A stretch of DNA of 64,000 nt from Botryllus schlosseri (Eukaryota). Where the stretch lies: the NCBI GenBank assembly GCA_051294905.1, contig CM119382.1:25916001-25980000 (forward strand). The letters are read 5' to 3'. A program made the position numbers and the translations under genes. Below the pieces are notes generated by a model that did not search any database, was not told the origin of the DNA, and saw nothing but the letters and a program-made list of their open reading frames with translations. Shown here piece by piece: positions 1-64,000 of this stretch (within the stretch, counting starts at the first letter, position 1; each line of letters begins with the position of its first letter).

Positions 1-36
1 GCTTTTACGCGAGAGACCTGCAAAAACCAACCATTA

Positions 37-1159
37 TCAGGATATGAAGTAGTTAACATGAATGCAGCTTACCATGAGCGCATCATCAACCCAGTATTCC
101 GTAAACTTTCTTTCCAAATAATCATGTTCAACAACTGCGGCAGCCAAATTCGCATGTTGAAACAAATACTTGGCAGATATATCGTGATCATTTGCTGAGC
201 AATAATGAAGAATTTTTATTCTGGCTTTTTGATGGAAAGCTTCATCATAATTTTTTTCGAACTCCTTTTTCCCATTAAAGATCTCTTCGGCAGTTAAAAA
301 TTTACCTCCATTTTTTGAGACTGATTGGTGAAAGCTCTGAAGTTCTTCGGTGCACAATTTTTTTATTCTAGCATTGCCGGTCAAACCACATTCAACTAGC
401 ATCAATGCAATGCAGGCTACATGTTTGCATGGCGCATTCAACCCGTCACCTGCAGTACATTCACATTCGCTGTTCATCAATTCTCCTGACGTGACGTGTT
501 ACATCTTAATTTGCACCAGTATTTGGCATGACGTTTCATTGATGCCCTGACCATTCCCGTATAAAAATATTGTTCACCAACCATTAGCACGGAACAAGCT
601 TCAACGCACATGGCTTCCAGCATTTTCATTCCCTTGGAAACTGATTTAACTTCTTTCACGCCATCCGTGCTACCAAACTTTATAAAATAACTCATGATGA
701 GGGCATTGCTAATGGATGGAATCATATCCGGTTGAAGTGTCATATAACCATTCATTGGCCAAGGAAATCGTTCTCCAGCTGTTCGAATAAAATTCCCGCA
801 CCTGAAGTCCTCGTTTCTGTCATACGCGCATAACCTGAATACAGATACATTATGTATAATGTATCACGGTCTGTTAAAAAATTATTTAGGATTGTTGTGA
901 CTGGTGACGATAGGCATGGAGATCTCGATTACAGTTTTTTTTTTATCTAGTCGTTATCTCATGCATGCGCGGGAAAATGTCAGTTTTTGTTTTGTAGAAT
1001 AAGTGTATCAATATTGTTACGGTACTGTCCTGATACTAACCATTCCACCAAATCACTCTTTCGGCCAGAAGTCCTGGCACCTCTTTTGGACAATTCTGTT
1101 TTCAGGCGGTCTACGGTCCACGAGGAAAATGTATTGGCATTCGATGACGTAGAACTCAT
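37..1159 (-). pseudogene. Spliced SAP-domain + SWIM zinc-finger gene, probably the accessory (YqaJ-type) ORF of an ISL2EU-like DNA transposon; frameshifted; continues off the left edge
   Basis: Exon 1 (1159-1041) reads MSSTSSNANTFSSWTVDRLKTELSKRGARTSGRKSDLVE (SAP-like) and ends at a GTTAGT donor. A ttcag acceptor at 836-835 joins in frame (W-LCAYDRNEDF...PWP-MNGY). SWIM motif: CECTAGDGLNAPCKHVACI. A 5-bp tandem duplication (TGACG, 487-496) shifts the frame. A GTAAGC donor near 72 suggests more exons outside the window. Confidence 0.75.
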
Positions 1160-1240
1160 AATGTTAGTTGATCTTTTTCGAATGATGTGAATAACTTAAG
1201 ACTAATCGATGGTATGATGCACTGCCGAGTGCCGATAAAG

Positions 1241-1921
1241 CAGGGCTGGCCAACCTTTTCAGCCAGAGGGCCACATTCGATTGACGAACTGTTGCGCGGG
1301 CCACTAGTTCACAGGACAATAATATTGTCACCTGACTATATTGCGGGCATGCCGTATATCGCTGGGCTCAGTTTGCAAGGACTGGGCTATCGTTGTCTGG
1401 ACATATCGATATCGAAAGATTCGACCAACATGCGTCAATCATTTTGTGCCTAGGTTTCATAGTCGACGGTCTTCCTGCGAGTGCAAACTCAAAGTCGCAT
1501 ATGTTGAAAGACACTTTGTCTCGTAATCGCGAATATAGTTAGATTCAATCTGATACATTAGGCGTTCTTTCATTTTCGCAAAGGGGCAACAATATTAAAA
1601 GCAAGAAATCGAGTGACAACATGTTGCGCGAAGCGTGTACAAAATTTTTACTTTTGATAAATCTATCGCAAATTGTTCTGCTTTATTGTTTGTAGTGTAC
1701 GAAGATCTACCAATATGTGACTGGCGCATGGATCTGCCAATGCGTCGTAACAGATATTTTAGTGATCACGTCTCAAGTGTTGCGGCCAGGCTAATCAAAT
1801 TTTTGGTTGGCCTCACAAGTTCACAATCTGTGCAATCCATTTTTGATAACATTAGAAATTTCGGAAATTACCTCGCGGGCAACTCAAAACCTTCCCGCGG
1901 GCCACGGGCTGGCCGGCCCTG
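1241..1921. mobile_element. hAT-type MITE
   Basis: Termini CAGGGCTGGCCAACC...GGCTGGCCGGCCCTG. Perfect 8-bp TSD CGATAAAG at 1233-1240 and 1922-1929. Confidence 0.9.
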
Positions 1922-2033
1922 CGATAAAGGCTTAAATCACTATAGTTTTCTTGGTAGTGAGAACACCGTGAGATCACAAGTAGGACTGGAAGGGCGCGCC
2001 TCTAGTGGTTGACCATGGATGTGAATGTCTCCC

Positions 2034-2425
2034 ATTGGTGGTGTTATAACTTGCGACCTGAGGGGTGAAATTTAATGAAACTGGTCTTAATCGAGCGAGA
2101 GCTACTGTCGCACTGATTCTGAGAATACACATAAAAATCTTGTTACGGAAATGGAACCACGTCAAAACATCCCTTAAAGTCTGAAAATCGGCATTGTTCT
2201 TAACAATCGCTTGACGAAATTGGCCATTGTTATGTTCATCGTGTTGCGGTGGTGCCATTGTTGGAACAATGCCGATTTTCAGATTTTGAGGGCTGTTTTG
2301 AGGTGGTTCCGTATCCCCGACAAGATTTTAATTTGTATTTTCGGAATCAGTGCGGCAGTAGCTCTCGATTAAGACCAGTTTCATTAGATTTCAGCCCTCG
2401 GGACGCAAGCTATAACACCACCAAT
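2034..2425. repeat. Foldback element (long imperfect palindrome)
   Basis: Arms of about 170 bp (2034-2207 and 2257-2425) are reverse complements, e.g. ATTGGTGGTGTTATA...TATAACACCACCAAT and GAAACTGGTCTTAATCGAG/CTCGATTAAGACCAGTTTC. Loop about 50 bp. Confidence 0.85.
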
Positions 2426-2662
2426 TATGCTGCTTTTAGATTGCTCAGCAACAAGTGTAACTGCTTGCCGGAGCGTAACGACGGGACTTGCGTATCTATC
2501 AAGCCCCGAACTACTGCCATCTCCGGCTAAGAAAATTTGCGTGATCACCCACTTACAGATGCATTGTGGGTAGTAGGCTGGACGACTTAGTACACGCGCT
2601 TATGGAAAAGCGTCCAGTGTTGAAATATGTATGATTCGTAATGGGTTTGTAGTATTTTATAC

Positions 2663-2962
2663 TGCAACAATACATATCGTAAGTTCCTGGCAGTAGAAGT
2701 ATAGCTAACCAAAGTATTATAGGTTTAGCTGGCTGACTACTTAACCTGGAATCCTGTATCCTGGTGAGATCTTCTTAAGACGCAGATAGACGCAAGACAT
2801 ACGAATATATTTCAGACGTTGTTACAATTAGGTTTAGCAAATGAGTCTCCTGATTCGAGAGAATCAGTAGTTTTATACTAGAGACAAATTACTGTAGAAC
2901 AGGATGTCTCTCGGTTACGAGATATACACATTTCATGGTTGGATGATAACTGGAATCTCCTA
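2663..2962. repeat. Dispersed 300-bp repeat, copy 1 (copy 2 at 11041-11341)
   Basis: Near-identical direct copies starting TGCAACAATACAT and ending GGAATCTCCTATA. Confidence 0.85.
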
Positions 2963-2992
2963 TACAATCCCTTCATTGAAAAGGAAACTTAA

Positions 2993-3370
2993 AGGGACAC
3001 TGCGCTCTAAAAATGATGTGGTCTCAAATTGAAGGTAAAAATGAACAAAAAGTTTTGGCCGCAGCCATTTCCTTCAGAACGCCACCGTAATGGAGCTGCA
3101 ATTTATTGAAATTTCTAGAAGACCAGCTGCCACGGCTGCTCAACCCGTTACTTGGCACGATATATTCACCGTCGCACTTGCTCGACGCGATTAGGCAGTC
3201 ACGCAGAGAACGAATTTTAGATAGTTGTCAGCCGATGTTATGAAGGAAATGTGTCCAAGTTTCGTTCTCTGCGTGACTGCCTTATCGCTTCGAGCAAGTG
3301 CGACGAAGAAGACATCGTGCTATGTAACGGGTTAAGCAGGCCAGTATCAGCTACTCGTCCTTGCAGTACT
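2993..3370. mobile_element. Truncated Kolobok-type non-autonomous element (same family as the 42864 and 60439 ends)
   Basis: TTAA followed by AGGGACACTGC..AAAAATGATGTGGTCTCAAATTG matches the TIR at 42864. A partial inverted copy lies at about 3246-3370. Confidence 0.7.
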
Positions 3371-3764
3371 GGACACCTAAACAGAAGAATGGGCAAAAAG
3401 GAAGCGCTGCTTACTATATTCAGCCCATTTTGTGGAAGCAGAAAGGGCATTTAATACGTGTGGACTCTTTGTTACAAATCTCCGGTCTCGGCTACAGGAT
3501 ACCACTATTGATGTGGTGTACTTTATAAGGAGGGAGTTGCAGAAGCAGTGAACATTAAATTTGCGTGATTTTTCTCGTGTTCGCTCGTACTGCGCGTGTG
3601 CGTATAAATCTACCATAACACTGTGTAATGATTTTGCGATCCATTTTTCATGCAGACTTCGTGAAATCGATTATCTCACTTAGCATTCATTATCCGGTTA
3701 ACCGGTTAGCTAAATTTCAAATATCCGGATAGTGAAAATTATTGATATCCGAACTAACCCTAGT

Positions 3765-4492
3765 GGGTACCAACGGTGCATCTTTGTTCACAATATATTC
3801 CAGTGGTGTGCCTTGAAGCTCATTCAGATGTCCGATTTGTCGAATGAACAGTTCTCCAGGTGCAGATGTCCTAAGATTAGTTATGTTCGGTAGCGTATTA
3901 GAAAGGTGAAGGCTCCAGATATAGTAAAATTTACCTTAAGGCAGACGGAGTAGATGGGTTGCGATATCGATCAACAGATGGCTTGGCAATCACGATTGAG
4001 CTCACTGGTGCCGGCTGAATTTTTTCTCCACGTGGAACATTCCATGATTGCGGCATGCTTGTGCATGACAAATCCCTTGGAATGTCTTTCAGTCCTTGAA
4101 GCTTCAGGTACTGAATTGTCTTTATTAATGCATATGCATGAGAGCATATATCAGAACCAAGTCTGAAAAGAAATCAACAATATCTATTGCAAGATTCTCT
4201 GAAGAAACGATAGTTTTGATACTTACCCTGCCTTACAAGTGCAAGATGAATCAATAATGGATTTTCTAAAAACTTTGATTTCCATCGAATGTGGCACCTC
4301 ACTTTTCCGCATACTGCGATAACATCGCCCGCTCACCAGAATATTGCTTCCACAATAAGAGTGGATTGTCTCCTCAATCTTTATGCCCAAATCGTGTACA
4401 TAGCACTCCATGAAATACTTCGTAGCTTTTACCGCGGCGTTAGAAGAAAATGTTATACCACTCAAATCAAAAAAATCTGGTAGCATCTCCAT
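3765..4492 (-). pseudogene. Second spliced SWIM zinc-finger gene (ISL2EU-like accessory ORF), 3'-truncated
   Basis: Exons 4492-4227, 4162-3935 and 3870-about 3765, with canonical GTAAGT/TTTCAG and GTAAAT/CTTAG sites. The joined frame gives SSCTCKAG-LGSDICSHAYAL...LSCTSMPQSWNVPRG. Confidence 0.8.
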
Positions 4493-5609
4493 AGCTTCTA
4501 ATCAAATCAATGTAAATCATAAATTTCTGAAGACAGTATATGCTTGTATAAGTTGCTTAAGACCTTAGTCCATGAAACTGTCGAAATATGCGGTATCGCA
4601 ATCCTACAGTATACGAATAACAAGAAACAGCTAAGTGTTGGGCTTTATCCGTAATGTTATCAAAATGCATTCATTTTAGGACATATCATACTGCTGCGTA
4701 GTTGCCACCATTGCTGGTTATTTTGGTTTAGAATTACTGTAAATACATACTAGATCTATATTATTACCATTCATCAAAATCAGATATGCCTGATACAATG
4801 TAATTGAACTATGACTTCATCCGTTCACCTTTGACATAAGACTAAGAGCTCACAAATAGTAAGTTTGCCCTATGTTGCGGTTTGTTTACATCACACTGCA
4901 ATCTGATTGGTCCGTGTCAAAGGTCACGTAAGTGTCTATTGTAGCCTAACAAAATACGAGACCAACACACCATCGAAACAATAGCAAAGGCAAAGGCCTA
5001 AAAATATTTTTTATTTACTTAAGTGGCGTTGCACTATAAGGTTTTCATTAATGATTTTCTAATATACAAGTCAACCTAAATGAAAATACACGACACAACA
5101 ACTAACACTAACACATTAGAAAACCACACAAAATGAACATAATTTCTAGCCAAAATGCTAGAATTTACCACAAAATTTCCCATTGGTGGCTCAAAAAAAA
5201 ATCAATAATGGCACTACTGCCCACCAAGGGAGGATATCTAACTTCAAAAACAAGTCCTGGCCACCAATCTGTACAAGTGTGGCTGTTGGTAAAAAAAAAT
5301 CGGTACATATACTTCGATCAGTATATATATATATATTACGATTGAGTAAAATCGACGTTTACTTCAATCTCGCGGTGCACATCTGCTACTCAATAGCTGA
5401 GGGACATATCTGTTGTGTACCGACTATTCGTTCATTGCATGACATATCTAGCTAGTGGGTCACCTGTGGATTGCACATGTGACAGTCGGAGTCGAGCTGA
5501 TGCGATACTGAAGTATGCACGGTATTCTGTAAATAGCAATATCTTAAATGTAAAAGACGCGTGTGTTCACTTGTCTGAATCCTTAGCAAGATAGTAAGGA
5601 TAGAACAAT

Positions 5610-5622
5610 TGGCGACGAGGAT
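5610..5622 (+). promoter_or_regulatory. Primer-binding site, tRNA-Ser(GCU)-like
   Basis: TGGCGACGAGGAT lies 2 nt after the 5' LTR and is complementary to the recalled 3' end of metazoan tRNA-Ser(GCU) (...ATCCTCGTCGCCA). Confidence 0.75.
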
Positions 5623-5687
5623 TAAACTTGCCAAGTCAGTTGGATTACGATTTTGGCGTAAAAGGATTGCTGAAGAACAGAGGAACA

Positions 5688-6602
5688 ATGGCTTCAACGG
5701 GTAAAGGTTTGTCTTACTTCAATACGAATAAAGCTGCTGGATGGCCGAGCTGGATTGATAGATTTGAGATTTGGATGGTGGCAGAGGGTATTACAGACCC
5801 TGGCAAGAAACGTGCAAAACTGCTACATGAGGCCGGCGAAGACGTGTATGACATACTTAAGACCTTGCCTGACATTGAGGGGGACGAGGATGCGTATGTG
5901 AAGACTAAGAAGCAGCTTACGAACTATTTTATCCCGAAGCGGAATAAAATCTTTGAAAGGGGCCTCTTCCGGCAAACAAGACAAAATGCTGGTGAGCCCA
6001 TTCAATCGTACATTACGAGACTGAGGAAATTAGCTGCAACATGTCAGTTTCACAATACCGATGAAGAGATTGTGCAGCAGATAGTCTCTTGTGGTTGCAA
6101 TTCTCGTGTTAGAGAGAAGGCACTGCGACGTGACATGTCTTTGCAGCAATTGTACGACTATGCACAAAGTCTGGAACAATCAAGGCTTCAATCGAGGCGG
6201 ATTGAAAACCACCACCAAGAAGTGCCTGACGCACAGATGCAGGTAAATGCACAAAGTCAAGCAGTGCCATCCGATGGCGAAAGTATGAACATGAACAAGC
6301 AGAGAAATTACGCTCACGCCTGTTTCCGATGTCGCAGTACAAAACATTTGGCTCGGGCGTGCCCGTTCAAAGAAAAAGACTGTTCGTTTTGCGGAAGACG
6401 ACGGCACAGTGAGAAGGCTTGTTGTCGTTCGAAAGATTCGAATCAATCTTATCGAGAAACGGCTGGCTCAAGCAGCCAGAATAAAGTGAAAACGCTTAGC
6501 GCGGAAGACACAAGGAGTGAAGCCTTGGAAGAGTACGACGACAGTGACTTCCTGAATTCTATTGGCAAAGAAGAAAATGCAGATTCTGCTGATTTGGACT
6601 AG
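5688..6602 (+). CDS. gag: Gag with tandem zinc-knuckle-like motifs
   Basis: ATG at 5688. Mag-type gag motifs WPSWIDRFE and KRAKLLHEAG; knuckles CFRCRSTKHLARAC and CSFCGRRRHSEKAC. Ends in a single TAG that is in frame with the protease. Confidence 0.9.
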   Translation: MASTGKGLSYFNTNKAAGWPSWIDRFEIWMVAEGITDPGKKRAKLLHEAGEDVYDILKTLPDIEGDEDAYVKTKKQLTNYFIPKRNKIFERGLFRQTRQNAGEPIQSYITRLRKLAATCQFHNTDEEIVQQIVSCGCNSRVREKALRRDMSLQQLYDYAQSLEQSRLQSRRIENHHQEVPDAQMQVNAQSQAVPSDGESMNMNKQRNYAHACFRCRSTKHLARACPFKEKDCSFCGRRRHSEKACCRSKDSNQSYRETAGSSSQNKVKTLSAEDTRSEALEEYDDSDFLNSIGKEENADSADLD

Positions 6603-9600
6603 GGAGATACAAAGCCCTACTTCATTTATCTGGAAGTCGACAATAAACAGCAAGAGCTTGAATTGGATTGTGGTACTGCTCTCACAGTGTATCCACAGCA
6701 TGTCGTCAGAGAGTTGTGGCCCGATGCCCAACTGAAGGCGTTACCAAGGAAGCTTTATACTTACACGCGGCAACCACTGAAGGTCGCTGGATATATGGAT
6801 GTGTTGGTAAGATATGGAAACTTTGCTGGATATTTGCCATTGATCGTTGTCGACATGCCCAATTTGTCTGAACGACCGTTGTTGGGTAGGAATTGGATAA
6901 TTAGCATCAAACCGAGTTGGATATCGATTGACAAAGTCGATGTACAGGCTGGAAAGTCTGATATGGATGTACAGCAGCTTCTGAAGAAATACCCTGGCAT
7001 ATCAACTCCTGGTTTAGGCTGTGCTAAGACGACAGCTAAGCTGGAGGTTAGTGAATCAGTATTTCCGAAGTTTTTCAAAGCTCTTCCGGTACCGTTGGCT
7101 TTGAAGGCTGCATATGATGCGGAGATTGACCGACAGGTCAAGATGGGAGTACTGAAACCAGTGAAAACTGCAGATTGGGCTGCGCCAGTGGTTACAGTTG
7201 TGAAGTCTGATGGAAAGTCAGTGCGCTTGTGTGGGAGTTATGATCTTACAGTGAACAAAGCAAGTAAACTTGAACAGTATCCGCTACCGAAAGTGGATGA
7301 ACTGCTTACGACATTTGCTGGTGGACAGAAATTCTCTGTTATTGGCTTGAAGGAAGCTTATCCTCAGTTACCCTTGGCAGAAGAGAGTCAGAAGTACACC
7401 GTGATCAATACTGCTAAGGGGCTGTTTTCAACAAATCGTCTGGTATACGGAATATCCAGTGCTCCAGCGATATTTGGAAACACTGCTGAGTGGATTACCC
7501 CATGTGGGAGTTTTTCTGGATGATATTGGAGTCACAGGAAAAGACGATGCTGAGCACATGGCGAATTTGGAAGAAGTATTCAGACGATTGGAAGATGAAG
7601 GCTTGAAGATCAACACAGAGAAGTGTAAATGGATGGCTTCAGAGATCAAGTATCTGGGCTACAGAATTAGCAAAGATGGAGTGAGTCCGACCGAGGATAA
7701 CTTGAAAGCAGTACTTGAGGCGCCAGAGCCTGAAAATGTTGCACAAGTACGATCCTATCTGGGATTTCTGAATTATTATGGAAAGTTCATCAAGAACCTT
7801 TCGACGATTGCAGCACCGTTATACAGGCTGTTACGTGGTGATGTTAAATGGACTTGGGGCAAGGAAGAAAGAGACGCTTTTGCTTCTGAAGTCGCGATTT
7901 CAGACTTCAAGAGCCATAAACATCACGGTTCAATAAACCTTGTATGACCATTGTGACGTAACTGTTATATAGTTCACTGCCGTTCAGTTTCGCCCTCGTT
8001 GCCTGCTTTGTATCAGTTGCTAATATTTCGACTATCAATCTTATTCAATCGTATTTACATCGCAATTCTTATAGATCCTAAAATAATTATTATGAATAGT
8101 CTGATTCGAAATTTGTAACTGTCCTAAAGGAAACACCGTCAAGTAAGTATATATTGATTTATCCGGTACTAAACAATGTGTGTTAATTCGCTGTGTATTA
8201 ATGCTTTCAGAAAACCGTTTTTCGTCTGTGTAAAATAAAATCCAACGAAGCAGGCAGAAACGCGTCATCTTGGGGTGTTGGATAGGACGGTTATATCTCT
8301 ATTGTGTATACGTGGAAGATTCCACCCCTCTTTCGCGGTTACAGCTTCTACAAAGAAGTGCTTGTGTCGAGCGCCAGTCCTCGCTCATTTTGATATGATG
8401 GTGAAGAGGAAAGACCCGTTACGTATGGCTCACGTTCCTTGACAAAGGCGGAACGCAATTATAGTCAGTTGGACCGAGAAGCGTTGGCATTGGTTTTTGC
8501 TGTGAAAAAGTTTCATTCATTCCTTTATGGAAGATCGTTTGCCCTCGTGACTGATCACAAACCTCTATTGGGTTTGCTGGGCAAGGAAAAACCTCTTCCG
8601 GATAACGCATCTCCTCGGTTGATACGATGGAAAGTTCTACTTGATGGGCACGAGTACAAATTGGTTTATAAGCCAGGAGTCCAGCAAGCCAACAGCGATG
8701 CGTTGAGTAGACTGCCGCTGCCGGTGAATGGTAAGACAGAGCCATGTGGAGAAGTCGTGAAGTTGTTGTCAACTATGGATGCTCAGTTGATTAAGGCGGA
8801 AACCTTGCGAGCGTGTACGATGAAAGATCCTGTGTTGTCAGCAGCTGTGTCTTACAGCCAGAGAGGCTGGCCAAAAGCCTCGGACTTGGAATTTGAGTTG
8901 CATCCGTACAGAAATAAAGAAGCAGAACTGAGTGTTCATGAGGGATGTCTGTTTTGGGGAGGCAGAGTCGTTGTTCCTTCTCGATGCAGAAATGAGATGT
9001 TGATTCTGATGCATGATGGTCATCCTGGAATTTGTGCTATGAAGAAGATTGCACGCAGTTACGTGTGGTGGCCTGGATTAGATGCAGATATCGAAGATTT
9101 TGTGAAAAGCTGCAACCAGTGTCAACAGCTGAAACCGCAAGCTGCCAAGGTTACTATGAGCTCATGGTCATACCCTGATGCGGTTTGGGAAAGAATTCAT
9201 TTGGATAATTGTGGTCCGGTAGATGGGAAAATGCTGTTGATAGCAGTGGATGCATACAGCAAATGGCCGGAAGTTTATATAACGAATGGTGTTACCGCAG
9301 AAGAGACTATTAACGGTCTGCGAGATGGTTTTGCGGCATTTGGTCTACCTAAAGTATGTGTTACGGATAACGCAGGCTGTTTTGCTGGATCTGAATTTGC
9401 AGAGTTCATGAAGCTGAATGGGGTAAAGCATCTGTTTTCACCTCCCAGGCACCCTGCTTCTAACTGTCAGGCAGAGTCCATGGTTAAGCAGTGTAAACTT
9501 GGTTTGAAGAAGCAAAAAGCAGCGCCGTTGCAAGTGCGCTTACACCGTTGGCTTTTCCGTTATCGGAATACACCTCACAGTTTTACTGGTCAAACGCCGT

Positions 9601-10136
9601 CGGAAATGATGTATGGTCGAAAAATCAGGACTCACCTGGACTTGCCGGTCTCCTCATCTCGGTTCTCGAAACCAAGTACAATATTTAAACCGAGAGAAAG
9701 TCGGGTTTTCAAAGTTGGAGATCCTGTTTACCTTACTGAGATTGTTGGCTCTCGGTACAAATGGCTGCCTGGTACAGTTATGGCATGTGAAGGTCAATGT
9801 TGCAGGATTAAACTGAAAGATGGAAGATTTTTCAGACGACATTTGGATCATATTCGACCTCGCTATACAGTCGAAGAAGAACAAGTTGTTCGTGACGAAA
9901 TTGAAATGGAAGACATTCCAGAACCGGTAGTGGAAAATGCAGAGAGAAGTGACGAGTCTACTCCATTGGAGTCCAGCAGTTCGAGTGAGGAGAGGCCTGT
10001 TCCTGTTCCTACCGCGGATCGTGAGATTGAAATGATGAATGACGATGTGCGAGGATCTCCTTCATCTACTGGTGGGAGTTCTACAGTTACGAGATCGGGC
10101 AGGATCTGTAAACCTCCTGAAAGACTGAATCTCTGA
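6603..10136 (+). pseudogene. pol: pol (protease, RT, RNase H, integrase), disrupted
   Basis: Protease LELDCGTA; RT FLDD; integrase HDGH..C..C, HLDNCG, VTDNAG, QAES. Lesions: frameshift near 7475, solo LTR at 7887-8343, RNase H DAS segment missing near 8395. Confidence 0.92.
7887..8343. mobile_element. Solo LTR of an unrelated LTR retrotransposon
   Basis: 457 bp, TG...CA ends (TGAAGTCGCGA...TCGCGGTTACA), 5-bp TSD GCTTC at 7882-7886 and 8344-8348. Removing it restores DAFASTKKCLCRAPVLAHFD. Confidence 0.85.
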
Positions 10137-11040
10137 TTTTTGGTCTGGTGACTAAAACCTCGTTGTGTTGGACTTTTTTCTTTTCATATTAGTTTGTCAC
10201 CAGTGAGCGTTTTTTTTTGTGCCTTGTAAATGCTTGCTTGTGTTTTTTTTTTAATTATTCTCTGTTGTTGTGGGTCTCTCATCCATTAAGGGGAGGAGGA
10301 GTTGTTGTGTACCGACTATACGTTCATTGCATGACATATCTAGCTAGTGGGTCACCTGTGGATTGCACATGTGACAGTCGGAGTCGAGCTGATGCGATAC
10401 TGAAGTATGCACGGTATTCTGTAAATAGCAATATCTTAAATGTAAAAGACGCGTGTGTTCACTTGTCTGAATCCTTAGCAAGATAGTAAGGATAGAAAAA
10501 TATCTGCCTGTTGTAGCATATCCAAGGCAGGTTTCAAATGGGGTCTGGCTCTTTTTTTCGGTTGTGGGAAACTGCGTAATATTTGTTTGTATTCCCGGCT
10601 GGTCTGGCTTGAACAGACTTCAGGGGATTTTGCTGTCTCGGTACCATAGCTGCATATTTCGCATGTGGCTACGCATTTTGTTGTCGACGCTGGTCGGTCG
10701 ATTGATTGCTGGAGGGAGCGATATTACGTCGGTCGAGGTCGATTGCCGTAGAGAGCGGGATTGCGTCGGTAATCTGCTGTGGACATGTGGTCATCAGTCA
10801 GCATCCTTTTGCCGCATTGGTAGTGTACGGCCGGCATCAACCGTTTTTCCAATATCTCGTTTCGTTGCGAATCGGTACCGTTGATTTCGTAACACGAAAT
10901 AATGCCAGAATAGTTCCCCAAGTCGATCGAAAACGTTCGACGTCCCTTCCACTATGAGAGCTTGATGCACCGGAAGCGAATGCGAGATCGGTATCGTGCG
11001 AGCAATCTGAAACAGCACACGACACTCACTCGGGGCACCA

Positions 11041-11341
11041 TGCAACAATACATGTCGTAAGTTCCTGGGAGTAGAAGTATAGCTAACCAAAGTATTATAG
11101 GTTTAGCTGGCGGACTACTTAACCTGGAATCCTGTATCCTGGTGAGATCTTCTTAAGACGCAGATAGACGCAAGACATACGAATATATTTCAGACGTTGT
11201 TACAAGTAGGTTTAGCAAATGAGTCTCCTGATTCGAGAGAATCAGTAGTTTTATACTAGAGGCAAATTACTCTAGAACAGGATGTCTTTTGGTTACGAGA
11301 TATACACATTTCATGGTTGGATGATAACAGGAATCTCCTAT
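11041..11341. repeat. Dispersed 300-bp repeat, copy 2
   Basis: Matches 2663-2962. Confidence 0.85.
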
Positions 11342-11441
11342 AATACGAATGGTGCTTTGAATGAATAATCATCGTAACATTCAGGATTTGTTTCAGCCCC
11401 AATATCTCTTGTTTATATCTGTGTCATCTGTGTATTTCGAC

Positions 11442-12511
11442 ATGTCGAAGCCATCTCGTTTTGGTGGTAGTGTTTGTTGCGCCTATGGGTGCAGTAAAAG
11501 GCAGAAAAAGATATCCACAGAGTCATATATGAGAAGTAATAGCGATGGTAGTAGCGATTAAGAGTCTTGGGTAAAGCGTGAGTGAATGGCAGAATAAGCA
11601 GGTCAGCAAGACTATCTTTGAAGAATCAGTTTATATTTTTAACATCACCTGTCCATCACAGTCTATCAATGTCCCAGATAAGCCACAGCATTAATGAATA
11701 GGCCATGTTAAAGTGTCATTATACCAGAACATTTTGTCATAAGTATATGGATGTTGGTATGATCAGAGCAGACTATATCAGCAGTCCCAGCACAATGTCA
11801 GTTCATCAGTATACCTGTAATAGCATGACCAGCTAGGTCACTGTTCGTATTCTGTATGGGCAGTTCAGCCAATAACTAGCTTAGTACTCAATCCCTGCTT
11901 AAAATTGTCGTGAAAGTTGGAGGTAGGACTAGAAGGAAAGGTATAATTAACGGCCACACGGTTTTGTCCGGCATAGTTGAGTAATAATTCTATTTTTGTG
12001 GTGCCAGTTGACCACAATACAGTTCAAATTGCTAATTCCGTGGTCAAGTTTATTATAGCTTCGTGCGTGCGAGACGTTCGATTTGTCTCGAAAGATGTTT
12101 TTTCTAGGTTTACCCTTAGCTTTGGATTCAAAAGGTTACCTAATAGTCTATCCTTCTGGGGTAGAAAGTAACAGATATATTTAAATGAAACAAGATAATT
12201 TCACAAATGTTCCTGCTACTTTTATCATCGTTCATAACAAATAATGGTCAATTTGGTGTGCTTCGTATCGTAGAATTACTTGTGAACTGATACTATGTTC
12301 CGTACAACGCAGCTTTCCTACCAATGCACCCCTGAAAGAAAGATGGATAGAATGTATTAGAAGAAAAGACTGGGTGCCAGCAAGATCGTCGGTCATATGC
12401 TCTGATCATTTTCCAAAAAGTGATATTTACCGTGTTGGCGGGAGAATTCGTTTACGGACGAATGCGGGGCCGACAAGATTTCTGAATTTTCCAAAATATA
12501 TGAGGCCAAAG
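11442..12511 (+). pseudogene. THAP-domain gene remnants
   Basis: 11442 reads MSKPSRFGGSVCCAYGCSKR (THAP N-terminal cysteines; in-frame stop downstream). Exon-like 12313-12511 reads FPTNAPLKERWIECIRRKDWVPARSSVICSDHF...GPTRF, flanked by AG and GT. Confidence 0.7.
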
Positions 12512-12939
12512 GTACGGTAGACACTAGACAGTGACTAGGCCTATATATTTATAAAGTTTGAGTTCCAATTACTATACCTTTATTTTAGCCCTAGTTAACG
12601 TAAAATTCACAAATTTTAGGCTTCAAACAACCGACGAGTGAGACCTGCAGCAGTTCCAGATAAGAAACGGCATTATGAAGCACAAACCGCTGAACCTGAG
12701 GTAGTTCTTCAGGTATGTTTATAATAACTCGTTCGCAGATATTAAAAGCCCTAACTTATCCCACTTTTTATTTTCAGATCACCCACCCTCAATTACGTCG
12801 AGGGCGACGTGAAGTCAATTACCATTAATTAATTAACTCTGTCTCTATTTTTTCATGTTCTTTTAATATCATTTAATCATTTAAAACCCTGCGTTTCTCA
12901 TAACTAAATTGTTGTTTCTGAAAAGGAAAGTTCAGAATT

Positions 12940-13179
12940 TTGGTACGAGACAGTACAGCGCGTTATTTTCGTGTGATCACAGAAATGGTTGATCTATTAG
13001 CCAGTTTGAAGCCAGAAGAAAGTGACAGTGAGGGCGAAGTCTGTCAAATCTGTAGTAAATTCAACTGTGGGCGGTCGAGGGGTATCAGTTGGGAACAGTG
13101 TGACAATTGGTTCCACGTACTCTGCCTTGAGAGAGAAGGGACAGGCAGTGCAACTGCAAGCTGCAAGTGTCAGAAGTAG
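12940..13179 (+). pseudogene. Degenerate PHD-finger-like exon
   Basis: CQICSK...ISWEQCDNWFHVLC...CKC resembles a C4HC3 PHD finger with a missing ligand. Partly duplicated at about 13370-13460. Confidence 0.5.
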
Positions 13180-13469
13180 ACAGACTATCGTAATAGCGAT
13201 AGATTGAAATAGAGAGGCATTCAACTCAACAAGTTTGAAAGCAGCGGACGTTCTAATAGTGTGGGATTCAAAATAGCAAGTTAGGGTTCGGTTTATCTTG
13301 TATTAGGGTTCAGGTTCAGACCTGAGCAGACCAAATGCGTTTACTTGAAATTTAGATAATGAAACCTATTTTTGGAAACAGTGTGACAACTGATTCCGTG
13401 AACTCTGTCTTGAGAGAGAAGGGACAACCATTGCAGCTGCAAATTGCAAGTGCTAGAAATATGATGGTA

Positions 13470-13720
13470 TCTGAACATCTCAGAAAATTTTGTATTGGTG
13501 GAATAATTTGTGTTGATGATTGTAGATTTGTGTCTACTGTTTTTCTTCAAATGGGGGTCTCTGTACATGTCAGAAAACTTTGTATTGGTGGAGCATTTTG
13601 TGTTGATGATTGTAGTTTTGTGTCTACTGTTATTCTTTAAAGGGTGATCGCTGAACATCTCAGAACACTTTGTATTGGTGGAAGAAATTGTGTTGGTGAT
13701 TTTAGTGCTGTGTCTATTGT
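13470..13720. repeat. About 90-bp tandem repeat x3
   Basis: Unit CTGAACATCTCAGAAAATTTTGTATTGGTGGA...TGTGTCTACTG recurs at about 13470, 13560 and 13650. Confidence 0.85.
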
Positions 13721-14064
13721 ATTTTTAAACAATTGGCTATCAAAGGGGCCCCACTAGGGAGGTTTATTTGATTTAAAAAAATATTTTCGTTGTTAATTTT
13801 TTGGCCTTTTAAAAAAGTATGAAGACGAAATCTGATAAGAAAGTTATTTGGTATATTGATAGCCGGGACCCACATTGCTACTAGTTCAAAGAACCAAGGA
13901 TGCGAAACCCCTTTAACCTACTCGAAATGTATCAAAAGTGCCGAAAACTATTAAAGTCACCCTGATTGACGGTAATTCCGGGTACAGCATTAACGAAGAT
14001 GCGATGCTTTTGCTCCAGAAAGTACTAAAGGTTGTTCGAATGAAAGCTTTATGGTCCGACGAAT

Positions 14065-15054
14065 CAGAGATGCCACTGGGATATTTCGGAAAAACCCAGA
14101 TGTGGACGCGAAATAAACCCAGATCCTATACTACACTCAAATTGCTATGAAATAGCTGTGAAACTGGAAACAGACAGTCACTACTACAGTCATGCAGTAA
14201 TAGAAGTAAGTTTCAGCTGTTGATACTGAAATTACAACATTTTATATTGTACATTATGCTCGGTTAACACAGCAAATCCCACAAATATGTGTTTGCCATA
14301 AACCAATTGGTGTGCGGTGACATAACTAAATCGGGTATTTACTGTATTATATAACCGCGCCGCGAATGTTCGAAACAATGCCATTCATCCCCCATCTCTA
14401 AGGGTGATTTTCGGGTATTTCCACGCAATGATCTGACCAGTTGAAATTAACTTTCGGTTGATTAATCCTGGGATAATGTAACGGGCATATTTAGTCAAAA
14501 AAACTGCCCAATCATGAAATTCAGGATATATTCGAATGTGCTGATAACCAACCCCTTTGGCTAACTCAATTCTTGAGGATGTCCGACTGTCTCTCTCTGA
14601 GTGTCCCTGTTGGAAGTGCATATACTCAGATACCCGTGACACCCATGCGCATAATATACAGTTACATGATATGTTACTTGATAAACGACACATTTATTTG
14701 AGCGATACTAGCGTTCAAGTCTTAAATCGTATTAAATTGTAAGACAACGGTTCCAATGAGTTGCCCCAACATGATTTTCTGCGACCTGGAAGTTAGCATT
14801 TGATGAAGCTCCATCATCGCATCACACCAAGGCCTCTCATTTTACGAGTGAAACAGAGTCTCAGGACTCAGTGACTCGGGACAATGGCGAACTGAAGTGC
14901 GTGCACCATGCGACATTGTGATCTTACTAATCTAATAATTAATTTTCGAGCGCAAACTTGAGCTGACGAACATGATGTTGAAAAAACCCGGATTTCAAGG
15001 ACAAAAACCAAGAAACCCAGATGATGTTCGAAAAACCCAGAAGTGGCATGTCTG
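14065..15054. mobile_element. hAT-type MITE (CAGAGATGCCAC family), copy 1
   Basis: TIR CAGAGATGCCAC...GTGGCATGTCTG. TSD CGACGAAT at 14057-14064 and 15055-15062. Confidence 0.9.
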
Positions 15055-15220
15055 CGACGAATCACTTCCTCAATCATCCACGGATGACGAAGCTGGTGAC
15101 ATGTCAGACGACGAAGATCAAGGACTACTTTTCAGAAACAGACTGGCGGTTTGGACATCTGAATGTAACATTACTCAAAAATCTACTAATCGACTGCTTC
15201 GTCTGATGCCATTGCTGAAT
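15055..15220 (+). pseudogene. Possible CACTA/EnSpm-type transposase N-terminal fragment
   Basis: An acidic tract followed by LAVWTSECNITQKSTNRLLRL, resembling the LxxWAxxxNIxxxxLxxLL motif recalled for animal EnSpm-like proteins. Confidence 0.35.
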
Positions 15221-15933
15221 TCACGAAATGTCGCTCATGTGCAATAATCAGCATCACCTGGAAAGTAGTAATTGATGCATGTTCGGTTAGTGTGTTCTGA
15301 TCACATGTGAAGTTAAATGAACATGATGTATTGTGAATTCAGGAAAAGCTGCACTGCTATTTTCCGAAAAAGAATGCAACGGAGCGCGCTAGGAAAGGGG
15401 TACCTCCCAAGCTGGACAACACTTGGCCTTTGTATACCATCAAGTTATTAGGAGACGAAACAGGTTTGGCCACAGAAATGTTTCATGTAATTTCAAGACT
15501 TAAAACTTTAAAAATATATTCAGAGGACTGGCAAGTTGCACTGTAAAGATTATCGACATCAGAATATACTAGTAACGTGGAATCGGCTTCCTCATAAACT
15601 GAAAACGTGAGAGAAAGACGGCCGCCAAAAAATTTTCTGAATTGTCGGAGGAATCATCCTACGGTATGCACAAACATTGATTAACTGCTAGTTATTGTAA
15701 ACCCGTTTTGAGTAACTTTTATTTTGTTTCCAATGGGAGCTTCCTATCTGTTGGTTCGTAAAATAGTCATTCACAACATTCTAACGGAAATAAAAAAAAT
15801 AACTCCTGCAATAGATGAGGAAAGCTCGACACTGCGTACTCAAGCCACTAAAGAGTCACCAAACACGAATCCGCAGACGTCTTCTGGTGACAATCATACT
15901 ACTGTGATTGCTCAGATTGGCGAGTGTGTATGG

Positions 15934-16356
15934 TAGGCTTACCATACGTCCTCTTTTTAGAGGATTTGTCCTCTTTTTTGACTTTTTTGAAAGTGTCCTC
16001 GGAGGACGCCCTTTTGTCCTCTTTTTTGAAAATTGAGGTCAGTTTTAGAGCAATTTGCGAGTGATATGCCGTAAATTAGCACAGAAGTGACGCTCCGGAG
16101 GGTATTTCGGAGCGAAAAACGCTATATTGAGCTCCGAGCGGAAAGATGACCTTTTTTTTTAGTCATCCACCTAGCAATGCGGAGAAAAAAAACGGTATTT
16201 TGAGCTCTGAGCGCGAAGTGATGACCTTTTTTTTTAGTCAACCGGTCACAAAGTGGGAAAAATTCACCGGTTTTTGAGAATTCTACTCCAGTTTTGCAAG
16301 TCTCAAATTTCTGAAAAAGTGTCCTCTTTTTAGATTTCCAAAATATGGTAAGCCTG
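15934..16356. mobile_element. hAT-type MITE (TAGGCTTACCATA family)
   Basis: TIR TAGGCTTACCATA...TATGGTAAGCCTG with GTCCTC subterminal repeats. TSD is not clean. Confidence 0.7.
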
Positions 16357-17728
16357 GGTTATGTATGGGAGTGTGATAACTAGGGCCATTTCAAGTCATT
16401 AAAGTCATATTTTTTTCTATGCATCAGTAAGTCGTGAAATCAATTTTAACGCGAAAACCACGTCCCTATGGGGTATAGTAAGAAAGTTATAAAGTCATAT
16501 TTTCCTGGTTAGGTCATATTTGAGTTATAAAGTCATATTGTTGTATACTTTAAATAAAAAGTGCCAATTTAGGCGGTGAAGCAGGAAGAAAGTAGGGCAA
16601 TTTCTGATTGAACGAAGGCAAGCCGTAAGGTTAGCCTACATCACATTACAGTCACAGACCTATGAGGTCACACATTGCATTGTGTTGCTACCAGACATGG
16701 GGTGATTACTTCACGAATGTAATCGATTGCGATTACGATTACAGCCAAATCAGGAAGTAGTCGATTACGATTACTTTTCAAAAGTAATCACGATTACTCA
16801 CGATTACATTTGTTTTGCTTCTTAGAACTAATTTCAGAAGAGATTTTGAAAGACAATATAAATAAGGCTTGCAATGAAAAGGTCTTATGAGATAACAACT
16901 TTCTTTATAAATCATAGTCATTTGCTTGTTACGTCATAATGCACCCATTGCCCACCTTTATGCAGGACTATTCGTCGCACCCAACGATTTGCATTCTTGC
17001 CAGGTCCGTAACTGCCACACCCCGAACTCCCCAATAGGACCAGGAGCAAGCTCTTAGGGGGCTCAAAATTATTTCGTAAATCAACATATTTTCAAGAGAA
17101 TTAATTCACTTGAAAATCTTCCTCGAGTTTCGGCATTTAATGTCCCTAAATAGCTTGATTTTGAAATGCATACCTCTCCCCCTCAAGAAAAAAAAGCATG
17201 CATAATTTATAGGAAGAGGCATTTCGGTGGCGGTCATTACCCCGCCAGGACACACCAAAAGACGTATGCAATTTCGGCCAACATGCAACTCCACAAAGTG
17301 TGCTACCAAAGAATGACCTTGACCAAAAGGTTGGGTATGTGTCCATTGTCAGTAACCGCGCTCTGTGGGCATGACGAATAGTCCGGTCCTTCCAATCTGA
17401 GCCCCAACAATGCAAATGCCACCCGGGGCACTCACAGAGGAATGAAGACATGGCAATTTGTGTGTGCGTCTCACGAAAGTTTTTCTTTTAGTCTGCTACG
17501 TTTGGGCGACTACAGTATCTTTTGATTATATACAAGATGGGAGGTCACGAATAAACAACATACAATAATGAAATTATAACAATATACCAGATGCTATAAT
17601 TATGAATTACTTGCTCCCAGCTCTACCGGTAAATCTGAATGAATAGCAAGATAATGCAATTACCAATGTTATTGACGAAATTCAGTCATCAACTTAAAAA
17701 CTGACCACCCTATGGGGCGCCAATACCC

Positions 17729-18249
17729 CGAGTTGTAATGACTCGCGTCATGACTCGACTCGAGTCGCGATTTTTTGGTGACTAGACTTGACTCGAGTCA
17801 TTTTTTGTATTGACTCGACTTGTACTCGAGTAATTTTGTATGACTCGAGACTAGAACGGCCAAGACAGACAGTCCATGTAACTTCGAAGAATAGTAAAGC
17901 TACCACATTATTTGTATTTCGTCTATCAGTCCTGATACTTGGAAATGGGGCCGTAAACTGTGAAAACTGATGAAAATTACTATATTAAGAATACGAGCCA
18001 TTCTATATCACTCGAACAGAGTTGAAAAAAGTGGGCTGAACCGGATTGATCAGAAAACTGATCTGTGAACATAACGACTTGGACTCGTACTCGAGTCAAA
18101 AAACATGACTCGGAGTCGACCCTATACTAGCTGACTTGGACTCGGACTTGACTCGGGGGTGAATTGAAAATGAATCGACTTGACTAGAGTCAAAACTATA
18201 AAAGTGAGATTGACTTGTGACTCGGAACATTGTAACTTGGATACAACCT
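17729..18249. mobile_element. MITE with GACTCGAGTC arrays
   Basis: Ends resemble (C)AGGGTTGTAA...TACAACCTT. Homologous to 41697-42170, 42320-42551 and 61476-61741. Confidence 0.65.
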
Positions 18250-18799
18250 TAACAATACCAACGTTTGGAGTGGGGGACGAATTGCTGTTTTGGTCCTGGT
18301 TGTACCTACAACCCACGCTAACATGGTGTATAAGCGGATGACTATGGCGTCAGGTATAAATGTCGAGTGAAGAATTGTGAAATAACGATTGGCGCTCGTT
18401 TCAAGTAGTCATATGAGAATAAGATAAAGTGAACTTAAAATTCTATCTTCCACTTATTACAGATACTGCAAGCTGCCGTTATGCCGTTACGAGAAACGGC
18501 AAAGAACGGCGGCTCGGTTATGATGTATAAACGCAGCTGTTGATTTAAACCATGGTAATGTTTTATTTGACGAGTACAAAACTTCAAACCTTTGTCCGGT
18601 GTACGAACAATACATACGTATACTACATAGATAGGCCTACTGCTCGCCAAGCAGCAACGGTCAAACTGCGTTTAACTATAAGCATAACCAAACATCAATA
18701 CATAAGTTACTATTTGAAACTAGGCAGAGTGGTGAATATTATCTTGCTGCGAGGTAGTGGCGTCTGGAGTGTATTGATAACCTGATATACAGCATGGCT

Positions 18800-19913
18800 C
18801 AGAGATGCCACTGGGATATTTCGGAAAACCCAGATGTGGAGGCAAAATAAACCCAGAAAAACCCAGATCCTATATTTCACTCAAAAGACACTAGATAGCT
18901 GTGAAAGTAGAGCCTGATAGTCGTCGAATACACTCATACCGTCATTGAAGCCTTTGATATTGAATTAACAAAAGTTCATAATACACATTTTGCTTGGTTA
19001 ACACTGCGAATCGCACATAAAACATGTTGTTTTCCTCTCGACTCGTCGCAGTGAAACAATTGGGGCGCAGCGTGAATACTTAATAGTGTACCGGTACTTA
19101 TTATATCATCGCGCTGCGAAGGTTGAATGCAATGCCATCCATTCCCTATTTCTAAGGATGATTTCATGTATTTTCAGCGACCTGAACAGATTGAAAGTAG
19201 CTTTCGAATGATTAATCCTACGACAATCACTTTTATTTGGAATAATCACTGACCAATGTACAGTGGAAATAAATAACTGCCAAATCATGAAATTCAGGGT
19301 TAGGGACTTACGGTTAGGGTTCGAATGTGCTGATAACCAATGCCTCGGATTAACTTGCTAGTTGCCAGGGGTGTCCAACTAACTAACCAACTCTTTCTCT
19401 ATCTGAGTGCCTCTGTTGGAACTATAAATATACTCAGATAACAATAGGATTATATTAGTCGGATCATCACCTGGTCTGTTCATGTGCTTGTGCATACCAT
19501 ACAGTTACATGATATCGGCTATCGATACATGCCGAATTGTTAATCAAGTTCACCAAGTGCCGAGTTCGCTACTAGCAATCGTCCTATATGAACATGACTT
19601 TCTGCGACCTAGAAGTTACCATTCAATGAAGCTCCATCGCATCAAGCCAAAGCCTCTAATTTTAGTAGTGAAATAGATTCTTAACATTCTGTCGTTACAA
19701 TAACAGCAAAATCCATCGACAATGTCGAACTGAAGTGCGTGCATTTTACGATATTGCGACCGTACTAATCTAATAATTAATTTTCGAGCGTAAAACTGAC
19801 CTGGCGAACTGGATGTTGAAGAAAAAACAGATTTCAAGGATAAAAACCCAGAAACCCAGGTGATGCTCAAAAAACCCAGATCTGGGTGAAAAAACCCAGG
19901 AGTGGCATCTCTG
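18800..19913. mobile_element. hAT-type MITE (CAGAGATGCCAC family), copy 2
   Basis: TIR CAGAGATGCCAC...GTGGCATCTCTG. TSD GCATGGCT at 18792-18799 and 19914-19921. Confidence 0.92.
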
Positions 19914-21019
19914 GCATGGCTTACACTGTTCTAACAATCACACAACAATGTACATCGAATATATATTTACTACGTGTGTATACTTCTTACGCAAGGACGA
20001 GCAAAGCTAATACTTCTGACGTAATAATGACCAGTGGCGTTTGAAAATCAACCGCTTGCGCTATCAATAACCTGGTATAATATCTCTTCCTTGTTCACGA
20101 ATGTTCGGTTATGTCATATTCACTGTACAAATAAAAAGTAATCGTTCTTTCACAAAGAAATCGATTAGATATGTGAAGTAGTCGATTACGATTACTTTGG
20201 ATTTTTTTGGAATGTAATCGATTGCGATTACGATTACTCGAAAATGCTGTAATCGTCGTAATCGATTACGATTACTAATCGCGATTACCCCATGTCTGGT
20301 TGCTACACAATCTGTTTTACTTCTGTGCACTGAAGTAGGACGTCATTTGAAGTTCAGTCAGTGGGTAGGCAGGCTAAAAAGCTCTATCTTGGTCTAGTTA
20401 TATACAAATACATTTGGATTTGAATAAAATAGTATTTACGATGGGCACCACGATCATAAATAATTGAAGAATTGGTCACCGAAATATGCTCCACTACAAC
20501 AGTATTTCAAACTTGATACAGAAAATGAAAAGTTGTACGTACACCATCAGAGAGGCTAATGCTGGTCTAAATGCCCTTGATTTCAGAAAGATCCGCTTGA
20601 GCTAAAAAATTACATTAAAAAGCGATTGGACTAAAACGATGTGAAACAAATTATGGAGCTACAAAGGCAAGACATTTCACCAGCGCTGTATGCAAAACTG
20701 CAGAAGTGTCAACCCACATCAGCGTCTGTGGAGCGCTCATTTTCCTTATTTTACGTCCAAGTCGTCACTTTAAAGACTCCAACATTCCACACAACATGAA
20801 ACTATGTACTACAACAGTGGTTTAAAATAAAAAAAAATGGATGAGTATTACTGCTATGTTGTGTATGTTTTACTCGTCAGTTCCATGAGGGACGTTGGTT
20901 ACATGTAAAAATACACTATTTTCACATAAAGTCATATAAAGTCATATTTTCCATAAAATAAAGTCATATAATTGATTTTTTAAAGTCATATAAAAATGGC
21001 CTTAGTGATAACACTAAAC

Positions 21020-21944
21020 CAGAGGTCTCAAACTCAAATGTGCTCTCGGGCCAATTTCCTATCTTTTTTTATGACGCCGCGGGCCGCAGCATCACTAATA
21101 GGGATATTCAATGTATAATTTCCAATTAGGCCATATTTGACGGGACCTTGCTGACAGGCATTCCACAAACATCGTGGAAATGTAACTTACTATTGTATTT
21201 GTGATGTGCTTCATGCGAACCATCGCACGAAGAGACGCATGGCGGCTGCTCGCAGTGGTGGTGTGGTGGAAGCGTGTAGTGGACGTGAGGGGTCTGTGTG
21301 TTGCTGTTTCAGTTGACGTGTTTTATTACTTCTTTGAATATAAACATCTTCGAGTACAGTATTATTCACGCTTGTTACAGGAAAAAAAATCACATTGTCT
21401 AACATTTGAAAGATATTGTTTCTGTGCCGGGCATACTTTTTTAATGAGTTATAGACATCATGCGAGAGGGTGCATCAAATTCGTGACATCGTGAAACTGT
21501 CGGGTTATAATTTTGCTGCTAGATTGTTGCGTCCGTAGGATCACCAGGTCACCGTTTCGAGTCGCAAGTCCTCTGATTTTAACGTTTGACCCGACTCAAC
21601 TCGAGTCATGTTTATTTATTCATCCAGTCAATCCGAAATTGAGTAGTTATACGAGAATGTCGTGCCAAACCGAATTTATAATTTTCAGTCACGAATCATC
21701 AACGAGTCATATTTTATCATCATGAACTAGAAATGCGACGTAATAGCTGATCTTCTACCGCATGGTAGCTTTTAAAAGTGATGTGATAGTGAAGTTCGTA
21801 GAGATTTCAGTGATTTTGATAGTAGTTTCAGGGTGAACTTAAATATATTGTTGAATACTGGAAATTCCAAAGTGCCGTCGCGGGTCACACAAAATGCTCT
21901 CGCGAGCCGCATGGGGCCCGCGGGCCGCGTGTTTGAGACCTCTG
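21020..21944. mobile_element. hAT-type MITE
   Basis: TIR CAGAGGTCTCAAAC...GTTTGAGACCTCTG. TSD CACTAAAC/CACTACAC (7/8). Confidence 0.85.
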
Positions 21945-23053
21945 CACTACACAGACTACTAGATTTTCAAAATGCGCGACTAGAACTACTCAATATTTAG
22001 AGCTCGAAGCTAGAACAAGAGCTGCCAACTTTTCCCCATCCGCAACTAGAACTACTCACTTGTTAAAACTCACTACCAGAGCCACTCAATTTTCAAAGTC
22101 TGCAGCTAGAACTACTCAAAAAAACGGTAATTAGTTGACCTTCACCTAACTAAATGAGCAGTTTGTACAAGTCTGACACAAAGTATTTTTGGGCAAATGC
22201 ATGAAATGTATTTTCTAGCAGATGAGAGGAAAGAACAACTGAACAAACAAGTCGCGCCGAGAATGCCAGTCAAGTTTAACATGCTTGGTGTTTAAGAAAA
22301 TCTTTTTGTGTGGTACTCCCTATTGACCTGAAACAGAAACTTCCAGGTAATGAAAGTGAATGCGGATCCAGTCACGGTTCACGAAACCCGACTCTTATTC
22401 ATTTGGCGGAGACAGTACGGCATCTGCTACGATCAGTATGTATTTCTGAGATACTCAGTTGATTTCAACTGGTCAAGCAGATATCATGTATACAAGGATC
22501 TTGGATTTCAGTTGATACCATGCAACAAATGAAGGCGACGTTGGAGAGACTGGAGCCTATCGTGATGGAGATTAGGCAGAGCTTAAGCGGAAAAAGTGAT
22601 AAAAAGAGAACAGAATTGATCCTAGAAGATGTAATATACCAGAGCCACTCGCCACAAAACACGATTTAAAGAAATTTGATGACAAATTGAATGAAATCAC
22701 AGCCTTTTTGCAAGAGATGTGGTGTGTTGAATGTGTTTTATTATTTTTAGAAATTCAGTTAGTCGAAGTTGTCGACCGTATTACTTGGGTCATTTTTAGG
22801 CTTGTTAAGCATCTTTGCGATACAACTGTTCCCTGAACGTAGGAGGTAATGAACGGCCGACTAATTCTTTTCCTATATTGACACTTCGGATATTCCCAGG
22901 CAACAAAATGGGATGCAATCACCAGGCGTATCGTGCGCATTCGATGTCAAAATGATGCTTCAAAAGAAACAATTTTCGCACTTCTGCCGCAGACTCATTA
23001 ACCCGTTGTTGCCGTCCATTAACCCTCTCGCTACTGCAGCTTATAACCGCTAT

Positions 23054-24434
23054 TGTAACAGTGTTGTAGTAAGTTCTTTATTCTTCAAGCTATCAGATCG
23101 CAGCACAGGCGCATGGAAATATGACCAGTAAATACAGCACGTGCACCTCGCACGGCGTACATCCAAGAGAGTGAACGCATCAATAACAACACGCTTCGTC
23201 AATATGCATGACGTCATCACTAGCCACAGATGGCGCCCCGTTACATATACCCCCCTCCAATTTTTAGAGGTAACATGAGGAACATTTACCTCTAAACTAA
23301 AACCAATAACACATCAAATGGAAAACCGAATCAAAGGCAAAAGACACATACAACGTCATGAAGACTATAGGCCAAACAAATAGCTCGCAACGAATAAGAA
23401 CATGAAATTTTAAACAATCTTGTCGATCATCATCAGGTCTGTCGATCCATCCACCCAGTTATGCGAAGCAAGGTCCTCAATTTCTTCACCGCACCATTTG
23501 ATAACGTCTTGTACAGTAATGGAATTCAACTTGCTGACATCAGTACGAACACGGTACGTTTCACCTTCCGTCGGCAACAGAACAAACGGAGCATTATACT
23601 CATTCCAGATTTTCTCGACAACAGCCAACTCTTTCAAGTCCAAGCCCGGGTCAACTTCAATACTATCACACGCCACGACAGACCCACAATTCTCAAGGTG
23701 CGCTAAGGAACCATCCCTCTCAGCTGCCACCTCGGGCTGCATCACAGGCTCACAATCCTCAAGTTGTGCTAAGGAATCATCCCTCTTAGCAGACACATCA
23801 GGCTCCATCACAGGCCTACAGTAATCATGATGCGCTAAGGAATCATCCGTCTTAGCAGACACCATTACAGAGCCACAATCCTCAAGATGTGCTAAGGAAC
23901 CATCCAACTTAGCAGACACCTCGGACAACATAGGATCAGCCAGACCAGGCAAAACAAGTGCACCAACATTTTCATGCTTTCTCGGAACAATTACCGACGA
24001 TTCAACCTCGTTACAGGGTTTAACAAACCGCAATGGATGCGCAGGCGTACCTCCAAAACTTTGCACAATACTCAATACTTGATCGAGAATACTCTTCTGG
24101 GCCTCAACCATGTCGTCAATCCGGCGATGAGCCCGCTTGATCTCTGTACGAATATATTCATGATCCTTACGCAACAAATCCATGACACTTTGTTACCGCT
24201 CACTGACTCTTGAAAGGCTTGAAGACTGGAGTGCTCGCCATTTGTAACAGTGTTGTAGTAAGTTCTTTATTCTTCAAGCTATCAGATCGCAGCACAGGCG
24301 CATGGAAATATGACCAGTAAATACAGCACGTGCACCTCGCACGGCGTACATCCAAGAGAGTGAACGCATCAATAACAACACGCTTCGTCAATATGCATGA
24401 CGTCATCACTAGCCACAGATGGCGCCCCGTTACA
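23054..24434 (-). mobile_element. Miniature LTR retroelement (TRIM-like) with one ORF
   Basis: Identical 192-bp LTRs (23054-23245, 24243-24434) with TGTAAC...GTTACA ends. 4-bp TSD CTAT. On the minus strand: PBS TGGCGAGCACTCCAG and PPT GGAGGGGGG. Confidence 0.95.
23410..24183 (-). CDS. 257-aa protein of unknown function: coiled-coil-like N-terminus and four internal repeats
   Basis: Uninterrupted ORF filling 774 of 997 internal bases. Repeats of VSAKxDxSLAHxxxC are spaced 66, 66 and 57 bp, all preserving frame. Confidence 0.7.
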   Translation of the reverse strand: MDLLRKDHEYIRTEIKRAHRRIDDMVEAQKSILDQVLSIVQSFGGTPAHPLRFVKPCNEVESSVIVPRKHENVGALVLPGLADPMLSEVSAKLDGSLAHLEDCGSVMVSAKTDDSLAHHDYCRPVMEPDVSAKRDDSLAQLEDCEPVMQPEVAAERDGSLAHLENCGSVVACDSIEVDPGLDLKELAVVEKIWNEYNAPFVLLPTEGETYRVRTDVSKLNSITVQDVIKWCGEEIEDLASHNWVDGSTDLMMIDKIV

Positions 24435-25742
24435 CTATTAGCCCTATCGCTGCCTGGATCATTGTTGCTTTCCGGTATATATACTGACATTACTGACCCT
24501 TATGTTGTGGGACATCATAATGTGACAATATATTTCATTATAGTTTTAGTTATAATAAAATCCTCCACGAGCATACATATACAAGATACCGGTCAAATAC
24601 AGACAGACAGCCATTTAAAATGCATAAAACGACATATTGATTTCAGTCGAGATACAGAGAGATCTTCTTTCCAAGACAGGTATAATACAACTATTCCTGC
24701 TCTTGAATTGAAATGCAGACAAAATCTGGTTTATCAAACAAGTCTGTGCCTCGGCGGGAAGAATAGGACCAAGCAACGCGGAGCTACAATCTGCAGCCTA
24801 AACTCACTGTGTGGCACGCTAACCTCATTCAGAGGCCACTTGTGAATGATTTCTCCATAGTTTAGGCTTGGCGTAGTCTCTGATATCTGGCTAATTCCAC
24901 TGGCGTCATATTCGTGTGATGTACTGTCAGCCAGATATCTTTAGCAATGATAATCGGCTGATCATGGCCATTGTCGCTGCACGTTGAACCAATGCTTAGA
25001 GGACGATATTTTATATACTGCTGCCTTCGCCAACGCTGCATTCTTTTCAATTCACCATCAGACTTGTACACTTATATTCGGGCATATAGCAATCAATTCG
25101 TGGCTTCAGTCTCAATCGTAAAATAAAGGCTAAATATAGCAACAAAACAACTCGAAGATTACCTGAAATGAGTATCACAAATTTTAATCAGAAATTATTA
25201 CAAAATATAGTATTTGGCTGAACAGTTGAAACGCCAACCGTTGTACCGAACATCCATGATTGTAAATTCAGTCACATTCATTGCAGACAGAAAATAAACG
25301 GGGTGATCATATACCATTGTCCTTGTTAATGACACATTCAGTCCTTCACAGAACTGTTACAACTCGACGGCGAGTTGGACTGGAGCAATCGCTGCGAGTA
25401 ATGACTGACTGAGTATAATTAACTGGCTAATAAGTCCGGACACAGTAAGTTTCCCCTTGTGTGTATTGCAGAATGTCGATCAAGCAACCCAGACTATATC
25501 ATACCGTTAAAAAATACGCTGGCATATACTCTAAATGTGAAATTACATTAATTAGAGTCAGATTCAGAGCGGCGGAAGCCCTGTTTACAGCACGACCGTT
25601 TTCGGAGAGAATGATTTGTGATCCAGTTTCTTCTCGCGTGCGGCGAGGTGACTCGAGCGTAACCAACCATTGATACGGACAAAAATCCACCGTGACAACC
25701 ATGATTCGTTAATGTACATTGCGCATGAATGTACTGATAAAA

Positions 25743-27228
25743 TAGGGTTGTCATACGTCCGGAATTTCCCGGACATGTCCGGAATTTCACTGAAAAATCT
25801 GCGTCCGGGAGGAATTTCTAAAATATGCCTAAATGTCCGGAATTTTGAAGGCTCAACATAAACAATATTATTTTTAAGCAGATTTATGCTATTCAAAATT
25901 CTTTCTTCGCGCAGCGCGCGAGTTAATGTAACATATATTGATATTAGTATGGACACCAGGCACCACCCTCCCAAATTAGCAATGAAAATAAATATAAATA
26001 ACCATCATATACTGAAATAAGTCTGATTGTAATCGCAATTATAAGCTAACAGTAAATTACTAGAGTTGGTTACAAGGCCGATTGGATGCTTCAGTCACAG
26101 ACAGTGGTTCCGAATCTTGAGGTCGTTTTCCTTTATCTGGAGATCGCGATGATGTTGGACGTATAATCAACTTTCTATGCCGTAACTTTGGGCAAGCTGA
26201 TTTTTTTAGTAATCAGCTTATCAAGTTTGGAGCTGGGCCACGGAACATTTTGAAGTTGGAAATGAGGTCGCGACCATAAAAAGTTGGAAATCACCGGATG
26301 TGCAACCTGCTAGTGCATTTTATAGTAGCCTAATATATGGAATAATCAATAATATTGATAGAAGCCATTCAAAAAATTTAGCAGCAAAATGCATATTGTA
26401 AGAGCCCAAGAAGTTACATCGACTACCGTATGTGGGGCCCAAGATCAGTGTTCTTTTTACGGCGTAAGGGGGCAGAAAAAATATTGTTTCGGACCTGATT
26501 AAAACACATACCCAGATAGCGGCACCGACCTAACAGTATAGCAGGGCTGCCAAACACAATCCCGAAAGGCCAGACGCGGCCCGCCAGACGATTTCATCCG
26601 AACCGTGGAGAAATCTATTGCAGACCCTAGCCAGTAGCAATCACCAGAGCCCGCATTACAGATGGCCCAATTCATGACAAATGTTCCTCTCCATTCCTGT
26701 ATACCAAGTACCATTTCGAGTTTTTATGCAGTGCTCGCGTACCACCTACATAAGATAAGCGCGCCGAATGTGGTAAAAATGTTTCCACCGTGTTGAGGTG
26801 CATTTTAAGGCGCAGTAGATGATTTCTGTAGTGGATCCATTTCAAATTATTGTGGTCAAATATACTAAAACGGAATTTGGTTAGGTAAGAAACCCAATGC
26901 TATACGACTAGATCTCTTCGCCGTAGGCCGTCACTTGCGCGATAGCCCCTACCAACGACGACGACCTTACCACGACGACGGCGGCCTCGAAAACTCAAAA
27001 TCAACCCGACTTTAACCAATAACTCCCTTCGGTCGGAAAAAAACAGAATCTACTCGCGTACCACCTCGAAGACCTTCGCGTAACATTAGCACTGCTGTAT
27101 ACAGTCGATGGCCAATGCTTTGCTAGTGTGACGTCATATTGACAGACAATATGTCACCTCATTTTCAAATCCGCTAGTGGGCGCTAAAGAGTGTCCGGAA
27201 TTTGCTTCACAAGAATATGGTAACCCTA
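25743..27228. mobile_element. hAT-type non-autonomous element with TCCGGA arrays
   Basis: TIR TAGGGTTGTCATA...TATGGTAACCCTA. TSD TGATAAAA/TAATAAAA (7/8). Confidence 0.8.
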
Positions 27229-28560
27229 TAATAAAATGATGTCAAAGCCGGAACCACAACACGCGAACATCCGGTAAAGCATCGGTCACATTTGCGTAAA
27301 ATCGTACGGCGTATAGGGCATTTAAAGCATTTCTTTAGTTTCTTTCCTTTCTCTGCTCTTCTCTCGTTTGCTCGGCGCGTAAAGAGCCTCTTTTCTCTCG
27401 TTTTCTTACGCGGACATTACGCGGACCTTACGCGGAGAGAGCGATTCGTACGCGCGTACTCTTGACTTGACGAGTTCATTTGTGAGAATTCACACTCGCA
27501 AGGGGCCGGTCACAAGCTTGACGTTCAGCTCATTTACGAAATTCATACTCGCAAGGGGTCGCCGATTTTATAGTATTTATACTGTTGCTACGCGGGAAAA
27601 TAACTAATGAACTGCGATCGAGTTCATTTGTGATGAATCAGATTCGCAAGGATCATCTGCGCCTGGCACTGGCAGGTTTGTTTTAGGAATACCGGTGTTG
27701 TCTTGTTTCAACTGTTTACGTTTATGAGTTGAGAAGCCATGTATCGCTGTACTATAGATAACTAACCAATCTACAAATGATGTATAGGGGCTAGAACAGT
27801 TGAGACTAAAGGCCAAAGTTATGTAGCATTTTCTGCTAAGACTAGAGTGGATACTCTTGTCGCCATTGTGTGTTTTACTATGTTATCTTTTAGGTACAAG
27901 CAATGGATGCGGCAGCAAGAAGCAATTGTCTGGATGTTGGGAAATGGTCATAATAATGGCTGGGAGATCTTTCATTTTAACCGGGTTTAAACTTTGGTCT
28001 CCCCCGGTGTTTCTCGAGAGAAACACCAACTCCTACAACCAGTTGTGCCCCGGTTTGCACTTGCACATATTGGGTATCCGACAATTGCATTAATAAATGA
28101 ATGGCAACAATTCTTGTTCTTCGTCTTGCTATACCTCCGCTAGCATTTTAAGTCATAGCCACATGAAAAGAGAGTTGACAAGATTTCCACAATCTTAATG
28201 ATTTATTACTAAAATGTACTGCAGTGAAACTTCAACAATAAAATGTTGCCTCAGAATATGTAGTCGCATCTCTGGCTATGAGATTCCCAGATCTAAGCCT
28301 CAGCATTCCTGACAATCATCATCATGGGCAAAGCACTTGAATATTATCAGCAATTGACCATAGAACTGCACAGATGGTTATGACAATACACATGACCAGT
28401 GACCATAGGCGGTCTGAAAAGAAGCACTACTGCCTAAGCAAGTAGTATGGGTTTAGAACTACTTCTAGAACAGTTTAGGCAAGATTGCTAAGTAAGGCTC
28501 CACTGTTTTTCAATTCATCGCTTTGAGTTGATGTAGTTTAGACAATCCATGGTAATCCCT

Positions 28561-28840
28561 AGTCCAACTTGAAGAGTAAAATTTCATGTAACATCAATCA
28601 GTACTATCGCATGTATATATATATAAATATAAATGATAAATATATATTATACTAATATATAAATATATGTGAGAGGATATATATAAATAAGAAAACGGAA
28701 TAGTCCAACTTGAGAGTAAAATTTCATGTAACATCAATCAGTACTATCGCATGTGTATATATATAAATATAAATGATAAATATATATTATACTAATGTAA
28801 ATATATGTGAGAGGATATATATACATAAGAAAACGGAATT
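28561..28840. repeat. About 141-bp AT-rich tandem duplication
   Basis: AGTCCAACTTGA(A)GAGTAAAATTTCATG begins at 28561 and 28702. Confidence 0.85.
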
Positions 28841-28904
28841 AATACTGAATAATAGTTAAAACGTGTAAATATATAATACATGGAGAGAAGGAGGGAAAAT
28901 GAAC

Positions 28905-30207
28905 TCAATGCCTGGGTACGTAAGCACCCCGCTGGCTATTGAAATACCCAACAAAATCATTTCTAATCTTCCTAGCCTCCTCCGTGTAACGTCTTCCTGT
29001 TCTTGTAAGAGACTGCCAATGCGGTCCGGGTTGCTCTGGAGGTCCCTCGCCTTCATCTGCCGCAAATTCAAGGTGATGTTGATCACCTGAAAGATAATTA
29101 TGCAGGACAGTACATGCTTTGACTACATGGTCAGTATTTGCAGGAGTGATTGCCAACGGCCTGCGAAACATTCTAAACCGGGAGGACAAAATACCAAATG
29201 CATTTTCCACAACATTCCTTGCTCGCGACAGTCTGAAATTAAAATGTCTCCGCTCTGGGCAATTCAATGAGGTACCTGGAAAAGGTCGCATGATATGCCT
29301 CTGCAATGGGAATGCTTCATCTGCGACAAAAACATGAGGACTTGGACTTACACACCCAGGCAAAGGAGCATCTGATGGCAGATCTAATTGGCCAGAGGAC
29401 AAACGTTTTCCGAAATTGGAGTTGCTGAAGCACTTACTATCATTGACCCTTCCATATTGACCTATATCAACAGCAATAAATCTTCTCTGAGCATCAACAA
29501 CTGCCATCAGAACTATACTAAAAGTCTTCTTATAATTAAAATACAGTGACCCAGACTTTGCAGGTTTCTGAAGGACCACATGCTTACCATCAATACTGCC
29601 AATACAATTAGGAAAGTTCCACTTATCTCTGAATTGTGATGCACTCTCTATCCACTGTTCTTGTGTGGGTTCTGGCATGTACTCCGCTGCTAAAGCCTGC
29701 CAGATAGCCACACAAGTCTCCCTGATCAAGTTGACCACTGTTGACTTGCCGCACCGATACGAGAAAGCGATTGTTTGGAATGAATCGCCAGTAGCCATGA
29801 ACCTAAAACAGCAATCGATTCAGATTTTATGTACAGGGCCAGTTCACCACGACTGTAAATTGATTTGAACAAGGTGTATTATAATGTTGGTGTGGATGTG
29901 TCATTTACCTTAGAGTGATTGCCAGTCGTTCATTTGGAGGAATCGGTTTCCTCATCGCTGTCGTCTGCTTCGAAATGAGAGGTCCAACAATCGACAGCAG
30001 CTCGTCGAACTTCTCGGGCGTCATGCGAAAATATGTAAAGAAGTCAGCAGGTCTTTCATATCTCATTTCCTGCGTAAGCCTATACTCTCCCAGCTGATCT
30101 CTTCTCTGAAGAATGGGGTGAACCCAGCATTCACGTCTTTTCTTCTGTTTCTTTTTCCTCCTTTCATCCTTCTTCAACGCCAAATAAAGCAAACCCAGCA
30201 GGTCCAT
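28905..30207 (-). CDS. Harbinger DDE transposase, two exons, about 398 aa, apparently intact
   Basis: Exon 1 30207-29909; intron 29908-29803 (GTAAAT...TTTTAG); exon 2 29802-28905. The junction reads LAITLR-FMATGDSF. Catalytic IDGKH, VADEAF and VVENAFG are present. Confidence 0.9.
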
Positions 30208-33200
30208 TTGGCTGCTTACCCCAGCCAAATCACCCTGCCTTCGAACAATACTCATCCTTTTCAGCGAATGTTGCTTTCCCACTACAGAATACTATGTCCA
30301 GTGCAAATCGCAAACGCCGAGAACAACGATTGCTTTAGTTTTCGCGCGAAAGTGGCTTTGGCCTCCAGAGCGACAACTTGCGGAACAGCGCTAACATCTA
30401 TTCTCACTTTTCGTTCAGCGATGACGTAATCTCTCGTTTTGGCCAATTTAGTGAGAGAGTGAGACTCGTACGCGCGTACGATTTTACGCAAATGTGACTG
30501 AGGCTTCAGGGGTACCGACACTCTTCTGCGGTTTAGCATTAAAATATCAACGGACCGGTAGTACGCATTACGTTCAGACTTCAGAGCACTAAAAACTTGA
30601 CCAAGTACCACGCTGTTCGCTGCCGCCAATGTGACATTTGAGGCCACGGGAAACTATATATATTTGTATCAAGTCCTATTTCAAAAGCCTAACGCAAACA
30701 TGCAGTTAATGTGACTGAAATGCTATTCGAAACACCATTTGACCATCAATACACATCTAAGCAAGTATGTAGAAAATTTCAATAATAGCCCGAAATATCT
30801 CTTGCTCAACTTATCTCAACAAAGAACTTCGTTCATATTTCCTTCCATAGCTATAATCTCGGAAATACAATTCGCCGGTATGTACGGAATATAATTCAAA
30901 CTCAGTGTGCAGCGGTAAACAAGTAAACAACATCCGATTACTTAGGACATCACAATCACTCCACGCTCAAGTGCTCACGAACCAGGCAAAGCTAGGCAGA
31001 AGAATCGCTACGGTGAAGCCCCGTGATAATCAAGCGCATTTAAATTGGTTAATAACGCTGACACCAATCTTTCTGATCGACCGATGGAAAGGAGAACAAT
31101 TGATATTCTGAAATCGAGAGCGATCAGTTTTTGTACATCAAAGGTGCCGCCTCGCTGTAGTGTCAAAACGGTTGAGTTCTCTTCTCTCCTGCACTTTCTT
31201 CGCCTAGTTCGGCATTGAATGCACACACGTTTGTTGACTGGGTTTGCACTCAGTACCGTACCGCGGCGACAGTATCGGACAGTCAGCAAGAACCATGATG
31301 AAGAAAGTCGCCTGTGCTGGTGTCTGGAGTCAATATAGCAGAGTTGGAAAGACGCTTTTATCAACCTCGATTTAAACAAGATTGTACAATTATGCATTTA
31401 TTAGTGAGTTTTATACTCAAATAAATGATTAAGCTGTATATAAAGCAACGAAAGACTTAACCGAAACTTGCACTTGTCACTACCTGCACTTGTCACTACC
31501 TTCAACTCCAGCGAGTTGACACAAAAGTCCGTCGAAGTGCACCGTCAAGTTGGTGTTTCTGCCCCCTGGTGGTGATATCGCTCACGTTGTGCACCACTGG
31601 TCTAGATTGTGAAGCGGCGACCTTCCAGAAAGTAGCGGAATTTTCTTGTGATCAGATGAAGCGTCAATAGTGAGGCGGTTTAGCCCAGATATTCAAAAGG
31701 ATTGTGCATTTTGTGATACAAGCACCAAATTTGGCACACATGTTTATTAACATGTTGCGAACATTTTCAGATATTGAGCCACTCGGAATTCTCTCCTTAT
31801 GTCCGCCAGATTGGATTTCCAAATGGTCGCCATTTGAAATCTACATTTGCGATTATGTCTGGGTCAAATGCTACTATTGACTTTATTTTGGTATCTAAAT
31901 GTATGTTTTTTGGATCAAGGAATCCAATGGTAACAATCTGCAATGCGTATTTTTACCAATGTGCCGCCATATTGGATTTGAAAATGGCGGCTTCACATTA
32001 CATGGCCACTTATCGATCTACATTTGTCGTTATTATAGTCTAATGACTCAATTCTGGTGGTGGTGGTGGTGGTAGAGTAGTTGTTGTAGTGGTAGCTGTA
32101 GTGCAGTGACGATAACAGAAATGTTACTTTGTGTCATTCCGGGTTCATAGTGATGCATGCATGTCTGTAAACTGACGGTGCTAGCTGATATTAATCTGAA
32201 GACAGTTCTACTATGCCCAAGAGGTTCAGACTAGCTCCTTCTGAGGGAACTTCACCATCAACATCACCGCACCTCACCTCAACTGACTGGAGTTTATTCC
32301 TCATATGTCAGAAGGACAAGGCGGAGACACTGACCAAAGCCGACCCGACCAATCAAAGAGAAAAGACATTGGTAATGGGTGCAGTTCACTCGCAGAGAAC
32401 TTGATCAAATTCAGTGAACTTGGAGAGCTTCCAGGATCATTTCAGTTGGAACGACTCGATGATTGTCATGGCATTGAAGCTGCGATGGTTGCACACGGTG
32501 CACAATATCACCACACGTGCAGGCTCCAGTACAACAACACCAAACTGCAGAGGGCACAAAAAAGAGCACTCAGGAAAGAAGGTCAAAGCGACGAGGAACA
32601 ATCTGTATGCAAACGTACCAGGGGATATTCTCGTTTATCGGTTACAGAAAAGGTCCCAGAAGCTTATTTCTTCTGTGCACAACCTGCTAAGGCTAACAGT
32701 CTTCGAAAAACAGCCACCGTATGCTAGAGTCATCTGCCCCACGTCGCTGCTTCCACTCTTCCTGGAAAGTGCCCACACTGTGGCCATGATCCGGCATTCA
32801 ATGGACATTGTGAAGAAAGCTGTAGAACACCTGAATCCTGGACAGACACCAGTGGTCACCTTGGATCAGCCACTGTTTGCTTTGGCTAAGCAGATACAGT
32901 GGAAGTGGCCAGAGAGTTATGGTGAAGACCACATGCTGGTGATGTTTGGTGGTCTCCACATTGAGATGACGGCACTGAAAACACTGGGGAACTGGCTGCA
33001 AGGGAGTGGTTGGGTGCAAGCACTTGTGCAAGGTGAGATAGGGACAGCAGACTCATTCATGCGAGCATCGCATGTGTTGCGCACAAGAAGAGCACATCAA
33101 GTAACTGCAACAGCACTGTACATCCTGCAACACCATGCCAACAACCACTACTGTCTGGGAGAAACCAGGGATGCAGAGGACCTTCCCGCGTTTGAAGACT

Positions 33201-33900
33201 GGTGTCGCGAGAGACGAGGCAACATCCCCCAGTTTCGCTACTGGGCAACTGTGCTGGAAACAGAACTGTTGGTTCTAGTGTATGTGCGTTCTCTCAGGCA
33301 GGGATCGTTGACGATGTACCTTGATGCTCTGACAGAGCTAGTCATCTGGTTCCACTCACTAGATCATACCCACTATGCTAGGTGGATACCAGTGCACCGG
33401 AAGGACATGGCCGAACTCACTACCAAACACCCAGACGTAGCCAGGAAATTCAGTGAAGGCCATTTCACAGTTCAGAAAACACAGATACTGTTCTCTTCAA
33501 TCCCGATTGACCAGACACATGAGCAAAATAATGCCTGCATAAAGGAGACGGTGACGCAGTTGGGCTCACTAACAACTCTAGTGTCCTTCGTCGCTGGATG
33601 GTTGCGGGACCAGAAGTTGCTAGGGTGATAGAAGAATTCCAGGACGGGAACCAATGCTGGAGACGGCAAACAGCAGACACACGTCATCACGATCAGACGC
33701 CAAGTGCACAGGCCTCATTTGTGAAAGATGTTCGCTCTCTCGTCGGTGTCATAGAGGAGATGGGCAACCCATTCGAGGAGGTGAGTCAGGATCTAGTCGT
33801 ACTGGACACAAAGGACATCGCAGGTCCTGCTGCCGTGGAGACCGTGATGAATGCCAAGAGGATTGGCCAAGAGCAGTTCGAGGCTTTCAACAGAGAGTGT

Positions 33901-34176
33901 TTGTTTGTTTTTTGGGGTATTCATGGTGTTTCTCGACTACTATGGTCATTTACACCAGGCCGATATTCTTATTGTTTTCCGTAACTGCCGACTTATAGCA
34001 CGACCCACCTCTAGGCTTTTGTTAGACACAGCTGACGCGGATGAGGTGGCGAGGAGGAGCCTAGGTAAACCTCCAACACTTAGGTATCGGAATTCGGAAG
34101 TCGACCTCGGTCGGACTCGAACCCGCACCCATTGGTGTTGCAGCCGCGGATTATACCACTGCGCTATCTCGCCACG
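33901..34176 (-). mobile_element. tRNA-derived SINE
   Basis: 13-bp TSD CAACAGAGAGTGT at 33888-33900 and 34177-34189. A box TAGCGCAGTGG, B box GGTTCGAGTCC, (AAAC)n-like tail. Confidence 0.9.
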
Positions 34177-35167
34177 CAACAGAGAGTGTCTGTTGGACAG
34201 AACAAAGGCAGTGGACGACCCCATTCCTCGTAACAAGCTGAAGGTGTTCAACACTTCAACTCCAAGAAACCAGAGCAAAGGTCAGCAACAGCTCACCTCT
34301 GTCAAGAATGACCGTGAACTCTTCGCACGCCTGTACATTAGCTGCCAGACGAGGGATGGAGACCTTGAGGAGTTCTTTCGTCACGAGAACCAGGCATGTC
34401 CTCCTGCACTGTCTGCCGGTGGAAACCTCTTCACTGGTACCAAGAATGATCTCATTACTTGCTTGGAAGAAGTCTCCGACCCCAAGACAGAGACTCCTGT
34501 CACTACCTGTATAGTGCTTGATGGAGCGGCCATAGTCCAGATGCTGAATCCGGCTGCATTAAAGATCTTTGAAGAGTATGCACATCAGATCTTCATCACA
34601 TATATGTCTACGAAGCTGCAAACAGTGTCACGCCTGGATCTGGTCTGGGATACTTACCTTGCTGATTCATTGAAAGGTAGTACACGTGCAAACCGGGGAC
34701 AAGGTGTGCGGAGACGTGTGGTGGCCGCCGCATCCACACCAGGAAACTGGCAAAATTTCCTACGAGTGGACAGCAACAAGACCGAGCTGTTCAAGTTCCT
34801 GTCAGCAGCTCTCGTGGAATGGTTTGAACAGGAAGACAAGCAACTGGTCATTACTGATGGAGAGTCAGTGGTCAGCAAGCCACTACTACCAGATCTGACC
34901 TCACTGGCCCCTTGCAACCATGAAGAGGCTGACAGTCGGATGTTGCTGCATGCAGCCAAGCATGGACACCACTCAATAGTCATCCGGACTGTAGACACCG
35001 ATGTTGTGGTACTGGAAGTGATCGTGGTACAGGAGTTGCAACCAGAAGAAGAACTGTGGCTGGCATTAGGAGCAGGTCAAAGATTCCGATACCTAGCAGC
35101 ACACGAAATTGCAGCTGGACTGGGACCAGAAAAGGCTCGTGCACTGCCAATGTTCCACGCTCTAACT

Positions 35168-36465
35168 CAGCGGTTCTCAACCTTTTTTTGACACGCGCCC
35201 CCCTTGGCGATGGTCAAAAAAATCGCGCCCCCTGACCCCCCTTACATTTATCGTCATGTCAAAAAGAGCATATAATCTAATACAGAGGTGGGCAACCTTC
35301 TTGCTAATCATGGCCGCATTTCGATTACTTATGTAGCCTAAGGCCGCAATGAACGATCTGGACGCAAAATACCTATGGTAAACTGTCCATATCCATTCTC
35401 GGTGAACTTGGGACTATTCTACTTTTCACAACGGCCTATTGTACGCACCGAAATCGCGAGTGGCAATGTTATGAATAGTTGCTGGGAGTGCATATTGTCG
35501 CGCAGAGCGCGAAACTTTTTCAGAGCGACGAATGAATTGTTATTTCTTGAGGATCCCCATTCCTGCTCCAAGTAAGAAGGGCGCTACTGCATTAAAATCG
35601 AAAAATGAAGTCTTATTGAATTGCGCGGAGCGCAGAGAAAATTTCAAGATTAAATAAAATCTCTCGAAAATTCGGGAGTGAATTCGTAATTACAATTTGC
35701 ATGTCTACGGCTACCAACACATACTAATTGAATTAGGCGTCGACGGCCGCACCAATTCCCTTCTACGGCCGCATGCGGCCGTACGGGCTGCCCACCCCTG
35801 ATCTAATAGTACACATGAGGTATATTTTACGCCAATTTTGAATCCGCATTCAAGTTGTTTAGTATTTTACATTGCTGACAAACTTCCCCAAACTTGTTTG
35901 AGAATAACAAATAAAAAAAACATTGAAAAGGATATCAAATAATTTCAAGGTAGGTTGCACTGAGACTAATCCTGATGCTGGTAGTGACTACAGAGAGCAC
36001 GCCGTCGTTCTGTCCTGCCATGCTAAATTTGATCAGTTTTGGAAATGAATAAAATTGTGTTGATTTATAGCCAATTTGAAGGCGAAACCGGGCAACCTAT
36101 ATTGCATCTAAGTCTGTCTAAGCAGTGCAGTTCGCCAGCTATCAACAACAGCTACCTAGCGCACAGAGATTTAGGCTACTGCCAAAACTATGAAGTAATG
36201 AATGACTTGCACGTAGGAATTTCTCTAAATCTTCAGAGAATATCAAAAATTTGCTCAAATGAAGTTGAAGTCAGCCTATACTCCGTTGGGCCGACTGCTG
36301 CAGTTTGAGTTTGGCAAGCTTTCTAGAATACGAATTAAGTTTAATCTTCAACAATCGTCTCTTCAGAATGGTTGTGAAACACTATTAGTCACAATTTATA
36401 ACGACATTGACAAAATTGACAAAAATTTCTCGCGCCCCCCCCCCCCCCCAGGTTGAGAACCCCTG
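35168..36465. mobile_element. hAT-type MITE
   Basis: TIR CAGCGGTTCTCAAC...GTTGAGAACCCCTG. TSD CTCTAACT at 35160-35167 and 36466-36473. Confidence 0.92.
35283..35800. mobile_element. hAT-type MITE nested in the previous MITE
   Basis: TIR CAGAGGTGGGCAAC...GCTGCCCACCCCTG. TSD ATCTAATA at 35275-35282 and 35801-35808. Confidence 0.9.
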
Positions 36466-37060
36466 CTCTAACTGGATGCGACAATGTGTCTAGTTTTGCC
36501 AGACGTGGCAAGAACACTGCGTGGGCGGTCTGGACGGTACTGCCAGAACTCACTGAGGCGCTGCTGCTGCTGTCCTCCGCCGCACCACGTGACATACCAA
36601 ATGATGCAATGTGCATCATCGAGAGGTTTGTGATCTTGTTGTATGATCGAACCAGCAAATGAACGGACATTGACACGGCCAGGAGGAAACTCTGCAAGGA
36701 AGAACGATGTGCAGCTGATCCCTCCAACGAAGGCAGCTTTACAGGAACATGTCAAAGTCAAGAGGGCAGTGTATCAAGGTGGATATGTGTGGGGTCAGAT
36801 ATTGCTGCCAGCACCTGAGCTCTCTCCACCAACCAACTGGGGTTGGTCAATGACTGGAGGACAGTAAACATCATACTGGACCAGGCTACCTGAGGCAGCT
36901 CACAGCTGCATTGAGCTGATTTCTTGCAAGTGCCAGAAAGGGTGTGTGAAGCACTGCAAATGCAAGAAGGCTGGCCTTCAGTGCACAGCCCTCTGTGTGT
37001 GTGATGGGGACTGCACAAGACGATGAGTCCACAACATACATGTACTTGTGGCAGTGGCAT

Positions 37061-37190
37061 ATTAGAATTTTAGATTTGTGCATTTGATTTAGATTTGTGC
37101 ATTAGAATCTTAGATTTGTGCATTTGATTTAGATTTGTGCGTTAAAATTTTAGATTTGTGCATTTGATTTAGATTAGTGCATTAGAACTG
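37061..37190. repeat. 40-bp tandem repeat x3
   Basis: ATTAGAATTTTAGATTTGTGCATTTGATTTAGATTTGTGC repeated. Confidence 0.85.
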
Positions 37191-37741
37191 TGCATTGGTT
37201 TGAGCATTGGATTGTGAAATTGGTACCATTGGATTCCTTGACCCAAAAAACATACATTTTGACACCAAAATGAAGTCAATCAATAGTAGCATTTGACCAA
37301 GACATAATCCCAAATGTAGATTTCAAATGGCGGCCATTTTGAAATCCAATATGGCGGACATAAAGAGAGAATTCCGAGTGGCTCAATATCTGAAAATGTT
37401 CGCAACATATTAATATACATGTGTGCCAAATTTTGCGCTTGTATCACAAAATGCACAATAGGTTTGCTATGCTGCCCCACTACAACAGAAAAGCACTGTA
37501 CTTTCTTTCAGTATTATTCAGTTGACGGCTGAAGAAGGCTAATGGCTTCCAAACACTCCCCAACTTCTGTTGAAGGACGCGCCCAACTGCCACATGCGTC
37601 GCGTCTACATTTTGGGCTATTGATGCATCTGTTCTAGGATGCACCATAAGTGAGGCCTTGACTAAAGCAGCCGTAGTAGCGATGAAAGTTGTTGTCATGT
37701 CCGTTGGCCGCTGGACAGTTTGAGTCATTCAGTATGGAGTC

Positions 37742-38200
37742 TTTTTTATTTATTATCATCATTGGTTTATTAGCAATTTTATCAGTTCAATACACCACAA
37801 AAAATGCGATACAATGAAAAGACAGGAAGATGTCGAAGCGACAAGGAGTAGTCTATGGAATCTGACACCCACCTTGGCCTAGGCGATGTAAAGAGGAGGC
37901 ATGCACACTGAATGAAAGTAAAGAAGATAGTATAGAAAAAGAATGCGACAAGAAATAGGGCGGCATGTCATGGGAAGCGAGATCGATAGGTCAGTCGTGG
38001 TCCGGTAATCTCGAGGATGGACTGTATTTATTGATGATTCATTCTGGTATCTTGATATGCTTGAGTTGAAATTCGTATTGTTTTGATGATCGCTATCCGT
38101 CTGATGGGCAGTACACTTTCATAGGGTGTTACACTCACCATCACTGACTTGGGCAGATCGCAACAAGGAAAGGGAAATAAAACCACGAAAACCGAGTTTT
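37742..38200 (-). mobile_element. Probable CR1/L2-type LINE 3' end
   Basis: Minus-strand AATAAATAAAAAAG tail and a CR1-like 3' UTR. Coding remnant is very degenerate. Confidence 0.4.
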
Positions 38201-38347
38201 CAACTCAGTGTGGAACAGTAAATTAGCTTTCACATGGATAAATGGAAACCCGACGAGTCTTATTTGTCGAAGAACAGTCGCCTTAACGAAATACCTCTTC
38301 TTCAAGAAAAAAAAAACGTTACTAGTTTAGTGTCAAATCATGCAATC

Positions 38348-39276
38348 TAGGGATGGTGTGAACGTGAGGTTCACGTTCGCGTTCTGTGTGTGAACCTCGG
38401 AAAATTTGAGGTTCGCGTTCACAACAGAACCTTGGTAGGTTCTGCACTGTGAACCTTTTTCATATATTGCCATTTTCACTTCATTTTAACATCTTCGGTT
38501 CAAATTTATTGACTGCGGGCCACTCTATGCATGAAGCTGGCAGCATAAACATTCAACACTAAACGAGCATGCCCTTGACAATCTCAAATATTTACTTGTA
38601 TTGTAACAAAAGTTTGCTCGAAATATCCAGCTTTCCGTCTGTGCAAATTTAGTGTCTCTGTGCTGTGAGCTTGACCCGCAATCACATGATATCAAGAGCG
38701 AAATACACGGTATTTTGTCAGCAATTTTGTCAACCAATCAATGAGATTGATATCGTCTTCTGATGTAAAAATCTAGCAGGCGTACGGGGTCAATCTTGAC
38801 TACATATGTATACTGTATCATAAAAACCAAATCCGTGCGACTGGGGTGTTGGCTATACTGCTGTATAACTTGTTAATCGGTAGCAAGTATAGATTTTACA
38901 CTCTGCTCAATATCCATGTGGCAATACTCAGACGCCGAATACATTGTCCGATCAGGTCGAAATTGTTGGCAAAGCGACGCAAGATACTGATTTTATGGGA
39001 TTATTATATCATTTGATTGCCCCAGTTGATACATTTGGCGACGTTTCAAACGTCAATATGTACTTAAGTACTGAGTTATTATGTGGCCCCGAGTCGTCGC
39101 TCGGTATCGTGTACAGTAGATTATTACGGGCAATCACCTAATTGAAATATGGGGTTGAAATTAGCAATATGACGTCACGTGACGTCATGAGGTTCACGTT
39201 CGTGTTCACACAGAACCTTTCAAAAAGGTTCACGTTCACACGAACCTGAACCTTTCAGAGGTTCACACCATCCCTA
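38348..39276. mobile_element. hAT-type MITE with GTTCAC/GTGAAC arrays
   Basis: TIR TAGGGATGGTGTGAAC...GTTCACACCATCCCTA. TSD is imperfect (ATGCAATC vs ATTGCAATC). Confidence 0.8.
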
Positions 39277-39899
39277 ATTGCAATCCATATTTCGAGGCAT
39301 TGTTAAAATTGGCCACAACGTTACAGAGGCATAGTTCAAAATTGCCTAGAATATTGCTAAAGCCAAGAAGACAGCTTGAGAAGATGGGATTTCAGAAAAC
39401 TTTAGCAGACTGTGCGATTTCTGGAATTTAGCAACAACCTGGGAAATCTTGAATCTACAGTTGTATAATTCAACCGTTACCAAATGAGTAACATTAATCG
39501 AGGACCACCCAAAAACATCAAGCTGACAAAGCTGACTTATGTAGGATAATCATTGATAGGGCTCCAGCCATGGTGAGAAAGGAGAAAAATCGGTTTGATT
39601 TACTTACGCCACTGGAAGATAACATATTCACACAAACAGCAATTGCAAACTTACGAATTATTGCTTTAGTATGCATAAACAATTGAATAGTATATTCATA
39701 TTGAAATGAACCCGAATATTTTCGGTTGACACTCGTCAGGGGTAATCGTCAGCAACTAGAAGAGATTTCAAAAGAACAGCGTATATCAACAATCGTAACA
39801 CAAAATATGACGTCACCAGCACGAAATGTCGAATACGAGAGCGTTCAATGTACTATTTTTAGATGATACACGAACTCTTTTTGTTGACACAGCCTTGGC

Positions 39900-40485
39900 T
39901 GGTGTATTTTGATAAAAGTCGACTCCGAGGCACTCAAATGAAAGTGTGAGCGACCCTTTCCGAGTATGCGAAATCTGTCGTCTCGCTAATTTTCCGCACA
40001 GGCGGGATTATTCAACAAGTGTTTGCCAATTGCAGAATTTATGGCCTTTGATTGTTCCGCATAAATCTTGAGCGGATGAGTTAAGGGTGAGCTTTTCGCC
40101 GAACGTGTTCTAATGAATCTAGGGACATGCTGATTTATGCGTTCCTGCAGGCGCTTTGACGTTCTTGCCACGTAGCCACAATCACAGTGACACTTAAATT
40201 CGTAAACTGCATTGCTTTGTTGAAGTGCGGGAAGCACGTCTTTACGTATTGCAGGGAGCAGTTGCGTTGTTGTGAAAATCACGATGGTCTTCGCTGTGTC
40301 GAATCACTTATTGACCGCAGATATCATTTGCTTTTCAAAGCGGGTGGAAATAGGCCCTATCCAAGGTAGATGGATGTAATCATCTTTGGTTGCTCGTTCG
40401 GTAGGCTCTGTTGACTTTTCTGCATTGAATTGCGTTACTTGATGACAGGTTCAGGGTAACCGTTATCAAGTAAGATTTTGCGGAT
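39900..40485 (-). pseudogene. Penelope-like element fragment (RT C-terminus + GIY-YIG endonuclease)
   Basis: KILLDNGYPEPVI, HLPWIGPISTRFEK, SNAVYEFKCHCDCGYVARTSKRLQERINQH, SAIGKHL. Confidence 0.8.
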
Positions 40486-41200
40486 CAGACATGGGGTAAT
40501 CGCGATTAGTAATCGTAATCGATTACAGCATTTTCAAGTAATCGTAATCGCAATCGATTACATTCGAAAAAATTCCGAAGTAATCGTAATCGTAATCGAC
40601 TACTTCCCATATCTAATCGATTTCTTTGTGAAAGAACGATTACTTTTTATTCGTACAAGGACTATGACATAAACTGAACATTCGTGAACAAGGAAGATGT
40701 ATTATAGCAGGTTGATGATAATACAAACGTCTGATTTTTTAAATGCCATTGCTCATTATTACGTCAGAAGTAGCCTATTAGCGTTGCTAGTCACTGCGTA
40801 AGAAGTATCCACAGTAAAGAGACATTCGATGTACGTCACGTACATTCGTGTGATTGTAAGAACACCCGCCGTGCTGTATATCAGGTTATTAACCCGTTCC
40901 ACACGCCAGTACCCCGCAGCAGGAAAATTAATCACCACTCTACCTAGTAACTTGTGTATTGATGTTTGGTTTTGCAAACGCAGTTTGACAGTTGCTGCTT
41001 GGCGAGCAGTAGGCCTATGTAGTACGTATGTGCGTACACCGGACAGAGCTTTGAAATTTTGCACTCGTCAAATAAAACATTACGGTTTCCACAACGAAGC
41101 AATAAAAATCAACAGTTGCTGATATATATCACAACCGAGCCGTTTTTGCCGTTTCTCGTAGCGGCAGCTTGCAGTACATTATCTGTATTAAGTTGAAGGC
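40486..41200. mobile_element. Second, inverted copy of the GTAATCGATTAC hAT family; other end not found
   Basis: Starts CAGACATGGGGTAATCGCG and is the reverse complement of about 20298-19930 and 18790-18400. Confidence 0.75.
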
Positions 41201-44200
41201 AGAATTTTATGTATATGTGTCGAGACTCGGGAATATCAACTAGATTCCCGTTTGGCCTCCACAACGGATAAGACGAGCGAGGCCCAAGATCGAGAACTGC
41301 ATTCGCTGTTCCTGAAGTCGACTGACCCATGTTCAGCTACTATTGATATGGAGCTCTTCTCCACTTCGACGTTCAAAGCTCTCATTTGAATATTTGCTAC
41401 TACCACTGCGGGCGACTGATCCCGTCCTTACGGGCGACCTTGCGCCCGCGATCACCACGTTGGCTACCCTTGAAATGAATCCATTTTCCCAGACCAACAG
41501 TCGCTGAGTATGCTTCTCTGGATCCCTACTACAACGATGTGACGTTAGGATCATTGCCGATATTTTATCTCTAATAGTCCATACCGATATTTATTTCAAA
41601 GTTTGATATCGACTCGATATTATCGTTCGGGCTTTGATTATATCTTATGCTCGCACGTCCACTGACTGTTCTATACGGGTCTGTCTGTAAAACACTGGGT
41701 CACAATGACTCGAGTCACGATATTTTGGTGACTAGACTTGACTCGAGTCATTCAAATGCGTTTATAACGACTCGACTTGAGCAATTAGTGTGTTGCCTCG
41801 ACTTGTACTAGAGTCATAGAGCATGTCTCGAACAAAGTCATTCGACTCTAGACTAGGACGGCCAAGACAGACATTTCATCGTAACTTCGAAGAATCGTTA
41901 AGTAATCACATTATCGGGATTTCGTCTATCATTTCTGATACTTGGAAAATAGGGCCAGGAAGTGTTAGGACGGAGGAAAATTACGATATTATGTATGCGA
42001 GCCATTTTATATCACTCGGGCATAGTTTAAAAAAATTGGGCTTAACCAGATTGAACTCAGAAGTGAGCCGTGAACACAATGACTTGAACTCGGACTCAAG
42101 TCAAAAGACTATGACTCGGATTCTGCCCTCTTCTAGCTGACTTGGACTCGGACTTGAGTCGGTCGCGGTGTTTCTTTGACTTCCTCTTGAATACCAACGC
42201 AGAATACTTTCACCACTTTTACTCTTACGAGATGTATTCATACTGATAGAAGACAGCTTCTGGCTCGATTTGTCTCGAGTCATGTGACTTGGCTTTTGCA
42301 AGTATATGGTGCTAGAGAGCAGGCTTGTGATGACTCGAGTCATTTTCTCAAAATACAGAAATGACTGTCATTGCGCTTGACTCGGACCAAGTCGAGACTC
42401 AATTCGAGACTCAGAAGGTCAAGACCGACATTTCATTGTAATTTAGAAGAATACTGAAGTAACCACACTATTGGTATTTCGTCTATTGGTAGGCCTACTA
42501 GTACTTGAAAATGCCACCAGAAACTGGTAAAAGTAAGGTATACATATATGCTTTGTTACGGAGGGATGAGGAGCACCCCAATTATTCCCATACTGTCTGC
42601 GTGTGGGGAAATGCCACTGGACCTACGACACAGGTATTTATGTATGAAATTCAGATCCAAGGTGAATGCTGATTTGCAGCACCCGTGGCGAGAGCAGCTT
42701 CTCCAGTTATCGTGGGAGGAACAATGGCTGAAAAGAAAGCAATTCGTTTGCTTCAATCAAATTACATATCGACCGAATTGCGACGAAAATGGAGATGGTC
42801 TGTTGCAGTTGAGTAAAATAACCCATCCACCTTGGACGTTGCGTCGAGCACGTACAGATTTAAAGGGGCGCTGCACTCAAAAAATGATGTGGTCTCAAAT
42901 TGATGGGCAAAACGAAATAAATTTTTTGGCCGCAGCCATTTTCTTAAGAACGCCACCGTAATGGAGCTGCAATTTATTGAAATTTCCAGAAACACATCCG
43001 TCTGCAGCTGTCGCGGCTCCGGGTCATTTCTTAACCCGTTACATGGCACGATGACTTCATGGTCGCACTTGCTCGATGCGATTAGGCAGTCACGCAGAGG
43101 ACGAACTTAAGATAGTTGTGAAATTTTATGAAGAGCATGCGATGCGTCATTTCCTTTGACTTCACACTATGTAACGGCACAACTTCTCGATGTCATTGCA
43201 GCTTGCAATAATGTCAATGTATAGTCTCAATACTATTATGGAGACTCTGGGTAGAGCAAGACAATACCGTAGACCAGTGCTTTTCAACCTTTGTGAGCTC
43301 CATTCACACTTTTTTAGAAAAACAATTTAATTCGCACCAGTCAGCTCGAATTTATTACACAAAAATAAAAGCTTATCACTTTTGTATTTGTGGAGCTTCC
43401 TGTAGGTACAGAGCTTCATTATTTCACATTCAGCGTATCGTATTGTTGATTAATCAAATACTAAAATCACTGCAGTAGAAAAATCACAGATATCGCACTT
43501 CCGCTGTTCTCAAGGTGTTCGTTGCCTTTTCTGGGGGTATCGTGCAGTGATTTCTTTCGAAGCTCAAAGGGCGAACCCACGAACAATAGGGTTTTTCAGA
43601 TTTGGGCATTTTTTGGAAACTTGTTTTGCGTAGTTCCAAATGATAGTTTAGTACATAAAACACTTCTATAAGCGATTTTGGTAATTTTCATCACGATCTT
43701 CCTTGCCCGCAAAGCCCCCATAGATCCATGGGCCAATCCTCCTTACTACTGAAGATTCACCCCGCCGGTTTGTAGCTTTTGAGAAGTTCGCGGTAAAAAA
43801 CGGCTGAGCAGAGGTGGGAAATAGGAGGTTGAAACATCTATTAGACGATTGAACATACCTCAGTCCTATACATGCCAAAGGTATCCCACCTTCTGGTATT
43901 TGGTACAGGTAGCCGGGTCGTATGTACGAACGAATACCGTCATTTTCATCTGGTTTTTACTTCGTAAATGTTAATGAAAGACATATGGTATATGAATGTA
44001 ATGTCACCTTTATAGCAGCTCCAATTCACCTACTCTATATCAGGTTTTGCAGTATTCGATACGTATGACAGAAAGATCCCGCCCCTCTCCCCCGACCACA
44101 AAAACTCAGGGCTGTCCTGTTCAAGACATTGTCATAGCGAATACGGCCAGAATACCTAGCTACAAGCTCACGATACTTGGCTTCTTCTTAAAAGATCATG

Positions 44201-45219
44201 ACAATTAAGTCATGGCGCCAAAATGAGAGACCTGATCCTCAACTACAAATGTCATTCTGTCAAAAAATGTCCATGGTCTTCCTACAGAAACAATAATCTC
44301 AATACATATTAGTCATTGTCGTTGTCGGCACCCAATATGGTATGTTCTTACAACTGAGTTCACATAAAAAGCAAATACCTGGTACAGACTATGTTTATGA
44401 AACTTGATGAATTTATTGTACGGAAATTTGCATTATCAGACTTGAAAAGCAGGATAAGCCAAAACACAAATCCGCACACAGTACGCCGACCATTTACGTG
44501 ACTTGAGACAATTGTGAAAGATGAAACGGAAGTTAATATCATTGAAGAACATGTTGAGAATTAGGTAAACATAAAAACAAAAAGTGGGTAACGACAGGCT
44601 CTAGTCTCAGGCGGGCTTATAAGGATTTCAGTGTGGATTTATTGAAGTTGTGATACTTCTGACGGTGTTGCTCAACAACTTGCAACAGACTTTCCTCTTG
44701 GAGTTTATCATCTGTGATGATCGAAGCAGTGGTGGCTTTATGATTGGGGGGGGGGGGGGGGGGGGGCTGGGCGAAACCTTCGGGGGGGCCCCCATATCCA
44801 AGTGATTGTAGCTTCTGGGGGGCTGTGCCCCCCAGACCCCCCACGACAAATGTCAGATTGCTATCTATTTCGCAGGGATGCTGGATTAGGCCTATGATCT
44901 ATATATTATCTGGAAAGGAGATATTGTTGCGTGAATTGGCGTAAAGAAGAAATGCGTGACAATGTGACAAAACACCAGTAATACCACGGGAACACATAAC
45001 AATGAACATCCCCTTCAGAAAAATAAACTAAACACATTGGAATATTAATTTTAGCTGGACACGATTTTACATAACTTTGCAAAGTATTCCATACCAACAT
45101 AATCATGCAAAAAATGTGGTATAACATGACATAGAAATACAACCAGAAAAAGTGTGGTTACAATCTTACAAACAAGAAGTTGAAACAGCAGTAATCTTCA
45201 AATGGTCCAATTTACCTTA

Positions 45220-48200
45220 TTACTTTATTAGGAAACAGCATTTTCTAGCTTTTTGCTTCGCAAACTCGTCAATTAGTAAGTTGTGATCAAGGCCATAATT
45301 TATTTCACTTTCTATACACATCAGTGCCAATCCATTTAGACGCTCTTGGCTCATTCGAGATCGCAAAAAAGTCTTAATTAATTTCAATTTCGAGAATGAG
45401 CGCTCACCACTTGCCACAGACACTGGTATGGTCAGAACGATTCGCAGAGCCTCAGACAGATAATGGTAGTCAGAAAGCATCCCGCCTTTGGCTAGATACC
45501 GCAAGGCATCCAGAGCCGTTACACCAGGACCTTTATTAGGAATACTAATAAAGGACTCGATTTCTCCCAACAAGACACCTGCATCAATGTCCTCACCAAG
45601 AAACTGCTCGATCTTATCACATGCCTCAGCTAAAACTTCATGACTTATTTTATCAGGCTCGAGTGTCATGATATTCAGTAATGTACTGAAGTTTGAGTAA
45701 AATTTACCCAATTGACTGAATCTTTCTTCCATGGATAGAATGACAGTGTCCACCATCACATTGAATACATCAACTTCATATTTCTTCTCAGCTGAGAGAA
45801 TTTCGTCATTGCCAACGGCCTCATCAAAAAATCCAGTTCGGCTTCTTTGCCTGGAGTGCTGAAATGAAGTTTGTATCGCCACTCCATCAACCACTATGCC
45901 TCTGACCAACTGATCTGCCTCATCCACAGATTGCTGGAAGCCATCAAGACGAAAACGTCTGATCCACGTAAGGAGACCAGAAATCATACTTTGCATGATG
46001 TCTACCTGGATGGACTGCTTTTGTAAATGCTGAGAGACAACATGAACTTGAAATAGCACCTTGTACCAGATAACAGAGCTAAGAATGAATTCATAAGAAC
46101 AAACTTCCTTCAAAATCCCAGTTATATCAGCAGCACTTTTCCCATCACCTAAAACCTGGGAACTCTGCAAAACCATTAGAAGTGACTTAATCACTCCATC
46201 CAAATGAAATCTCACCACTTCTACAGACCGAATTTTACTCTCCCAACGAGTGTCGCTGGGATATTTCACAACTTTACAGCAATTTTCTTTCAGAATGTTC
46301 CATCGTTTGGTAGAGGATGAAAATGCCGAATACAGTTTTTGGAGAAAACCGAAATAAACATAGAATCTTGTACAACATTTTGCAGCATCACAGAGAACCA
46401 GATTCAAGGAATGAGATCCACAGGGCATGAAAAATGCATGTTCATTCAAATCCAAAATTTTCTTTTGTACACCAGCATTCCGGCCAGCCATGTTCGCACC
46501 ATTATCATACCGATCAAGATAGCGTAATGGTTAAGCGTCCGGCTTCTTGATCGGTAGGTCGTGGGTTCGATTCCCGGCCGGGTCAGACCAAAGACCTGAT
46601 TAGTAACACTGGTATCCATGGCTTCCCTGCTTGGCGCTAATGCATTACTGGGAAAGCATGGAGGGGTGGTGCATGACTTAGAAAGTCGTAAAGGCTATAT
46701 CTGCACTTCCTTGTCCAGCGGCATATGCACATCATGCACTCATGGTATGCATATGCGCAGATCGTGTGTATGTATATCATGAGTCGGTGTATATGCCGCA
46801 AAAACATCAAGGACAAAAATAAACTACGTCCTTTCCTTTCCTTTCATACCCCTGACCTCTACAATTCGCAATATCCAAACCAAGCTCGTTCAGTCGATCA
46901 AGCAAAGCATTAGTGAGACCCAACGAGGTAGTTTCTTTAACATTAAGAAAGCCAGTGAAATGCTCTCTTACAGAAACATCCCCTTCAGTATCCACATATC
47001 GAACTACAAGCGTCATTTGTTCTTCATGACTGCAATCAGGAGTACAATCAAGAATGACACTGAAGTATGTGCATCTACGAACATCAGAAGTTATTTGTCC
47101 AAGAATATTTTTTCCCACCAAGGAAATCAACTCATTTTGAATATTTTTACCTAAATAATTATCGGGTAACTGTTGATTCTTTACTTTCTGAGTATGCTCT
47201 GCAAGAATTGGATCAAACTTGGCTAGAAGTTCAACAAGACCTAGAAATTGACCTTGATGTGGATCCCCTAGCCGTTCATGTCCAGCAGTACCTCGTAACG
47301 CACAGTGATTTCTTGCTAAGTACTGGATGATTGCAAGCAAGCGTTTAAGAATAGACCTCCAGTATTCAACAAGCTCACTGTGCCTGCTTTGTATATTCTT
47401 CTGCAAATCGGTTGGGTTTGTCAGAGCTGCACGATTTTCAGAATACAAATGCACCGCTTTAAAATGTTCCTTAGAGGCTTCATGTTCACATAAGATTTTA
47501 CTCATGTGCTTCCAGTCCCTGCAACCATCACTGACCAAACTACCTCTACCCGAGGAGAATAATTTGCAAAAAAAGCAATACACTGCATCCTTCGACTTTG
47601 AATATACTAACCAAGTACGTTTCTGCAGTTTATTGTTTTTCAGCTTCCTTTGAAAATGAGTCACGGAGATCTTTCTGTCTTTAGTGACAGGAAACACAAA
47701 ACAACTCAATTCATCTTGAACTGGCCCCCTGGCAACAACTTCATTTTTCTCTGATATACTCAGTCTAGATGGCCACACTCCAATATCATCGAATTTTCTG
47801 ACTACCTTTTCAGTGTTAGCGCGAACATAAGTGGAGGATTGATCTGCTTCAAACTCTAATCCGGGTTGTGATTGAGCATTACAACTGCCTTGAGATTCAA
47901 TCTGCGTAATACCAGGTCCGTCAGATAGAGCATTCCTTACTAGTTCTTCAGGGGTAATACTACAGCAAGGTGAGGTGCTCGGTGAGTGGAGCAATAATTC
48001 GTCTCTAGCAGCTGGCACATTTTCATTATTGTCGCAGTTGTCAGCAGGCTGTCTATGACATTCAGTTTCCCCAACAACAGGCCAACATACCGCAGAATCA
48101 CTGTACTTTGACTGGGTTGTGGTACCTAATGATTCTCCTGCGCAATGAACAGCTGAGATTTCTCTATTTATTATCACTGGGAGCTTCTCTTGCAAGGTCA

Positions 48201-48387
48201 TTGGTTTAAAAACATCCTCCTGAAGTTGTGCTTCACTTTGAATTTGTTCCGAACATTCTTGAGACTGTTGAGACGGCTTCAAATATTTATGAAGCAGTCC
48301 AAAATTTGCCTTGTCATTATCTTTCTGTACCTGAGCCAACTTCCTTTTCTGATATCCAGGCTCACATTTAGCATGTACCCGTGGCAT
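45220..48387 (-). pseudogene. hAT transposase (TTF zinc finger, DUF4371-like core, C-terminal dimerisation domain); about 942 aa once the SINE is removed
   Basis: WLVYSKSKDAVYCFFCKLF, ILDCTPD, GY-DNGANM (rejoined), CGSHSLNL, DTRWES, SGERSFS. Confidence 0.93.
46512..46843 (+). mobile_element. tRNA-derived SINE with a conserved-looking central domain
   Basis: TSD TCATACC at 46505-46511 and 46844-46850. A box TAGCGTAATGG, B box GGTTCGATTCC, (CCTTT)n tail. Confidence 0.9.
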
Positions 48388-51300
48388 TGTAGCAGATAGG
48401 CCTAATTAGGAGATACTGATGCTGCCAATTACAACATGAAAGATAAATAATTGTTCTCATGAAATGTGGTTGTCCACTGACCAGTTCGCCTTACTATATC
48501 TGCTGTTCACTCAAGTCATCCCTCTCAACTGGTACCTAAGTCCATCTCTAGAATAAAATGGTCAAGTTGCCACTTTACAATGCTATCATATCCTAATCAT
48601 TCCATTCATTCATCTGCTCTACTATGATCGATTTTAAAGCAAGCACTAAATTTTATCTGTGACGTCACATCAAGTTATGGCATCACAACTTATTGAATAT
48701 ATTTACTGTACACTGTTCTCCATGCTAGGTATTAAAACCTATTACCTTATATTTTTGAGGTATGGAATATCAGATCAAGAGTAAGACCCCTAGAACCTAG
48801 AAAGATCTGTCATTTGAAGAAAACTGCGAATTAAATAGCGTGCGGTACAAGATCTAGAATTGAACGGACCACTGGCAAACTGCTACGATTGTCGATTATA
48901 TAGAGCTTAATATATATATGACAAGTCAGTCGATGGGTGACAGCCTTAATTATAAAAAAACATGACCAAGACATATTTCAAAAATGTCCTTCCTCTGCAA
49001 AAACAATTGCTGTCAACTCCAAAAACACTTGATGAATAAATATGTAGGCTACCCTGGCCGCCCCTGTGGGATGTCCTTATCTATATAAAAGCGACTTGTG
49101 TCCTTCTTGCAACCTATGGCAAACGTCATATTAGCTTGCTGCTTGCTCTGTAATCTTAGTTACATGATCTGTATACATTCAAGTACGGTAGGCCTATTTG
49201 CGTAACCAACATGGATCAGCACATGTAGCCTACTTAGAGCATGGGCAACTGCTATATTCAATATGCGATGTATATATGTGAAAGTATAGTCACAAACACT
49301 GTGTCAATGAAATCTCAAAATGCTAGAGATTACACTTCCTGAGGACATAATTGTAATATTGAAGTGAGTAAACAATGCCCTCGATAGAATTAGTACACAG
49401 CAATTGAAACCTGTAATGAATAAAGTAACTACTATGACTGAGCAATTAAATGGACGCAACATTACCCTAACTTCATCTCTTGTATAGTTAGACTTAGAAC
49501 GATATTGGAGATGGTTCACAGAATTCAACATTGTACCTTAAATACAAATTTTCTCGTGATCATTTACAGTGTGCACCAGACAAAATAGTTATATTGCATC
49601 GCTTACACTTGCATATGCACCAAGCAAAAATAGACCACATAACTATGAAAAGCTATAACAGTAGCCCCACACATCAGGGCTTCAACCAAGCAGAAAACTG
49701 AGGCAATTTGATACAAGCCAGTAACATCATGGGAACACATCAGTACATTTGCTTCATCCCTTTGCAAAAAGACTAATACTGGTACGCTATACCATAACAA
49801 CATAAGCAGAGACAAATGTACGTTAGTTATAAATGAATCACTGCAGGAATTAAAATTTTCTGGTATCAAGAGCTCTGCCATTTCATTAAACCAATTTTCA
49901 TATCCAATGTTGATTAATTTTATGTATAACCATATTCTGTCTTCTATTTTGTTCTGGCCAGATGGGCAACTCAAAAACACAAGTTAAGGTGACTTTGGCC
50001 CTCTACTTACTATCTTTCAAAAGAAGAATTATAAATCCAATGATGACTTTTCAGAATGCAATTCAATTCATGCACTGTTTATAGTTATCTTCAGAACACC
50101 ATGCACCAAACTCTCTTTTCAATTTCCTTGGCATATTTAACTAGTTGAGATAATATGATTCCAAGGTTTATCCCAATGTTAAAAAACATGTTAACTGACT
50201 GGAAATAGTATTAAATAAGCCACAGAATTACATGAAACAATAACTTAAGGGTCATATATTCACTAAAAGCTCTTGACCCTCATCAGTAGCGAACGTTAAG
50301 AGATATTTTGTCTGTGTGATGACATAATACAACAAACATGAATTAAATAGTATGATATAACAGTACCGATACAAAACATATGTAAACAAATACACACTCA
50401 GTTGTAATGGACTGATTAGAACCATGATTTAAATCTTCAAGTACCCTCAAAATGTATAGAGTATATGAAAATTAAATCTTTGTACTGCATGCAGAGACTT
50501 GATGATTGATCCCTCTGTACAGAATCATGTTCTCCATGTGTACAAATATTTTCATGTTCCTTCACAAAATGAAATTGGTTAAAAAAATTACGTGGATATA
50601 ATTGGGTAGGAGGGCTTCAAGAGCATTCAAACACAAGTTTTCTTATTTACCGGTTTGCGCTATGCTGTAAATTTGGAGATTTTTATTGGCTAATCACAAT
50701 ATATAATGTCGGCCTATATGAAAACGAGGTTACATCGAAATTATCTAACAAATGCAGAGATTTATTGATTAACCCTCTGCACGATATCATTTTCTTAACG
50801 AGTACGGTTTTTCGCGGTTATATGACAAAGAATAATCATTAAAAAAGCACGTAAACCAAGGAGGGGGGGGGCCTTCGAAAGTGATTAAATCAACCCAGGG
50901 GGGCCCTGAGGCGATTCATTGATTAACCCTCTGTACGATATCATTTTCTTAATGAGTACGGTTTTTCGACAAATAACCAAGGAGGGGGGCCCCTTCAAAA
51001 GCGCACAAATCAACCCAGGGGGGCCCTAGGCGATTCATTGATTAACCTCTGTAAGACATCATTTTCCTAATGAGTATAGTTTTTCGACAAATAATATTCA
51101 TTAAAAGACCGTGTAAACCAAGGAGGGGGGCCCCTTCAAAAGCGCACAAATCAACCCAGGGGGGCCCTAGGCGATTCATTGATTAACCTCTGTAAGACAT
51201 CATTTTCCTAATGAGTATAGTTTTTCGACAAATAATATTCATTAAAAGACCGTGTAAACCAAGGATGGGGGAGTCGAAAGTGTATGGTTATGGCTCATAC

Positions 51301-51494
51301 CGTCACGCATGACTTTAGTTCATGCTGACAAAGACTTTTGTATCAACTCACTGGAGTTGAAGGTAGTGACAAGTGCAAGTTTCGGTTAAGTCTTTCGTTG
51401 CTTTATTTACAGCTTAATCATTTATTGGAGTATAAAACTCACTAATAAATGCATAGTTGTACATGATTAAACTTCATACACCTGGATAACGGAT

Positions 51495-54400
51495 ATGCCT
51501 GTCGGTCAATGCCCTCTTCCGAATTGCGGATTCCAGACTGCTGATACTGAAGCTGCCATCGCTGCTGCAGAGTTGAACATTCATGCTATGGTACATCAGA
51601 CGGCCACACAACATAATGACAGTGTCGCACGTCAAAAACTTCCCAGTATGGAACGCCCTGTAGTCTCTCGAGATACGACTGCTGAGGATTGGCATGTATT
51701 CCTTCGCAAATGGGAATTATTTAAAGGGGGCACGAATATGCCGGCAGATCAAATCACTAATCAGCTCTGGCAATGCTGCGAATCTGTGTTACAAACAGAC
51801 CTTTTCAAACAAGTTGATGATGTGTCTCTGATAAGTGAGGACGAACTTCTGGCTACCATCAAGGCCTTGGCTGTTATGAATATAGCAGCAAGTGTTCGCA
51901 AGGCCAATCTATTCTGTTGTCGCCAGGATCGTGATCAACCTATTCGGTCGTTTGCTGCTCAGGTCCACGGAATAGCTCGTACCTGCACATTTGCTATGAA
52001 GTGCACGCGACAAGACTGTGATCAGATAGTCAACTATTCTGATGACATCGTCAAACATGTTGTGATATCAGGCATAGCAGATGAAGATATTCGGCGAGAT
52101 ATCCTCAGTTTACCTGACCTGGACGACAGGACTCTGCCAGAGACTATTAAAGTGATTGAAACGAAAGAAATGGCGTCTCGTGCTATCTCTGTAAGTAGCC
52201 AGAGTTTCGGATCATTCGATAACACCGGAACTGTCGCGTCTAATGTGCCAAAAGCCCAAGATGCACCGCCATCGGCCAACCTTGATGTCATGATACCATG
52301 CCGTTCTTGTGGCAAGAAAATTAAGAAATTCAAGTACATTAAGGGACGATTCGGGAAGAAATTTTTGAAAGAATTCGTACAATGCTCAGAATGCTGGAAA
52401 ACAGAGAGAAAAGTATCATCTGCATCTAGCCCGTCTGGACATATGGCATCTCTTTCAACACTTGACCGCCATAATGACCATGCATCGACAACGCGTAATG
52501 CTACTCCGCGTGGACATCAGTCGTCGTTCAAGCACTACATCTTCGATGGAACAAAGGGGTGGTTAGCAAAGGAATCGAAACCGCAACCGACTGTGGAATT
52601 GCAGGTATGGACTGATACTCGAGATTATGATCAATTCAATATCCCATGTCCACAAATGTCGTCTAGGGCAGTAAAAGGTGTTGCGGACAGTGGTGCCCAA
52701 TCGTATTTGATGGGCCTAACAATGTTATTAGCATGTGGGCTTACTGAGAACTGTCTATTACCCGTAACTAAACGTATGCTTGCTGCTAACGAAGAGGGCA
52801 TAAATATTCTGGGTGCAGTATTCCTTCGAATGTCTGGTAAAATGCGCAACGGACATCGCATCGCAACAGCTGAGATGGTTTATGTAACAGACTCGACTGA
52901 TTTGTTCTACATGAGCAGAGGTGCGATGGAGCAATTGCATATTATTGGCCCGGATTTTCCTACAGTTGGCGCTGCCGCAATTACTGCTCCGGCCTCCACA
53001 AAGGAATACTCAAACACCAATAGTAATCAACGCTCGTGTGAATGCCTAAAACGCTCGTTGCCTCCTAGTTCGCCCACTGAGCTCCCATTCACGCCATGTG
53101 TGGAAAATAACGAAAAGATGAAACAATGGCTTCTACTGCGATTTAGTTCGTCAACATTCAACAAGTGCAAACATCAAACGTTGCCTTCTATGTCTGGAAC
53201 ACCCATATACATTCATGTTGATCCAGATGCAAAGCCAGCAGCAGTCCACACCAGTGTTGGGATCAAGTCACTACCTTCGAGTCACGAGTCATTTCGAGTC
53301 ATTGCACATTTTGACTCGAGTCAAGTCAAGTCAATCGATTCTCGAAGGTGACTCGAGTCAAGTCAAGTCACTCGATTTTTGGAGGTGACTCGAGTCAAGT
53401 CGAGTCAAGTCAAGTCAAGTCACGAGTCAAGTCACAATTCAAGTCAATTAGTCTTTTCGAAGTATGAGTATGATTACGTCATTACGATGTAACTAGCTGT
53501 ATGAAATACAGATTGAGTAGTCATTGATTCTGAACCTATGAACAAATATAGAGTTAAATATACACCGAAGAAGGCGCTGTATCGATCACATATACGTAAA
53601 ACTCAGTTTATAGTTACTAGTCCCATAAGAGAATAGAGAAACGAATTGATAACATGCAATAAATTATCCATTTAAATATTAATATGGTACAATTCGTGCC
53701 TACGCTAATGGTTGAGGAGTATATAAACTATATTAGAATTCAAATTCGATAAAACTGTAGGTTTGGTTAAGGTAAGTACAGAGAACAGAAATATATATAG
53801 GTCATTAAATTACTTTACTACTAGTTTACGACATCGTAAGCTGTAAGCTTCGATCATTTTATTTGTAGTCAATTTATTTGTCAGAGTACAACGGAGTCTC
53901 AGTAAAAAGCATGATCATTGAATGGTTGGTCGCTCTCAGTGGTTACACCAGCGTTTCGCCAAATCCGAACATATGCAATGTAAAGTGAATTTTATCGACA
54001 CCGATTACTTGATGACTTGAAATTGACTCGTGAATTTTGCTCCGAGTCACGAGTCAATCCACATTTTTGATACGCCGAGTCAAGTCAAGTCATTTTAGCA
54101 AAGTGACTCGAGTCAAGTCAAGTCATACGAAAAAGGTGACTCGAGTCTGACTCGAGTCAAGTCATGACTCGAGTCATCCCAACACTGGTCCACACACCTT
54201 CTCAAGTGCCAATTCACTGGCGTGATGCAGTTAAGAAACAATTGGATGATGACGTGCGTCTTGGTGTCATTGAAAAAGTTGAACCCAATACGCCGACAAA
54301 GTGGTGTCATCGAGCAATATGGGTTCGTAAAAGCGATGGAAGTCCTCGCAGAGTAATCGACTTCCAATCCCTCAACCGTCATTGCTCCCGGGACACGCAC

Positions 54401-57106
54401 CACATCGTTCCACCATTTCATCAGGCCCGTTCCATCCCACCCGATACTTTCAGATCGGTTACTGACGCCTGGAATGGCTACCATTCGGTACCTGTCAGAG
54501 AAGATGATCGCCACTTACTCACGTTCATCACTGAATTTGGCAGATATAGATATCGAGTGGCCCCACAAGGTTTCATAGCAAGCGGGGATGGATACACTCA
54601 TCGATATGATCGGATAATCGCTGATGTGCCTAGAAAGACAAAGTGCGTCGACGACACAGTGTTATGGGGTGACAGTCTGTCTGAACATTGGTGGAGAATG
54701 ATTCATTATCTCGAACTGATGGGACGCAATGGCATCATTCTTAACCCTTCAAAATTTCAATTTGCATGTAAGCATATTGAATTTGCAGGATTCGAGATTA
54801 CGGCAGACGACGTACGTCCACTTCCAAAATATTTGGAATCCATCGCCTGTTTCCCAAGGCCACAGAAGCTGTCAGACATACGGTCGTGGTTTGGACTTGT
54901 GAACCAAGTCTCCCATTATGGCAAACTTACCGACATGATGGCACCTTTCAAGAGCTTACTTAGCCCGAAATCTTCTTTCACGTGGACCAATGAACTCGAT
55001 AAGGCGTTTGCAGAATCAAAAGCTGAGATTATTCGAGCAATCCAAAATGGGGTGCGCATTTTTGACCCGAAGCGAAAAACTTGCTTGAATCCCGACTGGT
55101 CGAAAACATGCATTGGGTACTGGCTGCGTCAAAAATACTGCGAGTGCGAATCTACGACGCCTGATTGCTGTCCCAATGGCTGGAAAATTACTCTGGCAGG
55201 TTCCCGGTTCTTACGTGATTCAGAAAGACGATACGCTCCGATTGAAGGTGAGGCCCTTGCTGTGGCATGGTCACTGGAGGATACCAAGTTCTTTACCCTT
55301 GGCTGTGATGACCTTGTTATCGCTACCGATCACAAACCGCTGATCAAAATCTTCGGGGACAAATCGTTGGACGATATTACAAACACTAGAATATTCCGCC
55401 TGAAGCAGCGTACAATGTCCTGGCGCTTTCGTATTTCTCATGTTCCAGGTAAATCCATACCGGCATCGGATGCGTTCTCGAGGCACCCCGCATCACTGGA
55501 CACGACTCACTGGTCCTCCCTGGACCCAGTCGATTGTGTGGCGGCAGGTCACGATGAAAACAACCAACTAGAGACGTCTATTATTGCAGCTACAAGGGCA
55601 TCCCTGAACGCCATTAAAGTCATTTCATGGGAGGATGTGCGAAAAGCTACCCTATGCGATGATACTCTCAGTAAGCTGAAGGAATACATTGTCTCAGGAT
55701 TCTCACATGGATCGGAACAGTTGCCGTTTCAGGTCCAAGCATATTGGCGCTATCATGGTAAGCTTTCTATTGTTGATGATGTCGTCATGTATGATGATCG
55801 AGTTGTTATACCTTCAATTATGAGGAAACCAATATGTGACACCCTTCATTCTGCTCACCAAGGTATCAGTGCCATGTCACAGAGAGCTCAAGCTACTGTT
55901 TTCTGGCCCGGTATGTCGGCTTGCATTGCAAGAACGCGGGCACAATGTGATGCGTGTAGCAGGTCCGCACCGAGCCAGCCGCATTTGCCCCCTTGTGATC
56001 CTTACGTACCGACATACCCCTTTCAGGCTATTGCCGCAGATTACTGCACTGTTGCAGGTCACCAGTATCTCGTAGCCATCGATCGTTTCAGCAATTGGCC
56101 TGAAATCTTTCATATCAAGCCTGGCACTCAAACCTCTGGTGCACTTGGACTGCAAGATGCTTTACGGAACTACTTCATGGCATTCGGCGTAGTAGAAGAA
56201 CTGAGCAGCGATGGCGGACCTGAATTCACCGCTCATAGTACGCAAGATTTCCTACGTCGATGGGGTGTTCGTCACAGACTGTCTTCTGCATACAATGCTC
56301 GGTCAAATGGCCGGGCTGAAATTGCGGTCAAGTCAATTAAACGACTTATCACTGGAAATATATCACAGGATGGTGAGCTCCGAACCGACTCATTTGTACG
56401 AGCCGTGTTACAGTTCAGAAACTGTCCTGATCCAGACAATGGCCTTTCTCCAGCTCAAATCGTTTTTGGAAGACCTTTGAAAGACGCTCTGCCATTCAAG
56501 AAAGTTGGTTCAGTCTTCAACGGACATATCGTAAGACCGATGTGGACAAAGCTATGGCAAACAAGAGAACGTACGTTACGTACCAGGTTCGCTAAGCAGC
56601 TCGAATCTTTGCGACCACGCACTCATAATCTGGCACCCCTTGAAGTGGGGGACATATGTCGTGTACAAAATCAACATGGACGTTTCCCTCTTCGATGGGA
56701 CAAGACCGGTATGATTGTTCAGTGTAACGGCAATGACCAGTATCTCGTTAAGATTGATGGGTCTGGGAGATTGACTTTGCGAAACAGAAAGTACCTTCGT
56801 AAAGTACAGCCATTCTGTCGATATACTGAAAAGCAGCATGGTACGGAAACTTTATTACCCGTGCCGACACCTGAGTCACCGCATGTTGATGGTGCGAATC
56901 CCGCGCAGCGGATTCTCAATGACGCACACGAGGAAAAAGATTGCAACGACCAGCCTGTGGATGATGTTGACGATGCGTACGTGGATGATGACTCTCCTGG
57001 TACTTCTCCATCAACCAGCGCTGATGGTGGCCGCATGTCAAACCGTGTCAAAAATCCTCCATTTTGGCACAAAGACTATGTCCTTGGCGCGTTCTATTCA
57101 TATTGA
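51495..57106 (+). pseudogene. pol: Single gag-pol ORF (about 1555 aa) interrupted only by a MITE
   Basis: N-terminal CPLPNC..H..H; PR ADSGAQ; RT TDAWNGYH and CVDD; RH EGEALA and TDHKPL; IN HSAHQG..CDAC, AADY, SDGG, RAE. The halves rejoin as PAAVHT-PSQVP. Confidence 0.92.
53252..54187. mobile_element. hAT-type MITE with GACTCGAGTC arrays
   Basis: Perfect TIR CAGTGTTGGGAT/ATCCCAACACTG. TSD GTCCACAC at 53244-53251 and 54188-54195. Confidence 0.95.
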
Positions 57107-60100
57107 TGCATGTTTATTGTTGCGCCTTTTCTTTTCAACTCCTCAAGTTGTGCCTTTATCGGAGTTGTGGGGGGATGTATGGTTATGGCTCATACCGTCA
57201 CGCATGACTTTAGTTCATGCTGACAAAGACTTTTGTATCAACTCACTGGAGTTGAAGGTAGTGACAAGTACAAGTTTCGGTTAAGTCTTTCGTTGCTTTA
57301 TTTACAGCTTAATCATTTATTGGAGTATAAAACTCACTAATAAATGCATAATTGTACAGAAAGCGCGTAAATCAACCTGAGGGGGGATAGGCAATTTATT
57401 GATTAACCCTCTGTACGATATCATTTTCTTGATGAGTACGGTTTTTCGCAGTTATTCGGCAAAATTTTTTCATTTAAGAAGCGCGTTAACCAAGCAGGGG
57501 GCCCCCTTCGACAGCGCGTAAATCAACCCGAGTGGCGCTGGTAGATATATTTATTAACCTTCTGTACGATATCATTTTCTCAATGGGTACGGTTTCTCGC
57601 AGTTATTCGACAAATAATATTCATTAAAAAAGCGCGTAAACCAAGGAGGGGGGGCCCTTCGAAAGCGCATAAATCAACCCGGGGGGCCCTGGGCGACCGC
57701 CCACCTCGCCCACCCCAAAAGCCACCACTGGATCGAAGCAAAGTCGGCGTGAGTTAAACTCCTCGTTCAGCAGCGTCATTGACGACTTTGACATTACTTA
57801 CAAAATGGCTCATTTCATTGTATGATTCATACTGAGGTCATTGTTCCACAGGCTGATTCAACCATTCTACAGAACACTCAAATTAGTTGAACAAATGCCA
57901 TGACTGAGGGCCCACTAAATCAGCCAAAGTGGTCTTCCCCTCTATCGTCCTTTCTGATGAGAGAATGGGTGGCCTGTGTCGATAAGATTGCGGTTTTTCA
58001 ACTTTCAGTTGGCGGCTTGCAATGCTTTTTCTGGTATCGTAACTTTATTTTTCTGAGGATAGGGCATAAAGCACAGTTTAGTCCACAATGTACCATGGAT
58101 GCTTCTTCGACTCATTAAGAGCAGATTCAGCAACATCTTTATCCGTAGTAGAGTAACCGCCTATCTCCTGAACGAAGCGCAAGTCGTTTCCATGCGCGTC
58201 ACCCCAATGCTGCAGTCCAGCCAAGCAGGAACATAGAATAAGCTTAGAAACAAGTTCATGCGCTCCAGTTGAGTAACGCAACTTGACGAGTATTGCATCC
58301 GATCAGCCCACATGAACATATTCTGAGAATATTGAATAGTCCCCATCCACCTGACATGTGATGCATTTGCTTGATAGGTATTCTTGCCATATTCCATATT
58401 TGACTACCTCCTCATCGGTTTGAAGAAGACAATCCTGAGTTTTCGTAGTTTTAGGACATCACTCTTTCAGATACAGCAAATACTGCAGAACCTGGCGTAG
58501 AGTAAGTAACTTGGAGAGAATAATACACTCAGATGAATATCCGACCAAATAATGACCAGACTTGGATATTGTTATTGGTGGGTCCAGCACAATCTTTTCC
58601 AACGTTTCGGACATTCTTCTTCAACCAAATTCTAGTCTACCATCAAATTAGATAACTCGGTATCTTACAGTAACACTAAAATGGAGGCAAAGATTACTGA
58701 CACAACATAATTACATACCTTTCAGTAACATTTACTAGCTTAACACAAGCTGAAAATATCCGCGCATCTGTTCTCGACACAAACCACAGTTGTGCTTCTT
58801 CGGTATACAATTCATAACAAACGTGCAACCAATACATGTTTCCCATGAACGAGATAGATTGGTTGTACAATGTACATGGTAAAACGAAGATACATCTGGC
58901 ATTTACAGGACTGTATTTCAGTACAGTTATGAAAACAGATATATTTCCCATCCCTACATAGCCGTCTTGAACTGATAACTTCACAAAAGCTCCAAACCAG
59001 TGACACGGTCAACACAGATAAAGATATGACGTAAACACCATGGTGAATCGTCAGTAGTAAGGAGAATTGACCCGACGGGCTTCGCGGGCAAGGAAGATCG
59101 CGATGAAGATGACCAAAATCGCTTGTAAAAGTGTTTTTATGTACTAACTAAACTATCATTTTGAACTTTGCAAAATAAGTTTCCAAAAAAATGTCCAAAT
59201 CTGAACAACCCTAATGAACAATATTCACTCGAAACAATATCACTTTTCCACTAAATCGACATGTTATGTCATCGCTATATGAATGAGTGCCGAAATTCCA
59301 ATACTTTGCATTCAAATCAACTCTGGCATTGCCCACTATTACTTACAAGGTAGGGTTATCACATTTTGGATTCGGGAAAGGAGGACACTTATTGAAAATT
59401 TTCAGAAAGAGAATAGTGGATCAAGTAGAATCCTGAAAAAATGGTAAATTTTTCAGACTTCATGGTCGGTTGACTAAAAAAAGGCCAACTTTCCAGCTCA
59501 ACTCCGAAAATACAGTTTTTCTTCCACACTCAACATTGGTTGACTATTTGGTTGAAATTCTTCTCATTCGCACAAGTACGAACCGTCACACAGGTTGAAC
59601 AGCACTTTATGCTGTAGTCGTTTTTCGGGATAACAGTAATTTCTTATCCACAACACGAATACCACCAGTCAGGGTTCCCCATGAACATGACAAAATTCAT
59701 GACATTCAAAATTGGTGTAGGGTTCGGGTACCGTAGGAAAATTCATCATCCCTAACCAAAATCCAACGGTACGCAAACCTAACCTGAACCCACAACTCCG
59801 CAGCTGACCCTAAAACATATATATTCATTATATTGTAATTTTACTAATCCCAAAACCATAATTTTACGATACCCTCAAACCCTCATCTTATGATTCTCCA
59901 ACCTGAATGCGAAACCAATTATGGCCGCTCTGAATTTCGAAATGTTCAGAGGGCACACTGATTGGTGATGGTAATGTTTTATACATAACATAATAGGACA
60001 TGATCTATTCCTGCCCTCAAGAAATAGAATACACTAGGCCCGATTAAGAGTAAAATCTCCTGACTGAACATCGTCCGTGGAACGCGGTATCTACACCACC

Positions 60101-60445
60101 TTGGCGTGTAAGACATATTTCCTTAATAACATCGTCTGACTATAGATAACTAACCTACGGTAGGTTAGTGATCTATAGTCTGACAACTATCCGAAGTTCG
60201 TCTTCTGCGTGACTGCCTAATCGCGTCGAGCAAGTGCGCCGATGAAGTCATCGTGCTATGTAACGGGTTAAGCAATGACCCGGAGCCGCGACAGCTGCAG
60301 CCGGATGTGTTTCTGCAAATTTCAATAAATTGCCGCTCCATTACGGTGGCGTTCTGAAGAAAACGGCTGCGGCCAAATTTTTTTTTTTCATTTTGCCCTT
60401 CAATTTGAGACCACATCATTTTTTGAGTGCAGTGCCCCTTTAACT

Positions 60446-61363
60446 TTGACAAGTCTGCAGTTTCAACAATGTTCCTCTTTGTTACCACTAATCAATGAAC
60501 ATATCTGTAGACGATTCCCGGGATACTTGCAGATTTTCACTGATCGATCAAAAATTACGACGGGCACTGCGGCGGCGTTTTATGTATCGCGAACTATCAA
60601 CGGCGCAATCACTATCATAAAGGAATCGAGTTCGTTCACTGCAGAATTGGTGGGAATAAGCTCAGCTCTACAATGGGCTGTGGAAAACAGCAATACCAAT
60701 ATACTAATACTCGTGGACTGCTCGAGCGCAATTCAAGCGATTGACAATATTTATGGGCGATCACATCACCTCGTCGCACCAATTTTACAGACGATCCATC
60801 GGATATCGGAGGCAGGATACGAGATCGCTATTGTTTGGATACCTGGTCATTATCAAATTCCCGGGAATGAAAAGGCAGATGAATTGGCCAGACGAGCGAG
60901 TCAAGCCAGTGTGCAAACGACTGAATTCAAACCTTCCGTACGAGACATCGCTGCTTCGCGTCGGAAGGCGTGCATCGAACTATGGAATAACCGCTATTCA
61001 CTATCGGATAAGTCACAACAATATAAGGAATGTTTTCCAACCGTCTACCCCAGACCAGACGTGAATGGACTACCGAAAAGGTATCAAGCGATCATGTTCC
61101 GACTACAAACCGGACATTGTGGACTAAAAGCACATCTATCCAAATTGGGAATAGCAGATTCAGCCAATTGCTCAACTTGCCGCCAAGAAGAGAGTATCGC
61201 CCATTATTTATTGACGTGTCGAAATTATAGACACAAGAGAAGAATTCTCGAGGACACGTGTCGGAGGAAGAATATCGCTCCCACAGTAACAAACTTTTTG
61301 ACTGAGACGCATATTTTTCCATACGTCGTGGAATTCGTTCTCGCAACAAAGCCATATATTTGA
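60446..61363 (+). pseudogene. LINE RNase H domain and C-terminal CCHC-like motif
   Basis: FTDRSK, TAELVG, LVDCSS, WIPGH..IPGNEKADELA, RLQTGH, CSTCRQEESIAHYLLTC. Confidence 0.85.
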
Positions 61364-62298
61364 GTTTATATTTTGTAATGCAATACCCACCCCTAGATGA
61401 TAAATGACTTTTTGGATATGACGAACAAAACCACTTGCGTTATAATCGCCAATCAAATAATAATCAACAACAACAATATATGCGAACTATTGGATATCAC
61501 CAAACATAGTTATAAAAAGTGGGTTTAGCAATACTTTAACTGAAAACTGAGCAGTCAACACAATGACTTGGACTCAGACTCGAGTCATAATAACATGACT
61601 CGGACTCGACTCCCTTCTTGCTGACTTGGACTCGGACTTGATTCAGTTGTGAATTGAAAATAACTCGAATTGACTCGAGTCAAAACTATAAAAGCGAGAT
61701 TGACTTGTGAATTGGAACCTTGTGACTTGGTTGTAACCATGCAGATAAAACAATCAGACCTCACACATTTCTGTAGTAGGCAAGTATATTTCTTGGCGGA
61801 TTTGAAAAATGTTTCTCCATCTCATCTCCAATGAAAATACGCAAAAAAACGACGAACTAAGGATTTGCGGCGATAAAACTGCGCAGCCGGGTTATTATCG
61901 CTGTCGGCGTTTCGTAAAGATGTCCGATGTATCGATTGCAACCAACCGGCGTGGTCGTCAGACACCCGAATTGTTCGTACTCTGTGATACAAGAATTATT
62001 GGTCAGTGTTTCCGTTCCGACGGGTTGATTTTTGAGCATTAAGGAGTAAATTCAGTTTATTTTTGTCTGACCTATTGAGATGCTCTGTCGTTCATAGCTG
62101 ACAACCTCATATCAAATCATAATTGAATCTCATAAGCATGAGAATGGCGAATTCCTATACAGTATACACCTACCTTGGCTTGAGTCGCGCTATACAGTTG
62201 TCCCGTAGCATTTTCAGGAAAGCGGGAAGCAGAATTACAATTAATTAGAGTATAGAAATATTTCACAAATTACATTAGAATAAGATTATCGGTATGAG

Positions 62299-63111
62299 TA
62301 GGGCGATTTTTTTGACTTGTCAAAAAAAGTCAAAATTTTGTCAAAATTGTTGTAGCTTTAGGTCAACAAATGTCAAAATTGTTTCCAAAGTCAAAATGTT
62401 TTGCAACCTGCTTATCATTTGACATTTTGCAGCTCGTAGCCTACTTTACGCATTGTCTGCTCATGGTGAATCATAAACATTCAAATAAAACAAATAGGTT
62501 GACTTGGTGTTATGCTCAACGTACCGCAATATCCTAACTGAAGCAAAGCTGCGTGGGAATTGCATGGTTCTTATATCAAGAAGCGCATGATGAAAAATTG
62601 TGAGGTAGACACCATTGTCAGAATGAAGCAACACTGTGTGTCACCATCAGTGTACGTACAACTTCGTGTTGTCAGCCAACAACTGCTGCTGCTGAACATT
62701 CTTTCTCCATTCTTGGCCAGCTACTTAGTAATGACAGACCCTTTCTACCCGAGAATGTAGGAAAGTATCTTTCGTTGTACTACAACAAATTTTAATTATT
62801 TCTACGACCATTATACGTGATGTAACTACTGGAATTCATCATAGGCCCAGATTTCGTCAAAATAAAAGTTTTTTCATGTAAAAATTTGTCAGTTTTCAAG
62901 TCGAATAGTTTTTACAGGCCAAACTACCTCGAAAGGACAGACAGTGGCAACCAGAGATGAAGATAAGTAGTACAATTCTAACATTATGTGGGGGAAAACA
63001 CCTAATTTTCATACGTTAGGTCAAAATTAGGTTTTCCAAGGTAAAAAAATGTCTAAATTTTTATTTTTTAGCGCAAAATCTTCCGTTTTGTAGGTAGAAA
63101 AAATCGCCCTA
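62299..63111 (+). mobile_element. Deleted hAT element with a C-terminal transposase remnant
   Basis: TIR TAGGGCGATTTTT/AAAAATCGCCCTA. CQPTTAAAEHSFSILGQLLSNDRPF at about 62670-62750. TSD is only partial. Confidence 0.7.
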
Positions 63112-64000
63112 ATGATGAGGTATGCAATCAGTATGCAGTAATCTTCTCAAATTGAGAAAAAAATTGACGAAAATTCAAATAAATTCACAATTTTTTTCAA
63201 TTTGAAATGAAATCGCATGAAATTCACTGATACATCTTTTTTCAACTGAATTTTACCAAAAATCCCAAAAAAACTTGTATTAAATTGTCTCGAAATTTCA
63301 TTTTAAATGTTTTTAAATAATATTTATATATATATATATTTTTTATTTTAAGGTATTTTACTTTCTGCTACAAATTTCCTTTCCAGAGCCAGAAAGTAAT
63401 TAAAAAAATCGCGTGAAATTAACAAAAAAATTAATTTTAGGTCCCTAGAAATTCGCAAGGGAGTTCTCTTTGATGATCTTTTTTAAACTATATTTTTGGA
63501 AAATTTGCAATTTAGAACTATGTACAATGGAGAAATATGATCACATTAAAATAAACCCGAATATTTTTGACTGACACTCGTCACTTCTCTACTAGGTACT
63601 AACGAGAACCCCTGACGAGTGACAGCCGAAATTATTCGGGTTCATTTCAATATCAATGCATTGTTCAATTGTATATTGAAGTTCTGTACCTCAGAACCTC
63701 TTCATTTGCCAGATACAAATTAAAATACTCACTAGCAATGGCAGCGGTTGAGTCGACAGGCGATAGCGTGTTCATATCCACGGTAGACACGACGTAGATT
63801 CTGTCGATGTTGTTCACCAAATTCGATCTCATCAAGGAGTACGTGTTTGCAGTAAATGTGGCATCTAAAATATAGCGCAACGCAATGGTTACTGCAATGA
63901 CTCACGTGACCAAATATGGACGGACTTGTACAAACCACCTATCTAGTTAGTTGGCAGTCAATTAACTACTGAAAAGTGTGTAGTTTTAGTTTCAAAAAGT

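What the first reader, a model, noticed from the sequence alone, without database searches (positions are those of the whole stretch)
23054..24434. Very young miniature LTR element carrying one intact, non-canonical repeat-containing ORF
Seen: a 1381-bp element with 100% identical 192-bp LTRs, a 4-bp TSD, a PBS and a PPT. About 78% of its interior is one open 257-aa frame: an amphipathic/coiled-coil-like N-terminus, then four His/Cys/acidic repeats (VSAKxDxSLAHxxxC) whose spacings of 66, 66 and 57 bp all keep frame. There is no RT, integrase, protease or zinc knuckle. Known: TRIMs and other mini-LTR elements are usually non-coding. Inference: the frame is maintained by selection, and the element may encode a helper-dependent capsid-like or accessory protein that parasitises an autonomous gypsy family using a tRNA-Arg-like primer and 4-bp TSDs.
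Basis: partly seen in the sequence, partly recalled or inferred. Interest (0 to 1): 0.78.

Follow-up and report, generated by a model that had tools for sequence, protein, structure and literature searches.

The report
Small LTR retrotransposon with orphan ORF
This is a real, recently inserted 1.4-kb LTR retrotransposon that has none of the replication enzymes but carries one intact 257-codon gene with no detectable relatives, so it is a slightly unusual member of an ordinary class of genomic parasite, and the gene's role could not be tested here.

Summary
Window 23054-24434 is a minus-strand LTR retrotransposon with these features:
- two identical 192-bp LTRs with TG..CA ends
- a 4-bp target-site duplication (CTAT)
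- a tRNA-type primer binding site 2 nt from one LTR, and a G-rich polypurine tract 4 nt from the other
- one sense ORF of 257 aa filling 78% of the interior

The ORF looks like true coding sequence. It has codon-position bias, and no shuffle produced an equally long open frame. It has a six-heptad coiled-coil N-terminus and four in-frame 19-22-aa repeats. It contains no RT, IN, PR or zinc knuckle, so the element cannot move on its own.

The ORF has no relative in Pfam, NCBIfam, PDB, a 5.8-billion-cluster word search, or a full phmmer scan of 1.84 billion representatives. DNA and protein scans of three contig collections also found nothing. The source genome appears to be missing from these collections, so copy number, ORF retention, dN/dS across copies and the helper element could not be tested.

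The diverged internal repeats give pN/pS of about 0.7, so selection is not shown. Nothing supports a capsid fold. The two Gypsy elements in the window are not the helper.

Verdict: a TRIM-sized, coding, non-autonomous LTR element of modest interest.

The parts
23050..23053 (.). Target-site duplication, copy 1 (CTAT)
   Evidence: Read directly. It is identical to 24435-24438.
23054..23245 (-). 3' LTR in element orientation, 192 bp, TGTAAC...GTTACA ends
   Evidence: 100% identical to 24243-24434. There is no third copy in the window.
23250..23265 (-). Polypurine tract. The core GGAGGGGGG is at 23258-23250, within the purine-rich 16-mer AAAAATTGGAGGGGGG, 4 nt (TATA) upstream of the 3' LTR.
   Evidence: A 3-nt spacer is documented for ta-TRIM (PMC4558846).
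23266..23293 (-). 8-bp stem / 12-nt loop hairpin just upstream of the PPT, in the 164-nt 3' untranslated interior (23246-23409)
   Evidence: The hairpin is present in both the MFE and centroid folds. The whole 3' region does not fold better than shuffles (z = -0.69).
23410..24183 (-). Single intact ORF: 257 aa plus stop, ATG with a purine at -3 and G at +4
   Evidence: Codon-position bias. No homologues.
24052..24180 (-). Codons 2-44: long amphipathic helix with six heptads (coiled-coil-like)
   Evidence: AF2 pLDDT 75-95 over residues 1-40. Heptad test: 11/13 a/d positions hydrophobic, 3/5000 shuffles reach this.
23674..23919 (-). Four in-frame tandem repeat units (19, 22, 22 and 19+ aa) with the core motif VSAK.D.SLAH...C. 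Cys is invariant. His is replaced by Gln in unit 3.
   Evidence: (D2). Units are 75-86% identical at nucleotide level and 47-74% at amino-acid level.
23413..23658 (-). Codons 176-257: acidic C-terminal region with a weakly predicted helix-strand-strand-helix pattern
   Evidence: pLDDT 44, so the fold is not reliable. Charge count.
24184..24242 (-). 59-nt leader between the 5' LTR and the ORF start. It holds a 13-codon upstream ORF (24241-24200) whose ATG overlaps the PBS.
24228..24240 (-). Primer binding site TGGCGAGCACTCC, 2 nt after the 5' LTR
   Evidence: The tRNA identity was not tested because the window has no tRNA gene.
24243..24434 (-). 5' LTR in element orientation. Motifs by LTR position: TGACGTCA at 30-37 (24405-24398), TATTTA at 112-117 (24323-24318), AATAAA at 164-169 (24271-24266).
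   Evidence: The promoter and poly(A) roles are inferred from the motifs only.
24435..24438 (.). Target-site duplication, copy 2 (CTAT)

Best explanation
Shown: 23054-24434 is a recently inserted, minus-strand, non-autonomous LTR retrotransposon of TRIM size. It has identical 192-bp LTRs, a 4-bp TSD, a PBS and a PPT, and it has no RT, RNase H, integrase or protease.

Inferred mechanism:
- A transcript starts downstream of the TATA-like motif in the 5' LTR and ends after the AATAAA in the 3' LTR.
- A host tRNA anneals to the PBS.
- Reverse transcription and integration are done in trans by an autonomous LTR element that was not seen. Its integrase makes 4-bp staggered cuts.

Inferred for the ORF: it sits exactly where gag sits, starting 59 nt after the LTR, sense to the element, and ending 164 nt before the 3' LTR (155 nt before the PPT core). 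It is most likely a fast-evolving, lineage-restricted gag-position protein inherited from the element's transposon ancestor, possibly rearranged. Its coiled-coil N-terminus would multimerise it. The acidic Cys/His repeats and the small C-terminal region would tether its own RNA, or the helper's particle, so that the short RNA is co-packaged.

Whether the protein is still needed is open.
For: Structure:
- LTR identity, TG..CA ends, TSD, PBS and PPT.
- The ORF is sense to the PBS-to-PPT direction and fills 78% of the interior.

Coding signature:
- G1 is 41%, and third positions are T-rich and C-poor, as in the other transposon genes of this window.
- 0 of 2000 shuffles give so long an open frame.

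Non-autonomy: no enzymatic domain and no zinc knuckle.

Coiled coil.

Age of the coding sequence: the repeat units differ by 14-25% while the LTRs are identical. The coding sequence is therefore much older than this insertion and stayed open, with a 9-nt in-frame length difference between units.

Control: the genuine gag-protease ORF of the Gypsy at 51281-57358 also has no Pfam hit at E<=1. A Pfam blank therefore does not exclude a gag origin.

Precedent: PBS and PPT spacers of 2-4 nt are known in animal TRIMs (PMC4558846).
Against: - There is no sequence similarity to any gag or gag-pol among 1.84 billion representatives.
- There is no CA-like all-helical prediction and no nucleic-acid-binding knuckle.
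- pN/pS among the repeats is 0.71, and substitution-only neutral simulations leave 9-28% of copies open. Current selection is therefore unproven.
- Only one copy is known and no helper was identified.
- An upstream ORF overlaps the PBS and could damp translation.
Confidence: 0.5

Rival explanations
1. The ORF is a functionless in-frame deletion chimera. Template switching during reverse transcription would have joined the start of a helper's gag to a distal, poorly conserved piece such as a gag or integrase tail or env. On this view the frame is intact only because the copy is young.
For: - Identical LTRs mean there has been no time for decay.
- pN/pS among the repeats is about 0.7.
- Neutral simulation leaves 9-28% of copies open.
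- The protein is modular and mostly predicted as disordered.
- Deletion derivatives are the usual origin of non-autonomous LTR elements (PMC6022998, PMC13570524).
Against: - No part of the ORF matches any gag-pol in the big search, so conserved pol segments are excluded.
- The ORF has clean start and stop codons with untranslated flanks on both sides.
- The repeats diverged by 14-25% without a frameshift. If indels are added at the usual rates (inference, assuming 0.05-0.1 indels per substitution), this becomes unlikely under pure neutrality, at roughly 0.2-2%.
Confidence: 0.25
2. The interior is a captured cellular coding sequence, transduced or retro-copied into an LTR vector as in maize Bs1 (recalled from general knowledge). 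It would have no role in transposition.
For: - It is a complete small CDS with its own start, stop and 3' untranslated stretch.
- It bears no resemblance to any transposon protein.
- The architecture of coiled coil, acidic repeats and a small domain is common in cellular proteins.
Against: - No cellular homologue was found either.
- There is no poly(A) remnant before the PPT.
- Third-position usage resembles the transposon genes of the window.
- The ORF starts at the position typical of gag.
Confidence: 0.15
3. It is not a transposon at all. On this view a partial tandem duplication (A-B-A) happens to have LTR-like ends.
For: Only one copy was seen. No paralogous empty site exists in the window to prove insertion.
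Against: Seven features occur together at the exact repeat boundaries: TG..CA ends, a 6-bp terminal inverted repeat, a 4-bp TSD, TGG 2 nt after one repeat, a 9-nt G-rich purine run 4 nt before the other, an AATAAA near the repeat end, and an ORF in the matching orientation. This is far beyond chance; the TSD and the TG..CA ends are each about 1 in 256.
Confidence: 0.03

Closest known systems
[quoted passage not shown]
   Same: - Total size is about 1.4 kb, within the extended limit of 1.5 kb.
- LTRs fall within the 100-250 bp range.
- PBS, PPT and TSD are present, and there is no pol, so the element depends on a helper.
- The PBS and PPT sit a few nt away from the LTRs, as in ta-TRIM.
(PMC6934838, PMC4558846, PMC3532108, PMC13570524)
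   Different: TRIMs are defined as non-coding. The ta-TRIM interior has no ORF above 120 codons (PMC4558846). Here 78% of the interior is one intact 257-codon ORF with a coding signature.
TR-GAG (terminal-repeat retrotransposon with a GAG domain) and BARE-2-type gag-bearing non-autonomous elements of plants
   Same: It is a non-autonomous LTR element whose only ORF lies in the gag position, which implies trans-mobilisation by a full-length partner (PMC6022998, PMC13570524).
   Different: - No GAG domain is recognisable (Pfam E<=10: none) and there is no zinc knuckle.
- The element is much shorter than TR-GAGs as I recall them (not checked in the papers read here).
- Those families are described from plants, and the host here is unknown.
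LTR elements that carry captured host gene fragments (maize Bs1; recalled from general knowledge, not tested)
   Same: A short LTR vector with a non-transposon-like coding insert.
   Different: No cellular source gene was found, and the ORF is a complete frame in the gag position rather than a patchwork of exons.

Membership tests
LTR retrotransposon (order LTR, class I) | Two direct long terminal repeats ending TG...CA | tested here: met
   192-bp repeats, 100% identical, with TGTAAC...GTTACA ends.
LTR retrotransposon (order LTR, class I) | Target-site duplication of 4-6 bp | tested here: met
   CTAT on both sides.
LTR retrotransposon (order LTR, class I) | PBS complementary to a tRNA 3' end next to the 5' LTR | tested here: inconclusive
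   TGGCGAGCACTCC lies 2 nt after the LTR, so the TGG..CCA logic fits. No host tRNA was available for comparison. The tRNA-Arg assignment rests on memory only.
LTR retrotransposon (order LTR, class I) | Polypurine tract next to the 3' LTR | tested here: met
   GGAGGGGGG lies 4 nt upstream of the 3' LTR.
Autonomous Ty3/Gypsy, BEL/Pao, Copia or ERV element | Encodes RT, RNase H, integrase and protease | tested here: not met
   No Pfam family at E<=10. The 997-bp interior cannot hold them. Superfamily assignment is therefore impossible from this copy.
TRIM | Total length below 1 kb (strict) or 1.5 kb (extended), with LTRs of 100-250 bp | tested here: met
   1381 bp and 192-bp LTRs. This meets the extended limit only (PMC13570524, PMC6934838).
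TRIM | Interior without coding capacity | tested here: not met
   An intact 257-aa ORF with codon-position bias.
TRIM | A multi-copy family in the genome | not testable with these tools
   One copy in the window. The source genome is not in any searchable collection.
TR-GAG | The only ORF carries a recognisable GAG domain | tested here: not met
   No gag family in Pfam at E<=10, no hit in 1.84 billion representatives, and no CCHC knuckle. Caveat: a genuine gag in the same window is also Pfam-blank.
TR-GAG | LTRs, PBS and PPT present, pol absent | tested here: met

The most novel reading that the evidence does not exclude
A TRIM-sized LTR retrotransposon family that is kept alive by its own lineage-specific protein. 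That protein would be unrelated to known gag, with a coiled coil plus Cys/His acidic repeats, and would hijack the particles or the RT/IN of an unrelated autonomous element. This would be a new kind of coding hyper-parasite among LTR elements, distinct from both the non-coding TRIMs and the gag-bearing TR-GAGs.
Probability: 0.15. Interest if true: 0.6.

Novelty: new variant of a known kind. Interest (0 to 1): 0.3.

Why it matters
If the ORF proves to be conserved across many copies, it would show that the smallest LTR parasites can keep a private protein rather than relying only on cis-acting RNA signals. It would also give a compact, two-component system of mini-element plus helper for studying how non-autonomous retroelements get packaged. 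If the ORF is not conserved, this is one more deletion derivative, useful only for repeat annotation of this genome.

Tried and rejected
Searches for relatives of the ORF, all empty:
- Pfam at E<=10
- NCBIfam (only a 13-bit chance match)
- PDB sequences (best E = 0.09, chance)
- word search of 5.8 billion clusters
- full phmmer scan of 1.84 billion representatives
- exact-sequence look-up
- back-translated pattern scans of viral, prokaryotic-genome and metagenome contigs

Searches for more copies or a partner, all empty:
- the LTR/PBS junction as exact DNA in metagenome and viral contigs
- blastn and tblastn of the element and the ORF against the window, which returned only self hits
- PBS and LTR-end patterns in the window

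Finding the source genome:
- Exact look-ups of two other window proteins failed.
- The best relative of a window Gypsy pol is only 69% identical and unnamed.
- The host lineage therefore seems unsampled. This weakens the meaning of 'no relatives'.

Structure: AF2 without an alignment gave pLDDT 38 for the whole protein and 44 for the C-terminal 93 aa. No fold search was run because the matches would be meaningless.

RNA families: Rfam gave nothing on the element at E<=1, so the LTR is not derived from a small-RNA gene as in Cassandra-type elements.

Empty site: there is no paralogous empty site in the window, and no ORF of note is interrupted at the insertion point.

Gypsy elements in the window: both were rejected as helpers because they have 5-bp TSDs and different LTR ends and PBS.

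Not done: the third word search was not spent on naming the host, because the tool gives no organism names. The window contains no N stretch, and nothing in it looked human.

Full report
**1. The observation**

- **LTRs.** Two direct repeats, 23054-23245 and 24243-24434, are 100% identical. The tool reports 193 bp because a T happens to precede both copies. The unit bounded by TG and CA is 192 bp, and its ends form a 6-bp perfect inverted repeat (TGTAAC...GTTACA).
- **TSD.** The four bases CTAT flank the element on both sides, at 23050-23053 and 24435-24438.
- **Orientation.** The element lies on the minus strand. In that orientation the 5' LTR is followed after 2 nt by TGGCGAGCACTCC (24240-24228), and the 3' LTR is preceded at 4 nt by GGAGGGGGG (23258-23250). 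In the plus orientation neither signal is present.
- **ORF.** The single long ORF, 24183-23410, is 257 aa and sense to this orientation. It starts 59 nt after the 5' LTR and stops 164 nt before the 3' LTR. It takes 774 of the 997 interior bases.
- **Repeats.** Four tandem units spaced 66, 66 and 57 bp (TRF period 66) translate into VSAK.D.SLAH...C units starting at residues 89, 108, 130 and 152.
- **Copy number.** There is no other copy of the LTR, the interior or the protein anywhere in the 64-kb window.

**2. Is it more than chance?**

The LTR hallmarks all coincide at the exact repeat boundaries. They are the TG..CA ends, the terminal inverted repeat, the TSD, TGG just inside one LTR and a G-rich purine run just inside the other. 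This makes a simple partial duplication very unlikely.

The ORF is not a chance open frame. None of 2000 shuffles of the interior reached 260 open codons (mean 93, maximum 215).

Base composition is strongly periodic: G is 41% at first codon positions, and third positions are T-rich and C-poor. This third-position pattern also appears in the Gypsy, Harbinger and hAT genes of the same window. The interior is therefore coding sequence, or was until recently.

**3. The protein**

- **N-terminus.** AlphaFold2 without an alignment is confident only for one helix, residues 2-44 (pLDDT 75-95). That helix has an unbroken heptad pattern over six heptads: 11 of 13 a/d positions are hydrophobic, against 7 of 32 elsewhere. 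Only 3 of 5000 shuffles match this. A coiled-coil multimerisation module is the one structural statement I consider supported.
- **Middle.** Residues 89-175 are acidic (18 D+E against 6 K+R) and hold the four repeats. Cys is invariant in them. His is replaced by Gln in the third unit, so a metal site is possible but not compelling.
- **C-terminus.** The last 80 or so residues give a weak helix-strand-strand-helix prediction at pLDDT 44. That is too poor for a fold search.
- **Missing features.** There is no CCHC knuckle, no Pfam family at E<=10, nothing in NCBIfam and nothing in the PDB.

**4. Relatives**

None were found in any search:

- the word search over 5.8 billion clusters
- the exhaustive phmmer scan of 1.84 billion representatives, which sees proteins of any length and would have caught a longer gag-pol
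- the exact-sequence look-up
- degenerate-pattern scans of viral, prokaryotic-genome and metagenome contigs
- exact-DNA scans for the LTR/PBS junction

This blank has limited meaning, for two reasons.

- The source genome itself seems absent from the collections. Two other intact window proteins have no exact record. The best relative of a window Gypsy pol is only 69% identical, from unnamed assemblies.
- A Pfam blank does not exclude a gag origin. The genuine gag-protease ORF of the Gypsy at 51281-57358 also has no Pfam hit at E<=1. The other Gypsy's gag reaches only a sub-threshold Retrotrans_gag match and has two CCHC knuckles.

**5. Selection**

The only internal handle is the four repeat units.

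- The units are 75-86% identical at nucleotide level, while the LTRs are 100% identical. The coding sequence is therefore far older than this insertion.
- Pairwise pN/pS ranges from 0.38 to 1.24 and is 0.71 pooled over 19 codons. This is not distinguishable from relaxed constraint.
- In a substitution-only neutral simulation of the whole ORF, 28%, 9% and 3% of copies stay open at 0.05, 0.10 and 0.15 substitutions per site.
- Adding frameshifting indels lowers the neutral survival to roughly 0.2-2%. This is my own estimate, not a tool result, and it assumes 0.05-0.1 indels per substitution. The one length difference between units is 9 nt, which is in frame.

My reading is as follows. The frame was probably under coding constraint at some stage after the repeats arose. 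That stage may have been in a progenitor, either a helper's gag or a cellular gene, rather than in the mini-element. Present-day selection is not shown.

**6. Mechanism and partner**

The LTR carries a palindromic TGACGTCA at positions 30-37, a TATA-like TATTTA at 112-117 and an AATAAA at 164-169 of 192. This fits a short U3-R-U5 layout with a very short U5. It is motif-level inference only.

With no RT, RNase H, integrase or protease, the element must use a helper. The 4-bp TSD shows that the helper's integrase makes 4-bp staggered cuts.

The two Gypsy elements in the window (5411-10501 and 51281-57358) make 5-bp TSDs (ATATC and GAAAG). They also have different LTR ends and leader sequences, so they are not the helper.

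'Gypsy' and 'tRNA-Arg' therefore remain guesses. The window has no tRNA gene. The match of the last 8 nt of the PBS to a metazoan tRNA-Arg(ACG) 3' end is only my recollection, so it is a lead and not a test.

PBS and PPT spacers of a few nt have precedent. In ta-TRIM the PBS lies 4 nt from the LTR and the PPT 3 nt from it (PMC4558846).

**7. Comparison with known kinds**

- **TRIM.** By size and LTR length the element is a TRIM in the extended sense of 1.5 kb or less (PMC13570524, PMC6934838). It fails the non-coding criterion.
- **TR-GAG.** By having a single gag-position ORF and no pol it works like a TR-GAG or BARE-2-type element (PMC6022998). It fails the recognisable-GAG criterion.
- **Overall.** It is best filed as a coding, TRIM-sized, non-autonomous LTR element with an orphan ORF, which is a new variant of a known kind. 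Recent work argues that these categories form a continuum and that autonomous ancestry is often untraceable (PMC13570524).

**8. Verdict**

The feature is real and the anatomy was correctly read. The functional story of a selected, capsid-like helper parasite of a Gypsy family is unproven.

My estimates are:

- about 0.5: a transposon-derived gag-position protein, possibly still useful to the element
- about 0.25: a functionless deletion chimera
- about 0.15: a captured cellular sequence
- about 0.03: not a transposon

Interest is modest (0.3). The decisive test is a copy survey in the source genome, which is simple but not possible with the collections at hand.

The only joined sequence used was the host flanks with the element removed, to inspect the insertion site.

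Noticed in passing
window 51281-57358, with flanks 50725-51256 and 57359-57660: A near-intact Gypsy element. It has 183-bp LTRs 99% identical, a 5-bp TSD (GAAAG), a 618-aa gag-protease ORF with no Pfam hit and a 980-aa pol ORF. It sits inside a tandem array of 141-151-bp units that continues on both sides, so it appears to be an insertion into a satellite.
   Followed up: partly
window 5411-10501 within 2663-11340: A second Gypsy with 199-bp LTRs 99% identical, a 5-bp TSD (ATATC), PBS TGGCGACGAGG, a gag with two CCHC knuckles and a pol broken into several ORFs. It lies between two 300-bp direct repeats that are 97% identical (2663-2962 and 11041-11340). These may be the LTRs of an older element it nested into.
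   Followed up: partly
window 28905-29798 (-): An intact 297-aa Harbinger/PIF-type DDE transposase ORF (DDE_Tnp_4, E = 4e-35). The tandem pair of 111-bp repeats at 28573-28823 lies just beside it.
   Followed up: no
window 45220-48387 (-): A hAT-type transposase split into two long ORFs. One has DUF4371 (46807-48387) and the other the hAT dimerisation domain (45220-46491).
   Followed up: no
window 60446-61363 (+): A fragment of a non-LTR (LINE-type) element with RNase H and zf-RVT domains.
   Followed up: no
window 41157-41404 (-): A short match to eukaryotic LSU rRNA that barely exceeds the Rfam gathering score (51.5 vs 50 bits). It is either an rDNA-derived fragment or a marginal hit.
   Followed up: no
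window 3139-3338, 43030-43119, 60190-60274, also 2989-3120 / 42860-42991: A dispersed short repeat at 88-89% identity. The 3139-3228 and 3254-3338 copies face each other as an inverted pair and begin with a TTAACCCGTTAC-like terminus, which resembles a MITE (families D9, D13, D15).
   Followed up: no
window 32414-35191 (+): Two long ORFs (404 and 446 aa) in the most GC-rich stretch of the window (48%), with no Pfam family. Their nature is unknown.
   Followed up: no
window 13089-13730 and 22015-22118: Tandem repeats of 90 bp (three copies, 78-87% identical) and of 30 bp (three copies) in the non-coding DNA upstream of the element.
   Followed up: no
window 24200-24241 (-): A 13-codon upstream ORF whose ATG is formed by the base before the PBS plus the PBS TG. 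It ends 16 nt before the main ATG and could lower translation of the 257-aa ORF.
   Followed up: no
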